Positions 1 to 64,000 of a stretch of DNA of 64,000 nt are shown here, piece by piece (positions within the stretch are counted from its first letter, which is position 1; the number at the start of each line of letters is the position of its first letter). The notes beneath the pieces are model-generated. The model was not told the origin of the DNA and did no database searches. It worked only from the letters and a program-made list of their open reading frames with translations. The DNA comes from Thermoproteota archaeon. Its GTDB lineage: Archaea > Asgardarchaeota > Jordiarchaeia > Jordiarchaeales > Freyrarchaeaceae. The position numbers and the translations under genes are program-made. Where the stretch lies: assembly GCA_029258835.1 (NCBI GenBank), contig JAPDJY010000023.1, forward strand, positions 1 to 64,000. The letters are read 5' to 3'.

Positions 1-268
1 TGTTTAAAAGGACAAAAAACTCCTCCTCCACCTGCCTTATCACATAATTATAAGCTTTAGCGAACCCAACATTAGAGTTCATCCTTAAAATTTCAACATC
101 AGGGAAGTAGTCTTCAATGATCCTTAAGGAATTATCTGATGAATGATTATCAACAACCAAAACCCTAAAATTAGGGTAATCTGAAGCACAAACACTTTTT
201 AAACATTGCCTAATGTATTTTTCACCATTAAAATTAAGAATTAAAACTGCCACAGGAGGAGTATTCAT
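1..268 (-). CDS. Glycosyltransferase family 2 protein (N-terminal part; runs off window start)
   Basis: Manual translation MNTPPVAVLILNFNGEKYIRQCLKSV...VLVVDNHSSDNS...NVGFAKAYN...FFVLLN matches the GT2 N-terminal pattern; not in the ORF track. Confidence 0.9.
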   Translation of the reverse strand, partial: MNTPPVAVLILNFNGEKYIRQCLKSVCASDYPNFRVLVVDNHSSDNSLRIIEDYFPDVEILRMNSNVGFAKAYNYVIRQVEEEFFVLLN

Positions 269-699
269 CCACCAAGCACTCCCCATTTAACTGAAATCAT
301 TCAACAGGAGCATATCTTATAATTTTTTTGTTCCCATTTTCTGGCTTTCAAAAGCCACATAATGCAAACTTACCATTTTCGATTTTTAAAATTTTAATTT
401 TTTTTCCAAAAATCTTGGTATGTTTCTTGTCCATTCCCCCTGCTCCCACCATTCAAGTTACATTTCACATTCTCTTTCCCTGCCATCCCTGCTTTTCGAG
501 GATCATTCGGTAAACTCTATACAACTTTTCAAGGCAAATTCCAAGTTAAAAGCAGAAAATTTAAAGGAGGAAAGTAAGTTTCTCCTCCTTAACAGGAAGG
601 GAAAGAAAAGATTAAGGGCTAGATGCTGTCCATGCAAAGGGTGCTGAAAGTCTCTCTTAACTAATTAACTAACTAAATAATGTTAACTTTGGAGGGAGC

Positions 700-2583
700 G
701 TGGTGATTGGTTCCATTCAACTACTTCTCTCCTTAAAAGAGAGGAGACGTTCTCTGCCTCTTTTCATCGTCTTCCTTACAAGTACGGTGTACGTTTCAAC
801 CTCTTCCTACATAACTATTTCTAAGTTTTTTGCTTTCAGAGACACCGCTCTTGACCTCGGTGTTTTCGAGCAGGGGTTGTGGTCAACCATCACATTTGGT
901 TTACTCTTTTGGAACACTCCCGAGCTAACTTCCCACTTCGCAGTCCACTTCGACCCGGTACTTTTCTTATTGCTACCTTTCTACGTTTTCTACCCCTCGC
1001 CCTCTTTTGTTTTATTTCTCCAGTCTTTTCTCATAGGGTTTAGCGCCATCCCTCTTTTTCTTTTTGCTAAAAACGAGCTGAAAAGCGATTCACTATCATT
1101 CCTAACTGTGATAATATATTTGCTGTATCCTCCCTTGCACGGTGTTAACTGGTTTGATTTCCATCCCGAATGTTTACTCCCCCTCCTCCTTTTCACAGCG
1201 TTCTATTATTTTCAGAGGAATTCTTTCTTTAAGGCAACGTTTTTCTTTTTACTTTCCATGATGTGCAAGGAGATCGTTTCAATTTTTATTTTTCTTATTT
1301 CATTCTGCCTTTTAACTGAAACCCTCTTGAGGCATAATAATTTGAAATTCAAAGAGCTTGCGAGAAGCGAGAACGCTAAGTTTTCCCTAGCGAACATGTT
1401 CATGTCGGCTGTATGGTTTATTGTTTCATCGAGGGTTCCCTTCTTATTTAATCCTCTTTCACCTACAGGTTTCTACTATCCGTGGTTTCACATGTTCTCC
1501 CCCCTGAAAAACCTAGGGGTATCTTGGTATATCTTTAACCTAGTGTACCTTCGACAGATGCTTCAATCCATTTTTCGCTCGTCTCCCCCCATAGTCTCGA
1601 TTATGCTATGGCTTCAAATAAACCAGTTTAGCATCCTAAATCTAGGTGTTAACATTGTTTTAAACCCTGTTTACACGTTTCAAGTGATGACTTCGCCCAT
1701 TTCATATAAAGTGTTCTTCCTAGAGGGTGTTCTAGGTCCACTCCTGCTCCTCCCTCTCTTGTCTCCTGTTTTTATGCTTCCATCCATCCCCTGGATTGTC
1801 TTTGCTCTCACAGCTGCTTCATCCACATACTTTACGCCGGTAGGCTATCAGCACATCGCCATGATCATTCCGATACTATTCATATCTTTCGTCTACGGCT
1901 TAAAGAGGCTCCTTACCAGTTTAGACGGCTTCGTGAAAATTATCATCAGGTTTGAGGAATTGTTAATGGTAAAGTTTGGCCCTTTCCTCCTAGGCTACCT
2001 CCCCAAGTTTTTAATCAAGCTATACTCCTCCTACAGGAGGAGGATTAATTACCCGTCCGTTATCCTTGTCTTCCTCGTTATCATCCTTCTCTTCAACTCT
2101 TTCGCGTTTTTCATTTCAATGAGCCCCTTTTCTCATAGTTTAGGAGAGACCGAAGTCACCCTGAATAAACAAGTTTTACTTGCAGTTTCTCGACTAATAC
2201 CTCCAGGATCAACCGTCGCCACTCAAAACGATATTTTTCCGCATCTATCACATAACTTATGGGCGTTCCCAGACTATTATGATTTCATGCAATACGACTA
2301 CATTCTAGTGAAAACTAGGAGCCCATGGTACTCCAAGTATCTTTTAGTTACAACTAAAGTTATACTTAATTCCACACCGTTAAGCGACGTCGTGCAGAAC
2401 CTAATAGAACGTGGCACTTACGGAGTGCTAATTTCAATAGACGACATCATCCTACTTAAGCGAAACTACTCGGGTTCCCCGTTAATCAACTTTACAGGAT
2501 ACCTAGGAGAATCTGCGGGCATATACGAGCAAATAATATATGTAATAACACACCTTGCTAATTCCTCTAAATCTACGTCCTAA
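700..2583 (+). CDS. DUF2079-family polytopic membrane protein (GT-C-like)
   Basis: DLGVFEQGLW, HFDPVLFLLLP and NWFDFHPE motifs; many TM segments; low-GC region next to a GT2 gene. Confidence 0.75.
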   Translation: MVIGSIQLLLSLKERRRSLPLFIVFLTSTVYVSTSSYITISKFFAFRDTALDLGVFEQGLWSTITFGLLFWNTPELTSHFAVHFDPVLFLLLPFYVFYPSPSFVLFLQSFLIGFSAIPLFLFAKNELKSDSLSFLTVIIYLLYPPLHGVNWFDFHPECLLPLLLFTAFYYFQRNSFFKATFFFLLSMMCKEIVSIFIFLISFCLLTETLLRHNNLKFKELARSENAKFSLANMFMSAVWFIVSSRVPFLFNPLSPTGFYYPWFHMFSPLKNLGVSWYIFNLVYLRQMLQSIFRSSPPIVSIMLWLQINQFSILNLGVNIVLNPVYTFQVMTSPISYKVFFLEGVLGPLLLLPLLSPVFMLPSIPWIVFALTAASSTYFTPVGYQHIAMIIPILFISFVYGLKRLLTSLDGFVKIIIRFEELLMVKFGPFLLGYLPKFLIKLYSSYRRRINYPSVILVFLVIILLFNSFAFFISMSPFSHSLGETEVTLNKQVLLAVSRLIPPGSTVATQNDIFPHLSHNLWAFPDYYDFMQYDYILVKTRSPWYSKYLLVTTKVILNSTPLSDVVQNLIERGTYGVLISIDDIILLKRNYSGSPLINFTGYLGESAGIYEQIIYVITHLANSSKSTS

Positions 2584-2689
2584 CGTTGAAGGTAGGGTCG
2601 CCGAACAGGGGAACACTAATTTTTTTCCTTATCTAAATCCACCAACTTTTAAGCGGGAAGGTTCAGCGGACGTAGTCTTTTATAGACAT

Positions 2690-2993
2690 GTGTCCGCCTT
2701 GGGGCACATCAACCTCGGCTCCCTCGGGGTTCATTGGGAGCAGGTCATCGGTCTCGCCCCCATTCGGGGTAACCCCACTCCCCCTCAGGATCGGGAGGAT
2801 TACCTCCTCCCAAGCCTTCATTGAAGGAGGAAAAACCCACATCCTTAGGTAAAGATTTTATTGAAGCGCTCAACTGTCTGTTAATAATCAACCTACACCT
2901 GCCACATTCCAAGGACTGCCCTCTTCGGCGCCTTATCCCTTCACCACGTCTGGGACAGGTTTAGTCGAATTACGAGGATCTAATAGTTTTACT
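2690..2993 (-). pseudogene. tnpB: TnpB C-terminal remnant plus structured 3' (omegaRNA-like) end
   Basis: Frameshifted translation VKLLDPRNST/TCPRRGE...LECGRCRLIINRQLSASI resembles the TnpB zinc-finger/RuvC-III region; followed by GC-rich hairpins. Confidence 0.7.
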
Positions 2994-3289
2994 TAGCTTT
3001 ATAACTCATCAAAGCTAATTGTCTGCTTTCCAATAATGTTAAGGGCTACAGGCTGTGTTTGCTGTACCGAGGGCTCCCGCCTCAAACGATGGATAAGTTT
3101 ACGTCTTGAATCCATACGAGGCGGTAGCGGTTTTCGCAGATGTTGATGGACGATTTTTAAGGAGGAAAACTTTAACTTTTAATTATGCTCGGCTGGTGGC
3201 TGAGGTATTGAGGCCTCACAGCCTTAGGGGGAGGCAGACACAGCTAAAGACGCAAGTTTCCTTTCTCAAGAGGGCTTCCTAAAAAGGAG

Positions 3290-3365
3290 GCGAAACCAGT
3301 GACATTCACCGGTGAAGCCGAGGAGGAACGAGGTTGATACGCCCAAGGCGGACGTCAAAGCCACG
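3290..3365 (+). mobile_element. Second TnpB-element 3'-end-like remnant, inverted relative to 2690-2740
   Basis: cgaggttgatacgcccaaggcggac here versus cgaggttgatgtgccccaaggcggac on the minus strand at ~2692-2717. Confidence 0.5.
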
Positions 3366-3562
3366 TCCGCTGAACCCCTACTGCTTCCTCCCTTTAATTT
3401 CTCCTTCTGCAACTATCGTCTCCCTAAAGGGATGTTTCTTGGGGAGGGAGATGCCAGCTGGGTCGGGTGAACCCTACAGCTTACTGGGGGAACGTTACGT
3501 GCCTTTCTCCCTCAACCCTCTTTGCATCACATGGCGGTATTTCGGAGCATTCCGGGCTTATC

Positions 3563-4375
3563 TTAGATTTCACGCCCTATCATTAAGTCTATGTTGTATT
3601 TTTCGGAGAGTTTCCTTATCTCCCTAGCCACTTCCCTGGGAGCCGTTAGAACTACTAGGAAGAGCATGGGCTCTCTCCCGTACTTTTCCTTTGCGACCCC
3701 GGCTTTTCTGAGGAGCTTGTCGACCTCGTCGCTGCTCTCAGCGTGCGCCGTTACCTCCCCAACAATTAACGGGTCCTCATAGAACAGGTTCACCTCTTCC
3801 CCATCAAGCACAACCCTCTCAAGTCGGGCTCCGTCCGGCAAGACCCCCATTCTCGCCAGGGATCCGCTCAGCATCGCTCTTACAAACTCCTCGAAGGTCA
3901 CACCCGCAAACTTCCTGAGGGAGTCGAAGCCGACAAGCATACTTCCCTCAAGTCGCTTAAAAGCCATTTCAAGCCGACTATGTCCCTTCCGCAACTCAAT
4001 GTGTCCCTCTTCTAAACGCTCAATTCTAGCGAGCATCTTGTTGAAGTCCTCCCTGAGCCTAACCTGCTCCTCCCTGAGCTCGCTGATCTCTTCCCAGATC
4101 TTCGTCTGCTCCTCCCTGAACCTCACCTGCTCCTCACGCATCTTGTTAAAGTCCTCTCTGAGCCCCCTGACCTCCTCCCAGATTTTTGTTTGTTCTCTTC
4201 TTATTTGTGCTCTTTCTTCTTCTGCTTTTTCCAGTCTTTCCAGTATTTTCTGGATTGTTTGCTGGTGTGTGTCCATTCTCTTTATTATTTCGTCTAGTCC
4301 CAGGTAGCCCAGGACTGCGTACCTGAACTCCCTATCCTTCTCCAGCAGATCCAAGAACTCGTCCTTAAGGGTCAA
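3563..4375 (-). CDS. Coiled-coil protein with C-terminal PD-(D/E)XK-like domain (DUF3782-type)
   Basis: N-terminal FLDLLEKDREFRYAVLGYLG, heptad repeats, C-terminal EVNL...IVGEVT; likely TTG start at 4375. Confidence 0.7.
   Translation of the reverse strand: MTLKDEFLDLLEKDREFRYAVLGYLGLDEIIKRMDTHQQTIQKILERLEKAEEERAQIRREQTKIWEEVRGLREDFNKMREEQVRFREEQTKIWEEISELREEQVRLREDFNKMLARIERLEEGHIELRKGHSRLEMAFKRLEGSMLVGFDSLRKFAGVTFEEFVRAMLSGSLARMGVLPDGARLERVVLDGEEVNLFYEDPLIVGEVTAHAESSDEVDKLLRKAGVAKEKYGREPMLFLVVLTAPREVAREIRKLSEKYNIDLMIGREI
4030..4200 (-). repeat. Intragenic ~21-nt modular repeats encoding heptads (REEQTKIWEE / REDFNKM / REEQVRL)
   Basis: Repeated ctgctcctccctga and catcttgtt(g/a)aagtcctc(c/t)ctgag units. 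Confidence 0.8.
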
Positions 4376-4500
4376 CCACACACACCCTAAGAGAATAACA
4401 GGATCGAACTTATTTAAGATGAACGATTCCCTCTCTTCTCGTTGTTTCTTTTTCGGGTTGTGTTGGGTGTGGCTGGGGTTTGGTGGTTCTGCTGGTGTTT

Positions 4501-5535
4501 TCAGGTTGTGGTGAAGTAGAATACCCATTTGAGTATGGTTAGGGCTGCTATTATGGTTGAGGCTGCGATGACTGGTATGAGTGATTTTACTGTTATGCTT
4601 CTTCTTGTTTGGGGGGCGTACACGAACTGGGCTGGCTCGTTTAGTGTTACCTCCATCTTCTCGATCACCTTCGGTATTTCGGGTAGCTGCTTCTCTGACT
4701 CGGTGAGGGTTTTCAGTAGTAGGTGGTATTCCCTGTTCTCTATGTGGTCTAGGAGTTTCTTCGCTATTTGCTTGGCCTTTTCCACGTTCTTTTTTTCTCC
4801 ATGGATCATGGCGAGGGTTATGGTTGCCAGGTAGGGTTGAGGGTTGAGTTCGCCTATTTGCTTGATGTTTCGGAGGACGGCGTCTGTCACCATGACGTTG
4901 AGGAGGAGTGTTAAGTGCTCTATTTTCCTGTAGTCCTCCTTTGTGGGGGGTTCAGCCACCTCGTCTACCACCTCCTTGCATGCCTCCGTGAGCCGCTCTT
5001 CGTCGTCCAAGTTGGGCTGGAGGAGGAAGGCTACCGGGAGCGCCAGGGACGCCGCCGTGGAGTAGAGGAGGACCCGGTACAGGGTTAGAAGGTGCTCTTG
5101 GAGGACGTTGAACCATATTAGGGCTGCGGCTGCAGCCTGAACTAGGAGGGCTAAGTATGCGAGCACGAGGAGGGCTGCTGAAGCCTTCTTGTTCTCCTTC
5201 CAGTACTCGATGTAGGGGAGGGAGGGCATGTGGTTTCTCAGGATTTCCCCCTTAAGCCTATCCGACAATTTGACCGCGACAGCCGTTAGGGATGCCGTCA
5301 CAGCTGCGAAGACGGCTACCTTGCCAGCGTACTCCCTCACGTAGAAGATGTTCGTGTTGACGTAGTAGAGGTAGTTTCCCAGCTGTAGTGGAACGTACAG
5401 CGGGGTGAATGCGAACACCACCGTCATGTAGAATGCTGCAAGCAGGAATGCTGCAGCGAGCGCCGCAACCAGGTAGGGGGTAAACCGCCTCCTTAACAGC
5501 GTGAGAGGAGACTTCACGCGGGCACCTCCAAACAA
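4501..5535 (-). CDS. Hypothetical membrane protein
   Basis: 344-aa ORF with 4 N-terminal hydrophobic segments, a helical soluble region and a C-terminal TM. Confidence 0.65.
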   Translation of the reverse strand: MFGGARVKSPLTLLRRRFTPYLVAALAAAFLLAAFYMTVVFAFTPLYVPLQLGNYLYYVNTNIFYVREYAGKVAVFAAVTASLTAVAVKLSDRLKGEILRNHMPSLPYIEYWKENKKASAALLVLAYLALLVQAAAAALIWFNVLQEHLLTLYRVLLYSTAASLALPVAFLLQPNLDDEERLTEACKEVVDEVAEPPTKEDYRKIEHLTLLLNVMVTDAVLRNIKQIGELNPQPYLATITLAMIHGEKKNVEKAKQIAKKLLDHIENREYHLLLKTLTESEKQLPEIPKVIEKMEVTLNEPAQFVYAPQTRRSITVKSLIPVIAASTIIAALTILKWVFYFTTT

Positions 5536-5820
5536 CGTTAAGCGACCATTTAATGATTAGCATCAACTTTTAAGCCTTTAGCTTTAAAGGGATGGTGATG
5601 TCTTGGGGAAGGCTTTCCTTTACCGCTTCTTTCCGGGCTCGTCGACGTGCACTACGTGGACGTGCTCGGATGGCTTCAGCCCATACCTTGCTTGGAGGGC
5701 GTTACAGCAGTTTCCAGGTAAGTCTTATGTGGCACGTTATGTGGCGTGTTGTGGGATGGCGGGGAGGGTCCGGGTGTGTGGCGTTGAATCGGCGCTGAGG
5801 GGAAAAGGGGTGCTACATGG

Positions 5821-6183
5821 TCATCGCAGGTCGGAGGCGAAATCCGAGAAGAAGGCTATGTAGGCTACGACTTCCTCTAGGTAGTTGCTGGCGTCCTCGC
5901 TGAGGCGGAGGATGGTTGAGGAGCTGGCGTTCTCGACGTATTTCCCCTTTAACCGAAACCTCGTTGAGCCCGAGGAGGAGTATATGCCATTTCTATCATA
6001 CCTTCCGATCGTGTTTCTGCTGGAATTCATTATGTAACCGTCCTCCACGAAGCCTATCGTGTTACGGCTTGAATCCATCACGCGCCCGTTCTCAACGTAG
6101 CCCAGCGTAGAGCCGGAGTAGGTCATTATCCTTCCTCTCTCGATCCTAGCAATGGTGCTTCCTGAGGAAGAGGACACGTACAA
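5821..6183 (-). CDS. Small beta-repeat protein (5-fold beta-flower-like)
   Basis: Repeats of the form (Y/M)xSSGSTIGxVExG; SD-like GGTGG upstream of the TTG. Confidence 0.65.
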   Translation of the reverse strand: MYVSSSSGSTIARIERGRIMTYSGSTLGYVENGRVMDSSRNTIGFVEDGYIMNSSRNTIGRYDRNGIYSSSGSTRFRLKGKYVENASSSTILRLSEDASNYLEEVVAYIAFFSDFASDLR

Positions 6184-6329
6184 ACGTCCACCATCCTGAA
6201 ACGTTCTTTAAATAAGAAAATTGCAGTTTTGAGATTTAAATAATGCTTCTTCTCTTTCTTCTCTCAAATACGTAAACCAACGGATGATTGCCGAATGGTT
6301 AATTTTATGTTTTTATTGGGGTTGTGAAG

Positions 6330-7200
6330 GGGTTCTCCTCGGCGACACCCACCTGTTCTGGTTTGGCTGGGGAAGCCTGAAGCTGGCAACGCATAAAGGA
6401 CGCATCACGATTCCGTTCAAACTCCATAGACATGCGGGGAAGTTCAAGGACTTGGGGGTTAAGGGGTCTAGGCTGGTGAAAAATGGAGACGAATACTACC
6501 TCCACGTAACCTTCAGGAGGACGGTTGAAACGAGGAGGCCTGAAGGTTTACTCGGAATAGATTTGAATGAGAGGAGCATCGACCTAGCCGTCGTAAAGCC
6601 CGGTAAGGTTGAATTTATCAAGATAGACATGAGTGAGGCTAAACACGTCAGAGACGGGTGTTTCAGGAAGAGGAGGAGCATACAAAGCAAAACATCGGGA
6701 CGGAGAGCAGGCTCTTAGCTAAATACTCCGGAAGGGAAAAGAGGCGAGTTAACGCAATACTCCACAAAACATCCAAGATAGTCGCCGAAATCGTAAAAGG
6801 AGAGAAGGTTATTCCGGTGATGGAGGGGTTGAAAGGCATCAGAAGAAGGTTGAGATACGGTAAAAGGATGAACAGAGGACTGCGCAGCATGCCATTCAGA
6901 AAGATACAGTTCTACATCTCGTACAAGTCTATGGAGCGTGGATTTAAGCCGGGGTTCGTTAAAGCCAAGAATACTTCCCGCGTGCCCGACATGTGGCGAA
7001 TTAAGTAGCCGAATGGGCACGTGTTCAAATGCAGGAGATGCGGCTTCCAAGCGGATAGACAGCTGACAGCCGCTTGGAACATAGCGAGTAGACTCCCGAT
7101 GTGGGGTGCTTCACCGTTGCCCCCGAAAGCCCTCAATGAACCGCTAACCATAGTGGTGAGGGGAAGGGATGAAAATCTATGAATCCCACAACGGTAAACG
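6330..7200 (+). pseudogene. tnpB: TnpB pseudogene (5'-truncated, frameshifted, internal stop)
   Basis: LGIDLNE (RuvC-I), PVMEGLKGIR (RuvC-II), FKCRRCGFQADRQLTAAWNIA (ZnF/RuvC-III); homologous to 53905-55030. Confidence 0.9.
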
Positions 7201-7304
7201 CGCCGAAGCAGCTCCGGAGCCCTAAATGGCTTGGGAAAGCGTAAACCCTAACTTTAGGTGGAGCAGCCACATCCACCAAGAACAAATAAAAAGGGTTAAA
7301 AGGG

Positions 7305-9701
7305 TTAGATTGGAGGCTTCCGCAGCACTGTCACCTGGCGGGTAGCCGCGAAGGGGCTAAACTCACGCCCAGTCCCGTTATAAAACTTTAAGAACCACTC
7401 CACCCAGTGGAGACGGAGGGTGTGTAGGAACGATAGTAATCCTTCAAAGGATAGTATGAATAGTGACATTAGTGCTGCTCCTATCAGGGACTCGGTGACG
7501 ACCTGTGGTATGGTGTACACGAGGACTTGTGTGGTTGTGATCGTTGTCGTTAGGGCTGGCGTGTATGGTGGTATTTGGAGGCCTAGGTCTGAGAAGATGT
7601 GGTGCACTGCTGCTAGGGCGAGGATTCGTGCGAAGCTTACCGTGTGGGATAGGAGGGCTAGTGCTTGGTCGAAGATTTCGGAGAATCCTTCCGACTTGTC
7701 GTGTGAAATGGATATGGTTCCAATGAAGGCCATCATTATTGGTAGGAGTACGCAGAGGACCACCATTATCGTTATTGGTGGAAGGTGTATTTCAAAGTGG
7801 GATCTGGAAGTCCAGAGGAACAGTTGCTGAACTAAGCGCACGTTTTCCATCATGGGTTCTGGCAGGAGGTGGAGGACTTCGAGGAGCTCTACCGTGTGCC
7901 AGAGGCTGCTGTCGAAGAGGTTTGGTGCTAGGGGTTCGAAGACCTTTAAGGGTCTTAGCGTCATGTAGAAGGGGGTTGAAAGCCTTGTTATAAGCTCCTG
8001 GCTTATGCGGGTGGCTTCCAACATGTTGGCTAAGGCTGCTGTCTGTGTTTCAGCGTGGGCGTGGAGGAGCTCCGTTAGCCGGCTGTAGAGCTGGGTGGTG
8101 GATGGGTCGAAGAGCTGCGGGGGGATCGTCGAGAACCACTTGGTGAAGTCTACTCCGTACTGGTCGCTGAACACTATGGTTGCCGCCCCCAGGTGGGTCC
8201 ACATCAGGCATATTGGCATGAAGAATGCTTCCTTAAGCTTCCTCTCATGGTAGAGGTTGACTATGCTGAGGAAGAAGCCAAAGTTTATCTCTATCACCGC
8301 TACCACTATGGATAGCCTTAGGAGCCTGAAGTTCCCCTCGTGGGTGAAGGGGTTAAACCATAAGGGGTTCACAATGTGGTGTGAGCCTAAGAAGGACCCG
8401 TAGAGGAAGCCGAAAAATATCGATGCTAGGCCACACCAGAAGAGGAGGCTTCCCGCCTTGAGGCCGTAGCCTATGAGTTCGCCGACAACGGGGTTTCTTG
8501 TGCGCCAGGCGACTAGGGCGAGGCCTATTAGGGCGAGCATTGCCCCGTGCATCACGTCGCCGAACATCATGCCGAATATTATCGGGAAGGTCAGTATCAT
8601 GAACTTTGTAGGGTCTATTTCGTCGTAGCGTGGTATCCCGAAGCTTTTCACGAGGGCTTCGTATGGCTCTGCTATCCTTGGATTTTCAAGCTTTGTTGGC
8701 CGTTCCTCCTCCGGTATTGCCGGCTCTACGACCTCCGCTATGGCTGTCTTATCCGTCGCCTTATCTATTGCTTGGATCAGCCTTTTCGCGGATTTTACCG
8801 GCACCCACCCCCAGAGCTCAACCGTGGTCTCCGTCCTCCTGAGGTAGCCTTTCACCTCCATGCGCTCCCTTTCTATGGCGAGGAGCTCCCTGCACGCGAG
8901 GAGGTTGTAGCCGTGCTGCATGATGATCTTCCGCTTCCTCTCCTCAAGCTTCCTGAGCTTCTCCTCCAGCGCGGCGACCTTCCTCCTCGTCTTCTCTATC
9001 ACCGCCTCGGTTGAGCCCTTGAGGTCGGATGGGATCTTAAACTCTTCAAAGCCGAACGCCGTTAGGAGGCGCTGAACCACTTCCTTGTTCTCCCTCATGA
9101 CCGCGACTAGGAGGGCAGACCTGTTTTCGCCTATCTCGGCGTGGTGGAAAACGTATTCTCCCTCTGTTACCTCAGCCACCCTCCACCTTACCATATCCAC
9201 CTTACCGGTGGATATGGTTCCGGTCGTGGCGTAGACGTACCTTCCCTCGCCTAGCTGGGTGATCTCTATCCCAAGGGGCTTCACCGTTTCCGCGATTTTC
9301 AGGAGGCCGCGCTGTTGCTCGAGTTCCTGGGTCGCGTTCATAAGCTCCTCCCTGAGCTTGTCTATCTGTGGCGCCGCCGCCTCCAAGGTTTTCTCAGCCA
9401 TCGAGATCACGTCTGAGAGCTTCTCGTCGTCCACGGCCATTTTTTTGCTGTCGGGCAGCCTCGCAATGTACGGCACATACTGTTCTAGCTCCAAGTAGTC
9501 CACGTACCTTTGGATGTCCCCTAGAAGCTGGATGGCGGCCTTCTCCTCCTCGGTCGGCGGGGGGGCTGCGCTACCCTTCTCCTCTATGTCTATCAACTCG
9601 ACCTCTCCGAACTCGTGAATGCACCTGATCAGGCTGCGCTCATAGTCCCGGTGGCAGATGACCTTTAGAATTCCTTGCCTGGCAGGACGCGGCCAAACCA
9701 T
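7305..9701 (-). CDS. atpI: A/V-type ATP synthase subunit I (a)
   Basis: PTKLENP, PRYDEIDPT, FGMMFGDVMHG, SHTVSFARILAL and LHTLRLHWVEW motifs; ATG 9701 preferred. Confidence 0.95.
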   Translation of the reverse strand: MVWPRPARQGILKVICHRDYERSLIRCIHEFGEVELIDIEEKGSAAPPPTEEEKAAIQLLGDIQRYVDYLELEQYVPYIARLPDSKKMAVDDEKLSDVISMAEKTLEAAAPQIDKLREELMNATQELEQQRGLLKIAETVKPLGIEITQLGEGRYVYATTGTISTGKVDMVRWRVAEVTEGEYVFHHAEIGENRSALLVAVMRENKEVVQRLLTAFGFEEFKIPSDLKGSTEAVIEKTRRKVAALEEKLRKLEERKRKIIMQHGYNLLACRELLAIERERMEVKGYLRRTETTVELWGWVPVKSAKRLIQAIDKATDKTAIAEVVEPAIPEEERPTKLENPRIAEPYEALVKSFGIPRYDEIDPTKFMILTFPIIFGMMFGDVMHGAMLALIGLALVAWRTRNPVVGELIGYGLKAGSLLFWCGLASIFFGFLYGSFLGSHHIVNPLWFNPFTHEGNFRLLRLSIVVAVIEINFGFFLSIVNLYHERKLKEAFFMPICLMWTHLGAATIVFSDQYGVDFTKWFSTIPPQLFDPSTTQLYSRLTELLHAHAETQTAALANMLEATRISQELITRLSTPFYMTLRPLKVFEPLAPNLFDSSLWHTVELLEVLHLLPEPMMENVRLVQQLFLWTSRSHFEIHLPPITIMVVLCVLLPIMMAFIGTISISHDKSEGFSEIFDQALALLSHTVSFARILALAAVHHIFSDLGLQIPPYTPALTTTITTTQVLVYTIPQVVTESLIGAALMSLFILSFEGLLSFLHTLRLHWVEWFLKFYNGTGREFSPFAATRQVTVLRKPPI

Positions 9702-9800
9702 CCTGGTTCCCTCAACAAGTGGGTGAGAGGCCGTTATGATGGGGTCACCCACCAATCGATCGAGTAAGCATTATATACTTTTTGTTTAGGAAGCGAGAGG

Positions 9801-9937
9801 GGGCTGAGCGTCATCCTTGACCGGTTGCTTAAGCGTGACCGGGAAACTTTCTCGCCTCGAACGGCCTATTACCCGCCACCTAGAGGGCGTGCTCGGGTGG
9901 GCCGCCCCTCCGGGTGAAGGGAAGGACGTTAAAGCCC
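9801..9937 (+). ncRNA. Candidate structured ncRNA of unknown class
   Basis: Closing stems gggct/agccc and agcgtc/gacgtt, several internal hairpins, G-U wobbles favouring the + strand, TTATATA at 9771-9777. Confidence 0.4.
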
Positions 9938-9953
9938 GGCTTCCAGCTGGGGG

Positions 9954-10796
9954 TTACCTCCCCGCTTCCTCCTTCAGTTTTCGCTCCTCTTCTTCGGGGA
10001 GCTCGTAGGAGTGCTCCAGCGTAGGATACTCACCGCTCCTGACCTCTTCAAGGTATTTTCCGACCGCTTCCTTTATGTACTGTCTTATGTTAGCATACTT
10101 CTTCACGAACCTAGGCTGGAATCCCTCGAAGAATCCTAGCAGGTCGTGTGTCACGAGGACTTGCCCGTCGCAGTGTGCCCCGGCGCCTATCCCTATGGTT
10201 GGAACCGACACCTCCTCAGTTATCATCTTTGCAACTTGCCACGGGATGCACTCGAGGACTATGGAGAAGACCCCCGCCTTCTCGAGGGTCTCCGCGTCCT
10301 CGACGAGCTTCTTGGCTGCTTCGGCAGTCCTCCCCTGAACCTTGTACCCGCCGAACTTGTGGATTGACTGGGGGGTTAAGCCTATGTGCCCCATGACGGG
10401 GATGCCGTTGTCAACTAGCACCTTCACTATCTGGGACACCTCTCTTCCTCCTTCCAGCTTAACCGCCTCCGCGCCGCCCTCCTGGACCATGCGTCCAGCG
10501 TTCTTTACAGCTAGGTCTATGGTTGCGTAGGACATGAAGGGCATGTCCCCGACCACGAGCGCACGTTTAACCCCCCTGCTGACCGCGGCGCAGTGCCTAA
10601 CCATGTCGTCCATGGTCACCGGGATCGTGTTCGCGTAGCCTAGGATCACGTTTCCGAGGGAGTCGCCGACCAAGATTATGTCCACGCCGGCCTCGTCCAG
10701 TATCACCGCCGTCGGGTAGTCGTACGCGGTTAGCATGGTTATCTTTCTACCTTCCTCCTTCATGAGGCGGACGTCTATAATCGTCACCTTACCCAA
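9954..10796 (-). CDS. panB: 3-methyl-2-oxobutanoate hydroxymethyltransferase
   Basis: ITMLTAYDY, ILVGDSLG, AVKLEGG and MGHIGLTPQS motifs; TTG start after GGAGG. Confidence 0.97.
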   Translation of the reverse strand: MGKVTIIDVRLMKEEGRKITMLTAYDYPTAVILDEAGVDIILVGDSLGNVILGYANTIPVTMDDMVRHCAAVSRGVKRALVVGDMPFMSYATIDLAVKNAGRMVQEGGAEAVKLEGGREVSQIVKVLVDNGIPVMGHIGLTPQSIHKFGGYKVQGRTAEAAKKLVEDAETLEKAGVFSIVLECIPWQVAKMITEEVSVPTIGIGAGAHCDGQVLVTHDLLGFFEGFQPRFVKKYANIRQYIKEAVGKYLEEVRSGEYPTLEHSYELPEEEERKLKEEAGR

Positions 10797-11032
10797 CTTT
10801 AAGCCTCCACCGTTTTCTAGAGGGAAAATGGCGGCTTCACGTTTTAAGCGTTTCCGGAGGGGTGCATGGTGCACGTGGCTATCGGCATTTTACGAAGTTG
10901 AGAATGAAAAATTTTCAAACGTCAAATGCCTCAGCCTGCACGGTTTAACAAAGCTTAAATAAACAGGGTATTCCCTGTTAAGGAGGAAACTGTCGAATGG
11001 AGGTGTTGACGGAGGAGAAGGGGGTTTAAAGT

Positions 11033-12961
11033 ATTCCTCGCATTGGAGTGTTCGTATGCTGCTGCGGCAAGAACATAGCGGGAGTCATAGACGTGGAGAG
11101 GCTCAGAGACTACGCGGCAACACTGAGAGACGTGGTTTGCGCTGAAACGTACATCTCGCTCTGCACCGACGCCGGGGCAGAACTAATAAAGTCGAAGATA
11201 GTGGAGCACGGCCTTGAAAGGGTCGTCGTGGCGGCGTGCACCCCAAAGACGCATGAAACAGTGTTTAGGAAGGTGATTTACGATGCAGGGCTCAGCCCAA
11301 GCATGCTCGAGTTCGTAAACATCAGGGAACACGACTCGTTCGTCCACGTGTCCGAGCCGGAGGAAGCCCTGGAGATAGCTAAGGACCTTATTAGGGCTGC
11401 GGTTGCTAAGGCGAGGGAGCTTGAGGAGGTGCCACGCATCCTCCTACCGGTGAAGCCCAGCGCCCTAGTGATAGGCGGCGGAATAAGCGGGATGCAGGCT
11501 GCCCTTGAAATAGCCGAGAGCGGGTTTAAAGTGCACCTCGTGGAGAAGGCTCCATCAATAGGTGGAAGGATGGCCATGCTGGACAGGACCTTCCCAACCA
11601 ACGACTGCGCCATATGAATCCTCGGCCCCTTGATGCTTGAGGTTTCCAGGAAGCCGGAGATAGAGCTTCTAACGTACAGCGAAGTGGAGTCGGTGGAGGG
11701 AGGCATCGGAGACTTCAGGGTGAGAGTGAGGAGGAAGCCGAGGTATGTGAGGGAGGAGGCGTGCACGGGATGCGGTGCTTGCGCCGACGTCTGCCCGGTC
11801 TTCGCGCCGAGCGAGTTCGACCTTGGCCTCGGGTCGAGGAAGGCGATCTACCAGTTTTTCCCTCAGGCTGTGCCGCCAACGTTCATGATAGACATGGACA
11901 GGTGCATCATGTGTGGCCTCTGCGAGAAGGCGTGCGTGCGGGACGCCATAGACTTTAACCAGGAGGAAGAGGTAGTCGACCTTTCGGTGGGAGCGATAGT
12001 CGTGGCTTGCGGGGGGGCCGCCTACGAGCCCAGGGTTGGAGAGTACGGCTACGGAAGGTACGCTAACGTCATAACCCAGTTCCAGCTTGAAAGGCTGCTC
12101 TCACCTAACGGGCCAACCGCAGGGGAGGTTGTTAGGCCCTCGGACGGGAGGAAGCCTAAGAGGGTGGTTATGATCCAGTGCGTCGGGTTCAGGAGCCTGA
12201 AGGAGAACCAGTACTGCTCAAACGTGTGCTGCATGGTTGCGTTGAAGAACGCCATGCTTTTAAAGCAGCACTTGGGGGACGTCGAGGTCATAGTGTGCTA
12301 CACTGACATTAGGGCTTCAGGTAAGGACTACGAGGAGTTCTTCATGCAGGCAAGAGAGCACGACGTAGTCTTTCTGAGGGGACGGGTTGGGGACGTGATT
12401 GAAGACCCTGAAACGGGAAACCTCACCTTGACGGTTGAGGACACGCTCTCTGGGAGGGTCTTGGAGCTGGAGGCTGACCTAGTCGTCCTGTCAACAGGGG
12501 TTGTCCCGTCAAGCGGCCTCAAAGAGATCTCCGACATGCTCAAGCTTGAACGCAGCCCTGACGGGTTCCTAAGGGAGTACCATTCCAGGCTTGCCCCAAC
12601 GGACACGAAGAAGCGTGGAATATTTGTCTGCGGAGACGCTCAGGGACCGAAGGCGATAGACGTCAGCGTGGCTCAGGGTAAAGCGGCGGCCGCATCCGTC
12701 ATAGGCCTGATATCTGCGGGCGAGGTCGAGTTCGAGCTGGGCACCGCCGTCGTCGAGTCTGAAAGGTGCAGTGGCTGCGGAATGTGCGAAATGGTCTGCT
12801 CCTACAACGCTGTGAGCGTCGAGGAGGGGGTTGCAGTCGTCAACGAGCTGGCCTGTAGGGGGTGCGGGAAGTGCGCGGCGGTATGCCCCTCAAAGGTGAT
12901 ACACCTTAGACGCTACAGGGAGCGGCAGCTTGAAGCGTACATCGACAACCTCTTCGTCTAG
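11033..12961 (+). CDS. hdrA: Heterodisulfide reductase subunit A, selenoprotein (Sec UGA at 11615-11617)
   Basis: ORFs 11048-11617 and 11630-12961 are in one frame joined by TGA in LDRTFPTNDCAI-U-ILGP, the known Sec/Cys position; GGGISG FAD motif and ferredoxin motifs; start codon uncertain. Confidence 0.92.
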
Positions 12962-12972
12962 GAGGCGTAACC

Positions 12973-13456
12973 ATGACGGGACGGGAAGACGCTGGAAGGG
13001 TTAAAGGCGTCAAGATAGCCGCGTTCCTCTGCTGGAAAAGGCGCTTCACGCCTCCAGAAGTGAGGGTACGGGGCTGCCGACATGGCTGGGACGATCAGGG
13101 CTCAGTACCCTGCAACCCTTAGACCGGTGAGGGTTCCATGCACGGGTAGGGTTTCAGCGGACCTCATCGCTAGAGCCCTATGGAAGGGAGCCGACGGGGT
13201 CATGGTCGTCGGGTGAAACATCGGGGAGTGCGAGTTCGAAAACGGCAACGTGCTGGCTTCGAGGCAGGTTGAGATGGTCCGGGACATGCTGGAGTTCATG
13301 GGCGTCGGTGCGGAGAGGGTCAAAATGTTCTATTGCTCCTCGGCTGAAGGCAAGTACTTCGCCGACGCTGCAAGGGAGATGAGCGAGAAGGTGAGGATGC
13401 TGGGGCCAAACCCGTTAAAGAGGGAAGCGAATGAGCCTGAGGGAGGAAACCCTTAA
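12973..13456 (+). CDS. vhuD: Hydrogenase iron-sulfur subunit D (MvhD/VhuD), two Sec, spliced: join(12973..13037,13060..13456), 153 aa
   Basis: Spliced translation AFLCWK-U-GYGAADMAG...RVPCTGRV...GADGVMVVG-U-NIGECEFENGN; UGA at 13061-63 and 13214-16 at the two known VhuD Sec positions. Confidence 0.88.
13038..13059 (+). other. 22-nt bulge-helix-bulge intron in vhuD mRNA
   Basis: CUGG/CCAG 4-bp helix, 3-nt bulges AAA and AAG, inner stem AGGCG/CGCCU; canonical cuts restore frame and motif. Confidence 0.82.
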
Positions 13457-13474
13457 AAGGGGGACCCCAGGCGA
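13431..13474 (+). promoter_or_regulatory. SECIS element, eukaryote-like (type 2)
   Basis: AUGA...GA core, helix GCCUG(A)GGG/CCCCAGGC, unpaired AAA 12 nt above the core, apical mini-stem CCCU-UAAA-AGGG; at the 3' end of a two-Sec gene. Confidence 0.72.
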
Positions 13475-13537
13475 CCCCCCCAGGAAGCGTGGGGGACCCG
13501 AGGAAGCCCTCCGGAAGCCGCCCGAGAGAGGAAGCGG

Positions 13538-14578
13538 ATGGGTGAAGGATTGAGAGGCGAAGTGGTGCTCCATGCCACCGGTAGGGAGGAGCCTGTCAAG
13601 ATTATACGCTACGCTCTCAGGCACCTTCTAGAGGAGGGAAGGGTTGACGGCGTGGTGACCGGGCGGCTGGCTGAGGGGGAATGCAAGCCGTCACTTGCCG
13701 TTTCATCCAGCCTTGAGGAGGCTGCATCGGCCCCTGTAGCCCAGATCATACTTTACGGCTACAAGAAGCTGGGCTCGGCGCCAAAAACCCTCGTGGAAAG
13801 GGCGGGGGAGAGGCTTGCCGTGCTCGTGAAGCCCTGCGAGGCGAGGGCGATAGTTGAGCTGGCTAAGAGGAGGAAGGTAAACTTAGACGACGTATACGTT
13901 ATAGGGTTTGACTGTCCGGGCATGAGGAGGGAGGAAGCCCACCCTCCGGAGGAGCTTGGACGCACCCTCAGCGATCCTCCCAGCAGGGAGGAGCTCAGAG
14001 ACGCTTGCAGGAGGTGCGAGGTTCACAGTCCACCCTACGCTGACGTGGTGTTTAGCTTCCTCACAAAGTCGGGGGTTCCAATCGTGGAGGCGAGAACGGA
14101 GAAGGGAGCCGCCCTCGTCATGCACTTAAGGAGTAGGGGGCTGGTGGCTGGGGAGCCAGCCCTCGAAGACGTGCTTGAAAGGGAGGAAGCTATTAGAAGG
14201 CTGGATGAGGAAGGGGGGAGGTGGCTGGTTGAGGAGAGAGAGAGGTGGCTTTCCGCCCCCGAAGAGGAGAGACTATCTTGGTTTAACAGTCAGCTCAACC
14301 TGTGCGTTAAGTGTGGGTCATGCATAAGGGCGTGCCCCCTGTGCTTCTGCAAGGACTGCATCCTCCTCTCCAGGAGGAGGGAGTACACGCCTTCACTCTT
14401 CATAGCCACTAGGATGCTTCACATGGCTGATTTGTGCGTCGGCTGCGGCAAGTGCGACGAGGTATGCCCTAAGAGCATACCGCTCTCCTTCATGTTCTAC
14501 CATGTAGGTAGAATGTTCACTTCGAGGTACGGTTACACGCCGGGAGCAGACTTCTCCAAGCCCCCCCGCATCGTCTAG
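13538..14578 (+). CDS. FdhB/FrhB-family beta-subunit-like protein with C-terminal 2x[4Fe-4S] domain
   Basis: AVLVKPCEARAIVEL, VIGFDCPG, CVKCGSCIRACPLCFC and CVGCGKCDEVCP motifs; follows hdrA-vhuD. Confidence 0.85.
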   Translation: MGEGLRGEVVLHATGREEPVKIIRYALRHLLEEGRVDGVVTGRLAEGECKPSLAVSSSLEEAASAPVAQIILYGYKKLGSAPKTLVERAGERLAVLVKPCEARAIVELAKRRKVNLDDVYVIGFDCPGMRREEAHPPEELGRTLSDPPSREELRDACRRCEVHSPPYADVVFSFLTKSGVPIVEARTEKGAALVMHLRSRGLVAGEPALEDVLEREEAIRRLDEEGGRWLVEERERWLSAPEEERLSWFNSQLNLCVKCGSCIRACPLCFCKDCILLSRRREYTPSLFIATRMLHMADLCVGCGKCDEVCPKSIPLSFMFYHVGRMFTSRYGYTPGADFSKPPRIV

Positions 14579-14604
14579 ACGGGAAGCTGGTTCAACCCAA
14601 TCCT

Positions 14605-15375
14605 TTAAATTTTAAGCTCTAGGCCGTCGTATGCGACGTGGAAAAGTGAGCCCTCCTTCCTCAGCATTTCCTCCAGCACGGCATGGGGGGCTGTCGAGTG
14701 CCCTATGTGGGTGAAGAAGACGCGTCCCACCCCCAACTCCCGGGCAACCCTCACGGCGTCATATATGCCCAGATGGCCGAACCGCTCCCTTAGGGGGGAG
14801 GGAGGGGTTCTGAGGGTTGAGCCGTCGAGGAACGCGACGTCCACTCCCACGCACACCTCACGTCCTCCCGGCGGTATCTCTAGGAAGTCCGGGGCGTAGA
14901 GGAGGGAGGAGGAGCCATCCTCTATCTTGAAGGCGAAGGTTTCGACTCCCTCCGCGTGGACGACCCTAATAGGCGTAAAGGTGAGAGAGCCAACCTCGAA
15001 GGAGGAGGAGGGAAAGAGCATCCATTTGAATCCGAGGTTAGACAGGATCCGGCTGGAGCACACCACGTTCCAGGTCTCCTCCGAAGCGTAAAGCGTGGCC
15101 TTCCCCATCGAGGCAACCTTCCTAGGGGTTAGATCGTTGAGGCCGAGCACGTGGTCGGGGTGTGCATGGGTCAAAACGATGGCTTCAACCTCCTCCACGT
15201 TAAACCTCACAAACTGGTGGTATATGTCCGGGCCAGCATCCACCAAAACACCCTCAACAAGGATGCTCGGCCTCAACCGTTTATCCCTAGGATCCCGGGA
15301 AGAGCAGATGGGACACCTGCAACCAATCCTCGGGTAAGGCCATCCGGAACTCGTACCGAGAACCCTAACCCTCAA
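14605..15375 (-). CDS. MBL-fold metallo-hydrolase, PhnP-like
   Basis: LGTSSG.P..GCRCPIC, THAHPDH and FTHIGH motifs; TTG start at 15375. Confidence 0.88.
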   Translation of the reverse strand: MRVRVLGTSSGWPYPRIGCRCPICSSRDPRDKRLRPSILVEGVLVDAGPDIYHQFVRFNVEEVEAIVLTHAHPDHVLGLNDLTPRKVASMGKATLYASEETWNVVCSSRILSNLGFKWMLFPSSSFEVGSLTFTPIRVVHAEGVETFAFKIEDGSSSLLYAPDFLEIPPGGREVCVGVDVAFLDGSTLRTPPSPLRERFGHLGIYDAVRVARELGVGRVFFTHIGHSTAPHAVLEEMLRKEGSLFHVAYDGLELKI

Positions 15376-15664
15376 CGGGTATCCCCCTAAACTCGAAGAA
15401 GCCGTGAAAGGAAAGGATAGTCCCCCCTTAAAATAGCTTTCTAAACGAGAAGGAAGCCCAAGAGGCACAGTAACCCAGAAACAGGGAGGAAGACGCTTGA
15501 GGGGGAAGGCCGACAACACCGAAAACACCGGAAAACGGGTAATAGGATTGGTAGCCCGGTTTACGTTCAAACATCGGTTTAAAATTCCCGTTTTCATAAG
15601 AATTTCTTAAAGTTAATATTTAAATTTGAGGTAGCGGATTGGTAAGATCGGGGGAAATAGTGTT

Positions 15665-16141
15665 ATGAAAACTTTAGTCGTCTTTTACTCTAGGACGGGA
15701 AATACTAGGTTGGTGGCTGAAGCGATTGCTGAAGACCTGAACGCTGATATTGAGGAAATAAAAGACAAGAAAAATAGGATGGGAGCCACTGGTTTTCTGA
15801 GGTCCGGGTATGAGGCTATATTCAGAAAGCTCACAGACATCTATCCCACTGGCAGGAACCCGGAAGAGTACGACATGGTAGTGGTTGGCTCTCCAGTTTG
15901 GGCGGGAAGGCTATCGTCACCAATAAAAACCTACATGGCCCTAAACGGCCACAAAATCAAGAAAATAGCTTTCTTCAGCACATACGGCATAATCAGCGGC
16001 AAAATTTTCAGACAAATGGAGGAACTCTCGAAACAGCCAATAGCCACACTTAATGTTAAAGAGAAAGAAGTCAAATCAGGCGAATACCTCAAAAAAGTTA
16101 AAGAATTCACTAAAACATTAAAAATTCAATTAAAAAAATAA
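15665..16141 (+). CDS. Flavodoxin-family protein
   Basis: LVVFYSRTGNT and VVVGSPVWAG motifs. Confidence 0.9.
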   Translation: MKTLVVFYSRTGNTRLVAEAIAEDLNADIEEIKDKKNRMGATGFLRSGYEAIFRKLTDIYPTGRNPEEYDMVVVGSPVWAGRLSSPIKTYMALNGHKIKKIAFFSTYGIISGKIFRQMEELSKQPIATLNVKEKEVKSGEYLKKVKEFTKTLKIQLKK

Positions 16142-16213
16142 TGGCGTGATTGCAAACCTTTCTTTATAGCGATTTTATTAATATTTTTATATAATAACGT
16201 TATAAAGCTGGGA

Positions 16214-16894
16214 TTGATGAGGGTTGCTGTTTTATGGAGTGGAGGTAAAGAATCTTGCTTGGCGTGTCATAAAGTGATAACTCAAGGTTATGATGTCGCT
16301 TACATCGTTACGTTTATTGGGAACGAGTCGTTTCTTTGCCATCCCGTCCCGCTCATGTCACTTCAGTCCAGGGCTTTGGGGATCCCACACCTCAAGGTTA
16401 AGGTTCAAGAGCCTTACCGAAAAGGATACATGGAGGCCATCTCCAGGTTGGTGAAAACAGAGAGAATCGAAGGCATGGTAACGGGTGACATATCAATTAT
16501 AGATAATGTTCATGGGGATTGGATTGGAGGTGTTTGTGAAGAAGTCGGTATTGATGTGATAAGGCCATTATGGGGTCTGGGTCGCCACAGAATCTTAGAA
16601 GAGGTGGTTTTGGGTGGATTCAGGGCAATTTTCACGTGTGTGAGACGGCCTTGGTTTGATGAAGAATGGCTTGGTCGTGAGCTTGACATAGATTGCCTTA
16701 AAAGTTTGAAAGCGCTGAGTGATGAGTATGGAATAGACCTTTGTGGAGAAAATGGGGAATATCACACTATGGTAGTTGATGCACCAACTTTCAAAGAAAA
16801 AATTGAAATCTCTAAGTTCAGTAAAGAAGAGAAGAAATCTCTTTTGTTCATAAGTAACATCGAATTTTCTTTAAAGCCAAAGTTTCATGGGTGA
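16214..16894 (+). CDS. Diphthine--ammonia ligase (Dph6)-family ATP pyrophosphatase
   Basis: PP-loop WSGGKES; GDI, PLW and DLCGENGEYHTMVVDAP motifs. Confidence 0.8.
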   Translation: MMRVAVLWSGGKESCLACHKVITQGYDVAYIVTFIGNESFLCHPVPLMSLQSRALGIPHLKVKVQEPYRKGYMEAISRLVKTERIEGMVTGDISIIDNVHGDWIGGVCEEVGIDVIRPLWGLGRHRILEEVVLGGFRAIFTCVRRPWFDEEWLGRELDIDCLKSLKALSDEYGIDLCGENGEYHTMVVDAPTFKEKIEISKFSKEEKKSLLFISNIEFSLKPKFHG

Positions 16895-17006
16895 AAAGCT
16901 TAAATTGAATAAACGGAAGAACCCCCTTCAAATGTATGTGTGCGTGAGCCTCTTATAGAGAAAAACTTTATGAAAAAATGGGTAATCAAGAGAAAGTAGA
17001 TTTAAA

Positions 17007-17131
17007 TGGTAGCCCGGCCAGGATTCGAACCTGGGTCCCAGGGTCCAGAGCCCCGGATGCGTAGCCCCTTGGAGCGCTTGGCCACTATGCCACCTAGCCA
17101 CAACCGTGCTAGGAGGCTACACCACCGGGCT
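17007..17131 (-). tRNA. tRNA-Gln(CUG) with two non-canonical D-loop introns (17116-17085, 32 nt; 17077-17061, 17 nt), CCA encoded
   Basis: Removing both gives the 76-nt AGCCCGG-TG-GTGT-AGTGGCCAA-GCAT-C-CGGGG-CTCTGGA-CCCTG-GGAC-CCAGG-TTCGAAT-CCTGG-CCGGGCT-ACCA. Confidence 0.9.
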
Positions 17132-17363
17132 TCAGCCTCAAGTTTAGACACGAAATTTTATATAGTTTTCGAGTCGAGGGTTTTGGTAACTCTTCGGGAG
17201 ATAAATTTATTATGGGAAGGAGTCAAGGCTGTTGAAAGCAGGCATGGTGAGGGCTCTTCTTTTACCTGTCTGATATGCGGGTTCAGCTGGTGAAATGCCT
17301 GAATGGGCGATTCCTATTGCTTAAACGTGGAGGTTTCCAAGGCTAAATGGAAGGATACGGAAG

Positions 17364-17678
17364 CTACATCTCCCTGAGGTATCTTTCGCCCTTCCTCGTG
17401 ATCTCCCAGACTTCTATTTTGTTGATGAAGCCCTTCTCCCTCAACCCCTCCAGAAGGGATGCGAGGGCTTCCCTTTGCACGGGCTCCTTCCCCACAGCCT
17501 TTCGCGGAGCGTTGAACTCCGACAGGATCTGGTCTAGCAGCTTACGCTGCCTAGATAGGATCTCAAGCACGAAGACCTCGTCGTCGCTCAGCCTCTCCTC
17601 GAGGGGGGGACGCTCCAGCTTCCCCCTAGCCTCAGCCCATTCGGGAACCCTGCCTGACCCACCGCCTTCCCTCTCCAT
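17364..17678 (-). CDS. Small hypothetical protein, winged-helix-like C-terminus
   Basis: LEGLREKGFI...WEITRKGERYL pattern; directly downstream of fusA. Confidence 0.6.
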   Translation of the reverse strand: MEREGGGSGRVPEWAEARGKLERPPLEERLSDDEVFVLEILSRQRKLLDQILSEFNAPRKAVGKEPVQREALASLLEGLREKGFINKIEVWEITRKGERYLREM

Positions 17679-17751
17679 CCTAACATCTCCAATACCTAGA
17701 GGAATGGTGGACGGAAATATTGATCGGGTTCAACCCCTTAAAGCTTTCCTG

Positions 17752-19956
17752 CTAGAGGGTGTCTATGTACTCTTCGGGTTTCGGTGGCTCGGGCTTCAGC
17801 CCCTTCCGTTTCCGCACCTCCGCTATCACCTCGCCGAGAAGGGACTTGGGCACCTCGGCCCACCGGGAGAACTGGGTTTGCCAGAAAGCCCTGCCCGAGG
17901 TCTTCGACCGGAGCTCGTTCGCCAGCCCGAAGCTCTCCCTGACCGGGATCTCGCCTGTTATGAAGGCTAGGGGGCCCTTCTGGTCCACGCTCAGAACCTG
18001 GCCTCTACGCTGGGAGAGAACGCTTGAAATGACGCCGATGTAGTCGGGTGGAACACTCACCTGAATCTTATATATAGGCTCTAGAAGTGTTGGCTTGGCG
18101 CTCAGGAACGCACCCCAAGTTGCACGCCTAGTCATGGGCATGATCTGTGCGGGCCCCCTGTGAACCGGGTCCTCGTGGAGCTGGCAGTCCACCACGTTGA
18201 CCTTTACACCCCGCATCGGCTCCTCGGCGAGGGGGCCAGCCTCGCAAGCCCACTTAGCCCCGGAGATTATGGTGTCTCTGACCTCACGCAGGTACTGGAT
18301 ACCCCTCGTCCTGTCCACGATAACGTTAAAGTGCTCGTCTATCGCCCATAGGTTCCTAGCGTCCTGAGAGTCCCAGCCAGCCTTCTCCCTGAGGATGCGC
18401 GCCCTCTCGTTCCTATCCTGATACTCCGAGATCTCCCCCTCAGCAATGAGGTTGATCGTCTCCTCGTTAAGAGGCTCAACAACGATCCAGATACGGTTAT
18501 GCTTATTAGGGCTCTTACCCAGTATTGGAGGAGAAGTGGACGTCACAGTCTCCCTGTAAACAACTATCGGAGGCGAAACAGTCACCTCTATCTGAGACTG
18601 GATCTCCTTAAGAGAAATTTCAAGGTGAAGCTCACCCATACCCGACAAAAGGTACTCCCCAGTCTCCTGATTAATCGTCGCAACAAGGTTCGGATCCTGA
18701 ATGGAAAGCTTCTGCATCAAGTCAACAAGCTTAGGCAGATCCCTAGGATGCTTAGGCTCAACCGCGACGGTAACCACCGGCTCCGAAACATACTTAATCT
18801 TCTCAAAAGGAGCCACAGAATCCTTAAACTCCTCAGCCACAACCGTCTCACCAGCCCTAGCAAGCTCCAACCCAAGCATAGCCGCAATGTTCCCAGCAGG
18901 AATAGACTTCACAATAGCCCGCCTAGCCCCCATGTAAATACTAGTCTGCTGAACCCTATAACCCTTCCTAGCAGTCAAAAGATAAACACGATCACCCTCA
19001 CTGATCGTCCCGGAAAACACACGCCCCGTCGAAACAATACCAGCATGAGGATCAACAACCACATTATTCAAGCAAATAACCGTAGGGCCATCCTCGTCGC
19101 ACTCCAACATAGCCCTCCCGACCTCACCGTTAAGATCCCCATGCCATATTTTGGGAATCCTGTAAGGCTGCGCCTCAAGAGGATTAGGCAAATGCTTAAC
19201 CACCATGTCCAGGACGGCGGCGTGCACCGGAAGAAGCTTCCTAAGCTCCTCAACGTTCTCCTCCCTATAGTACGCCACAATGTCACCAAACTTCAACCCA
19301 AGCTCCTGCATCTGCGGAATAGTGAAACCCCACCCATGAAGCGCAGACCCAAAAGCAACACTACCATTAGCAGGATTAACCCTCCACTTCCCCGCAAACT
19401 CCTTCTCACCATACAAACTAATCAAACCATTAAAGTCACGAATAATCCTGTTAAACTTCTCCTGAACAGCACGATCATCAAGCTTCAACTCACGAATCAA
19501 ACGATCAACCTTATTAATGAAAAGAACAGGCTTAACCCGCTCAGCCAAAGCCTGCCTAGTCACAGTCTCAGTCTGAACCATAACCTCCTCAACAGCATCC
19601 ACAACCACCACCGCACCATCAATGACACGTAAAGCCCTAGTCACATGTCCCGTGAAGTCCACGTGTCCAGGGGTATCCACTAAATTAATTAAATATTCGC
19701 GCTCATCCACCTTGTGAAGTAAGGATATGTTCGCTGCTTTTACTGTGATCATCCTTTGTTGCTCGACTTCAAGGTAGTCTAGTGCTCGTGCTTGTCCGGC
19801 TATTGTGGGTGATAGTAGGCCTGCTTCGGCGAGGAGGGAGTCTGAGAGTGTTGTTTTGCCGTGGTCTATGTGTGCTATTATTCCGAAGTTTCTTATTTGC
19901 TCTTTTTTGGTCATCATTTTCGTTATTTCTTCTATTAATTTGTGTCTTGATGACAT
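17752..19956 (-). CDS. fusA: Translation elongation factor EF-2
   Basis: AHIDHGKTT, DTPGH, NKVD and diphthamide loop LHEDPVHRGPAQ; 734 aa. Confidence 0.98.
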   Translation of the reverse strand: MSSRHKLIEEITKMMTKKEQIRNFGIIAHIDHGKTTLSDSLLAEAGLLSPTIAGQARALDYLEVEQQRMITVKAANISLLHKVDEREYLINLVDTPGHVDFTGHVTRALRVIDGAVVVVDAVEEVMVQTETVTRQALAERVKPVLFINKVDRLIRELKLDDRAVQEKFNRIIRDFNGLISLYGEKEFAGKWRVNPANGSVAFGSALHGWGFTIPQMQELGLKFGDIVAYYREENVEELRKLLPVHAAVLDMVVKHLPNPLEAQPYRIPKIWHGDLNGEVGRAMLECDEDGPTVICLNNVVVDPHAGIVSTGRVFSGTISEGDRVYLLTARKGYRVQQTSIYMGARRAIVKSIPAGNIAAMLGLELARAGETVVAEEFKDSVAPFEKIKYVSEPVVTVAVEPKHPRDLPKLVDLMQKLSIQDPNLVATINQETGEYLLSGMGELHLEISLKEIQSQIEVTVSPPIVVYRETVTSTSPPILGKSPNKHNRIWIVVEPLNEETINLIAEGEISEYQDRNERARILREKAGWDSQDARNLWAIDEHFNVIVDRTRGIQYLREVRDTIISGAKWACEAGPLAEEPMRGVKVNVVDCQLHEDPVHRGPAQIMPMTRRATWGAFLSAKPTLLEPIYKIQVSVPPDYIGVISSVLSQRRGQVLSVDQKGPLAFITGEIPVRESFGLANELRSKTSGRAFWQTQFSRWAEVPKSLLGEVIAEVRKRKGLKPEPPKPEEYIDTL

Positions 19957-20044
19957 GCTTTCTACCTCCTTTAATTGAAAGTGTTAGAGGGGTGAGCGTT
20001 TCATTTTTTGCGTTCCTAATTTCAAACGTTTCATTTATTCCTTT

Positions 20045-23000
20045 CTATGTTCTATTTTTTTGGTGTTTTCGCGTTATGAGATTGGCTGGCAGAGTTTTCC
20101 TAAACTTGTATAGTTTAAGGTTGATGGGTCTGGTGTCTACTCCCAGCAAGAATTCTATTTCTACGGTACCCTTTAACTCTTCCGGTTTCGCGTCAATGCC
20201 CATCTCCTTGAGTTTTCCCGCTATCTTCTCTGCACCATCCTTCTTCCTTATCAGCTCGTAAAGCCTCCAAACATGGATAACTTCCACCTTTTTTCCATCC
20301 GCTATCTTTGCTTTAATATATGATGGTTCTCTCTTATCGTGGAGAGGTTCTATTGTGATTTTCCCCTTTTTTGCTTCCATTTTCCCTTTAATTATCCCGT
20401 TTAATGCTTTGAAAGTTTCTATTGGAAGGACAATCCTCCTTGTTACTTTCACTATGACTGGGCAAAGCTTGGGCTCTTCCCTCAGTTTTCTTAAATTTAT
20501 GTTTAAGGTTTCTAAGAAATTTCTGGTGGCTTCCACGAGTTTGTTTGTTGTAGTAAGTTTGCGAACGTAGCCTTTAGCTTGTTCCACCGCAGTTTTAATA
20601 GTCTCGATTTTTACGCCCGCCTCCATTAGAGCCTTTCTCGTTTTGAAGGCCCAGTAAGGTGTCAAACGGTATACTTTACTATCTTCTTTAACGTTAACCG
20701 CTCCCCGTTTTTCTATTTCTCTTTCGTTTTTCTCTAACCATTCTGCGATACGCTCCGCGATAACGCCCTCCAGCCTCACTTTAGCTCTTCCAGCAAGTCT
20801 ATGTGCTAACGCGTTGAGTAATTCGATGTCTTTCGTTTCGGGTACAAACGGTGTAATTGCCATAGCTAAGCTACCATTGAAAAATAACGTCATGTGCGCG
20901 GTTAACTTTTTGACATGACCATCCTTAAAAATAACTGTGAATTTCTTTATGGTTATTGATGGCTTCCCTTCTGTTTCTGTTATCTTTATTCCTAATGTAT
21001 CGGCTGTTTTGGCGTAAAGCAGAGCTAACTCTGCTATCTGTGCTAGTCTTGGATGGGCGAGCTCCTTCACAACTAGATCCTTTCTAAATAAATATCTGAT
21101 GGCTTTTGATGTTACCGCATATCGGTTACTGCTCTCTTTTATCACTCCACCTCTCTTCATCATCGCTTCTAATGCTTCCTTTAGGGTTTTTGGTGGGTTG
21201 TTAAGGAACGTGTTTTTTTCGAACAATCCTCTCTTAAACCGCCTTGCACCATTCAGCTTTAACTCGCCACTCTGCCCCACCGTAATATTAAAATTCTTGA
21301 TGCTTATTGTCCCGTCTCCCATTATGAGCGTTCCTAGAAGGTTAGCAGTGAAGAGAGCTGCAAGCCTCCTCTTCCACGTGACCTTGCTTGTAGCCATTTC
21401 TCTAACCCATTCCATAAGTCTTTCAGGAATGACTGAAGTTCTTCTTGTCTTAAAGCCTGGCTCAAACCCCAACCCCGCAAGAAATTCCCCAGCGGCACGC
21501 GACTCAACTCTGTTTTCCACACCTCTACTTATCCTTGTTCTGGGGTTCCCATTTGTAAGCCGTCGTATTATCCATGATACCTCCTCAACCTCTTCCTTCC
21601 TGTAGGAGGAATACCCAAACAAGTGTTGTTGGGTTAAGTCTCCGTCTCCTATTAGAGCACCTATAAGCTTACCAATTAATGCTACCCCTTCCTCAACGGA
21701 AACGTCAATGTCAAATACATTCCTACACTTCCCTACAATTTCGGTTAGATCCCCCTTCGTTCCAGAGAACAGCTCCCTCAAACGACCGTATCCTTTAATT
21801 GAAAAATCTACAGGTTTTAGATTTTTGATTACTTCCTTGGCGTCTTTTATGCTGAGAGCTACCGCTATAAAGGCTATTGCGTCAACAACAAGTAAACCAT
21901 CAAGTCTCCTTTGCCCATGAAAAACATACTTGGAGAGACCTTCTGACCTTGTCCCTTGAAGAAATTTCGGAAATTTTGTTGCGTAGCCGAGGGTTCGATA
22001 TGCTTTTTCCAGCTTGTCTTTCAGCGTGTTCTTTCCGTTTTCCTCCACATAATACCTTGTTAGGTGGATGTCTGCTTTAATAGGTCCCCTCGGCGTCAGG
22101 ATCCATCGTACTCGGTAGTCTCTGGAGGCAACGAGGCATCCGTACGACAGGAAGGGAAAACGCCCAACTTTCTCGAGGCCCTGCTGGAAACCCCCAGCTT
22201 TCTCTATCAACGAGAACGTGGACGTAACCACCCTTTTCATAAACCAATTATAATCAAAACATGCTCCTTCCAGATTAAGAATGAAGGAAACTAAGGAAAG
22301 CCTCCAACCACTTATAGTCCTCAACATTGCTCTTAGAATGCTGGACACGATAACTTCTTTTTTGTCAAGTGTCTCGGCGAGCTTCTTAACAACTTTGCTA
22401 AAACCTACCTCCTCTATTTTGGCGTGGAGCTCCCTCCACCCCTTAACGATACGTGCACGGTCTCCCCTCACCTCGGCTTCAACCGTGAAGCCCTTAAACT
22501 CCCCTATCAGCCTAACATTCTCCGCCCTCTTAACGAAATCGTTTAAAGGGATTTCCGCCTCCCCACCCCGACCCCTGACACGTACCCTCCCATCTCTAGC
22601 CACAGCTCTAACCGGGTGGCTACCAACCACCCCCAAAACCACAATTTTCTTCGCTCCCGCCAACCCGCAAACCAGCCCAAAGGAACCAACAGGGACACTT
22701 ATCCTACCAGTTAAACGTAGCATAGAAATTTCGTCAAGTAATTCTGGATCCTTCTTCGTTTCCTCCAGTAGTTCCTTTGCTTTATCTTTTCCAAGCAGTT
22801 CTTCGAATTTACCGTTAATCCATTCTTTAACTTTTTTGTATCCGTTATATTGTGTAAGCAGCTTGCTGGCTTTGGCTTCTAGATCCGTTGGCGCCGCTAC
22901 CCCTTCGCCTAGCGTTCTCTTTATTGCTTTTACGAGGATTCTTGCAGGGACGTAATTTGTTAATCCGAGACCGTCAGCTAGTTTACGCAGCTCCTCCGCC

Positions 23001-24652
23001 TCAGCCCCCATTCCCGCTTTCTTAAGCCTTTCTATTTCAGCCCTCAGAACATCTCCGGCTGTGGCGTCTGCGTCGGCTTTTATAAGTGTCATAAGCATTC
23101 TTCCGATATCCCTTGCCTTAACCTCTTGGTTGCTGGCTAAAGCATCCATCTGCCTTCTTAAAACATCTAGAACCTCTCCACCTGTCATATCCCTCCCCCA
23201 GAGCTTGAGCTTCATATCCTTCACAGTTTCCAATACGTCTGCTGGGCGTGGCCCAGTAATCTCAAGGATGGCTAGGCTTGCTGGAATGAACATGTTGAGA
23301 TCCGCCCTCCCCTTAGCAATCCATTTAAGCGCTTCTGGGCTAACATCCCACGCCTTGCAAAGCCACCCAGCAATCTCTCTCTTCTGAAGAATGGAGCGGG
23401 CAACTTGAGCCATCCAGCCTGGCACAATCACCGATATGCCTTGAAGTTTGCGGATGCTACCGAGTAAACCATAAACCTCACGGCGAAGTCCAATGTCATC
23501 CTTTAAGCACCCTCTTACCCTCTCAATAATCTGACTAACATTTTCCGCGGCTTGAGAACGAAGACGCCTAACAATACGGTCAAAAGCATCTAGAAACCCT
23601 GTACACCATGAAAGGTCAACGAAAGCCGAATTCTTAACCTTAAAGCTCTTTTCCACCCTCCCTATCCTGTTGTCATTCCACCTCACCATACGCCACTGTT
23701 CACCCCCTCTCCTCTCCCCTCCCTTCCTCGACCCCTCATTCCCTCCTCCTGGCACCTCTCCTTCCTGGCTGCGCCTCCCCTCTCCTAAGGTTCCCAGCGT
23801 GATTGTTTTTCCGGGCTTGGGGTGTTGGGGGGTTGGGGGGTTGGGGGTTTTTCCGCGTGTTTTTTCTAGGGTTGGGAGGAGGGCTGCCAGCGCCTTTACG
23901 GCTGTGGCTGGGGATAGCAGGCCTAGGAAGGCTTTTAGCTCCTCCACCTCCATCCCCGCTTTCTCGGCTAGCTCGTCGAAGCTTACCCCGCTTTCCTTCA
24001 CGGCTTCGAGGACCCTCACCGCCTCCCCAACCCCTGCGAGCCTGGCTTCACCCCCCACCACCTCAACCCTGACGCCGCCCACCTTTGGCAGCAGCTCGAG
24101 TAGGGCTTCAGCCTTCCTCAGCTTGATGGGCTTCCTTGCTGCAGCCTCGAGGTCCCTGATGCCTGCCCCCACCCTGCAGCACCGCTCAGCCAGCTCCCTG
24201 TCAGCCAGCACGGCTCGGGCTGCGTCCGCAACTTCGTCGGGGGCCAGGGCGTAGCTCCTCCAGCCCTCGTCCACCCACCAAACCCCGGCAACCCCGCTGA
24301 GAGCACGGCCGGCCTCAACCCTCCCCTCACAGCAACCCCTCACCACCCCCGCAGCCCTCACCATACCCGGAAACCTGTCCGGGATGCTTCCGTGAGCCCA
24401 GGAGGCCAGCGCCCGGAACCCGAACCCCTCCCCCCTCCCCGAAGGCGGCACGTAAACCCTCCACCCCCCAACCCAGAGGGTGTCGAGCGGCCTGCCACAC
24501 GGCTTCACAGCCGGGAACCCGAGCAGCCACCCCTCCCTGTTAAGCCACTCCACGTGCCCCGAGAACCCCTCCCGCCTCGCCCCCTCCTCAACCTCCCTGA
24601 TCCCTTCAGCTCTCCTGTGCTCCCTTGACCCTTCTCCTCCTTCGAAGACCAT
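20045..24652 (-). CDS. Very large hypothetical protein containing a double LAGLIDADG-like endonuclease domain
   Basis: KLIGALIGDGDL and NLLGTLIMGDGTI motifs ~110 aa apart, with LAGLGFEPGFKT between them; mosaic composition. Confidence 0.6.
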   Translation of the reverse strand: MVFEGGEGSREHRRAEGIREVEEGARREGFSGHVEWLNREGWLLGFPAVKPCGRPLDTLWVGGWRVYVPPSGRGEGFGFRALASWAHGSIPDRFPGMVRAAGVVRGCCEGRVEAGRALSGVAGVWWVDEGWRSYALAPDEVADAARAVLADRELAERCCRVGAGIRDLEAAARKPIKLRKAEALLELLPKVGGVRVEVVGGEARLAGVGEAVRVLEAVKESGVSFDELAEKAGMEVEELKAFLGLLSPATAVKALAALLPTLEKTRGKTPNPPTPQHPKPGKTITLGTLGEGRRSQEGEVPGGGNEGSRKGGERRGGEQWRMVRWNDNRIGRVEKSFKVKNSAFVDLSWCTGFLDAFDRIVRRLRSQAAENVSQIIERVRGCLKDDIGLRREVYGLLGSIRKLQGISVIVPGWMAQVARSILQKREIAGWLCKAWDVSPEALKWIAKGRADLNMFIPASLAILEITGPRPADVLETVKDMKLKLWGRDMTGGEVLDVLRRQMDALASNQEVKARDIGRMLMTLIKADADATAGDVLRAEIERLKKAGMGAEAEELRKLADGLGLTNYVPARILVKAIKRTLGEGVAAPTDLEAKASKLLTQYNGYKKVKEWINGKFEELLGKDKAKELLEETKKDPELLDEISMLRLTGRISVPVGSFGLVCGLAGAKKIVVLGVVGSHPVRAVARDGRVRVRGRGGEAEIPLNDFVKRAENVRLIGEFKGFTVEAEVRGDRARIVKGWRELHAKIEEVGFSKVVKKLAETLDKKEVIVSSILRAMLRTISGWRLSLVSFILNLEGACFDYNWFMKRVVTSTFSLIEKAGGFQQGLEKVGRFPFLSYGCLVASRDYRVRWILTPRGPIKADIHLTRYYVEENGKNTLKDKLEKAYRTLGYATKFPKFLQGTRSEGLSKYVFHGQRRLDGLLVVDAIAFIAVALSIKDAKEVIKNLKPVDFSIKGYGRLRELFSGTKGDLTEIVGKCRNVFDIDVSVEEGVALIGKLIGALIGDGDLTQQHLFGYSSYRKEEVEEVSWIIRRLTNGNPRTRISRGVENRVESRAAGEFLAGLGFEPGFKTRRTSVIPERLMEWVREMATSKVTWKRRLAALFTANLLGTLIMGDGTISIKNFNITVGQSGELKLNGARRFKRGLFEKNTFLNNPPKTLKEALEAMMKRGGVIKESSNRYAVTSKAIRYLFRKDLVVKELAHPRLAQIAELALLYAKTADTLGIKITETEGKPSITIKKFTVIFKDGHVKKLTAHMTLFFNGSLAMAITPFVPETKDIELLNALAHRLAGRAKVRLEGVIAERIAEWLEKNEREIEKRGAVNVKEDSKVYRLTPYWAFKTRKALMEAGVKIETIKTAVEQAKGYVRKLTTTNKLVEATRNFLETLNINLRKLREEPKLCPVIVKVTRRIVLPIETFKALNGIIKGKMEAKKGKITIEPLHDKREPSYIKAKIADGKKVEVIHVWRLYELIRKKDGAEKIAGKLKEMGIDAKPEELKGTVEIEFLLGVDTRPINLKLYKFRKTLPANLITRKHQKNRT

Positions 24653-24962
24653 GGAGCTACCCCCGAGCTCTTCTGCGCTTCAGGGTTGCCGCCGGGCCGG
24701 TGCTGCTGTCAGGGTCAGGGTGGCTGCGACCACCTCCTTCCTCAACGGCCATCACCCCTCTCCACCTAGCTAAACCACACTCCCCAACCCCCAACTAACA
24801 AACATATATTTTACTGTTGTGGGCTGAAAAATATAAAGAATTGAGCTTTCAATCGAATCAAATGCGAATCTTCGCCTCCCCTCTGCATAATATTCAAAAA
24901 ATGCATGTTTACTTTGGCTTGTCTACGATTTTTCACGTTGCTACATCATGGTTTTTGTATTT

Positions 24963-25286
24963 TTAAGAGAAATTATGTTTTTGAGGGAGAAAAATAAATT
25001 TTTGATGGCTAAAAGAGAATTCCTTATAATTTTTGTATGTGTTTTGTGTGGTGTGATCGCCCATAATCCGGGTAGCAACGAATTGGTTAGACTGGTGATG
25101 AAGAAGTAGTGCTCGTGCTTGTCCGGCTATTGTGGGTGATAGTAGGCCTGCTTCGGCGAGGAGGAAGTCTGTAAGCGTGGTTTTTCCGTAGTCTATGTGG
25201 GCTATTATGCCGATGTTTCGGACTCTTTCTTTTTGCTTCATCATTTTTACTATTTCGTTCACGGTTTTGATCCTTGCCGATGGCAT
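24963..25286 (-). pseudogene. fusA: Duplicated EF-2 5' fragment (~60 codons), then unrelated sequence
   Basis: RNIGIIAHIDYGKTTLTDFLLAEAGLLSPTIAGQARAL; 58-bp perfect identity between 25107-25164 and 19780-19837. Confidence 0.9.
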
Positions 25287-25431
25287 GATATTTCACCTTC
25301 CTTGTTGGGGGAGGACGGCTACAGTGTTTTTAAAAATTTTTCGGGGGTCGTTGTTTCGGGGCTAGCCGCCCGGTAGGGCCCCTTAGTATGAGGGGTGGCA
25401 TGTATTGCAGGGCCTTTGAGAAGTGCTCCCT

Positions 25432-26220
25432 CTAAGCATGATATGGTATCATGTATTTTATGGTTTTTGCTTCTTCCAAGTTTGGATATATTTTTTCTGC
25501 TAGGTCTCTGCGTCCGATCTTGGCTCTGTTCGCTATTATTACTTTGTCCCATAGGCTGAGTACGTGCTTGTTTCTTAGCACTGCTTCCAGTGCCTTCTCA
25601 CCGTCCCCCCTGACCTCATCTCCTATTTCTTCCATTAACGCTGTCCTGGTAACGGAGATTTCTAGGTCGCTTACGTATATGTTTTCTCTTTCCTTCAGTA
25701 TTTCCTCTGGGTCCCCGTACACCACATCTTCCATTTCCATCTCAAGCTCTTCCAGTTCCTCCTTGGGGAGGATGAACCTGGCATGTATTTTTAGTTCTTC
25801 CCCGTGGAACCAGGGTATAGTGGTTGCCAGCTTGATCCCCTCATCATATAGTTCCCAAGCTATGAGGGCGTGTGCTAGGCGGCCGAAGATTTCTAGGTAG
25901 CGTACCGCGTAGCCATCTTTCCTGATCCTTTCTTCCTCCCTGCATATCCTATCCAGCTCCTTGTTCCATTGTTTCCAGTCTTCTTCCGTTGGGGGCTTAC
26001 TGTCGTCGAGGGGTTCCCTTCCAAGCCACTCCAGAATCTTGCGCGCGAAAGCCCTTGAAAGCTCAACTATCATCTCAAACTTCTCCTTTTCTCCCTTGTC
26101 TCCCATCCTTAGCTTCCTGAAGTCTATTTTTACTAGCCTTTTTGCCTCATCTAAGAGGTTCCCGCTCAGCCCAGCCTTTTCAACATCCTCCAACAGCTTC
26201 TTCAACTCTAACTCTCCCAC
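25432..26220 (-). CDS. Hypothetical acidic helical protein
   Basis: 262-aa ORF, E/K-rich, SD-like GGTGGT upstream. Confidence 0.65.
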   Translation of the reverse strand: MGELELKKLLEDVEKAGLSGNLLDEAKRLVKIDFRKLRMGDKGEKEKFEMIVELSRAFARKILEWLGREPLDDSKPPTEEDWKQWNKELDRICREEERIRKDGYAVRYLEIFGRLAHALIAWELYDEGIKLATTIPWFHGEELKIHARFILPKEELEELEMEMEDVVYGDPEEILKERENIYVSDLEISVTRTALMEEIGDEVRGDGEKALEAVLRNKHVLSLWDKVIIANRAKIGRRDLAEKIYPNLEEAKTIKYMIPYHA

Positions 26221-26230
26221 ACTACCACCC

Positions 26231-26494
26231 TTAACCGGCGTCCCTAGGCTTTCGATGTTTCAGTCGTGCCTTGGTGAGGAGGTCTTCCGGGTCTGGAATC
26301 AACACCACGCTCACCTTCTCCGCCCCCGTCCTCCACTTCTCAACAACAATTTTGTATATTGCTGGTTTGACGTCGAAGCCAGCCAGCAATTTGAGGATCG
26401 ACCACCCCACCTTTTCCCGTCCATTAAGCTTCCCCCTCTCACCGTTGCATTTAAACTCTTCCATCTTTTCCTTGAAGCCGTATGTTGTTTCCAT
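26231..26494 (-). pseudogene. Short ORF, probably the 3' remnant of a longer gene
   Basis: Coding-like but interrupted sequence continues upstream to ~26670; ends 10 nt before the next gene. Confidence 0.35.
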
Positions 26495-26830
26495 GGGGGG
26501 TATCGGTGCTTGCTGAGGGGTGAGCTACGCTTCAAGGATGAGTTCCCCGTTTTCCCCTTTTTTCACCACCACCTTTCCCTGTCTGCACAGGTCTTCCGCT
26601 ATGCTACGCCTTTAACCCTAACTTCCCTGGGGGTTTTTAAGCCTTTCCCGTGTGTTCTTCGTTCATGTTCATTTGGGGTTCATTTATCCTTCCATTTAAG
26701 CTGTTTAGGGGATGGATCGTTGGGGTGGATGCGGTGTTCTTGACGGGAGGAGTTTGTCCTGGTGTTTTTGGTCGGTTTTTAGGTGGTGTTGGGGGTGGAG
26801 GTGGGTTGCGTTTTTAGGTGTGGTTTGGTT

Positions 26831-27466
26831 TCATTTTTGTTGGGTGGTGAGGTGCTTTCCTATTTTCTTGTAGATTGCTATTTTGTTTGTTAGGATGAGG
26901 GCTGCGGCTAGTGCTGCCGGTATTATCACGTTGATGTGGATGGTTGGTGTGAGGGGGATTTCCCATTGGAGGCCGCCGTTAACTAGGTATCCCACGGCGT
27001 AGTGGTAGAATGCGGTTATGGTTAGGGTTGCAGATGCTGTTTGGATGGTGGATGTTGTTATGAGGAAGCGTTTGTTCGTCATTGTTTTGGTTAGGGCTTG
27101 ATGCACTTTTTCGACGGGGTGCTTTGCTTTTAGGATTCCATACCAGTTTGGTGCTGTGGTTGGGTGGAGGTCTAGCGCGAGGGCTGAGGTGAGGGTTAGT
27201 GTTCCGATGATGAATAGGGTGTCGGGGATTGCCGGGTTGGCTGTTATGGGTATCCAGAAGTTGCCGTTTAGGATTAAGTATGAGCCTATGGGTGTTGTTT
27301 TTATGTGGGGGTTGAGGAGGAGTATGGCTGGGTGTGGCTGCGTGGTGTATAGGGGGGTTGAGGGGGATAGGAGGACTGCGATGTTGGCGGCGTAGAAGCA
27401 TATGGTGGCTATGAGGAAGGCGGCTGTTTGGAAGGCTACTGTCCGGTTAACTGTTTGCCTTATCAT
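26831..27466 (-). CDS. Hypothetical membrane protein
   Basis: About 4 hydrophobic segments; strong A/C codon skew; ATG 27466 avoids overlap with the neighbouring gene. Confidence 0.5.
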   Translation of the reverse strand: MIRQTVNRTVAFQTAAFLIATICFYAANIAVLLSPSTPLYTTQPHPAILLLNPHIKTTPIGSYLILNGNFWIPITANPAIPDTLFIIGTLTLTSALALDLHPTTAPNWYGILKAKHPVEKVHQALTKTMTNKRFLITTSTIQTASATLTITAFYHYAVGYLVNGGLQWEIPLTPTIHINVIIPAALAAALILTNKIAIYKKIGKHLTTQQK

Positions 27467-27635
27467 CGTTAGCGCTTGACCTGCCCGGCTCAATTCTTCA
27501 TCCCCAGGCTTTAGGACAAGTTTTGATTTTTCCCTTTTAACGGTTGTGATCTTTCTGTTCGGGAGGGTGAAGGTAAGAGTTATATATGTTGTTTCCTTTG
27601 TTGTTGCCGAAATTTTCGTCAGCAAGGTGGTGCCG

Positions 27636-28721
27636 GTGAACATTACGCGCCTTAAGGTTGAGATTTTGTGCCGTGGCTTGAGGGTTGAGGACGGGCTTAA
27701 CGGGGGTAGAAGAACTGGGGCTGGGCCAGCTGGCGGGAGGCACCTGGTTCTGGATGGCGGAGCAGTTGTGAACGCTCCTGTTTGGCCGTCCTTTGCTAGG
27801 ACGTCGAGGCTTTCCCTGAGGAGGGTGGAGGATAGGTGGTTCGTGTTTGAGGGGGACAGGAGGGTGGTTGAGGTTGAACCTGTCCCTGTTCCGAGGTTTT
27901 ACCATCGTGTCACCTCGACTAGGGTTCCGATGTGGAAGATAGCCCTCCTCCACGGGAGGGACTGTGTTGCCACGACTCTGCTTCAGACCTGTGTGAGGTG
28001 GGCTTCCGGGCTGCGGTGTAAGTTTTGCGGGATAGAGCTTTCCCTTAGGGGCGGCTTGACCGTTGCCCGTAAGACGGCGAGGGAGCTGGTGGAGGTTGTC
28101 GGCGCCGCGCTTGAGGAGGGGGTTTGCAGGCATGTTACGATAACCACCGGCACCCCGGCGTCCCCTGACAGGGGGGCCAGCCTTCTGACGGAGGCTGCCA
28201 AGGCGTTAAAGGAGAGCTATGACGTTCCCGTCCACGTTCAGCTTGAGCCTCCTAGGGGTGAGGGAGTGTTTGGGATGCTCGCCGACGCAGGGGTTGACAC
28301 TGTGGGGGTCCACATTGAGACGTTTGACGAGGAGGTTAGGAGGAGGGTTTGCCCGGGTAAGGCTGAGGTTCCCCAAGAGGAGTACTTTAGGGCTTGGCGC
28401 GAGGCGGTGGACGCTTTCGGTGAGGGGCAGGTTAGCACCTACGTCATCGCCGGGTTAGGGGAGGGGGATGGGAGCATCTTGTGGGGGGCGGAGGAGGCTG
28501 CCCGCATGGGGGTTGTGCCGTTCCTCGTCCCCTTGATTCCGATTCGGGGCACGGACATGGAGGGGTTGAAGCCTCCATCCCCGGAGCGGATGTTCAGGCT
28601 GTATGGGAGCTTGAGGAGGATCCTCCTCGACTTCGGGGTTAACCCGTTGGTTAATAAGGCTGGCTGCGTCAGGTGCTCTTCGTGCTCGGCGCTTAGGGAG
28701 GCGATGATCTGGGGGGTTTAA
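27636..28721 (+). CDS. Radical SAM protein, MSMEG_0568-like
   Basis: ATTLLQTCVRW....RCKFCGIELS (extended CxnCxxC), TITTGTP and KAGCVRCSSCSAL motifs. Confidence 0.85.
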   Translation: MNITRLKVEILCRGLRVEDGLNGGRRTGAGPAGGRHLVLDGGAVVNAPVWPSFARTSRLSLRRVEDRWFVFEGDRRVVEVEPVPVPRFYHRVTSTRVPMWKIALLHGRDCVATTLLQTCVRWASGLRCKFCGIELSLRGGLTVARKTARELVEVVGAALEEGVCRHVTITTGTPASPDRGASLLTEAAKALKESYDVPVHVQLEPPRGEGVFGMLADAGVDTVGVHIETFDEEVRRRVCPGKAEVPQEEYFRAWREAVDAFGEGQVSTYVIAGLGEGDGSILWGAEEAARMGVVPFLVPLIPIRGTDMEGLKPPSPERMFRLYGSLRRILLDFGVNPLVNKAGCVRCSSCSALREAMIWGV

Positions 28722-30056
28722 ATGTCTCTTGACTCGTTTTTTAACCCTAGAAGTGTCGTGGTTGTGGGTGGCTCCTCCACCCCGGGGAAGTTCGGCTACC
28801 AGATTGTTAAGAACATTGTCACGTTAGGGTTTGAGGGGAGGTTGTACGTTGTTAATTCGAGGGCTGAGAGGGTCTTTGGTGTTCCAGCTGTGCCCAGAGT
28901 TGACGCGCTGGGCGAGGTTCCGGAGCTCGGGGTGGTTGTCCTCCCTCCCGACGCTGCCGTTGACGCCTTCGCCGAGCTAGCCGAGTTCGGGGTTAGAAGC
29001 GTTATTATGGCGTCTTCCGGATTCTCGGAGAGGGGGGAGGAGGGGGCGAGGCGGGAGGAGGCCATCCTGAGGGGGGCGAGGAGGTGGAGGGTTCGGGTGG
29101 TTGGGCCGAACAGTATAGGGCTCGTGAACTTCTCCAGGCGCTTCGCCCCGATGCTCACCCCTGTTAGGCGGTTTGAGGCTGGCGCTGCGAGCTACGTGGG
29201 GCATAGTGGGGGGCTGACCTGTAGCTTAGGGTGGTGGCAGCCGGAGGGGTTAGGGTTCAGCAAGCTAGTCCACGTTGGGAATGCTTGCGATGTTGGGGAG
29301 AAGGACGTCCTGGAGTATCTTGCCATGGACGGGGAGACAAGGGTGATACTCTGTTACTTCTGCAGGTTGACGGAGGAGGTTCTGGAGGGGGTTAGAGAGG
29401 CTGCCAGCGTTAAGCCTGTGGTTGCTTACTGTAGGGGTGAGGCTGAGAAGCTGAGGGATTCCGGCGCCATATGCGTTTCAGAGTATGGTGAAATGTTTGA
29501 TGCTGCGAGGGTGCTGCTGAGCGGTGTTCCAAGAGGGAACAGGGCGGCCGTTATCGGCCCCTCCTCTGGGGCGATCTCCCTTGCAACAGCGTGCTTTGAG
29601 GAGAACGGATTGGCACTAGCCCGTCTCTCGGAGGAAACCGAGAAGGTGATTAGGGAGAAGGTTTTAAGCCCGTTCAGCCCGAGCATCAACCCTGTGGACT
29701 ATTGGCCTCCATCCAGGCTAGACGGGGTCGAAGTGGGGGAGAAGCATAGAGTTGCCGTCAACGCACTCGTCAACGACGGCGGAGTCGACCTGGTCTTCTT
29801 GATTCTAGAGCTCATGGAGGAAATATCATTTGACGTGGAGGAGGCCTTCCGGGAGGCTGCCGGAGGGAACAAGTTGCTCGTAGCCGTCCTTTTCCAGGTC
29901 GAGGAGGGGGTTTCCGAGAAGCTGCGGAAGGGGTTAGTTAAGCTTAATATACCTTACTTCTGGGATGTGGAGAGAGCCGTCAGGGTTGTCGGAGAAGTGC
30001 TTAAATGGGCTCAGCGCCGCTCCTGCAACCTTCAAGCCAGCATCACAGCCAGGTGA
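28722..30056 (+). CDS. Acyl-CoA synthetase (NDP-forming) alpha-like CoA-binding protein
   Basis: FFNPRSVVVVGGS..PGKFG, RVVGPNSIG, HSGG, GN.CDV and NPVD motifs. Confidence 0.85.
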   Translation: MSLDSFFNPRSVVVVGGSSTPGKFGYQIVKNIVTLGFEGRLYVVNSRAERVFGVPAVPRVDALGEVPELGVVVLPPDAAVDAFAELAEFGVRSVIMASSGFSERGEEGARREEAILRGARRWRVRVVGPNSIGLVNFSRRFAPMLTPVRRFEAGAASYVGHSGGLTCSLGWWQPEGLGFSKLVHVGNACDVGEKDVLEYLAMDGETRVILCYFCRLTEEVLEGVREAASVKPVVAYCRGEAEKLRDSGAICVSEYGEMFDAARVLLSGVPRGNRAAVIGPSSGAISLATACFEENGLALARLSEETEKVIREKVLSPFSPSINPVDYWPPSRLDGVEVGEKHRVAVNALVNDGGVDLVFLILELMEEISFDVEEAFREAAGGNKLLVAVLFQVEEGVSEKLRKGLVKLNIPYFWDVERAVRVVGEVLKWAQRRSCNLQASITAR

Positions 30057-30169
30057 GCTTCAGCCCCTACGTCTGCCCGCCTCCAAAGGAAGGGGAAACT
30101 GCTAGATGGAGTGTGGATGCAGCGTTTTCAAGCTTCTCTGCTTCAGGCTTCTCTTATTGCACCCTTACT

Positions 30170-30471
30170 CGCTGAGCTCACGTGCCTTGAGTAGGCGGAG
30201 AGTAAGCCCCTCTCGACCTTTTGTTCGGGGTTTCCAGCTTTTTGGCCTGCGCGTGATCTCGTCGGCGTCCAGTCCTATGTTCAATATTCGCTCGGGGTTG
30301 AGGGGCGTCCGCTATCACGACGATCAAGCCGCCTCTACCTATTTGCCAGTGGGAAAAGTTTATCAACGGGTCAACCATCCACGCGGAGGTGATGCTTGGC
30401 GGCGACTTGGCGGCGACTTGGCGGCGACAAGCGCCCTTAAACCACAGTACGTTGCTCCCGCAGCAGCCCAT
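30170..30471 (-). pseudogene. Remnant resembling indolepyruvate:ferredoxin oxidoreductase alpha (IorA)
   Basis: WMVDPLINFS...GRGGLIVVIADAP and, in another frame, KARELSE. Confidence 0.45.
30395..30427. repeat. 3x 11-bp tandem repeat CTTGGCGGCGA
   Basis: Direct reading of the sequence. Confidence 0.9.
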
Positions 30472-30655
30472 ACAGCCACCATCTCATTCGTCGATCATTG
30501 AGCGTGAATGCCTCCAAGCTTTCCTGTTAATGTAGCGTCTTGCTAATCATGTTCTTTCGAGTTGGCCGTGAGTGGCTGGCGTTAAGTGGTGAAAGGTTAT
30601 TACTCACAAAATTTAAAATGTTAAATTGGAGATTACTCAACTGTAAAGGGGAACG

Positions 30656-31438
30656 GTGAGCTGGTTGCCTGTCAAGATCCTTGACGTTTGCATCTTCCAC
30701 AGGGATGGGGTGTGCTTGGTTCATGTTCCAGCCGGGGGAGGGGAGCAGGTGGTTGATCCAAACCTCATCTCCGGCTTTCTAAGTGCTGTCTCAAAGTTCG
30801 GGGAGGAGGTGGAGGAGGCGAAAGTTAGAAAAATAGACTTTGAGGGTAAGACAATAATCTACGAACACGTTGGAGATATCATTTTTGCTGTTAGGATATC
30901 CGGAGGAGGGGAGGGGGAGGCCAGCAGGTTCCTCGACGATGTCAGTTCGAAATTGGAGGGGGACGTCAGGGAGAGGCTTAAGGCTTGGAATGGTGATGCC
31001 TCGGTGTTTGAACCCTTAAAGATAAAGATACTTGAAATGTTGTCGGAGTTCGAGAAGAAGGGAGGAGTTGATATGGCGGAAAAGTTTAGGAAGATAGGTG
31101 ATAAGCTGGGTGAGCTGAGGGATATTCCCGGGATAAAGGCGGCGGCCCTCGTGAGTAACAGGGGGTTTCTGATAGCGTCAACGCTCCCGCCAGGATTCGA
31201 CGAGAAGGTTGTCGCGGCGGTACCTCCTTCAATACTGAGGATGGGGGCTGAAGGCTTGAAGGAGATGAGGCTCGGAAGGCCAAGAAACATTTTCATAGAA
31301 GGGGAGAGGGGAGTCATGGTTTTAGCCGACGTCGGGGGGAGAGCCGTCCTCATGGTCGTAGCAACGTCTGACGCAAACCTGGGCTACATATTCTTAGAGA
31401 TGGAGAACACGTCTAAGGAGCTTGAAAAAATTCTCTGA
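30656..31438 (+). CDS. Longin-like domain fused to a roadblock/LC7 domain
   Basis: N-terminal IFHRDGVCL...DPNLISGFLSAVSKFGEE; C-terminal IPGIKAAALVSNRGFLIAS...ANLGYIFLEM. Confidence 0.8.
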   Translation: MSWLPVKILDVCIFHRDGVCLVHVPAGGGEQVVDPNLISGFLSAVSKFGEEVEEAKVRKIDFEGKTIIYEHVGDIIFAVRISGGGEGEASRFLDDVSSKLEGDVRERLKAWNGDASVFEPLKIKILEMLSEFEKKGGVDMAEKFRKIGDKLGELRDIPGIKAAALVSNRGFLIASTLPPGFDEKVVAAVPPSILRMGAEGLKEMRLGRPRNIFIEGERGVMVLADVGGRAVLMVVATSDANLGYIFLEMENTSKELEKIL

Positions 31439-31443
31439 GAGGG

Positions 31444-32004
31444 GTGATGATGGGGCTGAATGAAAAAGCACTTAAGGAAATGATCAGGTTAAATCTGGAT
31501 TCTGGAAGCCTCTATTTCAAGAGCGTGCGTGTCTGGCTTACCAGGCCTGAAATGATAGCGTTCATACATAAGTGGATAAGGAGGATAGCTGGGGAAGCAC
31601 TTTTAGAGGCGATCTACGAGGCAGGGAAGGAGTGCGGGAGGAAGGACTTCACCATCCTGGAGGAGATAATGGGGACACCCAGAGACGTTAAAGAGATGAT
31701 GAAGGATGTTTCACCCTTCTACACTATAATGGGATGGGGGAAGATGAGCGTGGAGAAAGTAGAGGAGGGGGAAGTAACGTTTTACGTAGAGAACTCCCCC
31801 ATAGCAGAGAACCTTAAAGGGTCGGAGGAGCCCGTGTGCATGTACCTTAGCGGTTACGGTGCGGGACTCCTATCACAGGCGACAGGCGAGGAGTGGAATG
31901 GCGTCGAAGTAGAGTGCGCGGCGACTGGGAAGTATCCTAGGTGCAAGTTCCTCCTCAGCAGGAAGAACAGGAAGGACCTAATACTAGAGGTCTACGGAAC
32001 CTAA
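31444..32004 (+). CDS. V4R-domain protein
   Basis: MGWG, NSPIA, PVC...GY.AG and EVECAATG..RCKF motifs. Confidence 0.85.
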   Translation: MMMGLNEKALKEMIRLNLDSGSLYFKSVRVWLTRPEMIAFIHKWIRRIAGEALLEAIYEAGKECGRKDFTILEEIMGTPRDVKEMMKDVSPFYTIMGWGKMSVEKVEEGEVTFYVENSPIAENLKGSEEPVCMYLSGYGAGLLSQATGEEWNGVEVECAATGKYPRCKFLLSRKNRKDLILEVYGT

Positions 32005-32158
32005 ACGGATGAAGGGGCTGAAAGTGGCTAGCATGGCACGGCCCCGCCTCCACGGTCAAACCTGCATGGTAACGCTGCTCCGATGAGGTCGGTGGAGGGT
32101 GGGAAGCCTCAGCGGAGCTGGAGTGGTTAAACGGGTTCCTGGCGGTTTCTGGAGGGGA

Positions 32159-32962
32159 TTAGTGGGATTTTAAGAGGCCCCTCTTAAGGGCGAGGACGTG
32201 GACCATGATGGAGAATATCGGTGTTAATGCTAGGATGACGGGGTCATTGTAGTATTTTTCTCTTCTCCTCAATAGTTTTTGAGCGTAGCCGCGTAGTCTC
32301 CCTTTAAGGGCTTCCGGAAGTTTCTTAATGGAGATCCTTCTCGAGTAGTTGTAGTAGTAGGATGCCATGATGCTCCACTTCCCGGCTTCCAGCGCGTACT
32401 TGGCGGCTTCCCCGGTTAGAGGAGATATAAGGAGGGCTGAAAGGGAGAGGAGGAGGTTCATTAAGAGGCTTTTAATCAGCTGGATGGGTGTTGGCCTGGG
32501 ATGTGGGGGGAGGGGGAGGGAGCCGTAAACCACCTTAGCCCCGTCTAGGACGCTTCCAAGGACAAGCTTGGAGGGGGCGAGGAGGAGGGACATTGCTTTG
32601 CTTAGGGAGAAGATGGATGCGAAGTCACCCGACAGGAATGATTCCTCACTGCAGACGAAAAAGGACTGGAACATGCCTGTTCTGCTCTCAACGCTTCTCA
32701 GAATGGCGTCGAGGATGGTTCCTCCCTTCCGGGAAGGTTCGAGGGATTTCAGGGCTTGGGCCACCCTCCTCACGTCCGCGGGCTTCACGTTTCTCAAAAC
32801 GATGAGTGTGTCAACGTCGCTGACCGACGTTAAGCAGCCATCCAGCATGCTGCCGAAGACGAGGATCAAGGAGACTTTCTCCACCCCTACAACCTTGGAG
32901 AGGAGTGAAAGAGTCGAGGATACGTGTCGCCTTATGAGGTAGGGTTCAGGGACGTCTTCCAA
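32159..32962 (-). CDS. Nucleotidyltransferase-domain protein
   Basis: LVFGS......SDVDTLIV (GS-x-DxD motif). Confidence 0.75.
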   Translation of the reverse strand: MEDVPEPYLIRRHVSSTLSLLSKVVGVEKVSLILVFGSMLDGCLTSVSDVDTLIVLRNVKPADVRRVAQALKSLEPSRKGGTILDAILRSVESRTGMFQSFFVCSEESFLSGDFASIFSLSKAMSLLLAPSKLVLGSVLDGAKVVYGSLPLPPHPRPTPIQLIKSLLMNLLLSLSALLISPLTGEAAKYALEAGKWSIMASYYYNYSRRISIKKLPEALKGRLRGYAQKLLRRREKYYNDPVILALTPIFSIMVHVLALKRGLLKSH

Positions 32963-33482
32963 CCATCATGACCTCCAGTATTTTAGATGCGAAGCTTTCC
33001 AGTATGGGGGACATGCCGATCAGGTCTAGGGCGGCGTCCAGCTTGTCGGCAAGCCATACGACCACCGCTTCGATGGTTCTCGGCGGGCTGCCTATAGGGA
33101 ACATGTGGGATTCTATCGCTGACACGACGCCGGCGCTTTCACCCATCTTTCTAGCTAGGGCGGCTCCCCTCCCTGCATGGAGGACAACTTGCTTTAGAGG
33201 GTTTTTTGCTTCTCTGACGTCGTAGCCTACATCGTGCAACAGCCCTGCCCTCGCACAGACCACGGGGTCACACCTGAAAAGCTTGGATAGGACGAAGCTT
33301 AAGTATCCGACCCTAACCGAGTGGGCAAAGCGGCCGGAGCCTTCTAATTTAGCGTGCTCTGTGGGTGAGTGAGCGGGGTAGGAAGATAAATGGTCTAGAA
33401 CGTTATGGTCGAAGATGTCCTTCACAGCACTCCAGAAGGATTCCATGCTTCTCCTAGAGCGGTTAAGCAACGACACCACCAA
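32946..33482 (-). CDS. HD-domain protein
   Basis: HSVRV, AGLLHD, H..RGA, IESHMFP and LADK motifs. Confidence 0.88.
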   Translation of the reverse strand: MVVSLLNRSRRSMESFWSAVKDIFDHNVLDHLSSYPAHSPTEHAKLEGSGRFAHSVRVGYLSFVLSKLFRCDPVVCARAGLLHDVGYDVREAKNPLKQVVLHAGRGAALARKMGESAGVVSAIESHMFPIGSPPRTIEAVVVWLADKLDAALDLIGMSPILESFASKILEVMMVGRRP

Positions 33483-33518
33483 CCGAACGCTTATCCGAGA
33501 GGGGGAAAAAGAAGGGTG

Positions 33519-35411
33519 TTAGTAGGGCCACCGGAAGGGGCCCCCTTCGAACGGTGGAGGCACTGCTGGCTCTGGCGCTGGTGCCAGTCCTTCCTCTGGA
33601 GGCTTCCTCCTCCTGACGTATATCACGGCAGCGACTGCTATGGCTACTATTCCGCCGATCAGCACGGCTCCTACAATGATAGCGAAGGTCGCGTAGAAGG
33701 ATTCCGCCTCCTGGCTCAGCATGAAGAGCAGCAGGTATAATGTTGAACCTACACCTTGGATGGCTGCTGAGGCAAGTACGTCGCCGTCGCTGTTAACCAG
33801 CTTTATCGAGCCCGAGAAGTAGGGAGTCATGTAGGATGAGGGGATGTACAACGTTACCGACACGAACTTCTGCGTGTTGTTCAGGTCGAACGGCCCAGAC
33901 GTGGAGAGCGTTGTGATGCTTGATATGCCCCCATCAACTTCAACCCTAACGCTGCTGAGGTAGCTGGTTCTGGATAAGCCACCTATCAGGGTGAAGTTGA
34001 CGACTATGGACAGCTGCGAGTTGAAGCTTGTAAGCTCCAAGTTCTTCGGCGATATGGCTACGGGAACCTTGCCGCTGGCGAGCAGGTCATATGCTGCTGA
34101 AGCGTTAACCAGCCCGTTTCCCTGGGCGTAAGGGCTCTCGCTTAGGTCTACAGCAGTGGACATTAGGGCTGCCTTGATGGTCACCGGCGTCAGGCTAGAG
34201 TTGTAGCTTAAGAGCAAGGCTGCAACTCCCGATACGTGGGGTGTCGCCTGGCTGGTTCCACTCATCGAAACATACCCGCTGCTGTCACTGTAATCTAGGG
34301 AGACTATGTTCACGCCGGGGGCTACAAGGTCCACGCCAGCCCTATAGTCGGCTGTCGGGCCACGGCTAGAGAAGCTTGCAACGTCATTGTTGGAGTCCAC
34401 CGCGCCAACGCATATCGCCAGGGCTGCCTCCCCGGGAGCGTTAACCGTTCCACCGTCAGGCCCCTCGTTTCCTGCTGCAGCCACCACGACGACGCCGTTA
34501 AGCATGGCGTTGTTGGCTGCTTGACACACCGGGTCGTTTGGATTATCTATTTCCGCCCCGGCTGATATGGAAATCACGTTGGCTCCCTGCGCTACTGCCC
34601 GCTGTATTCCGCTCACCAAGTCCGAGAGGTCTCCTTCACCGTTCTTGTCGAGAACTTTTATGTTAAGGAGCAGGACCCCTGGCGCCACGCCTGTATAGCT
34701 TGGCCCGTAGCCTCCTATGATCCCTGCAACGTGCGTTCCGTGGCCATTGTAGTCTTTAGCGTCCTCGCCTGAGACGAAGCTGTAGGAGTATATTATCCTG
34801 CTTGCGGGCAGGGCTTCATGGGTGTTTATCCCCGTGTCGAGCACTGCAACCTTGACCCCCGTGCCGTTTATGCCTAGATTATGGAGTCTGGTTGCACCTA
34901 TCTGGTCCAGGTTGGCTGAGTACTGTGCCGTGGCAAAACCCGAGGCGGCCGGCACAGCTATGCTGTGAACTCTAACCTTATAATTGTAGGTTACCGATTT
35001 CACGTAGCTTTGGGATGCTATGTTGGTTGCCATTCCCAGTGGCGCCTTGACGAGGGCGCCGCTTACTATGGTGTATGTTCTGAGGATGGTTACGTTTCCA
35101 AGCGACTTGAGGAGTTCCGCCCCGGAGGACGAGGAGACGCCGCGGAAGAGGACGAACATTTCTGCCTCACTATTTAAATCTCCTTTAGCCATCATAGATT
35201 TAATCCTTGAATCTACCTTTGACAGCGTGGTGTCGGATGGGTTTTTCGTGGACGGGGTGGGCAGCACGATCACAGGCGCAGTTGAGGGCGCATGGAAGAT
35301 GGCCGTCAACGTTATCGGGGTTGACGCGAGGACCACCACTAAAACCAGTACGACTAACTTCTTGTTTAAATGCCTCAAAAGGTGAAATCCTCCCTTTTCC
35401 TGCTTCCACAC
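33519..35411 (-). CDS. Membrane-anchored S8 (subtilisin-like) serine protease
   Basis: Intact triad VLDTG / HGTHVAG / SGTSQATPH; signal peptide; C-terminal TM followed by RRRK. Confidence 0.93.
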   Translation of the reverse strand: MWKQEKGGFHLLRHLNKKLVVLVLVVVLASTPITLTAIFHAPSTAPVIVLPTPSTKNPSDTTLSKVDSRIKSMMAKGDLNSEAEMFVLFRGVSSSSGAELLKSLGNVTILRTYTIVSGALVKAPLGMATNIASQSYVKSVTYNYKVRVHSIAVPAASGFATAQYSANLDQIGATRLHNLGINGTGVKVAVLDTGINTHEALPASRIIYSYSFVSGEDAKDYNGHGTHVAGIIGGYGPSYTGVAPGVLLLNIKVLDKNGEGDLSDLVSGIQRAVAQGANVISISAGAEIDNPNDPVCQAANNAMLNGVVVVAAAGNEGPDGGTVNAPGEAALAICVGAVDSNNDVASFSSRGPTADYRAGVDLVAPGVNIVSLDYSDSSGYVSMSGTSQATPHVSGVAALLLSYNSSLTPVTIKAALMSTAVDLSESPYAQGNGLVNASAAYDLLASGKVPVAISPKNLELTSFNSQLSIVVNFTLIGGLSRTSYLSSVRVEVDGGISSITTLSTSGPFDLNNTQKFVSVTLYIPSSYMTPYFSGSIKLVNSDGDVLASAAIQGVGSTLYLLLFMLSQEAESFYATFAIIVGAVLIGGIVAIAVAAVIYVRRRKPPEEGLAPAPEPAVPPPFEGGPFRWPY

Positions 35412-35646
35412 TTTGATCTTAAATTTTCATTTTTCAACACATAACAATTTTGGTTCGTGTGTGTTGCTTAAGGGTGGAAGGCACGGCAAAAGCGGAAAGT
35501 GGCTTTTTTAAGCGTGCTCCAGATGTTTGGAATGAGGGGTGAGGATTTTGAGAGAAAAGGTTATTAAGGGTTTTTGTGATCGCCTTTCTAAACAGCGGCT
35601 TTCTGCTTTTGTTAGCGTGCTTTCACGTTGGCAAGGGGGGTTGCTT

Positions 35647-36276
35647 GTGGAGGCTAGTAAGATCGAGACTATTCTCACCCTTAGAGGATATAAAATCGTT
35701 GATTTGAAGGAGACGCCTAAGGACTCGGTGTTTGTGGTTGACGTTGAGAAGGATGGAGTAGGGCAGAGGGTCGTCGTCAAGATCGTTCCGTCCACTAGGG
35801 TTGTTGGGACAGCGATCGTTCGAGAGCTTAAAGAGAACATGAACAGTTTTAATGCGGATAAGGGGCTTCTCATGGGGGGGAAGAGGAGCACCCCAAACGC
35901 TGAGGCGTTGGCGGAGGAAAGCGGCATCGAGCTGCTAGTAGACTACCCACACTTCAACATATTCGACCATGAGCTAGTCCCCAAGCACGAGATCGTGGGT
36001 GAGGAGGAGAGGAGGTGGCTGCTCGAAACGTTCCACGTGAAAGAGTATCAGCTCCCAAAGATAAAGGATACGGACCCGGCGGTCAAGGCTATAGGGGCTA
36101 AGCCAGGGGACATAGTTAAGATAACGAGGAAGAGCCTCACCGCCGGCGAAGTTATATTTTACAGGTACGTTATCAAGGGGAAGTACACTCCCCAGATGGT
36201 GAAGGAGGAGCCTATGTTTACAGAGAGAGAGGAAGAGGAGGGTGAAGAGTTAGAGTGGGAGGAAGAGGAAATTTAG
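35647..36276 (+). CDS. rpoH: RNA polymerase subunit H/Rpo5 with N-terminal restriction-endonuclease-like domain
   Basis: C-terminal FNIFDHELVPKHEI...QLPKIKDTDP...GDIVKITRKSLTAG; ~100-aa N-terminal extension; acidic tail. Confidence 0.9.
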   Translation: MEASKIETILTLRGYKIVDLKETPKDSVFVVDVEKDGVGQRVVVKIVPSTRVVGTAIVRELKENMNSFNADKGLLMGGKRSTPNAEALAEESGIELLVDYPHFNIFDHELVPKHEIVGEEERRWLLETFHVKEYQLPKIKDTDPAVKAIGAKPGDIVKITRKSLTAGEVIFYRYVIKGKYTPQMVKEEPMFTEREEEEGEELEWEEEEI

Positions 36277-36307
36277 GGTTAAGGCTTCTCTCCTTCCAGC
36301 CTCCCGG

Positions 36308-36982
36308 TCAGAGGAGTGCTCTAGCGTACTTTAATGAGAGTTTTATGTGTTCCGACCCGTTCCCCCTTGCAACGTCTAGGTGTCCCGGAAGGAGGTATTC
36401 GACGTCAAGTTTGCTCAGGCGCTCCAAGGATTCCAGTAGCTGCTGCGGGCTCCCCGTGGGGAAGTCCACTCTGCCGAAGGAGCCATGGGTGAAAACCGTG
36501 TCGCCCGAGAACAGTATTTTCCTCTCGCGGTCGTACAGGCATATCGACCCTATGGTGTGACCCGGCGTGTTTAGCACCTCTAGGAGCAGTCTGCCGAAGC
36601 GTATTGTGTCGCCTTCTTTGAGGCGGACGTGAACCTTTGTCGGCGTGAACGGGAAATTGAACATTTCAGCTAGGAGGAGGCCATCCCCACCCTCCTCCAC
36701 GCTGTCTGCTTCCACATGGAACACGAGAACTTCAGGTGAGAACTCGTCTGCAATACGGGCGAGGCCGCCGCTATGGTCCACGTGCACATGCGTCAAGACG
36801 ACCTTTGAGATGTCCTCGGGGTTGAGACCGTCTTTAATGAGCCTCCTCTTGAAGTCATCGTAGAACATTCCAGTTCCAGTATCTATCACCATCAACCTCC
36901 CCTTAGCCGGGTCTAGGACGACGAAAATGTTCGAGTCGAAAAGTTTACCGGGATAATAGTACACGTCTTCCGTCACCTTCAA
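36308..36982 (-). CDS. MBL-fold metallo-hydrolase (glyoxalase II-like)
   Basis: THVHVDHSGG, TPGHT, FSGD and PGH motifs. Confidence 0.9.
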   Translation of the reverse strand: MKVTEDVYYYPGKLFDSNIFVVLDPAKGRLMVIDTGTGMFYDDFKRRLIKDGLNPEDISKVVLTHVHVDHSGGLARIADEFSPEVLVFHVEADSVEEGGDGLLLAEMFNFPFTPTKVHVRLKEGDTIRFGRLLLEVLNTPGHTIGSICLYDRERKILFSGDTVFTHGSFGRVDFPTGSPQQLLESLERLSKLDVEYLLPGHLDVARGNGSEHIKLSLKYARALL

Positions 36983-37181
36983 GAGGCATCATCCTCTCTC
37001 CACCTGAGACGCTATCAACCACCTAAAAATACTTAAAAAGCATTTTGCTCCTTGGGTGTTAAGCGTTATTAAGGTAATTTTAGTTATTATTGGAGTTGAA
37101 TGATGAAGTTTAAGTAAATAAGTAAAAAAAATATATAAGGTGGTTCTTGAGGTTTGTTAATGGTTGTTCGAGTTTTGAGAA

Positions 37182-37721
37182 GTGGGGAAGATGCCGACTT
37201 TAGGTAGGAACGCCAAGAGAGAGGGGGAAGCCGAGAAAGTCGACTTAACCGTGATTAAGGAGGGCATAGAGAGTATTTCGCGTATTCTGTCAAGTTACAT
37301 GGCGGAAGTGGAGAAGCGGCTTGAAACGGTTGAGAAGATGATCGTCGGATTGGAGAGGAGGGTTGACGGGTTCGATATTAGGATAGCTTCCATTGAGAAA
37401 AGCGTAAAGGAGTTGATGGAGGAGGCGAAGCCTGTTATGGTATCATCCGCGCTAGTGGAAGAAATAAGGGGAAGAGTTGCGACGGCGTCTGCTCCAAGCG
37501 AGGCTGGAGGAGAGGAAGACACGCAGACGCACCCTACAGTAGGAAAAGGGACGATGACAGAAGCTACAGGTACCGCTGGGAAGCCGGCTTCAAGGGTGGA
37601 GGAGGAAAAGAGGGAGGAGGAAGAGTGGAGGCTGGCCGATGAGGAAGCAGGCTTCACGACGGTGGTGGAGGAGTTTAAAAAACTGTTAGGAGAAAACGAA
37701 AAGAAGGAGAAAGAGGGTTAA
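37182..37721 (+). CDS. Hypothetical coiled-coil protein
   Basis: Heptad-rich N-terminal half, low-complexity linker; TATA-like ATATATAA upstream. Confidence 0.6.
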   Translation: MGKMPTLGRNAKREGEAEKVDLTVIKEGIESISRILSSYMAEVEKRLETVEKMIVGLERRVDGFDIRIASIEKSVKELMEEAKPVMVSSALVEEIRGRVATASAPSEAGGEEDTQTHPTVGKGTMTEATGTAGKPASRVEEEKREEEEWRLADEEAGFTTVVEEFKKLLGENEKKEKEG

Positions 37722-38212
37722 ACGTTTAATAGCAAGGATTCTGGTGGGGTTGTGAAGCCTACAAAGTCGCCTTTATCGTTAAACATGGCGTAGACCACGC
37801 CTACCTCCCTGTCCTGGTCTTTATCGTATATGTCAAGCTTAGCCTTGGCATATTTGATTTTCCCGACGGAGCGCTCCTCCAAATATTTGATTGAAAAGTT
37901 GCCTTTGAGAATTAAGGGATGGGCAACTATCAAGGTCACCTTTTTCTCTAATATTTGACCGTGCGGGAAAGAAGCTATGTCGTCGAAGACCGACGCGACC
38001 CCCACATGATCGCTAAAGACCGTGTTTATCTCGGAAACGGTGTATATTTCGCTGAGGGAGGCCAGGTCCCCACCCAGGAATCTAGGGTCTGAGGTCTTAG
38101 AGTAAGCTTCAAGCTTCTGAAGGTCGACTTGAATCTTCCACATCCAGGTTTTAGGGTCAACTTGGATTATGCCACTCAATTTTTTCTTTAAGTCTAGCTT
38201 CACTAGCAACAC
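37718..38212 (-). CDS. Hypothetical protein
   Basis: 164-aa ORF with GAGGTG at the start region. Confidence 0.6.
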   Translation of the reverse strand: MLLVKLDLKKKLSGIIQVDPKTWMWKIQVDLQKLEAYSKTSDPRFLGGDLASLSEIYTVSEINTVFSDHVGVASVFDDIASFPHGQILEKKVTLIVAHPLILKGNFSIKYLEERSVGKIKYAKAKLDIYDKDQDREVGVVYAMFNDKGDFVGFTTPPESLLLNV

Positions 38213-38559
38213 CTCTTCTCACATTCAGAGTGAAACGCCCCGTGATAAAGGAGCTTTCAAGCATTCCTTTATCTTTAACTGGATATTTAAAGGTTAACGG
38301 GCTTCCAACGTGCGGCTCCTTAAATTGCCGGTTAAGCAACCGTAAACACTCATAAAATGGAGGTTAAAACTGGCAACGGGAACGTAGGGAAATTTTTTCC
38401 TTTGTTCCGGTGAATATCGAAGCTGTTACCTTATCAGAAAGGATAGCTACGTCTTGTGGGTAGTTTAAGCGGGAGGGCCTTGTTAGGCAAGGAAAAGTTA
38501 GATTTTTAGTCCCATGGACTTCGCTGCAAGTACTGGTAACTCGTATATTTCCATCTATA

Positions 38560-38720
38560 GCTCTCCTTGTGGGAGGTCTTAAGACTGTTACGCATGGTGG
38601 GCACGCTGCCACTATGGCTTGCGCGCCGGTAGCCTTTGCTTCGTCAACCCGTCGCGAGCTATCTTTCTTGCTATATCTGTAAAGGCGGCAGCCGGGCTTC
38701 CGTCTTAGACGAACCCACAT
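38560..38720 (-). pseudogene. CCG-domain (Fe-S oxidoreductase) remnant
   Basis: RRVDEAKATGAQAIVAACPPC. Confidence 0.6.
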
Positions 38721-38899
38721 CAGATAACAGCTTCTCCAAAAATAAGAAAGTGCTTGGTTTTGCCGCTGCAAGCAGTAGCTAAGCCGGAAAGAGCGATTAT
38801 AAACTTAAAGACTTCCTCCTTAATCCGCCTGTGAAAAGGACTGGATTAAAAGTTCAAGTGAAACCGTGATTCAACCTGAGGTCCATTTTGAGATCCATT

Positions 38900-39673
38900 T
38901 TATTCGAGGCTTGCCCCGCAGTTGGGGCAGTATATGGCGTATGGTGGAACCTCTGAGCCACAGTGTGGACAGAACTTCTTGGCTTCCGATGGTGGAGGAA
39001 CGGTAACTTTTTCCGTCGGGACCCTTTCCTCCTCCACGTACACCTTCTTCCCGGAATCCCTTATCCATGTGAAAATGTTTTCGACAAGTCTGGCATTGTC
39101 AAACTTTCTGAGGAAGTTCTGTGAGAACAGCATTACACTTGAAACGTAGATGAAAGCACCTTCACCATACTCCCTGAGTGCTACCACCGGGAAAGACCTA
39201 ACACCTAAAGGCACCCTGACGATCGGCGTCCACTCAAGCGTGGTCATAGTCGTCCTGAACCATGGAGCCTGCAGCTTACTAACACCCTTAACGAACGGGT
39301 GCGGAGAGAAGTCGGTTGCAAGCTTAGAGCTAGCCCCCATGTAGTCTATGCCAAGCTTGTTAACAAAGTTCTCCTTGTACTCCCTGCTGTTAGGGCTCGG
39401 AGTGAACAGGACGATCCCTCCTTCCTCAGCAAACTTCACGACGGCAAAGAGCTCGTCCAGCTTAAACTCCGTCCCCCTCGCTCCTTTTCTGGGGCCAATT
39501 ATCACCAGCGCTGAATACTGCTCCAGAAGCGTTTGCGTGATCGGGCTTGAAGCGTTTATATACAGCTCTATACCCCACTCCGTAACCATCCTATTCTTCA
39601 GCTCGTTATAGATTCTAAGCCTAGTTTGCTCATTATGGAACTCGTCCATTAATACCCTTACGGAACTCGACAT
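38900..39673 (-). CDS. GIFT/DUF4350 (GldG/IFT52-like) domain protein with C-terminal double zinc ribbon
   Basis: VLMDEFHNE, LEQYSALVIIGP, F..DEL.AV.KF.EEGG, HP..KGV, YGEG and DNARLVENIFTW motifs; CPHCG...CPNCG. Confidence 0.75.
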   Translation of the reverse strand: MSSSVRVLMDEFHNEQTRLRIYNELKNRMVTEWGIELYINASSPITQTLLEQYSALVIIGPRKGARGTEFKLDELFAVVKFAEEGGIVLFTPSPNSREYKENFVNKLGIDYMGASSKLATDFSPHPFVKGVSKLQAPWFRTTMTTLEWTPIVRVPLGVRSFPVVALREYGEGAFIYVSSVMLFSQNFLRKFDNARLVENIFTWIRDSGKKVYVEEERVPTEKVTVPPPSEAKKFCPHCGSEVPPYAIYCPNCGASLE

Positions 39674-39899
39674 GGCAATCAACCTTCTTAGCCAGCATTC
39701 CCCAGTTAGACCCTCATCCACTCTTAACTCTAAACACTTCTACATATAAAAGTAGTTTTGGGGGCAACAACTACGCCGAAACAGGGTGTGAAGAGAGCGT
39801 TTTAAGCCCTTCAATGCCAACATGTTCAAGTAAATACCTTAAAGCCTTTAAAATTTGTGAACCTCCTCCCGGTTTCAGCGGAATTTAAGGGCAACGTCC

Positions 39900-40865
39900 C
39901 TTACGGCTTCACGGCCTCAGCCACCAGCTCTGTTACGTCGAGCACCCTCATTTCAACTCCCAGCTTCCTAACAGCCCTGTAAGGCTCCACTTGCAAATTA
40001 GTGCGGCGTTAGGATTAAAGGTTGTCCTGCCAACAGGGGACATCGTTCAGACAGGTGGAGAACCAGGGACGAACGTCCACCAAAAAGGGCTTTCGTGTGT
40101 GAAGCTGGGGGGCCCGGACATTACAGGTTTATTCATCGGCGACGGAGGGGTCTTCGGCATTAAAACAGAGGCGGCGATTTATAGGTGTGCGAGGTGCGGC
40201 ATATGCAGAGGCAAGTACACTGAGGACGTTCGTTTGGTTTGCCCGGTCCGCGAGGTTACAGGAGGCTTTGAACACTACTTCGCCCGGGGGAGAATACTGG
40301 TTGCCCGCGGAATACTGGAAGGAGTGCTCGAGCACTCTCCCTCCCTAGTTGAGAGCGTTTACACCTGCCTAGGGTGTGGAAACTGCACCGAGCAGCGTGG
40401 CGCCGTGGATCCTGCTACGGGGAAGCCGCTGCTGGACACCCCGGGAATAGTGAGGGCTATGAGAGTAGACATCGTCAGGGCGGGTCTAGGCCCCCTGCCA
40501 GTCCTCAAAGAAATCGACGGAAACGTTTCAAGAACCCATAATCCCTTTAGTGAAGCCTGAAAAGAGGAGTTCGTGGGCTGCCGACCCTGGGCTTCCAAGG
40601 AAGGAGGAAACCGTCTACTTCGCGGATGCTACGCCTCGTACCGGTACCCTGAAACGGCGAAGGCTACAGCGAGTGTTCTTAAGGAAGGCGGAGTGGACCT
40701 CGCATACTTGGGTGAGGATGAATGGTGCTGCGGTGTTCCGGAGCCCTAGGATGGAAACGCCGACCTAGCCGAGGAGGTGGTGAGGCATAACGTGAACGCG
40801 CCGAGGAATACTGGAGCGAAGAAGGTTGTTACGTCGTGCGCCGGATGCTACCACGCCTTCTCAGA
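39900..40865 (+). pseudogene. Scrambled FAD-linked oxidase (GlcD-like) and Fe-S/CCG oxidoreductase (GlcF/HdrD-like) remnants
   Basis: GLKVVLPTG..GPDITGLFIGDGGVFGIKTE fused to CARCGIC..CLGCGNC; frameshifts; EWCCG and VVTSCAGC further on; inverted C-terminal fragment at 39900-39980. Confidence 0.8.
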
Positions 40866-40963
40866 CGAGGTAACGTTTATTTTTGTCTTCTCCCACTAAT
40901 GATTGCTAAGCTACCGCCTAGGCCGCAGTTCCGGGCTTCCGTTTCCCTTTAGAGGGAGGAATT

Positions 40964-42805
40964 ATGCGTGGAATGATAAGTGTTGCAGGTGTTTTTGGGA
41001 ATGGAGGGATCCTAGGCGTTGTAGACGAGAACGGTGATGTGAGGAGTTTCTCGTGGCCTAGGGTTGACTTCCCCAACCACGTTGAAGTTATAAAGTTTGG
41101 CTTCTCTGATGGTGTTTCTAGGGATTGGATGGGCGGGTGGGGATGGAGGCATGAAATATCTTATGTTAACGGTTCAAACGTGTTAAGGATTGTTAGTAGA
41201 AAGGGGAGGAGGAAGGTTGTACGTCACGTTTTCGCTTTGCCCGACGAGGATGTCGCGGTCTTTAGCTTTGAGGTGTTCAACAGGGGGCTTGGAAGCGTTC
41301 CAGTTGAGGTGGAGTTCCTGGGGCACTTCAGGATTCTGGAGAGCAAACTGAGCAACGCAGTTTTTTACGATGAAGTTCATGATGCGATGGTGTTCTATAA
41401 GGGAAATTATTACTTTGCGGTTGGAGGTGATAGGTCGGCTAACGCTTACTCTTGCTTTAGGATGGATAGGATGAGGATTTTCGGTTTTAGATGGAGGGCG
41501 AGGAGAGGGGTTGGGAGGAGGCATGCCTTAGGGGACGTAGGCGGCTACTTGAAGTGGGATCTTGGAAGCATTCCTCCGGGGGGAAGGGGAGAAATCTCCG
41601 TTTACATGTGCTGCGGGAAGACGATGAACGAGGCTGTCAGCCTCCTCAACGATAAAACGAGCAGATCGCCTGAAGAAATCCTTAGAGGGGCTGTCGAGGA
41701 CGGGAGAAGCTTCGTTTCGAAGAGCAAGATCCCTCCTAGTAGCCGGTTGGGCAGGGAGGTGGAGCGCTCTCTGCTCACGATGAGGCTCTTATGCGACAGG
41801 AGGGGAGGAATCATCGCTGCCCCAGAGTTTGACCCTGAGTTCCGTGTTAGTGGAGGTTACAGGTATGTTTGGGGGAGAGACGCCGCGTTCATAGCATACG
41901 CCTTCGACCTCGCAGGCTATCATGAGATAGCCAGAAAGTTCTACCTTTGGTGTGGTGCAGCTCAAAGGAAGGGGGGCTTGCTCCTCCAGAGATACTGGTG
42001 TGACGGGGTTCCGGGCCCTTGCTGGGGGGATCTTCAACTAGACGAGACGGGAAGCGTCCTCTGGGGTTTAGAGCAGCACGTCAAGATGAGCGAGGACTAC
42101 GACCTCATCAAGGAGATGACGCCTGCAATAGTGGAGATGGCAGACGCTTTAGCCAGAACGGTCGATGTCAGAGGGCTCCTCCAGCCATGCCTTGACCTCT
42201 GGGAGGAGAGGAGGGGTATACACGCCTACTCCACGGCGGCGGTCTACGCGGGTCTCAGGAGCGCGGCGAGGATGATCGAGGAAGTAGGATTCGGCGACAA
42301 GGTAGGCTCGTGGGAGATGGTTGCCAAGAGGCTTAAGGATGCATTCGACCGGTTCTTCTGGAGGGGAAGACACTACGTCCGATGCTTAAACCCGAAAACG
42401 TTGAGGCCCGACGTGACACCGGACTCCTCCCTTCTTGGACTAGCCGTACCCTACAAGTTCATCTCTCCGACGAGCAGCAGGATGAAAGCCACGGTTGAGT
42501 GGCTTGAAGGCAAGTTGAAAAGTAAGGGGGGCCTTTTAAGGTATAAGAGGGACAGGTACTTCGGTGGGAATCCGTGGATTGTGTCGACGTTATGGCTTGC
42601 ATCATACAAGGCTGAGGTTGGAAGGAAGGAAGAGGCTGAAAAGCTGGTTGAATGGTGCCTTACCTACTCTAACCTTGGACTCATGCCTGAGCAGGTCCAT
42701 AAGGGGAGGGGGGAGGCCGTTTCGGCGATGCCGCTAGGCTGGTCCCACGCGTTCTACCTGATGGTTTTAGACAGGCTTAAGGGAGATGAGTTAAATGGGA
42801 AGTAG
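40964..42805 (+). CDS. Glycoside hydrolase family 15 (glucoamylase-like)
   Basis: IIAAP, YRYVWGRD, QLDE, DLWEE, MPEQ and PLGWSHA motifs. Confidence 0.92.
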   Translation: MRGMISVAGVFGNGGILGVVDENGDVRSFSWPRVDFPNHVEVIKFGFSDGVSRDWMGGWGWRHEISYVNGSNVLRIVSRKGRRKVVRHVFALPDEDVAVFSFEVFNRGLGSVPVEVEFLGHFRILESKLSNAVFYDEVHDAMVFYKGNYYFAVGGDRSANAYSCFRMDRMRIFGFRWRARRGVGRRHALGDVGGYLKWDLGSIPPGGRGEISVYMCCGKTMNEAVSLLNDKTSRSPEEILRGAVEDGRSFVSKSKIPPSSRLGREVERSLLTMRLLCDRRGGIIAAPEFDPEFRVSGGYRYVWGRDAAFIAYAFDLAGYHEIARKFYLWCGAAQRKGGLLLQRYWCDGVPGPCWGDLQLDETGSVLWGLEQHVKMSEDYDLIKEMTPAIVEMADALARTVDVRGLLQPCLDLWEERRGIHAYSTAAVYAGLRSAARMIEEVGFGDKVGSWEMVAKRLKDAFDRFFWRGRHYVRCLNPKTLRPDVTPDSSLLGLAVPYKFISPTSSRMKATVEWLEGKLKSKGGLLRYKRDRYFGGNPWIVSTLWLASYKAEVGRKEEAEKLVEWCLTYSNLGLMPEQVHKGRGEAVSAMPLGWSHAFYLMVLDRLKGDELNGK

Positions 42806-43547
42806 CAGGTTAAGTAGGAGAGAGGCTGAGAGGTATAATCGCCAGATGATAATTAAGGGGTGGGGCGAGGAGGGGCAGGGGAAGCTTAAGAGGGCGAAGG
42901 TGGCGGTCATTGGATTGGGGGGGCTTGGCTCCCCCGCCTCCATCTACCTCGCGGCTGCAGGGGTAGGTAAACTCTTACTCGTAGACGAGGGGGAAGTTGA
43001 GCTTAGCAACCTTAACAGGCAGATACTTCACTGGGAAAGGGACGTAGGCAAGCCGAAGGTTGAAAGCGCTAAGGAGAAAATTGAAGAGTTGAACCCGGAA
43101 GTGGAAGTTGAAACTCTAATGGAGAAGATCGGAAGAGATAATGTCCATGACGTAGTGAGGGAAGTGGACTTGGTAGTTGACGGGCTGGACAACTTCTCCT
43201 CAAGGGTGATCGTTAACAGGGCGTGCGTTGAGGAGGGGAAAGTGTTCGTCCACGCAGGGGTGTACGGGTTTCAGGGGCAGCTGACGACCATAATTCCGGG
43301 TAAGGGTCCATGCCTTCAATGTATTTTTCCAAGGTTACCGCCTGAAGAAGGGCTGATCCCCGTCGCCGGGATGACTCCGGGCGTAATGGGGTGCCTGGAG
43401 GCGAACGAGGCAGTAAAAGTGGTTACGGGGATCGGGGAGCCGCTCGTGGGCAGATTGCTGATATACGATGGTGAAGCAGGCAGCTTCATGGTGGTGGACG
43501 TTGGAAGGGATCCGGACTGCCCAGTTTGCGGCAAAATAAACTTGTAA
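42795..43547 (+). CDS. HesA/MoeB/ThiF-family E1-like adenylyltransferase
   Basis: RYNRQ, GLGGLG, SNLNRQ, PCLQC and DPDCPVC motifs. Confidence 0.93.
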   Translation: MGSSRLSRREAERYNRQMIIKGWGEEGQGKLKRAKVAVIGLGGLGSPASIYLAAAGVGKLLLVDEGEVELSNLNRQILHWERDVGKPKVESAKEKIEELNPEVEVETLMEKIGRDNVHDVVREVDLVVDGLDNFSSRVIVNRACVEEGKVFVHAGVYGFQGQLTTIIPGKGPCLQCIFPRLPPEEGLIPVAGMTPGVMGCLEANEAVKVVTGIGEPLVGRLLIYDGEAGSFMVVDVGRDPDCPVCGKINL

Positions 43548-43570
43548 GTTTAGAGAGGTTTCATGTTCGA

Positions 43571-44074
43571 TTAGAGTTTTGAACCGCATTTCGGACAGTA
43601 GATTGCCCAGTTTGGGGGGTTAAACCCGCAGTAAGGGCACCTTCTTCGCCGGCGGGGTTCTGTGGTTCCCGTGAAGACGAGCATCTGCGCCGACTCTATG
43701 GCGTCTAAGGCCTCCCTTTCCGCTTTGTCAGCGTTCCAAAGGTCGAGTATGAGGGGAAACAGGAATATGAAGAAGACGAAGCCGAAGAAGAGGAAGAAGA
43801 GTGAGAGGAGCAGGGAGGCTGCTGCGATCGCTATCGATAGGAGGATGGGGGTTCTACCCAACCCGACCACCAGGTCGTACCTTATGTCGCCGTTTACCCT
43901 CGAAAGCTTTATGCTACCTTTCACGCCGAGCCCCATACGTAGACGCCACTCGTAGGGTCCAACCCTTTTAGTCTTCAAGCTGGTGAAGTTTAGTTCACGG
44001 TCGAGGACGTCGGCGAAGACGTGCATGTACTCTCCTCCACCCAGCACTGAGCCGCTAATATGACGCTCCCTCAA
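43571..44074 (-). CDS. Membrane protein with C-terminal double zinc ribbon
   Basis: Hydrophobic hairpin; CPYCG...YCPKCG. Confidence 0.7.
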   Translation of the reverse strand: MRERHISGSVLGGGEYMHVFADVLDRELNFTSLKTKRVGPYEWRLRMGLGVKGSIKLSRVNGDIRYDLVVGLGRTPILLSIAIAAASLLLSLFFLFFGFVFFIFLFPLILDLWNADKAEREALDAIESAQMLVFTGTTEPRRRRRCPYCGFNPPNWAIYCPKCGSKL

Positions 44075-44445
44075 CGATTCACCTCCAGCGCTCCCCGTTC
44101 ACGTTAGAAAGACAGGGAAGCACTGCTTAAAAAAGTTAGTTTCCAGCGTCTTGCCGCAGGTTACGGCTGCTTTCCTGTTCACCACGGAGGAGGCTGAAAG
44201 AGGCGCTCTTTAAGCGTTTCCCGGCGTGATGGGTGACGTACTGTTTGGGAGGGATCCTGATGCCAAGCTGCTGCGGAGGGAGCCCTTGTATCCCTAAATT
44301 GTGTTGATGGTGATTTAAGGGTTTAGCGGTGTCCGATGTGTTTTTGCTAAGTGTCCTTGGAGTAAGGGACGCGAATGAAAGAATGAAAGAAAGAATGAAA
44401 TAATGAGGGAGGGAGTTATGCAGTACGCACCCTCCGGGTTGTCGA

Positions 44446-44904
44446 CTATTTTAATGCTTCTGGGTTGACGCTTCCATCCTGGAGGAAGAGGCCCTTCTTC
44501 ACCAGTTGGAGAAGAACTCCGTTGGCATGTTTCGGATGGAAGAAGACTGAGAGCAGCTTTCCCGTCGGGGTTCTCCCTGCGAGGGGGATCCCTGCGTCTT
44601 GGAACTGCTTTACAGCTGACTCCACGTCGTCCGCTTCGAACGCAAGGTGGAAAAGTCCCTCACCTCTCTTCCTCAGGTACCTCATGGTTGGCCCCTCGCT
44701 TACCGGCATGACCAGCTCTATGAACGTTCCACCCCCTGCAGGTATGAAGGCGTACTCGAACTCCTCCACTTCTCCCCTCTCCGTAGCGTACTGGCCGCGC
44801 TGGAAAATTATGGTTTCCTCGTTAACTCCAATCGCCCGGCAGTACCTTGAAACAGCAGACTTCAAATCATGCACAACTATTCCAACGTGGTGTAAGCGTA
44901 TCAT
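44446..44904 (-). CDS. VOC-family protein (methylmalonyl-CoA epimerase-like)
   Basis: LHHVGIVV, IELVMP, RGEGLFHLAF and FFHPK..NGVLLQL motifs. Confidence 0.85.
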   Translation of the reverse strand: MIRLHHVGIVVHDLKSAVSRYCRAIGVNEETIIFQRGQYATERGEVEEFEYAFIPAGGGTFIELVMPVSEGPTMRYLRKRGEGLFHLAFEADDVESAVKQFQDAGIPLAGRTPTGKLLSVFFHPKHANGVLLQLVKKGLFLQDGSVNPEALK

Positions 44905-44971
44905 TCAAACCACCAGAAAAAAGAAAGTAGGAAAATAATTTAATAAGGTTCTGGGAGGGTGTTGAAGGAAG

Positions 44972-45757
44972 CTAGAGGAAGTATTCTGCAGTCATTAAGA
45001 CGCCTAGGAAGGCGAATATTGCACCTATAATTTTGCCTAGGGTTTCCTCTGAAACCCTATTTGCCACCGTGGCGCAGAGTCTCCCTCCTCCAACAGCGCT
45101 GACACCTGCAAAGAGGAAGGCGGCGAGGTTAACGTTTCCGTTCATGAAGTGTCCAGCGGCCGCTGAGGCTGCGATGATCGCCATTACCAGCGTTGACGTG
45201 CCGACTGCCTTGTGGAGGTCGTATTTCAGCAGGAATACCAAGATGAGGAGGACCAGTATTCCTCCCCCAGCTCCGAAGACGCCGCTGAAGGCGCCTATGC
45301 AGCATCCAAGCAGTAGGGCGGCAGCCTTGTGCTTCCTAAGCAGTACCTCATCGGGTGCTCCTCTCTCCCTTAGCATGTAAAGGATTCCTTTAACCCCCCG
45401 CTTCCATATGGTGACGCCGCTTAAAACCAGCAGGATGCCAAAGAGCCCGCCGAGGCTGACCTCAGAAATACACGTTGAAAGGCAGCTTCCCAACGGTCCT
45501 CCAACTACTGCTCCGGCTATAACCCATAAACCCGACTTTAAGTCGATGTTGCCGCTCTGCCTGTAGGTATATGCGACGGCCAAGGATGTTACCACGTCGA
45601 CAGCTAGACTGGTTCCTATGGCGGCGTGGACGGGAATGTTGAGCAGAAGGGTTAACCCTGGAACGATGATCATAACGCCACTTGCACCGGTGAAGCCTGT
45701 AACCAAGCCGGCGAGGACTCCCACTGCCACGGTGGTCAGCACCCAGATCCAGTCCAA
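44972..45757 (-). CDS. TauE/SafE (TSUP) family transporter
   Basis: Duplicated G..G.GG / A.GTS motifs; ~8 TM segments. Confidence 0.9.
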   Translation of the reverse strand: MDWIWVLTTVAVGVLAGLVTGFTGASGVMIIVPGLTLLLNIPVHAAIGTSLAVDVVTSLAVAYTYRQSGNIDLKSGLWVIAGAVVGGPLGSCLSTCISEVSLGGLFGILLVLSGVTIWKRGVKGILYMLRERGAPDEVLLRKHKAAALLLGCCIGAFSGVFGAGGGILVLLILVFLLKYDLHKAVGTSTLVMAIIAASAAAGHFMNGNVNLAAFLFAGVSAVGGGRLCATVANRVSEETLGKIIGAIFAFLGVLMTAEYFL

Positions 45758-45965
45758 TTCCTTTCACCCGCCGCGCAGAGGCGAGTACTTCAGTCCAGTT
45801 TACGCAGAGGCCTGTCCCCGGCGTCGCCGAGGTGAAAGCTAGAATGAACATGGATTTAGGGCATCATATATAAAACTATGGTCACCTATAGGCTGTTCAC
45901 ATCCGGTTTGAGGTGATCGAAAGATTAAAGTGTAAGCTTTTATCTTTTGAGGCATGGCTTGAGGG

Positions 45966-46289
45966 GTGGTCAACTTGGCTTCCGAGGCTCTTAAAGAGAT
46001 TAGGAGGATCGAGGCTGAGGCTGGAAAGAGGATCTTAGAGGCAAGCGAGGAGGCGGAAAGGCTGGAGGCCGCCGCAACCGAGAGGGCGGTGCAGATAGAG
46101 AAGGAGATGGTTGAAAAGGCCGAATTAGAGGCGAAGAGGAAGGCTGAAGAGGCCAGGAAAGAGGCGGAGAAGGAGGCGGAGAGAATAATTAAGGAGGCAG
46201 AGAAGGAGGTTTCAGCCATAAGAAGGCAAATCGAGGAGAATCTGGAGGAAGCCGTGAAGGCCGTTTTAAACGCTGTCCTGGTGGGGTGA
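45966..46289 (+). CDS. A/V-type ATP synthase peripheral stalk subunit H (G-like)
   Basis: E/A/K-rich helix EIRRIEAEA...; overlaps the subunit E gene. Confidence 0.75.
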   Translation: MVNLASEALKEIRRIEAEAGKRILEASEEAERLEAAATERAVQIEKEMVEKAELEAKRKAEEARKEAEKEAERIIKEAEKEVSAIRRQIEENLEEAVKAVLNAVLVG

Positions 46290-46957
46290 TCGTGATGAGC
46301 GAGCAGGTGGAGGTTAGAAAGTTTGAGGAGACGCCGATTGAGGAGAGGCTGGAAAGGATAAGGAAGAAGATCATGGATGACGCTAACAGGGAAGCACAGA
46401 GAATCCTAGAGGAGGCGCGTAAGAGGGTGGAGAAGGTGATTGAAGAAGCTGAGAAGAGAGCTGAAAGGAAGGCGAGTGAAATACTTAGGAAAGAGGTGGA
46501 AGCAGCGGAGAGGGAGAAGAGGAAGGTGATTGCGGAAGCAAAACTCAAAGCTAGACAGATGGTAACCGTAGCCAAGGAAGAAGGGATAAAGAGGGTGCTT
46601 GAAGAGGCGAAAAGAAGACTTGAAGAGCTAGTAGCATCGAAGGATTACGGCCGGATCCTTGAAAAGATTATTGAAAGAGGAGCAATAGCCATAGGAGGAG
46701 GGGAATTAGAGGTGGTCCTCCCAAAGGAGCACGCAAACATAGAACTGAACTTAGAAAAGATAGCAAGCGAGGTAAGTGAGAAGACTGGGGTGAAGACCAC
46801 TTTAGAGAAATCAGGAGAAACGATATATGCTACAGGTGGTGCGATAATACGTAGGAAGGATAGAAGCTTACTTATAAATAACACGTTTGAATCTATACTT
46901 GAAAGGGAAGAAAAAGACATTAGGGTTAAAATAGCAAAGATTCTTTTCGCTTCCTAG
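46286..46957 (+). CDS. atpE: A/V-type ATP synthase subunit E
   Basis: LERIRKKIMDDA.REA helix; GGAII and INNTFESIL motifs. Confidence 0.9.
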   Translation: MIVMSEQVEVRKFEETPIEERLERIRKKIMDDANREAQRILEEARKRVEKVIEEAEKRAERKASEILRKEVEAAEREKRKVIAEAKLKARQMVTVAKEEGIKRVLEEAKRRLEELVASKDYGRILEKIIERGAIAIGGGELEVVLPKEHANIELNLEKIASEVSEKTGVKTTLEKSGETIYATGGAIIRRKDRSLLINNTFESILEREEKDIRVKIAKILFAS

Positions 46958-47252
46958 TTTCCCGAAGGAGAACATCCTAAAAATAAAAGAGGAGCGTTGC
47001 AGCCGTCAAGAACACATCCAACCCAAATCTCTTTCTTAACAATTTATGGAGCTGAAATCGATGTTCACCCTCTTTTTAGACGAGTTTTTAGGCGAGTTGT
47101 TGCCGTCTTCCACTTTAGAATGTAACTTTTCGTTTCCTCTATATGAGAAGTTCATTCTCTTTTGATTGCTGCTCGAACGACTGGTAGGCTAATTGGAGTA
47201 AGAATAGATTTCGTTAAAGAAGAACGACGTAAAAAAATAGAAAGAGATGTGG

Positions 47253-47612
47253 TTACATTACCATGAAAGCAACAACTAACGCGTAAATTGCAATAGCTTC
47301 TATGAACACTATATATATCATGGTTCTACCGAACACTTCAGGTCTCTCCGCTATCGCGCCGATTGCGGCTGCACCGGCGGTTCCCATACCTATGCCTGCC
47401 CCGAACCCTGCAACTCCTATTGCTATACCCGCTCCTATTTTTCCTAGCCCGCTCTCTAATGAAGGGTTCTGCATAATCCAAGGTGATGGCAGTATATATT
47501 GTTGTTGTGCGAGTACTAACATGGTTGCATATGCCAAGGCTATTGCTAAGGCTATTGCTGCAATTTGCAGCAGGAGCATTTTCCTTAGCGGAATGCTTAC
47601 CATTCCAATCAC
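47253..47612 (-). CDS. atpK: A/V-type ATP synthase proteolipid subunit K (c), single hairpin with leader
   Basis: GAGIAIGVAGFGAGIG...AERPEVFGR...FIEAIAIY. Confidence 0.92.
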   Translation of the reverse strand: MIGMVSIPLRKMLLLQIAAIALAIALAYATMLVLAQQQYILPSPWIMQNPSLESGLGKIGAGIAIGVAGFGAGIGMGTAGAAAIGAIAERPEVFGRTMIYIVFIEAIAIYALVVAFMVM

Positions 47613-47620
47613 CTTAGTTA

Positions 47621-48685
47621 CTAGGGTATTACTACTAGCAGTTCACGTATGGTTGCCGGGTTTACGTTCTCTTCTTTACCTATAATTATTATTTTAATGT
47701 TTCGTAGTTCGTAGTATTTGAGGTCTAGGTAGGCGAGTACCGTGCCGATTTGGAATGGGAATCCTGCCATGGAGAGATATGCTGTCTGAACTAAGTGTTC
47801 TTCAAAGGCGTGTTCAACCGATGACAGAGTTGGGCTTTTCCTGTAGGCTTCCCTAACTTTGTGGGCAAGCTCTCTGTATGGGGTGGCAATGAGCATGTTT
47901 AATGCTTCCTCTATATTTCTTGCAGTAAGTAGCTCTCTTACTACTGGAGCTGCCTGGTAAGTGATGGGTATGATTAGGCTTTCAATTATTTGTGGCTCAA
48001 TCCCCTGAAGTTTTGCTCTTATAACGGTCATTATGTTAATTATTCCTATTCTTAATCCGAAAAAGGCCCGTGCATACCTTCGATCCATAGCCCTCAAGTG
48101 ATCTATTGCGGTCCAAATTTCCTTGTAGAAGTACTTGTCAAGTTCTACTTCGAGCGGCATGGTTGATCTTGTTGCCTCATACATTTGAAGCGCGTCTTGA
48201 AGTTGCCGTCGAAGCCTTGGATCTGGAATTCTATCCACGAGCTGAGGGATCGTTTGTGCAGTTAAAAGGCGCTCATACTCTGCGTCCTCCTCGGGTGCCA
48301 ACACTACGAGGTGTTTCCTAGCCTGATCCTTCGACTCGCCGCTGTGGATAACCCTTAAGATTGCTTTAATATTCTCGTAATGGAACCTCTTCTGATACTT
48401 TAAGAGGAATTTTTTAGCCTTGGCTGGTGCGCTGTTTATTAGGGACTTTATCTCTTTCGCATACGTCCTCCTCAGCGCGATGTCTACTTGGTCAACGTCG
48501 ATGGGTGGTTGCGATAGGGCCTTTGACAGTTCGCCCCAGTATGGTGTTGCACTTAGGAATCTTACAGCCTCGTCGAGGTCCGATGCTTGAATTAGCTTCT
48601 CATACTGGGATAAAGTGAGCATTTTAGACTTTAGCCCTCTCACCCTTGCGTTTATAAACGCGTACTCTGACGCACCTAACGCCAT
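47621..48685 (-). CDS. atpC: A/V-type ATP synthase subunit C (d)
   Basis: YAFINARVRGLKSKML, ENIKAILR and ELRNIKII motifs. Confidence 0.9.
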   Translation of the reverse strand: MALGASEYAFINARVRGLKSKMLTLSQYEKLIQASDLDEAVRFLSATPYWGELSKALSQPPIDVDQVDIALRRTYAKEIKSLINSAPAKAKKFLLKYQKRFHYENIKAILRVIHSGESKDQARKHLVVLAPEEDAEYERLLTAQTIPQLVDRIPDPRLRRQLQDALQMYEATRSTMPLEVELDKYFYKEIWTAIDHLRAMDRRYARAFFGLRIGIINIMTVIRAKLQGIEPQIIESLIIPITYQAAPVVRELLTARNIEEALNMLIATPYRELAHKVREAYRKSPTLSSVEHAFEEHLVQTAYLSMAGFPFQIGTVLAYLDLKYYELRNIKIIIIGKEENVNPATIRELLVVIP

Positions 48686-48839
48686 CTCAAACCACTTCTC
48701 CCCACTAACATGTTTAAATGTAAAACTTAAAACTGCCTGACCAACCACTTAACCACTTTAACTATTAAAGGTTTAGTCTTTACTGCCTCGGAGGGGAACA
48801 GGGGGAAACTAATTTAAAGTTGAGAGGCGAGTTATCTAC

Positions 48840-49256
48840 TTGTATGTTCATCGTTTGGGGGAGGCTCCCTTGAAGGAGAGAGAGAAAAGGGCTAATATTG
48901 AAGGGGTGGGTAAGTGGATTGCGGTTGGCAGCGAGCTGCCCATAATGGTCCTTGCAGGAGCCTATATAGGTTATTACTTGGGTGAACAGAACCCATCCAT
49001 AGCCTCCGTTTCAATCATCCTAGGAGCTCTCTTGGGGTTCATACTGGGAGTGTACAATATATATAAGATAATTCAGGTTTGGGAGAGGAGGTATAGGGTT
49101 CAAGGAGGAGCTAAATGGGAGGGCGCATCCTTAAAGGGTGATTGGCAAGGTAAAAACAGGGAAAGGGGGAGGGGTAGCCCGGAGGAGATACTTAAACTTC
49201 TCAGGCTTCAGCAGGGGGAAAACGGGGTTTTTAACGCCTTTAGGGAGCGGGAGTAG
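48840..49256 (+). CDS. AtpZ/AtpI (ATPase gene-1)-like membrane protein
   Basis: Two TM segments, GAYIGYYL...G.LLGF..GVYN; divergent from atpC. Confidence 0.65.
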   Translation: MYVHRLGEAPLKEREKRANIEGVGKWIAVGSELPIMVLAGAYIGYYLGEQNPSIASVSIILGALLGFILGVYNIYKIIQVWERRYRVQGGAKWEGASLKGDWQGKNRERGRGSPEEILKLLRLQQGENGVFNAFRERE

Positions 49257-49426
49257 GAGGGTTGCAAGGTTTAATTTCCCTCCTAAAGGGAGAGTACAAT
49301 TGGTAACAGATTATTATAAGGTTGGTGGACTCCACCGTATCGTGTATCTCCCTTAACATTTATTTAAGGGAGAAAGAAACTGTAAGATGTGATTGCGCAG
49401 TGGAGGGATGGAGGTCTTTTTAGGAT

Positions 49427-52400
49427 TTGAGAAAGGGGGGTTATGGTTTGATTGATAAGATTAGAGGTTCTAGGGGATATAGGCAGCTGACCGAGAAGGC
49501 TGAAAGGGCTCTCAGGAGGGCGTTTGAGGAGGAGGCGAGGGGCCGCCTGAGGGAAGCTATTGAAAAACTCAGAGAGGCCGTTGATGCTTATTCCTCGTTG
49601 GGTGAGAAGGGAAAGGTTGTTGAAGTGGATTTTTTTAGGGCGCACTGCAGTGCCTTTCAGGCTTCACGTGAAAGAACGGTTGAGGGGTTTAGGAGTAGAA
49701 TAGAGGAAGCGATAAAGATACTTAGTGAGGTTAGGCGGCTTTACATCAAGGAGAACTTATCGATAGGCCGCGTTGAGAGGGATGTAAGGATAAGCTGCTG
49801 CGTTGCGTTTATTAATGCTTTAAGGACTAGGCTCGAAGAGAACGTGGCTGAGAAAAAGAAGATTTTCTCGCGGGCCATAGATGAGCTTTCCAAATGTCTT
49901 GAGAGGCTTGAAAAAATAGAGGATTACGAGAGATGCGGGATACTCTCCTTCTGGGGTGGAGAGGTGAAGCTTGAGTGTGCACCATACTTTGAAGGAGAGG
50001 AGAAAGTAAACGTGCTGTTAGAGGCTGCGAAGGACTTTGGTGATGCAGAGAAGTTTCTTAGGGAGGCGGGGAGGGAGAAGCAGTATCTCTGCTTAGAAGC
50101 AAGAGGGGAAAGGTGTGAGGTTGAAGCCGCGCTGGAGAAGAGGGATTATGACGGCATTATATCTCTACGAGCCGAGGCTGCAGGTGTTTACCCGAGGGAG
50201 GACCTGTGCGGGTGGATTCACAGGTATAATCTGGCACTTTTAGAGCTGGAAATTCTGTCGAGGGAGAACGTTTACGGGGAGAAACTGAGTAGACTGAATA
50301 AGCTATTAAAAGACAGTAAGGAGGTGGCTGAAAGGCTTGAAAGGGAAGAGCAGTACGACGTTGCATCGGAAGCTTACCTTCTTCTAGGAGTTGTAGGGTA
50401 TAAGATGGTTAAGCTTCTCTTAACGGAGAAGGCGAGGAGGACCATTTTAAGGGAATGCTATGAAGCATTAAAGAAAGCTTACAGGTATGCGAGGAGGCAG
50501 GTGAGAAACGACTTAACAGTCAGATCTCTCATATTGATGCCCAAGGTCGTCTCGGAGTATAGCGAGGTTGCTGAAAGCGACGTTTTGAGGGCAAACCTAG
50601 TTAGGGAGGGGGCCGCTTATGGCCGGGAAGCTTTAAACGAGGTGAAGAGGTTCCCTGAGGGGAGCCCTATAGTTGGGGAGCTTTACAGCAGCATGGTTAG
50701 TTACTTGATAGCTGCAGCAAGGGTTGAACAGGAGCCGGGAAGGTCTAGGGAGCTGCTTGGAAACGCTATTAGGTATGGTGAGGTTGCCCTTGAATATGCT
50801 AAGGAGGAGGAAAAATGGGCGGATCACCTCTACGATTTAGCCAAGGCATACTACATTTTAAGCTTGAGAGGGGAGGGAGAGGCGCTGGAGAAGGCTAAAA
50901 GCACGATTAAGAAGGCGCGTGAAGCGTACATAGCTGTGGACGACTTGGTTGGAGGGGTTAGGTCGGCTGTCCTTTCAGGCGACATTTACAGGGAGGCTTG
51001 GATGAGAAGCGGGGATGAAAGAGACTACCTTAGAGCTAAGCAATCGTATTTAGAAGGGGGAAGAATGTGTTCAAATTTTGATTGGAGCGAAATGGAAGGG
51101 GAAGTTCTCATCAGACTGGCAGAGCTTGAGGATTTGAAGGGAGAGTATTCTCAATCCGTGGAATACTATCTTCAGGCCCTTGAGAAGTTGAGGAGGGCTA
51201 GGGAGGAGAGGGATTACGCTAAGGAGAGGGCGAGATACGTTGAAGCTATGGCAAACATTGAAAGAGGGAAGGAGAGGGTGAAAGTCAGCACTTCAGAGGC
51301 TGCTTCCTTCTACAGGAGAGGAGCCGAGCTGCTTCCAAGAGACTATGAATACGAGGCAAAGTTTTACCGTGCATTAAGTGAGCTTCTAGAGGCGGAGGCG
51401 GTCAGCTTGGTCGACCACGATAAGGCATTATCACTGTTAAAATCCGCCAGCAAAAAGTTTAAGGAGGTGAAGCAAACCGGGAGAAGGATTGGCAGCGATC
51501 TGGAAAGGAGAGCGGATGTGTTCATAAAACTGTGCGAGGGGAAAACACTTATAGAGGAAGGATTGACTCTGCACGCTAAGGGAGAGCACTCGCCGGCGCT
51601 CGTCAAGTTTTCTATGGCTATAGAGTTGCTGAGGGACATCTCCGGGCAAGGGGGAAAAGCCGAGTGGGAGAGCATAGAGGGATACCTGCACTTCGCCCAA
51701 GGATTAGAGAAGTTTGAGAGGGGGCATATAGGGTCACGAGACGAGCTTCTAGAGGCGGCAGAGCTTTTTAGAGTAAGTTCCGAGGAGTTTGTAACAAACA
51801 AGATGAAGAATGCTATGCTAGGGTTTTTCGACCTGTGTTACGGGTGGCATAGAATACTTGAGTACATTGAAGTGGACGAGGAGGCGATGGACGTGTACGT
51901 CACTGCCAGAACACATTTTGGAAGAAGTGCAAACTTCTTCATGGATGCAGGGTTAGAGAACTACACAAGGTATGCTGAGGGAATGGAGTTCCTTCTCGAC
52001 GGGGAAAGATATGCTCGCATGGCGAGCATGGAGAAGCTCGACGAGGCAAGGAGGAGGTACTACAAGTTAGCCTATGAAAGCTATGTTAAGGCCATGGAGA
52101 AGTTTTCGGAGGCTGGACAGGTGGCGTTGGAAAGGATGGTCTCCGATAAGGCTCGAAAGTTAAGAGAGGAGGAAATAAGGCAGGAGTACTTGGAGATTCT
52201 GGGCGGGAGGAGAGGAGAAACAACTCTTCTGAAGGATGAAATAGATGCTTTAAGGGATGGCTTCCTCATTGTAAGGGTGAGGGAGCCTGCTGATAGAAGC
52301 TTCTTCACCGTTGGGGAAAGAATTAAGGTGAGTTTGGAGATAAGAAACATAGGTGATAAGCCGGTTATACTGGAGAAGATAAAGGATGTTGTTCCGCCAG

Positions 52401-52624
52401 GATTTAAAGTTATAGGTAAGGAAAGGGAAATGATCAAGGATGGTGAAGTCGAGTTTAACGAGGAAGTCGATGCCTGGCAAAAAATTGATTTAGAAATAAA
52501 AATGATAGGGGAAAGAGGGCAAGACGTTAAATACCAGCCACTGGTCATATTTAGGGACGGCAGGAATAGGAAGAGGTTCTTTAAACCTAACCCAGTGTCG
52601 CTATTGATCAGTGGAGGGGAGTAG
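49427..52624 (+). CDS. Large TPR-like alpha-solenoid protein with C-terminal Ig-like beta domain
   Basis: ~930 aa of helical repeats, then VGERIKVSLEIRNIG..PVILEKIKDVVPPGF. Confidence 0.7.
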   Translation: MRKGGYGLIDKIRGSRGYRQLTEKAERALRRAFEEEARGRLREAIEKLREAVDAYSSLGEKGKVVEVDFFRAHCSAFQASRERTVEGFRSRIEEAIKILSEVRRLYIKENLSIGRVERDVRISCCVAFINALRTRLEENVAEKKKIFSRAIDELSKCLERLEKIEDYERCGILSFWGGEVKLECAPYFEGEEKVNVLLEAAKDFGDAEKFLREAGREKQYLCLEARGERCEVEAALEKRDYDGIISLRAEAAGVYPREDLCGWIHRYNLALLELEILSRENVYGEKLSRLNKLLKDSKEVAERLEREEQYDVASEAYLLLGVVGYKMVKLLLTEKARRTILRECYEALKKAYRYARRQVRNDLTVRSLILMPKVVSEYSEVAESDVLRANLVREGAAYGREALNEVKRFPEGSPIVGELYSSMVSYLIAAARVEQEPGRSRELLGNAIRYGEVALEYAKEEEKWADHLYDLAKAYYILSLRGEGEALEKAKSTIKKAREAYIAVDDLVGGVRSAVLSGDIYREAWMRSGDERDYLRAKQSYLEGGRMCSNFDWSEMEGEVLIRLAELEDLKGEYSQSVEYYLQALEKLRRAREERDYAKERARYVEAMANIERGKERVKVSTSEAASFYRRGAELLPRDYEYEAKFYRALSELLEAEAVSLVDHDKALSLLKSASKKFKEVKQTGRRIGSDLERRADVFIKLCEGKTLIEEGLTLHAKGEHSPALVKFSMAIELLRDISGQGGKAEWESIEGYLHFAQGLEKFERGHIGSRDELLEAAELFRVSSEEFVTNKMKNAMLGFFDLCYGWHRILEYIEVDEEAMDVYVTARTHFGRSANFFMDAGLENYTRYAEGMEFLLDGERYARMASMEKLDEARRRYYKLAYESYVKAMEKFSEAGQVALERMVSDKARKLREEEIRQEYLEILGGRRGETTLLKDEIDALRDGFLIVRVREPADRSFFTVGERIKVSLEIRNIGDKPVILEKIKDVVPPGFKVIGKEREMIKDGEVEFNEEVDAWQKIDLEIKMIGERGQDVKYQPLVIFRDGRNRKRFFKPNPVSLLISGGE

Positions 52625-53017
52625 TTGATCCATGCCTTATGGATCATAGACAGAAGCGGAAAAATAGTCTTCTTCAAGTCTTACCTAGGTGAAGAGATAA
52701 AATCTGAAATCGTAGGCGGCCTCTTAACAGCAATACAAACGTTCGCCAGTGACGTTTCCGAGGAGGGAGTATCCTACGTTCTCCTTGAGAATAAGTTGTT
52801 TACGTATAAGATCTCAAGGGGAGAATATTTTGTCCTCTGCACGGACGAAAAAGAAGACGTAGGGCAAGTCTTAGAGAAAATAGAAGAAGCTTATGCATCA
52901 GGAGGGAACAGGGAGGAGCTCGCCGAGGAGGTAGACAAGGTAATTAAAAAATATAATAGAGAGAAAGAGCTTGAATCGCTTTCTAAGATACTCCATAGAG
53001 TAGAAAACATCATCTAA
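52625..53017 (+). CDS. Stand-alone longin-like domain protein
   Basis: MIHALWIIDRSGKIVF...IVGGLLTAIQTFA...YFVLCTD; starts immediately after the upstream stop. Confidence 0.7.
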   Translation: MIHALWIIDRSGKIVFFKSYLGEEIKSEIVGGLLTAIQTFASDVSEEGVSYVLLENKLFTYKISRGEYFVLCTDEKEDVGQVLEKIEEAYASGGNREELAEEVDKVIKKYNREKELESLSKILHRVENII

Positions 53018-53249
53018 TTTTTTCTAAACTAATTTTTTAAGGTTAAGAAAGAGTAAAACTTGGCTAGATGTGATTGCCTTTGAGACGTATCATTCACCTT
53101 TTCGGAGATCGCCCCTTCAGGAGCCCGGGGCCTCACCTGAAGGTTTAAACTAGACAACCGAATTGCCCGGTTTAAACATTAACGGGCATTGGAGAACCGT
53201 CTAAAAAAGGGATTTTCACTTCAATGGTTAAGCGGGGTTTGCCAGCAGA

Positions 53250-55108
53250 TCAAAAATAGTTAACTTTCTATAACATTTCTTACTATTATGTAGCTTGGTT
53301 AAAATGGAGAGATTATTAACGCTTAAGGAAGCATGTAAGTTACTGGGAATACATCCAAACACTCTTAGGAAGTGGGATAAACAAGGTAAAATTAGGGTTG
53401 TTAGGACCGTTGGTGGTCGTAGAAGGATACCAGAAAGCGAGTTAAAAGATTAATGGGAATAAAAGAGGTCGATGTAAGTAGAAGAGCAGCCATTTATGTT
53501 AGAGTTTCTTCGCATGGTCAAAAACAAAAAGGAGATTTAGAGGGACAGAAACAACACTTGCTAAAATATGCAAAGACAAGAAGCTATGAGGTTGCATCGA
53601 TTTTAGAGGATGCTGCCAGCGGTCTTAACGAAAATAGGAAAGGTTTAAACAAATTGTTTAACATGGTTGATAAAAGGGAAATCGGAGTTGCTATAGTTAG
53701 TTTTAAGGATAGATTAACTAGATTTGGCTTTAAAATACCTTGAACGTTACTTCTCTTCGCACAATGTTAAAATAGAAGTTGTTGGTGTTGAAGAACCTAA
53801 AAATGTTCGTCAAGAGTTAGTTGAAGATTTAATTACAATTGTTTCAAGCTTTGCTGGAAAACTCTATGGTCTGAGAAGTCACAAGTATAGGAAGGTTGTG
53901 AAAAGTGTCAAAGAGCTTGTTACTAACTGAAACATGTAAATTTAAACTTGAACCAAGCGAAGAACAAATACGTGTATTAGAGGAACTTTTCACCACCTAT
54001 ACCGAAATGGTTAAAACATGTTTCAACTTCGCCATTAATAACGTTACTTCAAGAAACTTCAAGAAAGAAGCTTCACAAATTCATCTATAGGAAACTTAGA
54101 AGCAAATTTCCAGATTACCCTTCACATTATGTGTACACGGCTATAACGCAGGCATTGTCCATCTTCAAATCGTATAGAAGGCTGTCTAGGAAGAGAAAGA
54201 ATATTAAGCAACCAGAAATTGAGGTTCTAAATGTAGTTCTCCTTGACGACACACATCTCTTCTGGTTTAACTGGAAACATTTGAGAATAGCGACGCACAA
54301 AGGTCATCAAGTTATCCCGCTCATTGTCCATGAATATTCAGAGAAGTTTAGAGGATGGAAGGTTAAGGGCTCAAGGCTGGTCAAAAAAGATGAAAGCTAT
54401 TGGCTTCACGTTACATTTAGGAAAGAAATTGAAGTAAAACAAGCTCGCGGTGTTTTAGGCATAGATGTTAACGAGAAAAGTATTGATTTAGCTGTTGCTA
54501 AGCCAAACTATGCAAGGTTCATTAAAATAGATATTAGTGAGGCAAAGTACGTAAAGGGATAGATATTTTAAGAAGAGAAGGAGCATTCAGCGAAAAACAA
54601 GGAGGAAGAGAAGGAAACTTCTAGCCAAGTATCGTGGAAGAGAGGAGAGAAGAGAAGAGCTGATTATATTCTCCATAAGGCGAGTAGAATCGTAGCTGAA
54701 ATAGTCGCTAAGGAAAATGTACGTCCAGTAGTGGAAGACTTGAAAAATATACGTGGAAGAATAAGGTATGGGAGAAAGATGAATCGAAGATTGCATTTAA
54801 TGTCATTTAGAAAAATACAGCTATATGTTTCGTATAAGTCGATGGAGTTTGGCTATGAGCACGAAAAGGTTAATGCTAAAAATACTTTCTCGTATATGCC
54901 CGATATGTGGGGAATTAAATAAGCCGAATGGGCATTTATACTGCTGCAAAAAATGTGGTTTCAAGGCAGATAGACATTTGGTTGCTGCCTGGAATATTGG
55001 TTTGAAATCTTCCATGTGGAGTGCTTTACCGTTCTCCCCGAAAGCCACCCATCCTCCTCAAAAGCGAGGTGGAACGGATAGTAATAAAATGTTAACTATC
55101 CGAGAACG
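53250..55108 (+). mobile_element. Degenerate IS607-family element (tnpA serine recombinase + tnpB)
   Basis: tnpA from 53304: MerR-like [29 protein letters not shown]; tnpB from 53905: LGIDVNE, CKKCGFKADRHLVAAWNI; both frameshifted; boundaries approximate. Confidence 0.92.
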
Positions 55109-55366
55109 GTTTATGCATGCAAGCACCCACCAACCTTTAAACAGTTCTATGAGGCATTGCAGAGGCAAATGAAAACAGGAATGGAGAGGTGAGCTTTTGG
55201 AAGGAGGAAGTTGGGTTGCTGTTTTTCTGAGGAGTTAAAGTGCTAATGCGTCGTCCGGCATCACGTGGAGAAGCTGCATCATGTGAGAGGGGAACCAAAA
55301 AGTAAAAAAGGTGAGCCTTTGAAAAGAATGGAAACGAAAAGGGAGTGGTGGAGTAGGGGAACGCTG

Positions 55367-56224
55367 ATGATTGAGGAGCTACTTCAGGATGCAAGAAGGC
55401 TTGAGGAGGAAGGACTTGTAGGAGAAGCTGCTGATAGGTATTTGGAGGCTGTAAAAGCCGCTGAGAAGGAGGGGGATAAACTCTTCCTAGGGCAAGTTTG
55501 CTTGGAAGCGGGTCTCTTCTACACTAGGATTAATTTACCTGAGAAAGCGCTTGAATTTTACAGGAAAAGCTTGGAGGCGTTTGAAGCTACAGGCAACGAG
55601 GAGGGGGTCGCCGACGCAGCCTACAACCTATGCGTCGCACATCTTGAACTTGATGAGTATGAGGAAGCTGAAAAGCATGGTGTCAGAGCGATCAAAATAT
55701 ACCGTAAAATCGGGTTGGAGGAAGGGGTTGCTGACGCAGCCTACGCGTTAGGGCTAGTTTACGCTGGAAGGGGGGAGCTGGAGAGAGGGCTTAAAAGTCT
55801 TGAGGAGGCTTTAAGGATATACCGTAAGGAGGGGAACGAAGAGGGGGTCAGCAGTGTCCTACTGGATATTGGAGAAATATATTACAGAAGGGGGGAGACG
55901 GATAAGGCTGCCGAATATTACCGGAAGGCTTTGAAGGTGGCGGAGGAGATGGGAGACAAGTTGAGTACAGCATACCTCACCAGGCGAATCGGGGATATTT
56001 ACGATGAAAAGGGGGAGTTGCGACGTATGATTAACAGCTACCTTAAAGCAGCCTACATGTACGTTGAGGAGGGGGAAAGGGAAGCTGCTAAGGAGCTTAT
56101 TGATGAAGTTGAAAGGAGGCTCTGGGATCTGCCTAAGTCCACAAGGAGAACCGTTGTTAAGAAGTTGGATGAAATAAGGGATGCCATCGAGAGGACCGAG
56201 GGCGTTGTAGGGGAAGAGCCCTGA
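55367..56224 (+). CDS. Tetratricopeptide-repeat protein
   Basis: ~40-aa repeats ending in GNEEGVADAAYNL. Confidence 0.88.
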   Translation: MIEELLQDARRLEEEGLVGEAADRYLEAVKAAEKEGDKLFLGQVCLEAGLFYTRINLPEKALEFYRKSLEAFEATGNEEGVADAAYNLCVAHLELDEYEEAEKHGVRAIKIYRKIGLEEGVADAAYALGLVYAGRGELERGLKSLEEALRIYRKEGNEEGVSSVLLDIGEIYYRRGETDKAAEYYRKALKVAEEMGDKLSTAYLTRRIGDIYDEKGELRRMINSYLKAAYMYVEEGEREAAKELIDEVERRLWDLPKSTRRTVVKKLDEIRDAIERTEGVVGEEP

Positions 56225-56236
56225 GGTTATAGGAGC

Positions 56237-59200
56237 CTAGTATTCCCCTATTTTTTCAGCTAGTTCCTTAACCTTTATTAGGGTGCGTCTCAGTCTTGGA
56301 AGCTTATCATGTATTACCCTTATCTTTTCGAAGTCGTCTAGCTTTTCATCCGATATTGCCGTGTCAAGCTCCTTGAATGCTGCTCGAACCTCGTTTATCA
56401 TGTTTCTCATGTAGTATGCTAGCTCCCTGTCAAGTTCCGGTATGAACGTCCTCCTTTGGAAGCGCCTTCTCCGGACAAAGTATAATCCAACGATCAGCGT
56501 TGATACGAGCGCTGTTACGGCGAAGCCCAACAGAACATCCCGTTTCGCCGATGGAAGGTAGAAGAGGGAAGGTTGCTCCGGGGAGGGGAGGACAGTAAAC
56601 GTGTAGGTAGCGCATGTTGACGTGTAGTTGGGGGCGTCCGCCCATACTATCAAGGTGTAATTCCCGGTTTGCTCCGTGAACTCGGTGAACATTAGGGTAG
56701 TGTAGAGGCCATCCTTATAGTGGAAGCACCACATGGGAATAGACGTCCCGTTGGGCAGGTTGAATATGGCGAAAATTGTGAGGTTCTGCGACACGTCCCT
56801 ACCGTTAAGGTCGGTTACGTGGACGAGGAAGTACACGCTGTCTCCCAGGTAAATCACGTTGTTTTCGTGCGGGGTGCTAACGGTGAGATTTAGGATTAGC
56901 TTATTCTCCATGAGCCACTCCAGCACGTTGGAAAATAGAATGCGGTTATCGTGCTCTCCGATGTGGCTGAGTGATGCAAAGTCGGAGTCGCCGAAGGCTA
57001 CAACCCTGCCCAGTCCAACCTTAGAGGCGACGATCACCGCTTCCCCCTTTGTCAGGGTGAAAGCCCCTAGGGACTCGTTCACTTGAAAGCATACTGGCGA
57101 GTATAGGACGGCTTCCCCCACACCATCGGTTACCGGGTGAGACGTGAAGTTTTCCTGTGTTAGGTTGACCGGGCCTGTAAGGTTTGAGGTGGCTTTGATC
57201 CCGTAGGGTTCCAAGAGGCTATTTATTAGGGTGTAGTTTCCATTCTCCTCCGGCTCGAGTAGGACCAGTAAGCTGCCACCTTGCCTGACGAAGCATTCTA
57301 CCGCTTCCAGCTCTTTTTGGCTGAACTCCAGCTCGGGGTCACATATTATCAGGGTGTCGTAGAGTTGAAGTATGGTTTCGTTGAGTTCCTCTATGAAGGG
57401 TATTTCGTCCAGCTCGTGTCCGTTCTCCTTTGAAACTTCGTAAATGCTGAAGTAACCGGTGAACGTGCTGTCGAGGGCTTCCTCTAAGTGTTCTAAGTCT
57501 ATTAGGTTGTGTGCTGAATCAAATAGGATTCTCCCCTGGGGGTACGTCACGTTAAACGAGACGGCTACAGACCCCACAGGTGAGGCGCCGCTTGAAACCT
57601 GTATTTCCCCCTGGTATACTCCGGGATTCGGAAAGTTGAAGGGGCCGAATGGAAGCGAGAGGGATACGTTCAGGTTCATGGCTAGGCTTGACGGGGTGGT
57701 TGTGTTAACCGCGATTTCTATCGTGCCGAATAAGTTTATGGTTTCGGGAAGCTTCGTAGCAGACACCAGTCTAGAGGCGTTTCCATCAACGTCTATCTTG
57801 AGGCCGCTTAAGTTGCCTGTTGAGACTACTGTCAAATTATAGTACGCGAAGTCTATTGGGAAGTTTACTGGGAAGGGGTTGCTTGGAATCCTCACCGGGA
57901 AAACAGCGAAGTCTTCCGGAGGCGAGCCTATGAAGACGTTTCGCGCTAAGTAATTGTCTAGCAGGTAGACTTCTGAGATGTTGAATTGAATGTTTCCACT
58001 CGTCACATTTGTTATGTTTAGCATGTAGTCTAGTGGGAGAAGCGGAATTTCCCCTATAGCCCACCCGGTTGAGTAGATTCCTTCTTCAACTGGCACCCAT
58101 GTGACGCTGAATTTTACCGGTGTGAATGGAGTGTAATTTTCAAGGGAGAAGGATTCAACGTGGTACACGGTGCTTTCGCCACCTGACCTGTTAGAGAAGA
58201 AGGACACGGAAGCATTAGCTAAATCGTTTCCAACGTTAAGCACTAGGCAATCTGAGGAGTACCCCGCCCCCTTAGGAGATAAGCGCTTCAGGGAGGCGTT
58301 AACTATGCAGAGGTCTGGGAAAGACGAGGAGGGCTGCGCTAACAGCGCCGTTGATGCTGAAGCGTTGGCGGCGCTTTCGTTTTCACCGAAGGAGAGGGAG
58401 CCTGTGAAGGCTACGTGGGAGCCTGCCGGGAGCGAGCCTGCCACAAGCCACTTCATAGCCAGACCCAAATTGCCCGTGTGCTTTGAGGTATTGGCGAGTT
58501 CCCCTGTTGAAGCGTGGCCGAAGACCGTTTCGTTTTCACCCACCTCGTACCCGCTGACCGACGCGTTCCCCTTAAACCCTAAGTAGAGGGCTTGGCTGGG
58601 GTTAAGGTCGTACGTGTCGTTCACGTAGATCATGCCGGTGGATGGATCGTAGAAGCCATGGTCGTCCGACGACGGGTCGCTTTCGTTAAGGAACAACGCC
58701 GGGCTCGAGTAGAACGTTAAGTAGAGGTTTGATAGGTCTTCGTCGCCTGTGTTCATGAAGACGAGGGTCAGTTTGAAGGCGTCTAATGGGTGGTTAGTGT
58801 AGTTGTTCCAGCATTCGAAGATCGCCGCGACGAGGAGGTCGCCTACTTGAAATATGGAGGAGGCTCTCTCGTAGTCGCTGGTTAGATACGAGACGTGTAG
58901 CTCGCGTAGGATCGAACCCATTGTTAGCCAGGATGTGTTCATTCCATTATATGATACGCCGAACATTCCCTGAATGAGGTGTGAAGTGTTAAGGTTTGCA
59001 GTGTTGTTAGAGACCATCATGGCGGTGAACATTCCGCTGCTCCCAGCTACGCAATAGCACGTGATGTTGGTCTCGGTGTTGTTAACGTAGAGGGGGGCAG
59101 CTGGCAGACCAATGGTGTACGTTCTCTGTGTGGCGTTGAGGGCCTCTCCTCCGCCACCCTTAAGATAATAGTATGCGGATTCTGGGTTTACCAGCCCGCT

Positions 59201-60520
59201 TCCCTGAACGTTTAGAGACTCACCTAGGTCACTTGCCGTCTTTAGAAGGGAGATCTTTATGGTTTCAGGGCTGACGCACCTGAAGGCTTGCAGGAGGAGG
59301 GCGGACACTCCCGCAACATAGGCTGCAGCTGCTGCCGTCGTGGTTGCAACGGTATAGTTTTCATCTATGGGTGTGCCGTACCCGCTCAGGTTGAACTGGG
59401 GTATCGAAATGTTGATTCCTACGTCTGGGGGTGAAGCTCTGCAGGAAACCACGTTGCATCCGGGGGCTACTACGTCGGGCTTCATCCACATGTACAGGGT
59501 TGGCCCCCTTCCGCTGATCGTGCACACCCTACCCGAAGATGAATTGTATGCTCCAACGGTTATGGCTCCCAGCGCCGACCCCGGAGACCCTATGCTCATG
59601 TAGGCTGGGCCTTCATCCCCGGATGCGGCTACAACAGTTACGCCCATTCTGACGGCGGCATCCACCGCCAGGCATAAGGGGTCGTCTGGGAGCCCTGGAA
59701 TGGAGAAGGGGATTAGGATTACGTCTGCACCGTGGCTTACGCTCCACTCGACGCCCGAAAGGATCCAAGAGTATAGGCTGAAGCCTTCCACGTCGAAGAC
59801 CTTCACGTTCATGAGCATGGCTCCCGGTGCAACACCTTTATATTTGCCTTCAGATGCTTCTCCTGTCCCGGCAACTACCCCTGCAACGTATGTTCCATGC
59901 CCATTGAAGTCGTACGGGAAGGGGTCGTAGTCGACCATTGAGACGCTGGCTATAACCTTAGAGTCGTTGGTAGATGGGTCATCATCTAGGTCGTCTAGGT
60001 CTGGGTGTGACGTGTCGATTCCACTATCTAGCACGGCCACTATCACGCCACTGCCATTGTAGCCTTCGCTCCAGATCTGAGACACGTTGACCGTGGCGGT
60101 GTCTCCCTCCCCATCTTTAGATCCTTCCTCGGATGAGAGCTTCACGTTCCTGTTAAGCCAGATGCTTTCCACCTCTGGTAGCCTAGCGATCTTAAAAACA
60201 TCATTTAATGGGATTTCAACTAAGGCTGCAGGGATGAGACTGTAAACCTTCTCAACTACAACGTTGCCTGAAGCCTTCTTCAAGGCGGTACAGCCTTCTT
60301 CAGGGTTAACGTTGAAAACCACTATGACCGATAAGGTGCCTTGCTCCCCTTTCATTTGAAGGATTGCGGGGTCTATGAAGGCTAAGTGCTGCTCGGAGGA
60401 GGCTGGCTGAGAGTTTAGTTGGAGTAATGGTGAGGTATGGGACGGTGCGGAGACTGTGGAAAAAGCCGTGATCAGGACGAGAAGGACGAGGAGACAGGCT
60501 GCTCTCCGCCTTAGCGACAA
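56237..60520 (-). CDS. Large membrane-anchored S8-family protein with GIFT-like domain; catalytic Ser apparently lost
   Basis: VLDSG and HGTYVAG present, but ATTTAAAAAYVAG replaces GTSxAxPHVAG; RILFDSAHN...YDTLIICDPE..F...E domain; C-terminal TM followed by RRRR. Confidence 0.85.
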   Translation of the reverse strand: MSLRRRAACLLVLLVLITAFSTVSAPSHTSPLLQLNSQPASSEQHLAFIDPAILQMKGEQGTLSVIVVFNVNPEEGCTALKKASGNVVVEKVYSLIPAALVEIPLNDVFKIARLPEVESIWLNRNVKLSSEEGSKDGEGDTATVNVSQIWSEGYNGSGVIVAVLDSGIDTSHPDLDDLDDDPSTNDSKVIASVSMVDYDPFPYDFNGHGTYVAGVVAGTGEASEGKYKGVAPGAMLMNVKVFDVEGFSLYSWILSGVEWSVSHGADVILIPFSIPGLPDDPLCLAVDAAVRMGVTVVAASGDEGPAYMSIGSPGSALGAITVGAYNSSSGRVCTISGRGPTLYMWMKPDVVAPGCNVVSCRASPPDVGINISIPQFNLSGYGTPIDENYTVATTTAAAAAYVAGVSALLLQAFRCVSPETIKISLLKTASDLGESLNVQGSGLVNPESAYYYLKGGGGEALNATQRTYTIGLPAAPLYVNNTETNITCYCVAGSSGMFTAMMVSNNTANLNTSHLIQGMFGVSYNGMNTSWLTMGSILRELHVSYLTSDYERASSIFQVGDLLVAAIFECWNNYTNHPLDAFKLTLVFMNTGDEDLSNLYLTFYSSPALFLNESDPSSDDHGFYDPSTGMIYVNDTYDLNPSQALYLGFKGNASVSGYEVGENETVFGHASTGELANTSKHTGNLGLAMKWLVAGSLPAGSHVAFTGSLSFGENESAANASASTALLAQPSSSFPDLCIVNASLKRLSPKGAGYSSDCLVLNVGNDLANASVSFFSNRSGGESTVYHVESFSLENYTPFTPVKFSVTWVPVEEGIYSTGWAIGEIPLLPLDYMLNITNVTSGNIQFNISEVYLLDNYLARNVFIGSPPEDFAVFPVRIPSNPFPVNFPIDFAYYNLTVVSTGNLSGLKIDVDGNASRLVSATKLPETINLFGTIEIAVNTTTPSSLAMNLNVSLSLPFGPFNFPNPGVYQGEIQVSSGASPVGSVAVSFNVTYPQGRILFDSAHNLIDLEHLEEALDSTFTGYFSIYEVSKENGHELDEIPFIEELNETILQLYDTLIICDPELEFSQKELEAVECFVRQGGSLLVLLEPEENGNYTLINSLLEPYGIKATSNLTGPVNLTQENFTSHPVTDGVGEAVLYSPVCFQVNESLGAFTLTKGEAVIVASKVGLGRVVAFGDSDFASLSHIGEHDNRILFSNVLEWLMENKLILNLTVSTPHENNVIYLGDSVYFLVHVTDLNGRDVSQNLTIFAIFNLPNGTSIPMWCFHYKDGLYTTLMFTEFTEQTGNYTLIVWADAPNYTSTCATYTFTVLPSPEQPSLFYLPSAKRDVLLGFAVTALVSTLIVGLYFVRRRRFQRRTFIPELDRELAYYMRNMINEVRAAFKELDTAISDEKLDDFEKIRVIHDKLPRLRRTLIKVKELAEKIGEY

Positions 60521-60638
60521 GTTTTTACCTCCATTCAGGGGAACTTTTACTAGCTAGAACTGTTAAATCTTTTGAAAAAGGTCATGGGAAAGGAGGAGGC
60601 AGGAAGGCCGCTGATAGCCGTTCTTCGTCGGGGTGCGG

Positions 60639-61574
60639 ATGGTGGCGAGGTGTAAATGGTGTGGGAGCGAGGCGAAGGTGTTTATTCCTTATGCGCGTCT
60701 TAGCCTGTGCAATGAACACTTTAAGGTGTACGTTGTGAGGCGTGTAAGGAGAACCATTGAAAGGTATAAGATGGTGAGGGAGGGGGAGAGGGTTTTAGCG
60801 GCTGTTTCAGGTGGGAAGGATAGTTTAGTGCTTCTTCACGTTCTCTCCGAGATAAGGAACAGCGATGATCCCAAGATCTCCCTCAACTACGAGCTTGAAG
60901 CGGTTACAATAGACCTCGGGATAGATGGGTACTCTGAGGAGAGCGTTAGAGTGGCGGGTGAGCACTGCAGGAGCATCGGCGTACCGCACCACGTCATCGA
61001 TGTTAGGAGGGTGGCTGGGTTTACGATGGATGAGGTTGCTTCCCGGGGTGGAAGACCCGTATGCTCCGTCTGCGGGGTCGTTAAAAGGTACGTTTTAAAC
61101 GCGTTTGGCGTCGAGGAGGGGTTTGACAGGCTGGCTACGGGGCATAACCTTGACGATGAGGCGGCTGTTCTCCTTTCAAACTATGTTTCAGCTAACGTTG
61201 AGCTTCTCGCCCGGCAGTCTCCCGTCCTCCCGAGGAGGGACGGCATGGTTTCACGCATCAAACCTCTCTTTGAGGTGTCCGAGAGAGAAACAGCCCTTTA
61301 CGCCCACATTCAAGGGTTATCTCCTATTAGTGAGGAGTGCCCCTACGCTGTCAACCCCTCAACACTCAAATTTAAAGAAGTAATTAACTTTCTGGAGGAG
61401 AAGTGGCCGGCTGCCAAGGTAAGCATGGTTAGGGGGTTCCTGAAGAGGATAAAGCCGCACTTAACAGGTGAAGGATGGCAGGAGGCTCTGAGAAGGTGCG
61501 CCGTGTGCGGCTATCCTACTTCCTCTGAGGTGTGCGCTTTCTGTCGGCTTAAGGAGGCTTACGGACCTATGTGA
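60639..61574 (+). CDS. ttuA: TtuA/Ncs6-family tRNA thiolase (TIGR00269-like)
   Basis: CxxC...CxxH, AVSGGKDS, CSVCG..KRY, ATGHNLDDE, ECPY and C-terminal CxxC..CxxC. Confidence 0.88.
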   Translation: MVARCKWCGSEAKVFIPYARLSLCNEHFKVYVVRRVRRTIERYKMVREGERVLAAVSGGKDSLVLLHVLSEIRNSDDPKISLNYELEAVTIDLGIDGYSEESVRVAGEHCRSIGVPHHVIDVRRVAGFTMDEVASRGGRPVCSVCGVVKRYVLNAFGVEEGFDRLATGHNLDDEAAVLLSNYVSANVELLARQSPVLPRRDGMVSRIKPLFEVSERETALYAHIQGLSPISEECPYAVNPSTLKFKEVINFLEEKWPAAKVSMVRGFLKRIKPHLTGEGWQEALRRCAVCGYPTSSEVCAFCRLKEAYGPM

Positions 61575-62053
61575 CTTATCGTCACCTTTAACTGTTTAAC
61601 TCCTCTGTTTGCCAGAAGCCTTTCGGAAAGGTCTCTTATCTTTTCGGCGTCGCCTCTTACCGTGATCACTTCCATGCAATCACTCTTGGTTAGGTGTGCA
61701 TGCAGGGTGGCTACAATAACGTCTCCATACTCGTGTTGAATATCGGTTATCTTCTCCTCCAAACCTTTAACTTCATGATTGTAGATTATTGATATAACTC
61801 CCGCACACGGGCCTGAGGCCTCCATTACCTTATACTCCGTTAAGAAGTTTCTTATGGCTATCTGCACAGCCTTGGACCTGTCAAGCTTTAAGCTCCGGAC
61901 AAAGTCGTCAAACTCTTCTAGTAGGTCGGAGGGGAGCGAAATGCTGATCCTAGAAACACCTTTTTCGGCTTCGTGTACCAATTTGAGTTCCCTCCAGCCT
62001 TCTTTAAAGGTTAAAGTGGATAACATCCTGCATAATAAATCTGAAACTCTCAA
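61559..62053 (-). CDS. nikR: Nickel-responsive regulator NikR (true start probably ~61980)
   Basis: RISISLP..LLEEFD, RSKA, YNH, TDIQH and LHAHL...CMEVI motifs. Confidence 0.88.
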   Translation of the reverse strand: MRVSDLLCRMLSTLTFKEGWRELKLVHEAEKGVSRISISLPSDLLEEFDDFVRSLKLDRSKAVQIAIRNFLTEYKVMEASGPCAGVISIIYNHEVKGLEEKITDIQHEYGDVIVATLHAHLTKSDCMEVITVRGDAEKIRDLSERLLANRGVKQLKVTISHIGP

Positions 62054-62129
62054 AAAAGTAAAAGTTTTTAGGATTCTAACCGGGATTTTTCATTGAGTCG
62101 TTATGTATTTAAGCAGATGGAGGAGGTGT

Positions 62130-62528
62130 TCACATGCTTTTTCGGTATATTTCCACGAACCTGTCGCACGCGTTAACAAGGGAGAGGACGTAGTTTTGGA
62201 TTTCATCTGCTGTGAGGTTGGTGTCCGCTGTTTCTATGCTGACGAATAGCGTGTCATCATCATCAACCCCATATTTTACACCATTCTGCCTAAAGTTTTC
62301 CCTTAAGAGATTATAGAAGAGTTCTAAACGATCTCCTTCAGGTATTTCAGACAGATCCATGAACCAAGCCATTATGAAGACCCATTTTTCGTCAGGGGAG
62401 GTCAGGATCCCAACTTTTAGATCGGAAAAATAGTCGGTTTCCCAGTGCATTAGGATGGCGTCCTTCTTCTTTACATATTTTAACCCTGACTCGTCAAGGA
62501 GACCGGCAATTTTATCCAGCAACGGCAA
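62130..62528 (-). CDS. YbjN-like domain protein
   Basis: LLREN...GVKYGVDDDD.LFVSIE pattern. Confidence 0.65.
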   Translation of the reverse strand: MPLLDKIAGLLDESGLKYVKKKDAILMHWETDYFSDLKVGILTSPDEKWVFIMAWFMDLSEIPEGDRLELFYNLLRENFRQNGVKYGVDDDDTLFVSIETADTNLTADEIQNYVLSLVNACDRFVEIYRKSM

Positions 62529-62726
62529 AACTTTCCACCTCTTGCCTTTAGAACGGAAAACCTCAGAATAAGGAAGCTTGAAGGTTCCTTAATTCGAGGT
62601 TTCCCAGAGAAAGGGGGTGCTTAATGCTATAAATTATTTTTCAGAAAAGGCTCCCCTTTAAAGAATTCTAAAAAAATAGCCCGATCTTTTCTTTAATTAC
62701 TAAAAAATAAGGGGGATTGGGGGAGT

Positions 62727-64000
62727 TTACACTATTCCACTGAAGTAGTTTGGAATGTAGAGGAGTGCTTCAGCGGCCCTGTTCGCTAGACTGTAAAGTG
62801 GGCTTGGATAGACGCCGAAGGCTATGCACGCAAAGGCTAGCACGGCTATGGGTAGAGCCATCACGAGGGATTCTCTCTTGTTTATTGCCTTGACGCGCTC
62901 CGATTCCGGTGAGAACCAGATGACGTAGATTAACCGCAGGTAGAACGCCGCCGAGAAAGCGCTTGCTAGAATGGTTGCTAGGGCAACGGTCACCCACACC
63001 CATCCCTCTGGGACGAATGGAGCGTACCAGAGGGCTGAAAGCACTATTAGGGCCTTACTCCAGAAGCCGTTTAGTGGCGGGATCCCCATGAGGGCTAGGG
63101 TTCCTATGGCGAAGCTAAGGCTTGTGATGGGTGTTTTCCGCCCTATACCTGACAGGTCGTTAAGCATTCTTGAGCCCGTAGCGTGCAGGTACACTCCCGT
63201 GCCTAAGAACAGGAGGCCTTTCGCTATTGCATGGTTGATGAGGTGGAATAATCCTGCTGTGACCCCTGCGGCGGTTCCTATGGAGATGCCCACCATTATG
63301 AATCCTATGTTCAGGATGCTGCTGTACGCTAGAAGCCTTTTTATGTCCTGCTGGAGCAGGGCCATCACGTTAGCCACGATCAACGTTATTATTGCGAAAA
63401 CTACTAGGGCGTAGTTCCAATGGAATGGGAAACTGTAACCCGGGAACCCTGTCGGGAATGCTGCTGGAAGGTTGTAGGGTGCAACGTTGATGGGGACTAG
63501 CCATGGCCATGCTTCGGTGACCGGGAACACTACGAATAGGCTTCTAGCCATGGAGTACACGCCTGCCTTTATCACCACACCCGACAGCATGGCGCTTATT
63601 CCGCTTGGCGCTGCAGGGTGGGCGTCCGGAAGCCACGTGTGAACCGGGACTATTGCCGCCTTAACACCGAACCCTATGATGAGCAGTATTATGACCAAGT
63701 AGAACGTCGACTCTCCCAGTAGGAAGGCCCAGGGGTTTAAGGCTTGACCCAAGACCAGCAAGGTTCCGAGGTATGCGAAGTTTAGCGTTCCTGTTAGCCC
63801 GTACAGGATTGAGATCGCGTAGAGAACCATGCTGCTGCCTACAGCACCCATCAGGAGGTACTTGAATCCTGCTTCTACAGGCTCCCAGTTCTCCTTTCTG
63901 AAGCCTACCAGCGCGTAGGCTGAGATGCTCATTATTTCGAAGAACACGAAGAGGGTGAAGAGGTCTCCTGCGAATGCTACGCCATTCATGGCTGCAACCA
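62727..64000 (-). CDS. Mrp/Mbh antiporter-like proton-conducting subunit (MrpD/MbhH type); 5' end outside window
   Basis: DLFTLFVFFEIMS, EAGFKYL, PVHTWLPDAHPAAP, KRLLAYSS and GIPPLNGFWSK motifs. Confidence 0.9.
   Translation of the reverse strand, partial: VAAMNGVAFAGDLFTLFVFFEIMSISAYALVGFRKENWEPVEAGFKYLLMGAVGSSMVLYAISILYGLTGTLNFAYLGTLLVLGQALNPWAFLLGESTFYLVIILLIIGFGVKAAIVPVHTWLPDAHPAAPSGISAMLSGVVIKAGVYSMARSLFVVFPVTEAWPWLVPINVAPYNLPAAFPTGFPGYSFPFHWNYALVVFAIITLIVANVMALLQQDIKRLLAYSSILNIGFIMVGISIGTAAGVTAGLFHLINHAIAKGLLFLGTGVYLHATGSRMLNDLSGIGRKTPITSLSFAIGTLALMGIPPLNGFWSKALIVLSALWYAPFVPEGWVWVTVALATILASAFSAAFYLRLIYVIWFSPESERVKAINKRESLVMALPIAVLAFACIAFGVYPSPLYSLANRAAEALLYIPNYFSGIV

Follow-up and report, generated by a model that had tools for sequence, protein, structure and literature searches.

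A probable bulge-helix-bulge intron directly ahead of the selenocysteine codon in vhuD of a Jordarchaeia (Asgard) archaeon

In vhuD, an mvhD/FlpD-family gene of a Jordarchaeia (Asgard) archaeon that encodes a small, selenium-containing subunit of hydrogenase/heterodisulfide reductase, positions 13038-13059 very probably constitute a bulge-helix-bulge (BHB) intron of the pre-mRNA, a reading to which we assign a probability of about 85%. Positions refer to the window, i.e. the whole 64,000-nucleotide stretch of DNA that was analysed. An earlier note on this DNA had proposed such an intron; the coordinates and sequence that it gave are as described, and the host, which it took for a probable Asgard archaeon, belongs to Jordarchaeia. 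The assignment draws on the structure of the insert, its conservation through compatible changes, the restoration of a conserved motif, selection on the exons, the presence of enzyme genes and the repair of four other genes; from these we infer cleavage and ligation of the intron and the enzymes that would perform them. The features concerned are as follows.

11048-12961, + strand: hdrA, directly upstream of vhuD in the same operon; two same-frame ORFs separated by TGA
12960-12965, + strand: ribosome-binding site AGGAGG, 7 nt upstream of the vhuD start codon (sequence)
12973-13037, + strand: vhuD exon 1 (M...KIAAFLCW and the first two bases of a Lys codon), from ORF translation and five-genome comparison
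13025-13031, + strand: outer (exon-exon) helix, 5' strand, UCCUC, then U, then G, imperfect (fold)
13032-13035, + strand: central 4-bp helix, 5' (exon) strand CUGG (fold; paired in 100% of cells, five genomes)
13036-13038, + strand: 5' bulge AAA, predicted cut after 13037 (fold; invariant in five genomes)
13038-13059, + strand: probable BHB intron, 22 nt; length and site fixed by uninterrupted orthologues, and BHB geometry
13039-13053, + strand: intron hairpin with inner stem AGGCG/CGCCU and loop CUUCA (13044-13048) (fold)
13054-13057, + strand: central helix, 3' (intron) strand CCAG (fold; U-A to U.G and G-C to G.U in relatives)
13058-13060, + strand: 3' bulge AAG, predicted cut after 13059 (fold; AAA in four relatives)
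13060-13456, + strand: vhuD exon 2 (last Lys-codon base, then U-GYGAAD..., stop TAA 13454-13456), PF02662
13061-13063, + strand: putative first Sec codon UGA, 1 nt past the predicted splice junction (ortholog alignment)
13062-13066, + strand: outer helix, 3' strand GAGGG (fold, alignment)
13120-13122, + strand: UAG closing the unspliced frame (ORF 12973-13122)
13214-13216, + strand: putative second Sec codon, VVG-U (translation, alignment; Cys in genome G003)

The break of the vhuD frame by the 22-nt insert is indeed seen: the ORF encodes only 49 aa before the TAG at 13120-13122. The frame is lost after F-L-C-W-K, and its conserved continuation, U-GYGAAD..., is found in the +1 frame, beginning with the TGA at 13061. 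The portion downstream of the insert matches positions 9-123 of 123 of the FlpD/PF02662 profile (E 8e-40). At the end of exon 1, the coding of KI(G/A)AFLCWK is kept across five genomes, with synonymous changes. Public gene calls divide vhuD into pieces of 44 aa and 56 or 60 aa. Applying the EndA rule, with a cut after the second base of each bulge, removes exactly 13038-13059, as had been claimed, and gives TGC TGG AAG TGA GGG TAC, i.e. C-W-K-U-G-Y. The frame is thereby restored together with FLCWK-U-GYGAAD, the C-x-x-U motif in the form present in uninterrupted orthologues. The predicted spliced junction reads CTGCTGGAA|GTGAGGG, or in a longer form CTCTGCTGGAA|GTGAGGGTAC, and the predicted junction peptide is ...IAAFLCWK-U-GYGAADMAGTIR; excision of 13039-13060 instead would lead to the identical protein. 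After splicing, CWKU...VVGU provides the two elements that define VhuD/MvhD/FlpD, an N-terminal C-x-x-(C/U) and a second (C/U) before x-x-x-E-C.

Selenocysteine use in vhuD is suggested by the conserved position of the codon and by the neighbouring gene. A TGA stands at the aligned position of the first Sec in every Asgard vhuD locus read, and more distant homologues carry Cys there. The upstream hdrA is itself a selenoprotein gene with an in-frame TGA at 11615-11617, and its translation with TGA as U gives 637 aa with FAD/Pyr_redox and 4Fe-4S domains. A search for a SECIS element of vhuD returned no Rfam match, a z of -1.67 for the fold of the 3' UTR and no consensus structure among five aligned 3' UTRs. 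One MvhD-like domain elsewhere in the genome (G000:C6:52534-52878) was set aside, its apparent internal stops being merely the gene end.

The computed fold bears out the BHB described in the earlier note, with CUGG/CCAG, the AAA and AAG bulges, the inner stem and an imperfect outer helix. The minimum-energy fold of 13015-13080 reaches -32.4 kcal/mol (z = -3.77), and only one of 200 shuffles was equally stable. In this fold the central helix appears as CUGG/CCAG or, via slippage of an A, as CUGGA/UCCAG, with AAG(U) unpaired. The inner stem in the intron (h') is a perfect 5-bp helix, whereas the exon-exon helix (h) is imperfect and can be drawn either as G.U, U.G, a mismatch and three pairs, or as G13031.U13061 followed by a bulged U13030. 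Since the outer helix is imperfect, the motif is of the relaxed and not of the strict hBHBh' type. A genome-wide search for strict BHBs gave 14,307 matches in about 6.6e8 position-by-length combinations, i.e. about 2e-5 each, and recovered exactly position 13032 and length 22 at vhuD; both the position and the length of the insert are set independently by homology, apart from this chance estimate. No paralogues of the vhuD intron sequence were found elsewhere in the genome.

Each of the five genomes of the family, from two genera, has an insert at this site, 22 nt long in four of them and an in-frame 21 nt in G001, where the missing base comes from the hairpin and the BHB core is intact. As the G001 insert is in frame and stop-free, its sequence alone would also be compatible with unspliced translation. 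The alignment of orthologues proposed in the earlier note thus yields same-site inserts whose changes preserve the structure. The nine core pairs, of central helix and inner stem, all remain intact in every cell of the five-genome alignment (100%), and their changes comprise one double compensatory replacement (A-U to G-C, inner stem) and four one-sided compatible ones. Shifting the 3' partners lowers pairing from 96% to 36-52%; a covariation shuffle control, based on only five sequences, was not significant, with 113 of 500 shuffles reaching the observed score. At paired intron positions identity is 79% and at bulge bases 100%, while the 40 fourfold-degenerate sites reach 45% and the loop 48%; the intron loop evolves at a neutral rate. 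The outer-helix pairs 11-50, 12-49, 13-48, 14-47 and 16-46 (alignment A1) are invariant, their bases being also fixed by coding. The spliced frame shows a dN/dS of 0.06-0.2 with dS mostly above 1, by which measure purifying selection acts on both exons. The four related genomes likewise have GGAGG and then a start codon ahead of exon 1, so that ribosome-binding site and start codon are kept in 5/5.

Outside the family, a pattern search of 400 Asgard genomes found no insert; its 14 extra-family matches were instances of an upstream TGGAAR in N-terminal codons, with no inserts. The motif is uninterrupted in about 50 other Asgard vhuD loci read, F-L-C-(W/L)-K-U-GYGAAD being continuous in Freyarchaeia, Helarchaeales, Lokiarchaeia and Borrarchaeum. 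The closest other 44-aa fragments, P0004 and P0007 (80-82% identical), were also examined as candidates and have FLCWK-U uninterrupted. A pattern search of metagenome contigs returned 94 loci, only four of them vhuD: two identical to the window, one of the G002 type and one of the G003 type, with no new type among them.

The enzymes expected for such an intron are encoded in this genome, and most of the 25 tRNA genes detected by ARAGORN are called with introns.

G000:C1:11942-12514: EndA alpha, 190 aa, closest to the Aeropyrum and Pyrobaculum catalytic subunits (E 4e-46)
C6:39157-40083: beta-like EndA paralogue, apparently without the catalytic His
C1:78966-80273: RtcB (match E 2e-182)

In the vhuD pre-mRNA, the exon CUGG would pair with the intron CCAG in a 4-bp helix that leaves AAA and AAG as bulges on opposite strands, the two ends of the BHB being closed by the intron hairpin and by the imperfect exon-exon helix. 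A two-subunit endonuclease, made up of the catalytic EndA alpha and the non-catalytic beta-like protein, would cut after the second base of each bulge, and RtcB would join the exons. The mature mRNA would then encode ...F-L-C-W-K-U-G-Y-G-A-A-D..., with UGA translated as selenocysteine.

Four other genes of this genome are repaired by the same cutting rule, namely EF-1alpha (43-nt insert, GHVDHG|KSTL), aIF2gamma (30 nt), hypD (17 nt) and cbf5 (27 nt, catalytic Asp codon restored). Since a single EF-1alpha locus stands above the family cut-off, the whole protein of this essential gene requires splicing. The EF-1alpha intron is confined to this genus, and intron gain and loss appear to be ongoing in Jordarchaeia. 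The introns in the paralogous P-loops of EF-1alpha and aIF2gamma have the same central helix, a sequence likeness that suggests a possible sequence-directed spread. The earlier note had advised a scan of the genome for genes repaired by BHB removal. One strict and one relaxed BHB scan, both filtered by ORF fusion, coding potential and start codon, gave as many matches as controls whose boundaries had been moved by 1-3 nt, and most matches fell on normal gene borders (stop, ribosome-binding site, start). EF-1alpha, hypD and cbf5 escaped the scans, their introns having weak outer helices or short first exons; as verified cases were missed, they are uninformative rather than negative and yield no estimate of intron number. 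We lean towards the view that EndA/RtcB-spliced introns occur genome-wide in ordinary protein-coding genes of Jordarchaeia and that the vhuD intron, common to two genera, is the oldest shared one among them. If true, the tRNA machinery of an archaeon closely related to eukaryotes would splice mRNAs as a matter of routine.

That the 22 nt are absent from the DNA of the organism, i.e. a sequencing or assembly artefact, has a negligible probability, and nothing in support of it was found. Exon 1, the intron and the start of exon 2 recur with 100% identity in ten further public contigs (JGI, ENA, Logan), which come from ten samples and include the two JGI contigs also returned by the metagenome pattern search; the Logan DNA contigs of runs X1 and X9, which belong to different studies, cross the insert with 0 gaps, and four other species carry diverged versions of it. 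These data refute an artefact. RNA contigs from metatranscriptome runs X18 and X19 cover parts of hdrA, the 3' end of vhuD and the next gene, and leave 12936-13298 uncovered; a back-join in one X18 contig (12927 to 12403, with 8 other letters between) was taken as an assembly chimera. A decaying pseudogene, or a gene rescued by +1 frameshift read-through, with a disabling or neutral insert such as a transposon footprint with a GGAA(A/G) direct repeat, would account for the unspliced stop after 49 aa, the split gene calls and the short direct repeat flanking the insert. We nevertheless consider this highly improbable. The low dN/dS over dS > 1 argues against decay, the exons are intact in five species with start, ribosome-binding site and Sec (or Cys) codons kept, and conservation at the paired positions of the insert far exceeds that at fourfold sites. 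Read-through would moreover bring 7 residues into the C-x-x-U motif kept by all other Asgard orthologues, and one frameshift mechanism cannot serve both the 21-nt and the 22-nt variants. Somewhat less remote, though still improbable, is translational bypassing, known from phage T4 gene 60, by which ribosomes would take off at Lys AAA (13036-13038), skip 22 nt, land at Lys AAG (13058-13060) and read UGA as Sec with no RNA splicing. Equal take-off and landing Lys codons do flank the insert in 5/5 genomes (AAA...AAG or AAA...AAA), with a stable hairpin between them. However, the matching A-rich triplets are no more than the two bulges of the BHB, the take-off codon is not followed by a stop, and the 4-bp helix between opposite 3-nt bulges, a spacing unneeded for bypassing, is kept even at 21 nt. 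Besides, the EF-1alpha, hypD and cbf5 inserts split codons and lack matching take-off and landing codons, yet obey the BHB rule.

A further possibility accepts the BHB intron and makes its removal conditional, the unspliced message giving the 49-aa peptide and Sec-VhuD being made only when splicing is allowed, as in Ire1-dependent splicing of XBP1/HAC1. The XBP1 intron, 26 nt long and frame-changing, decides which protein is made; removal of the vhuD intron likewise shifts the reading frame, the junction lies 1 nt ahead of the Sec codon, and the intron has been retained across two genera despite dS > 1. We regard such a switch as unlikely, though less so than bypassing, and found no evidence of regulation. 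The earlier note had supposed that the outer helix buries the UGA until splicing and so gates expression of the Sec protein. This idea finds no support, since the outer-helix bases are dictated by the F-L-C-W and U-G codons and occur in intron-less orthologues too. Since the Sec-free housekeeping genes EF-1alpha, aIF2gamma, cbf5 and hypD hold the same kind of intron, constitutive removal is the simpler reading.

The closest known counterparts of the vhuD intron are the cbf5 introns of Crenarchaeota, which are 16-44 bp long and form a BHB or a relaxed BHB where exon and intron meet (Watanabe 2002; Yokobori 2009, PMC2738675). In both cases a short intron lies within a coding sequence, in a host with a hetero-oligomeric (alpha-beta) splicing endonuclease, and both kinds have been mis-annotated or mistaken for frameshifting. 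Some cbf5 copies are in frame and yet must be removed, as they split a catalytic motif, which parallels the 21-nt G001 variant of vhuD. On the other hand, vhuD encodes an Fe-S/selenoprotein subunit of the Hdr-Mvh type and cbf5 a pseudouridine synthase; the vhuD host is an Asgard archaeon (Jordarchaeia) and the crenarchaeal cbf5 hosts are Thermoproteota; the vhuD junction stands 1 nt ahead of a Sec codon; and splicing has been experimentally shown for cbf5, whereas that of vhuD is predicted here from sequence. The genome with the vhuD intron also has a cbf5 intron of its own, in the catalytic Asp codon. The relaxed BHB motif is reportedly accepted by (alpha-beta)2 enzymes (PMC5829648, PMC2738675), and the imperfect outer helix of vhuD fits this tolerance. 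Two EndA paralogues consistent with such an enzyme are reportedly present in 44 of 60 Asgard genomes (bioRxiv 10.64898/2026.10.13.758758), and for Freyarchaeia/Jordarchaeia 92-95% of the tRNA genes are reported to be interrupted by introns, many of them at non-canonical sites (PMC11291895). With archaeal tRNA and rRNA BHB introns, the vhuD intron shares the same presumed enzymes (EndA for cutting, RtcB for joining), but it resides in an mRNA that lacks a tRNA body, and its outer helix is built from codons and imperfect.

An archaeal mRNA has been confirmed in vivo and in vitro as a splicing endonuclease substrate in Haloferax volcanii, where HVO_1309 carries a BHB intron in the 5' UTR (PMC7714728). 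The vhuD mRNA is predicted to be a substrate of the same type; the HVO_1309 intron, however, lies in an untranslated leader and leaves the reading frame uninterrupted. Haloferax is a euryarchaeon with a single endA gene (PMC7714728). The likeness to XBP1/HAC1 holds in outline, with a non-spliceosomal cut of a structured mRNA, ligation by RtcB (in animals) and a short frame-changing intron (PMC13149111). There, however, the nuclease is the Ire1 kinase/RNase and the signal a pair of twin stem-loops instead of a BHB, and XBP1 splicing is stress-regulated. The vhuD intron is outside the Ire1/XBP1-HAC1 system, and the comparison is limited to the way of working.

Since 2002, the intron in cbf5 of Crenarchaeota has been the only BHB intron shown to be spliced from an archaeal coding sequence. 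A 2020 survey agrees for coding sequences (PMC7714728), in line with the earlier note, and our literature search found no paper on BHB introns in Asgard protein-coding genes. This rare class gains vhuD as a probable member, and in the lineage closest to eukaryotes mRNAs are probably processed by the tRNA-splicing machinery as well. A conserved Asgard example that selection maintains in an energy-metabolism selenoprotein gene, with comparable introns in EF-1alpha, aIF2gamma, hypD and cbf5, bears on the origin of interrupted protein genes and of RtcB-type mRNA splicing as in XBP1. Furthermore, because BHB-interrupted genes are called as fragments or pseudogenes, selenoproteome and metabolic reconstructions under-count intact genes. 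The introns appear to have a striking preference for codons of active-site motifs, namely C-x-x-U of VhuD, the P-loop, C-G-x-H of HypD and the catalytic Asp of Cbf5.

In the window, the vhuD gene, which encodes a selenoprotein subunit of the VhuD/MvhD/FlpD family (PF02662), is split between two reading frames. Its start codon is located as follows.

Position 12973, plus strand: ATG, 7 nt past AGGAGG and 11 nt past the stop codon of the adjoining hdrA gene

This upstream frame reads M...KIAAFLCWK, then passes into unrelated residues and ends at TAG 13120-13122, giving a 49-aa product. The conserved VhuD body, U-GYGAADMAGT...VVG-U...ECEF... (U, Sec), occupies the +1 frame between TGA 13061 and the stop codon at 13454-13456 and matches FlpD over profile positions 9-123 of 123 (E 8e-40). 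The first eight positions of the profile (K-I-x-x-F-x-C-x), absent from this body, are found upstream in the other frame. In public gene calls on contigs that carry this vhuD (loci L220-L229), exon 1 is missed and the gene appears as two fragments, of 44 aa and of 56 or 60 aa; hdrA is also broken in them, at its own Sec codon.

The 66 nt spanning the break fold with an energy of -32.4 kcal/mol (z = -3.77) into the following elements.

Outer helix: UCCUC/GAGGG
Unpaired pair of bases: UG
Helix: CUGG(A)/(U)CCAG
5' bulge: 3-nt A bulge
Stem GGCG/CGCC, with loop CUUCA
3' side: AAG(U), unpaired

The bulge-helix-bulge (BHB) core is thus in the register CUGG / AAA / AGGCG-loop-CGCCU / CCAG / AAG. As in tRNA introns, exon supplies the 5' strand of the central helix and intron the 3' strand. 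The archaeal splicing endonuclease EndA cuts after the second base of each bulge, a rule with which a published structural study agrees. Application of this rule to vhuD removes 13038-13059 and leaves TGC TGG AAG TGA GGG TAC, as proposed in the earlier note.

The source genome (2.72 Mb in 91 contigs, the window being contig 7) is estimated to be 94.7% complete. Among named genomes, the nearest vhuD loci come from MAGs of Candidatus Jordarchaeales, Jordarchaeia and Jordarchaeum, which bears out the initial attribution to an Asgard archaeon; the complete Freyarchaeia genome CP147778 is of the same order. DNA runs containing the stretch are hydrothermal-vent and marine-sediment metagenomes. Over exon 1, the intron and the start of exon 2, the window is matched exactly by ten public contigs, one per sample (JGI, ENA, Logan), two of which are JGI contigs also returned by the pattern search of metagenome contigs. 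Furthermore, Logan DNA contigs from runs of two studies span the vhuD site gap-free. An artefact origin of the insert is excluded.

Among 41 related genomes, the four others of the family, representing a second genus, all carry an insert at exactly the same site. Orthologues from the same order and from other Asgard archaea read uninterrupted F-L-C-(W/L)-K-TGA-GYGAAD, as confirmed in about 35 further named Asgard loci and in four metagenome or Logan contigs. When 400 genomes of the phylum were searched by pattern, the insert appeared in all five family genomes and in none outside the family; 14 other matches were trivial upstream TGGAAR occurrences, not inserts. Exon 1 of each of the five species has kept GGAGG, a start codon and codons for K-I-G/A-A-F-L-C-W-K that differ synonymously. 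For the spliced frame, dN/dS between pairs of genomes ranges over 0.06-0.21, at dS values of 0.4 to more than 2. Such cleanness over that much divergence would be unexpected for a pseudogene, and vhuD is not one.

The insert is 22 nt long in four genomes and 21 nt, in frame, in the fifth (G001). This shorter version has an inner stem of 4 pairs and a 6-base loop; its 4-bp helix and its two bulges are unaltered. In the five-sequence alignment, none of the nine pairs in the central helix and inner stem is broken in any genome; one of them changes from A-U to G-C on both sides, and four show a one-sided change to wobble. Sliding the 3' partners by 1-3 columns lowers the pairing from 96% to 36-52%. 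Since a covariation shuffle control was not significant with only five sequences (113/500), rates of change were also compared. Identity between genomes is 79% at paired intron positions, 100% at the three intronic bulge bases and 48% in the loop, compared with 45% at 40 fourfold-degenerate codon positions of vhuD. The insert thus changes in the manner of a structured RNA with an unconstrained loop and not of a peptide-coding segment, its length being not divisible by three in four genomes out of five.

The same rule was applied to four further candidate genes of the source genome, with the following inserts.

Contig C27, ~28,850-28,900 (locus L206), minus strand: EF-1alpha, 43 nt between GHVDHG and KSTL; CGGC/GCCG, bulges AAU and AAG, 10-bp inner stem; product GHVDHGKSTL
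Contig C27, near 26,100 (locus L206), minus strand: aIF2gamma, 30 nt at the homologous P-loop site; CGGC/GCCG, bulges AAU and AAA; product GHVDHGKTTL
Contig C36, ~2539-2555 (locus L212), minus strand: hypD, 17 nt inside the C-G-x-H motif; CGGG/CCCG, bulges ACA and AAG; product VCGTHEHT
Contig C27, 11929-11955, plus strand: cbf5, 27 nt; CACU/GGUG, bulges AGA and AAA, 8-bp inner stem; product GTLDPKVTG

In all four genes, the canonical motif reappears when the cuts are placed after the second base of each bulge. Collectively with vhuD, five inserts in five genes obey one cutting rule. The 3' bulge is AAG or AAA in each, and each insert lies within or beside the codons of the protein's most conserved active-site motif, a placement much like that of inteins and homing introns. 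The cbf5 insert is in frame, contains two stop codons and has no outer helix; it divides the catalytic Asp codon, which is rejoined by its removal, and crenarchaeal cbf5 introns are reported to split this codon likewise (PMC2738675). For EF-1alpha, a single locus of the genome exceeds the family cut-off and its P-loop codons are split, so without splicing this gene cannot give a whole protein. This intron is absent from three genomes of the sister genus (G001-G003) and from the Freyarchaeia genome G006. Its presence in one genus, against that of the vhuD intron in both genera of the family, indicates that introns were gained or lost within the family and that the vhuD intron is comparatively old. 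In G003, aIF2gamma (locus L218, minus strand) also has an insert at the same P-loop site. The central helix CGGC/GCCG is identical in the EF-1alpha and aIF2gamma introns of the source genome, and there are hints of a sequence-directed spread between paralogous P-loop sites. Two genome-wide BHB scans found no enrichment and missed the four cases listed, so they give no estimate of intron number; putative frame-restoring inserts among their hits include the following.

Contig C8, 63575-63604, plus strand: candidate insert, bulges AAA and AAA, 8-bp inner stem
Contig C4, minus strand: candidate insert, 23 nt
Contig C2, 1897-1923, plus strand: candidate insert

The genome encodes one EndA alpha of 190 aa, with Tyr/His/Lys catalytic residues identified by eye, whose nearest matches are the catalytic subunits of the Aeropyrum pernix and Pyrobaculum aerophilum heterotetramers (E 4e-46 and 1e-36). 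A second EndA paralogue, read by eye against the Methanocaldococcus motif, appears to have Ala in place of the catalytic His. The two paralogues suggest an (alpha-beta)2 enzyme, a type reported for most Asgard genomes (bioRxiv 10.64898/2026.10.13.758758) and reported to accept relaxed motifs outside the tRNA body (PMC5829648, PMC2738675). The RNA ligase RtcB is also encoded (E 2e-182). ARAGORN found only 25 tRNA genes in the genome and called introns in most, in agreement with the 92-95% of intron-bearing tRNA genes reported for Freyarchaeia (PMC11291895). One of them lies in the window, where a default tRNA scan reported none.

Window 17007-17131, minus strand: tRNA-Leu(aag) with a 27-nt intron (ARAGORN; Rfam tRNA at 17010-17099), assigned by coordinate agreement with Rfam, the ARAGORN listing having no contig names

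We consider it very probable (about 0.85) that EndA alpha/beta would constitutively cut the vhuD transcript between 13037 and 13038 and between 13059 and 13060, that RtcB would then ligate the exons and that Sec-dependent translation of the ligated mRNA would follow. RNA contigs of two metatranscriptome runs (X18, X19), from a marine-sediment sample also containing the DNA, reach into hdrA, the 3' end of vhuD and the gene that follows but leave 12936-13298 uncovered; we therefore infer vhuD splicing. In X18, one 100-nt contig of depth 2 (window 12866-12927 and 12403-12432) links 12927 to the earlier position 12403 through 8 intervening letters (AAGGCGTC); an assembly chimera is the probable cause.

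Translational hopping from AAA to AAG would likewise yield W-K-U; however, it accounts neither for the conserved geometry (4 bp and 3 nt) nor for the inserts that split codons in the other genes, and we give it very little credence. Frameshifting or decay of vhuD is contradicted by dN/dS, by the 21- and 22-nt variants and by the C-x-x-U motif, invariant in all relatives, which makes it scarcely conceivable. Splicing could, as an extension of the excision model more than a strict rival to it, gate Sec-protein expression, as the earlier note had supposed from burial of the UGA in the outer helix. This idea found no support and seems unlikely, since the bases of the outer helix follow from the F-L-C-W and U-G codons and are present in intron-less orthologues too, and since the same kind of intron occurs in genes unrelated to selenium.

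The vhuD insert is of the same kind as the crenarchaeal cbf5 pre-mRNA intron, with which it shares a short length that in some copies preserves the frame, relaxed BHB borders, co-occurrence with a hetero-oligomeric endonuclease and routine mis-annotation (PMC2738675). The Haloferax HVO_1309 intron is in a 5' UTR (PMC7714728). XBP1/HAC1 resembles the vhuD case in outline, with a short frame-changing intron and RtcB, but the nuclease and the RNA signal differ. In the openly searchable full-text literature, no account of an Asgard protein-coding gene with a BHB intron was found. The vhuD insert is new in three respects, namely the gene, the phylum (Asgard) and its location, a single nucleotide ahead of a Sec codon.

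The upstream neighbour hdrA has an in-frame TGA at 11615-11617 in the conserved context FPTNDCAI-U, and the operon therefore encodes two selenoproteins with three Sec codons in total. No SECIS was identified in window 13457-13540 or in the 3' UTRs of the four relatives. In the sister genus, a conserved GCGUGGGGG directly follows the vhuD stop codon; in the source genome it lies 30 nt after an earlier stop. In G003 (loci L007, L148), the only such species, the second Sec of VhuD (VVG-U) is replaced by Cys, and the first Sec, past the intron, is kept.

Follow-up and report, generated by a model that had tools for sequence, protein, structure and literature searches.

Probable serial replacement of an archaeal fusA gene start by cassettes encoding giant LAGLIDADG-domain proteins

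The window analyzed here is a 64,000-nt stretch of a metagenome-assembled Asgard archaeal genome, and carries on its minus strand an intact EF-2 gene (fusA, positions 17752–19956, 734 aa). All parts of the locus listed below lie on the same strand. Upstream of the fusA ATG we find a spacer of 88 nt (19957–20044) with a replacement leader, a Shine-Dalgarno sequence and A-rich TATA-like repeats, followed by big2 (20045–24652), an open reading frame for a basic orphan protein of 1535 aa. Beyond big2 lie a conserved non-coding block, a second and truncated fusA start with its own promoter-like region, an acidic partner gene (small1) and the remnant of another large gene (big1).

The two EF-2 N-termini described in an earlier note on this DNA translate as stated, as the 734-aa intact protein and a truncated ORF of 107 aa (24963–25286), and the perfect 58-bp repeat that they were said to share is present (19780–19837 identical to 25107–25164). 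In both copies the repeat covers codons 41–59, and it forms the end of a longer match of 150 nt (19780–19929 vs. 25107–25256, 85%). On the 5′ side of the repeat, similarity between the copies falls off, with 34 mismatches in 117 nt (pS 0.58, pN 0.22). The chance of nineteen identical third positions beside such a diverged tract is approximately 1e-6, and the block is therefore not a chance match. An exact 44-nt query taken from the repeat gave no match in a metagenome search. Downstream of the upstream copy, fusA homology stops between 25107 and 25106, where a 99-nt spacer begins (Y, 25008–25106) that connects the repeat to the conserved block and has no other copy in the genome. Spacer Y shows no similarity to fusA, as 406 of 500 shuffled sequences score as well in local alignment, which rules it out as a decayed fusA continuation.

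The truncated copy itself (N1, codons 1–41, 25165–25286) is strongly diverged, and has DYGKT where DHGKT is expected. It is preceded by a promoter-like region (25287–25340), in which we found the Shine-Dalgarno sequence (GGTGA) and the TATA-like element (TTTTTAAAAAC at 25326–25336) that had been noted before. The TTAAAAAC motif of this promoter is common to the native and sister-genus fusA promoters.

Empty sites were found in near-identical relatives (Freyarchaeia/Jordarchaeia, Asgard), in the form of a cassette-free fusA allele on two metagenome contigs, L024 and L026. Positions 1–2451 of L026 correspond to window positions 29042–26598 at 99.3% identity, and positions 1–699 of L024 match 27283–26598. 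Both contigs connect window position 26598 to 19968 with 14 nt between, with flanks that are 97–99% identical. From this continuity it follows that approximately 6.93 kb (26597 to ~19672) have been inserted or replaced, the tract replaced relative to the empty allele comprising 26 nt of leader and codons 1–95. The insertion is thus larger than the 5.3 kb estimated earlier and affects more than codons 1–59, and the 58-bp repeat is not its outer boundary but flanks an inner unit only. The native left flank ends at 26598–26643, a segment with the native fusA promoter (TATA GCTTAAAAAC at 26629–26643) and the part of the leader that precedes the left junction; in the sister genus, fusA directly follows the membrane gene. 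This junction, between 26598 and 26597, is located 26 nt 5′ of the start codon in the empty allele and has no homology arm, so that at least one illegitimate join or deletion must be assumed.

Neither of the two N-termini equals the native start of the empty allele, and that of the intact gene, the cassette-borne replacement start, is moderately diverged and the closer one (N2, codons 1–40, 19838–19956; pS 0.38, pN 0.06). The truncated copy is not the ancestral start: it lies inside the insert, and its divergence from the native allele is greater (pS 0.66, pN 0.18). Within the 58-bp block, both copies depart from the native allele at the same nine synonymous sites. These shared states, together with the position of N1 inside the insert, lead us to reject N1 as a decayed native start.

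Compared with the empty allele, the intact fusA is a three-part mosaic. Codons 1–59 show a pS of 0.38–0.49. Codons 60–95 (19672–19779) form a hyper-divergent tract, with 44 of 108 nt different (pS ~1.0, pN 0.24). Codons 96–734 (17752–19671) constitute the native gene body, which is nearly identical to that of the cassette-free relatives (21 of 1917 nt differ, pS 0.03). Homology of the leader to the empty allele begins at about 19968 in the BLAST alignment; the 300 nt from there to 19669 contain 72 mismatches, the last at position 19672 at the DTPGHVDF motif, and none follow over ~555 nt. Codons 1–95 are foreign and in frame with the native gene body. Unusual residues in the replaced starts, RMITV for RGITI in switch I of the intact gene and DYGKT in the fragment, count against the homing explanation favored below. 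Divergence followed by abrupt identity is typical of co-conversion around a homing site (PMC2988022), and we read codons 60–95 as a co-converted tract or as one derived from an older cassette. Around codon 59/60, the intact copy and the empty allele differ at 11 of 50 nt, a sequence divergence that is compatible with self-immunity. An extreme A/C vs. G/T switch at third positions of fusA was considered as a mark of foreign DNA, and was rejected since the cassette-free allele shows the identical switch.

The 1535-aa frame of big2 is open and contains both of the LAGLIDADG-like motifs claimed for it, LIGALIGDGDL at aa 996 and LIMGDGTI at aa 1106 (110 aa apart), within a double-motif LAGLIDADG domain (aa 966–1233, 20954–21757). 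This domain is preceded by a GC-rich, wHTH-like N-terminal domain (aa 1–250, with a weak DprA_WH match at aa 211–245), a low-complexity linker and a central region, and is followed by a basic C-terminus. In an alignment of the four paralogues, the aspartate at the end of each motif is invariant. No match to big2 was found in Pfam, NCBIfam or PHROG, LAGLIDADG models included, even at E = 1; a PDB profile search gave no match and a search of the ESM Atlas found nothing. Structural modeling of the LAGLIDADG region (AF2, model m2b1f268892ad) predicts an alpha-beta-beta-alpha-beta-beta-alpha order, twice, and the best Foldseek matches of the modeled domain are LAGLIDADG enzymes. For the first half, VIA-align gives Z 10.6 with the TliVMA intein endonuclease (rmsd 3.6 over 96 residues) and Z 8.9 with I-DmoI (rmsd 2.2 over 76 residues), and every one of the 18 best rows is a LAGLIDADG protein. 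The pLDDT is ~66–81 in the first half and below 50 in parts of the second; as the second half is of low confidence, the model supports the full LAGLIDADG saddle only in part. On the basis of the model, the domain has the LAGLIDADG fold suspected from its motifs, and big2 is presumably a nuclease.

Other identities for big2 were considered. Its frame is separate and ends 88 nt before the fusA ATG, Pfam shows neither a Hint nor an intein match, and an Rfam search of 17000–28000 showed no intron, in agreement with the earlier statement that the ORF contains no recombinase, intein or intron (no match in Pfam, NCBIfam, PHROG, PADLOC or Rfam). A defence system is ruled out by the lack of a match among PADLOC defence families, and a replicon or helicase by the absence of a Walker A, NTPase or zinc motif.

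Upstream of big2, and heading the inner unit, is a conserved non-coding block of ~215 nt (24790–25007) that is shared with a related cassette on contig C5 (blastn, 84% overall and ~95% in a 129-nt core). The proteins encoded beside the block at the two loci are only ~25% identical. A micro-ORF of 31 codons within the block (24811–24906) specifies an identical peptide at both loci, with all four nucleotide differences synonymous. On the far side of N1 are the components of an older cassette, E1. The first, small1 (25432–26220), encodes an acidic protein of 262 aa (pI 5.1) without a match in Pfam or PADLOC; in tblastn it is 57% identical to C15:42958–43722 and 36% to C5:70910–71770. Homologues of small1 are located directly downstream of the big paralogues on C5 and C15, and on C31 as a remnant. 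The second, big1 (26231–26494), is the C-terminal 87-aa ORF of a mostly deleted big paralogue, matched at 26476–26264 by aa 643–721 of the paralogue on C31 (tblastn, 35% identity, E-value 6.7e-8 vs. the window and 2.9e-6 vs. the genome). N1 is thus preceded by a C-terminal remnant of the big family and a partner gene, in the same order as at the other loci, which supports serial invasion of the fusA start.

The big family comprises five copies or remnants in this one genome, with ~25% protein identity, and paralogues at other conserved genes do exist. Cassettes at different stages of decay are found at two further housekeeping loci, mer (C15) and the hdr operon (C5). The C15 copy is a frameshifted pseudogene, and both big1 in the window and big′ on C5 are truncated. 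On C15, the layout is the same as at fusA: a 5′ fragment of mer (aa 1–37, 73% nucleotide identity) is situated across the cassette from the intact mer. Long perfect repeats are absent there, and near-identity at the break is limited to ~17 nt. The copy on C5 interrupts the hdrA-hdrCB operon, whose genes are contiguous in the sister genus; no duplicated gene start was detected at this locus (hdrC). We found no member of the family in 40 related genomes, nor outside this population among 1.84 billion representative proteins, and homologues of big2 (aa 330–1535 and aa 336–1535), of its N-terminal domain and of small1 occur in this population only.

These observations bear on a reading in which big and small are ordinary host genes (for example WhiA-like regulators), duplicated and shuffled by general recombination, with nothing mobile involved and the fusA fragment a by-product of local rearrangement. 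LAGLIDADG folds are reused as DNA-binding domains, and WhiA is among the structural matches of big2 (Z 7.3–8.2); the HTH-like N-terminus of big2, the basic nature of the big proteins and the conserved upstream block with its micro-ORF would also suit a regulator. WhiA has, however, lost the acidic residues at the motif ends that all four paralogues keep. Moreover, the insert is present or absent between near-identical strains, copies reside within operons and beside unrelated housekeeping genes, several have decayed, the family is missing from all related genomes searched, and the foreign gene starts are saturated at synonymous sites. We consider a purely host-encoded origin improbable.

No integrase, transposase, casposase or other known gene family was found in any ORF of 19957–26597, antisense ORFs within big2 included. 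There are no convincing terminal inverted repeats or target-site duplication around the 6.93-kb insert, and no flanking repeats at its outer boundaries (26598 and ~19672). A casposon has been reported to target an archaeal EF-2 gene at its 3′ end; as the present insertion is at the 5′ end and contains no Cas1 or PolB match and no terminal inverted repeats, it does not classify as a casposon. The only intact tyrosine recombinase gene of the genome (PF00589) is on contig C50, outside the insert.

This gene could have acted in trans if the inner 5.3-kb unit (25106–19838 plus one 58-bp site) were an integrative element that entered fusA at a 58-bp att site, either by conservative recombination or, as a circular form, by homologous recombination of the Campbell type. 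Alternative catalysts would be a host recombination system or an unrecognized activity in the 1535-aa protein, of which ~1,250 residues without assigned function could hold a recombinase, with the LAGLIDADG domain as an accessory. Perfect direct repeats flanking a unit are a classic signature of site-specific integration, and here the sequences beside the repeats are diverged homologues on one flank and unrelated on the other, as for attL and attR of target-rebuilding elements. Known elements of this kind in archaea and bacteria, at tRNA or protein genes, likewise have an exact direct repeat and restore the gene with an element-borne copy of its end. In contrast to these, the fusA cassette has no integrase and its outer 6.93-kb insert no flanking repeat, and the mer cassette repeats the layout without a long exact repeat. 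The co-conversion-like gradient in fusA, with its sharp return to identity at codon 95, is unexpected from conservative recombination, and no replication gene or NTPase motif points to a circular replicon. Integration at an att site is unlikely in our view, though less so than a host-gene origin.

A perfect repeat of 58 bp is also within the range of short-read assembler misjoins, and the genome consists of 91 contigs with 6% contamination, so we considered whether sequences of two variant strains, or of a chromosome and an episome, had been joined artificially at the repeat. In other assemblies, big2 and small1 are found on short contigs only. Nevertheless, big2, small1 and the paralogue on C31 turn up again in independent assemblies, and the mer locus independently shows the same layout. 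Unique sequence surrounds both the mosaic junction (19672) and the left junction (26598), and the junctions of the 58-bp repeat with Y, and of N2 through the repeat into codon 60, must each exist in some real molecule. A misjoin would alter only the N-terminus before the upstream repeat, leaving the cassette and the replaced start in place. Such an artefact is very improbable.

The explanation we favor, and regard as probable, is that homing-endonuclease cassettes equipped with a replacement promoter and gene start invaded the locus in series. The best reading of the locus is that the fusA start was invaded at least twice by cassettes encoding giant LAGLIDADG proteins, each bringing a new promoter and start. 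The earlier proposal of a selfish, integrase-free element that restores fusA is retained insofar as the insert supplies its own promoter and start; the boundaries and size assigned to it are not. A cassette would consist of the conserved upstream block, a giant basic double-LAGLIDADG protein and, in complete copies, the acidic partner gene, with a foreign promoter and start of the target gene at the end nearest the target. The nuclease would cut a cassette-free fusA allele within the conserved 5′ coding region, and the break would be repaired through homologous recombination by copying a cassette-bearing allele. The recipient would thereby gain the cassette and a cleavage-resistant 5′ end fused in frame with the body of its own gene, while the prior 5′ end would stay upstream as a truncated fragment.

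In a first round, E1 may have joined the native gene near codon 95, bringing big1 (now a remnant), small1, promoter P1 and start N1, and probably also codons 60–95; a later deletion would have removed most of big1 together with the native start that had been displaced. In a second, the younger cassette E2 (spacer Y, the conserved block, big2, promoter P2 and start N2) would have entered the fusA arm of E1 at codon 59/60, the 58-bp perfect repeat representing a short conversion or crossover tract of this event. As the displaced N1 fragment is not native-like, it points to serial replacement, and the two-step history is a reconstruction, in which we infer both the order of events and the target site.

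The closest parallel is formed by the mORF gene hybrids of fungal mitochondria, described for atp6 of Allomyces macrogynus and for atp6, atp9, cox2 and nad3 of Glomus sp. (Beaudet et al., 2013, PMC3630166). As in the fusA cassette, an endonuclease ORF (LAGLIDADG or GIY-YIG in mORFs) is inserted without an intron into a conserved gene, a foreign and diverged gene end is fused in frame with the host gene, the end that it displaced is kept alongside as a fragment, and close relatives have the uninterrupted gene. The fusA cassette differs from mORFs in residing on an archaeal chromosome rather than in an organelle, and in replacing the 5′ end, with promoter and ribosome-binding site, instead of the 3′ end. 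Its nuclease protein is larger (1000–1500 aa) with extra domains and a partner gene, it has its own conserved upstream block, and the displaced fragment is a start from an earlier cassette and not the native one.

Intronless homing by the free-standing endonucleases SegF, SegG and MobE of T-even phages (Edgell et al., 2010, PMC2988022) similarly involves an intergenic nuclease gene beside a conserved target, presence or absence among related genomes, and a co-converted, diverged target tract between the gene and the presumed cut site that gives way abruptly to identity. The phage enzymes are, however, GIY-YIG or HNH proteins of ~200–300 aa that act in phage co-infection, whereas here a LAGLIDADG protein and a cellular chromosome are involved, and unlike the fusA cassette they leave no duplicated gene fragment or replacement promoter. 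With double-motif monomeric LAGLIDADG endonucleases (I-DmoI, I-Tsp061I and the intein-borne TliVMA and PI-PfuI), big2 shares the ~110-aa distance between motif helices, the repeated fold order and an acidic residue at each motif end. In contrast to these, it has no sequence-profile match, is five to eight times larger, and has its domain outside any intron or intein. The free-standing LAGLIDADG genes of Haloferax glycosylation islands are likewise archaeal, chromosomal and outside introns and inteins, and have been proposed to move neighboring DNA by gene conversion (Shalev et al., 2018, PMC5867893). These encode ordinary Pfam LAGLIDADG_2 proteins, and neither replacement of a gene end nor a duplicated fragment of the target was reported in their case (PMC5867893).

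Taken further, and with somewhat less than even confidence, the loci may represent an undescribed class of archaeal chromosomal mobile element: homing cassettes with giant, sequence-orphan LAGLIDADG proteins and a partner gene, which spread by overwriting the promoter and first 40–100 codons of essential genes, namely fusA, mer and the region of the hdr operon, with foreign versions, and which can insert one after another in the arms of earlier cassettes and so leave layers of fossil gene starts. Gene-start replacement has so far been described mainly in fungal mitochondria. If this reading is correct, the gene-end replacement known from mORFs also operates on the chromosomes of Asgard archaea, which among prokaryotes are the closest relatives of eukaryotes. 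It would act there at the 5′ ends of essential genes and take in their promoters. Through such cassettes, core genes of different lineages would exchange promoters and N-termini, and marker genes would become mosaics; in EF-2, a standard phylogenetic marker, the first 95 codons here have a different history from the rest. They would also add very large LAGLIDADG scaffolds that are invisible to sequence profiles. The layered locus would be a natural record of the homing-endonuclease life cycle of invasion, decay and re-invasion, and the cassette-free and cassette-bearing alleles together provide a directly testable target site.

As a separate observation, the hyper-divergent tract of the intact fusA ends 14 nt from the site of a 29-nt mini-intron in fusA of the sister genus. 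Speculatively, a shared and contested nuclease target at the DTPGHVDF motif would fit this proximity.

The window (positions 1–64,000 of contig C7) belongs to a metagenome-assembled genome of 2.72 Mb in 91 contigs (94.7% completeness, 6% contamination). The host belongs to the Asgard archaea: the closest named genomes are Candidatus Jordarchaeales/Jordarchaeum, and EF-2 proteins with at least 90% identity to that of the window carry the labels Candidatus Freyarchaeota or Freyrarchaeum guaymaensis. The only full fusA (EF-2 gene) found in the assembly is the intact window copy (17752–19956, minus strand), encoding 734 aa with the full set of EF-2 Pfam domains. Both this ORF and the truncated fusA ORF (24963–25286, 107 aa) translate as described in the earlier note. 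A repeat search of the window matched 19780–19929 to 25107–25256 (85% over 150 nt), and in a pairwise alignment the final 58 nt of this match (19780–19837 and 25107–25164) are identical, as had been claimed. Upstream of this block the two N-termini indeed diverge (34 of 117 nt differ), with 0.58 synonymous and 0.22 nonsynonymous differences per site (pS and pN). Assuming that third positions are A or C only and that about half match at random, the chance of 19 consecutive identical third positions is approximately 1e-6. On the 3′ side of the block, no similarity of the truncated copy to fusA was detectable. The truncated copy reads DYGKT in place of DHGKT (25190–25195). Between the two copies, the single frame noted before (big2, 20045–24652, minus strand) is open over 1535 aa, with LAGLIDADG-like motifs at aa 996 and 1106.

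Close relatives encode EF-2 proteins that are virtually identical to the window protein from residue 97 onward, with many differences before it. Two JGI metagenome contigs from such relatives, L024 (Ga0190363) and L026 (Ga0180301), carry a cassette-free fusA allele. Positions 1–2451 of L026 correspond to window 29042–26598 at 99.3% identity, followed by 14 nt and then by 2466–4252, which correspond to window 19968–18182; L024 shows the same join (26598 to 19968). The gene order in these relatives, and likewise in the sister genus, is a conserved membrane-protein gene, a spacer with the fusA promoter, and fusA. Relative to L024 and L026, the window contains approximately 6.6 kb of extra DNA (26597 to 19969). 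Mismatches between the intact fusA and L024, counted in 60-nt steps between 19968 and 19669, number 14, 5, 8, 17, and 28, and there are none in the next approximately 555 nt; the last mismatch of the divergent tract, at 19672, falls within the DTPGHVDF motif, in its Thr codon. Because of the empty-site junctions and this mismatch profile, we place the foreign DNA at 26597 to approximately 19672. It thus comprises about 6.93 kb, rather than the 5.3 kb proposed earlier, and takes the place of 26 nt of leader and fusA codons 1–95. A contig misjoin at the repeat, which we consider very improbable, could alter which N-terminus precedes the upstream repeat, but the cassette, the junctions located in unique sequence, and the mosaic fusA would all remain. 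A further short stretch of fusA (18982–19115) also diverges from L024, with 15 mismatches in 134 nt and near-identical surroundings; it probably marks a separate, short tract of recombination.

The mosaic structure of fusA was resolved by computing pS and pN of each segment against the empty allele. Codons 2–40 of the intact copy gave a pS of 0.38 and a pN of 0.06, the 58-bp block 0.49 and 0 (nine synonymous differences, all present in both window copies), and codons 60–95 approximately 1.0 and 0.24, whereas pS fell to 0.03 in codons 96–734. For codons 2–40 of the truncated copy, the values were 0.66 and 0.18. These divergences imply that, to the question which N-terminus is ancestral, the answer is that neither is native; judged by sequence divergence, the truncated copy is the more foreign one. 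Switch I of the intact EF-2 reads RMITV (codons 66–72, 19740–19760), where relatives have a near-universal RGITI.

Upstream of the truncated copy, a 262-aa ORF (small1, 25432–26220) has homologs directly 3′ of paralogs of big2 on other contigs of the same genome (57% identity on C15, 36% on C5), and on contig C31 a big copy is followed by a small1-type remnant. Directly upstream of small1, 26264–26476 matches the C-terminus of the C31 paralog with 35% identity (E = 6.7e-8 for the window, 2.9e-6 for the genome). What precedes the truncated copy is therefore the end of an older cassette, consisting of small1 and a remnant of its partner gene, big1. The younger unit is headed by a conserved block of approximately 215 nt (24790–25007), which shares 84% identity with the sequence before the C5 paralog, rising to about 95% within a core of 129 nt. 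Despite this block, big2 and the C5 paralog share only approximately 25% protein identity. Within the block lies a 31-codon micro-ORF (MHFLNIMQRGG…; 24811–24906, minus strand, and C5:67442–67537) whose peptide is identical at both loci, the four nucleotide differences all being synonymous and in third positions; it may encode a small protein or, alternatively, be a regulatory sequence under constraint.

No match of big2 to Pfam, NCBIfam, PHROG, or PADLOC families was obtained. Searches of 5.8 billion clustered proteins, 1.84 billion representatives (full HMMER scan), and 40 related genomes recovered only the protein itself and paralogs from the same population. In an alignment of the four paralogous LAGLIDADG regions, the Asp that ends each motif is invariant. 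A first AlphaFold model (aa 700–1400) was poor (pLDDT 42), and LAGLIDADG enzymes were nonetheless ranked first by Foldseek. A second model (aa 966–1233; pLDDT 58, first half 66–81) shows the order α-β-β-α-β-β-α twice, and in Foldseek it matches best to the TliVMA intein endonuclease domain (E = 9.6e-4). An independent VIA-align search returned LAGLIDADG proteins in all of its top 18 rows, including TliVMA (Z 10.6), I-DmoI (Z 8.9, rmsd 2.2 Å over 76 residues), WhiA (Z 8.2), and I-Tsp061I (Z 7.8). Modeling thus supports a predicted LAGLIDADG fold in the first half-domain; for the second, the support comes from motif and secondary structure. Outside this domain big2 is basic (pI 9.8), and no Walker A or zinc motifs were found there; the N-terminal part is GC-rich (65–69%) with a weak winged-helix match. 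In another Freyarchaeota assembly the N-terminal domain, 97% identical (protein P0021), is a separate ORF owing to a frameshift in an A/C homopolymer-rich linker (window ~23830–23900), which may reflect run-length variation or an assembly error.

Paralogous cassettes also occur at other conserved genes. The intact C5 paralog (67830–70904, 1024 aa) lies, together with a truncated extra 5′ copy of a paralog, between hdrA and hdrC, whereas hdrA, hdrC, and hdrB are contiguous in sister genome G001. The C31 paralog (36–2261) is cut by the contig start. On C15 a decayed cassette, whose big gene (~43863–45270) is frameshifted and contains stop codons, is flanked by a mer 5′ fragment (aa 1–37) and an intact mer. 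The mer copies can be aligned over the promoter, the Shine-Dalgarno sequence, and the coding start up to the WITDH motif (73%); this cassette has the opposite orientation, and near-identity at the break is limited to approximately 17 nt. That the big and small genes are purely regulatory and non-mobile is improbable, given the conserved catalytic residues, the presence/absence polymorphism, and the existence of decayed copies.

Homing through repair of a double-strand break fits the data: the cassette is present or absent among near-identical strains, the nuclease gene adjoins a conserved target gene, a divergent tract gives way abruptly to identity, and a gene end has been replaced while the displaced end stays nearby. 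In the simplest history that we infer, including cleavage, target site, and event order, the older cassette (big1, small1, a promoter, and the start now seen in the truncated copy) would have joined the native fusA near codon 95; codons 60–95 are probably part of it. A deletion would then have eliminated the displaced native start together with most of big1, giving rise to the junction at 26598. Finally, a younger unit (a spacer at 25008–25106, the conserved block, big2, a second promoter, and the start of the intact copy) would have entered the fusA arm of the older cassette at codon 59/60, and the perfect repeat would be the 58-bp conversion or crossover tract of this entry. Of 50 nt around codon 59/60, 11 are not shared between the intact copy and the empty allele, a difference that would be consistent with self-immunity. 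A less likely route is that the younger unit integrated as a circle, by conservative att-type or Campbell recombination; no recombinase was found in the insert, and the one intact tyrosine recombinase in the genome is on contig C50.

Haloferax is known to carry free-standing LAGLIDADG genes (PMC5867893). As in the intronless homing of T-even phages, where free-standing endonucleases cause co-conversion (PMC2988022), the divergent tract returns abruptly to identity. In fungal mitochondria, including those of Glomus, mobile ORFs replace gene ends and likewise leave the displaced end in place (PMC3630166); by analogy, we take the resulting gene hybrids to be the nearest known parallel to the fusA and mer loci. 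New here are the Asgard archaeal chromosome as host, a replacement that takes in promoter and 5′ end, the giant proteins that are orphans by sequence, with their partner gene and conserved upstream block, and the apparent nested, serial invasion of one locus.

Third positions of fusA (17752–19956) are nearly all A/C in codons 1–75 (G+T fraction 0.13) and nearly all G/T in codons 106–480 (0.89), with the switch near 19640–19730; ORFs of the genome range from 0.29 to 0.72 (1st–99th percentile). As the switch recurs in L024 (0.18, then 0.87) but is missing from the sister genus, it is a feature of the lineage and not a mark of insertion. The neighboring membrane-protein gene (26831–27643) is likewise extreme (0.18). 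In three sister-genus genomes, a 29-nt insert breaks fusA inside the Asp codon after DTPGHV (L013 ~3405–3440 in G001; L012/L019 in G002; L011/L020 in G004); it is absent from G003, the window, and L024. This insert contains a conserved hairpin in which changes compensate each other from genome to genome, and it resembles a mini-intron of the tRNA (bulge-helix-bulge) type, here within a protein-coding gene. Its site is 14 nt from where the divergent tract of the window fusA ends. A 90-nt tRNA match (Rfam, 31.5 bits) at 17010–17099 (minus strand) was missed by ARAGORN, presumably due to introns.
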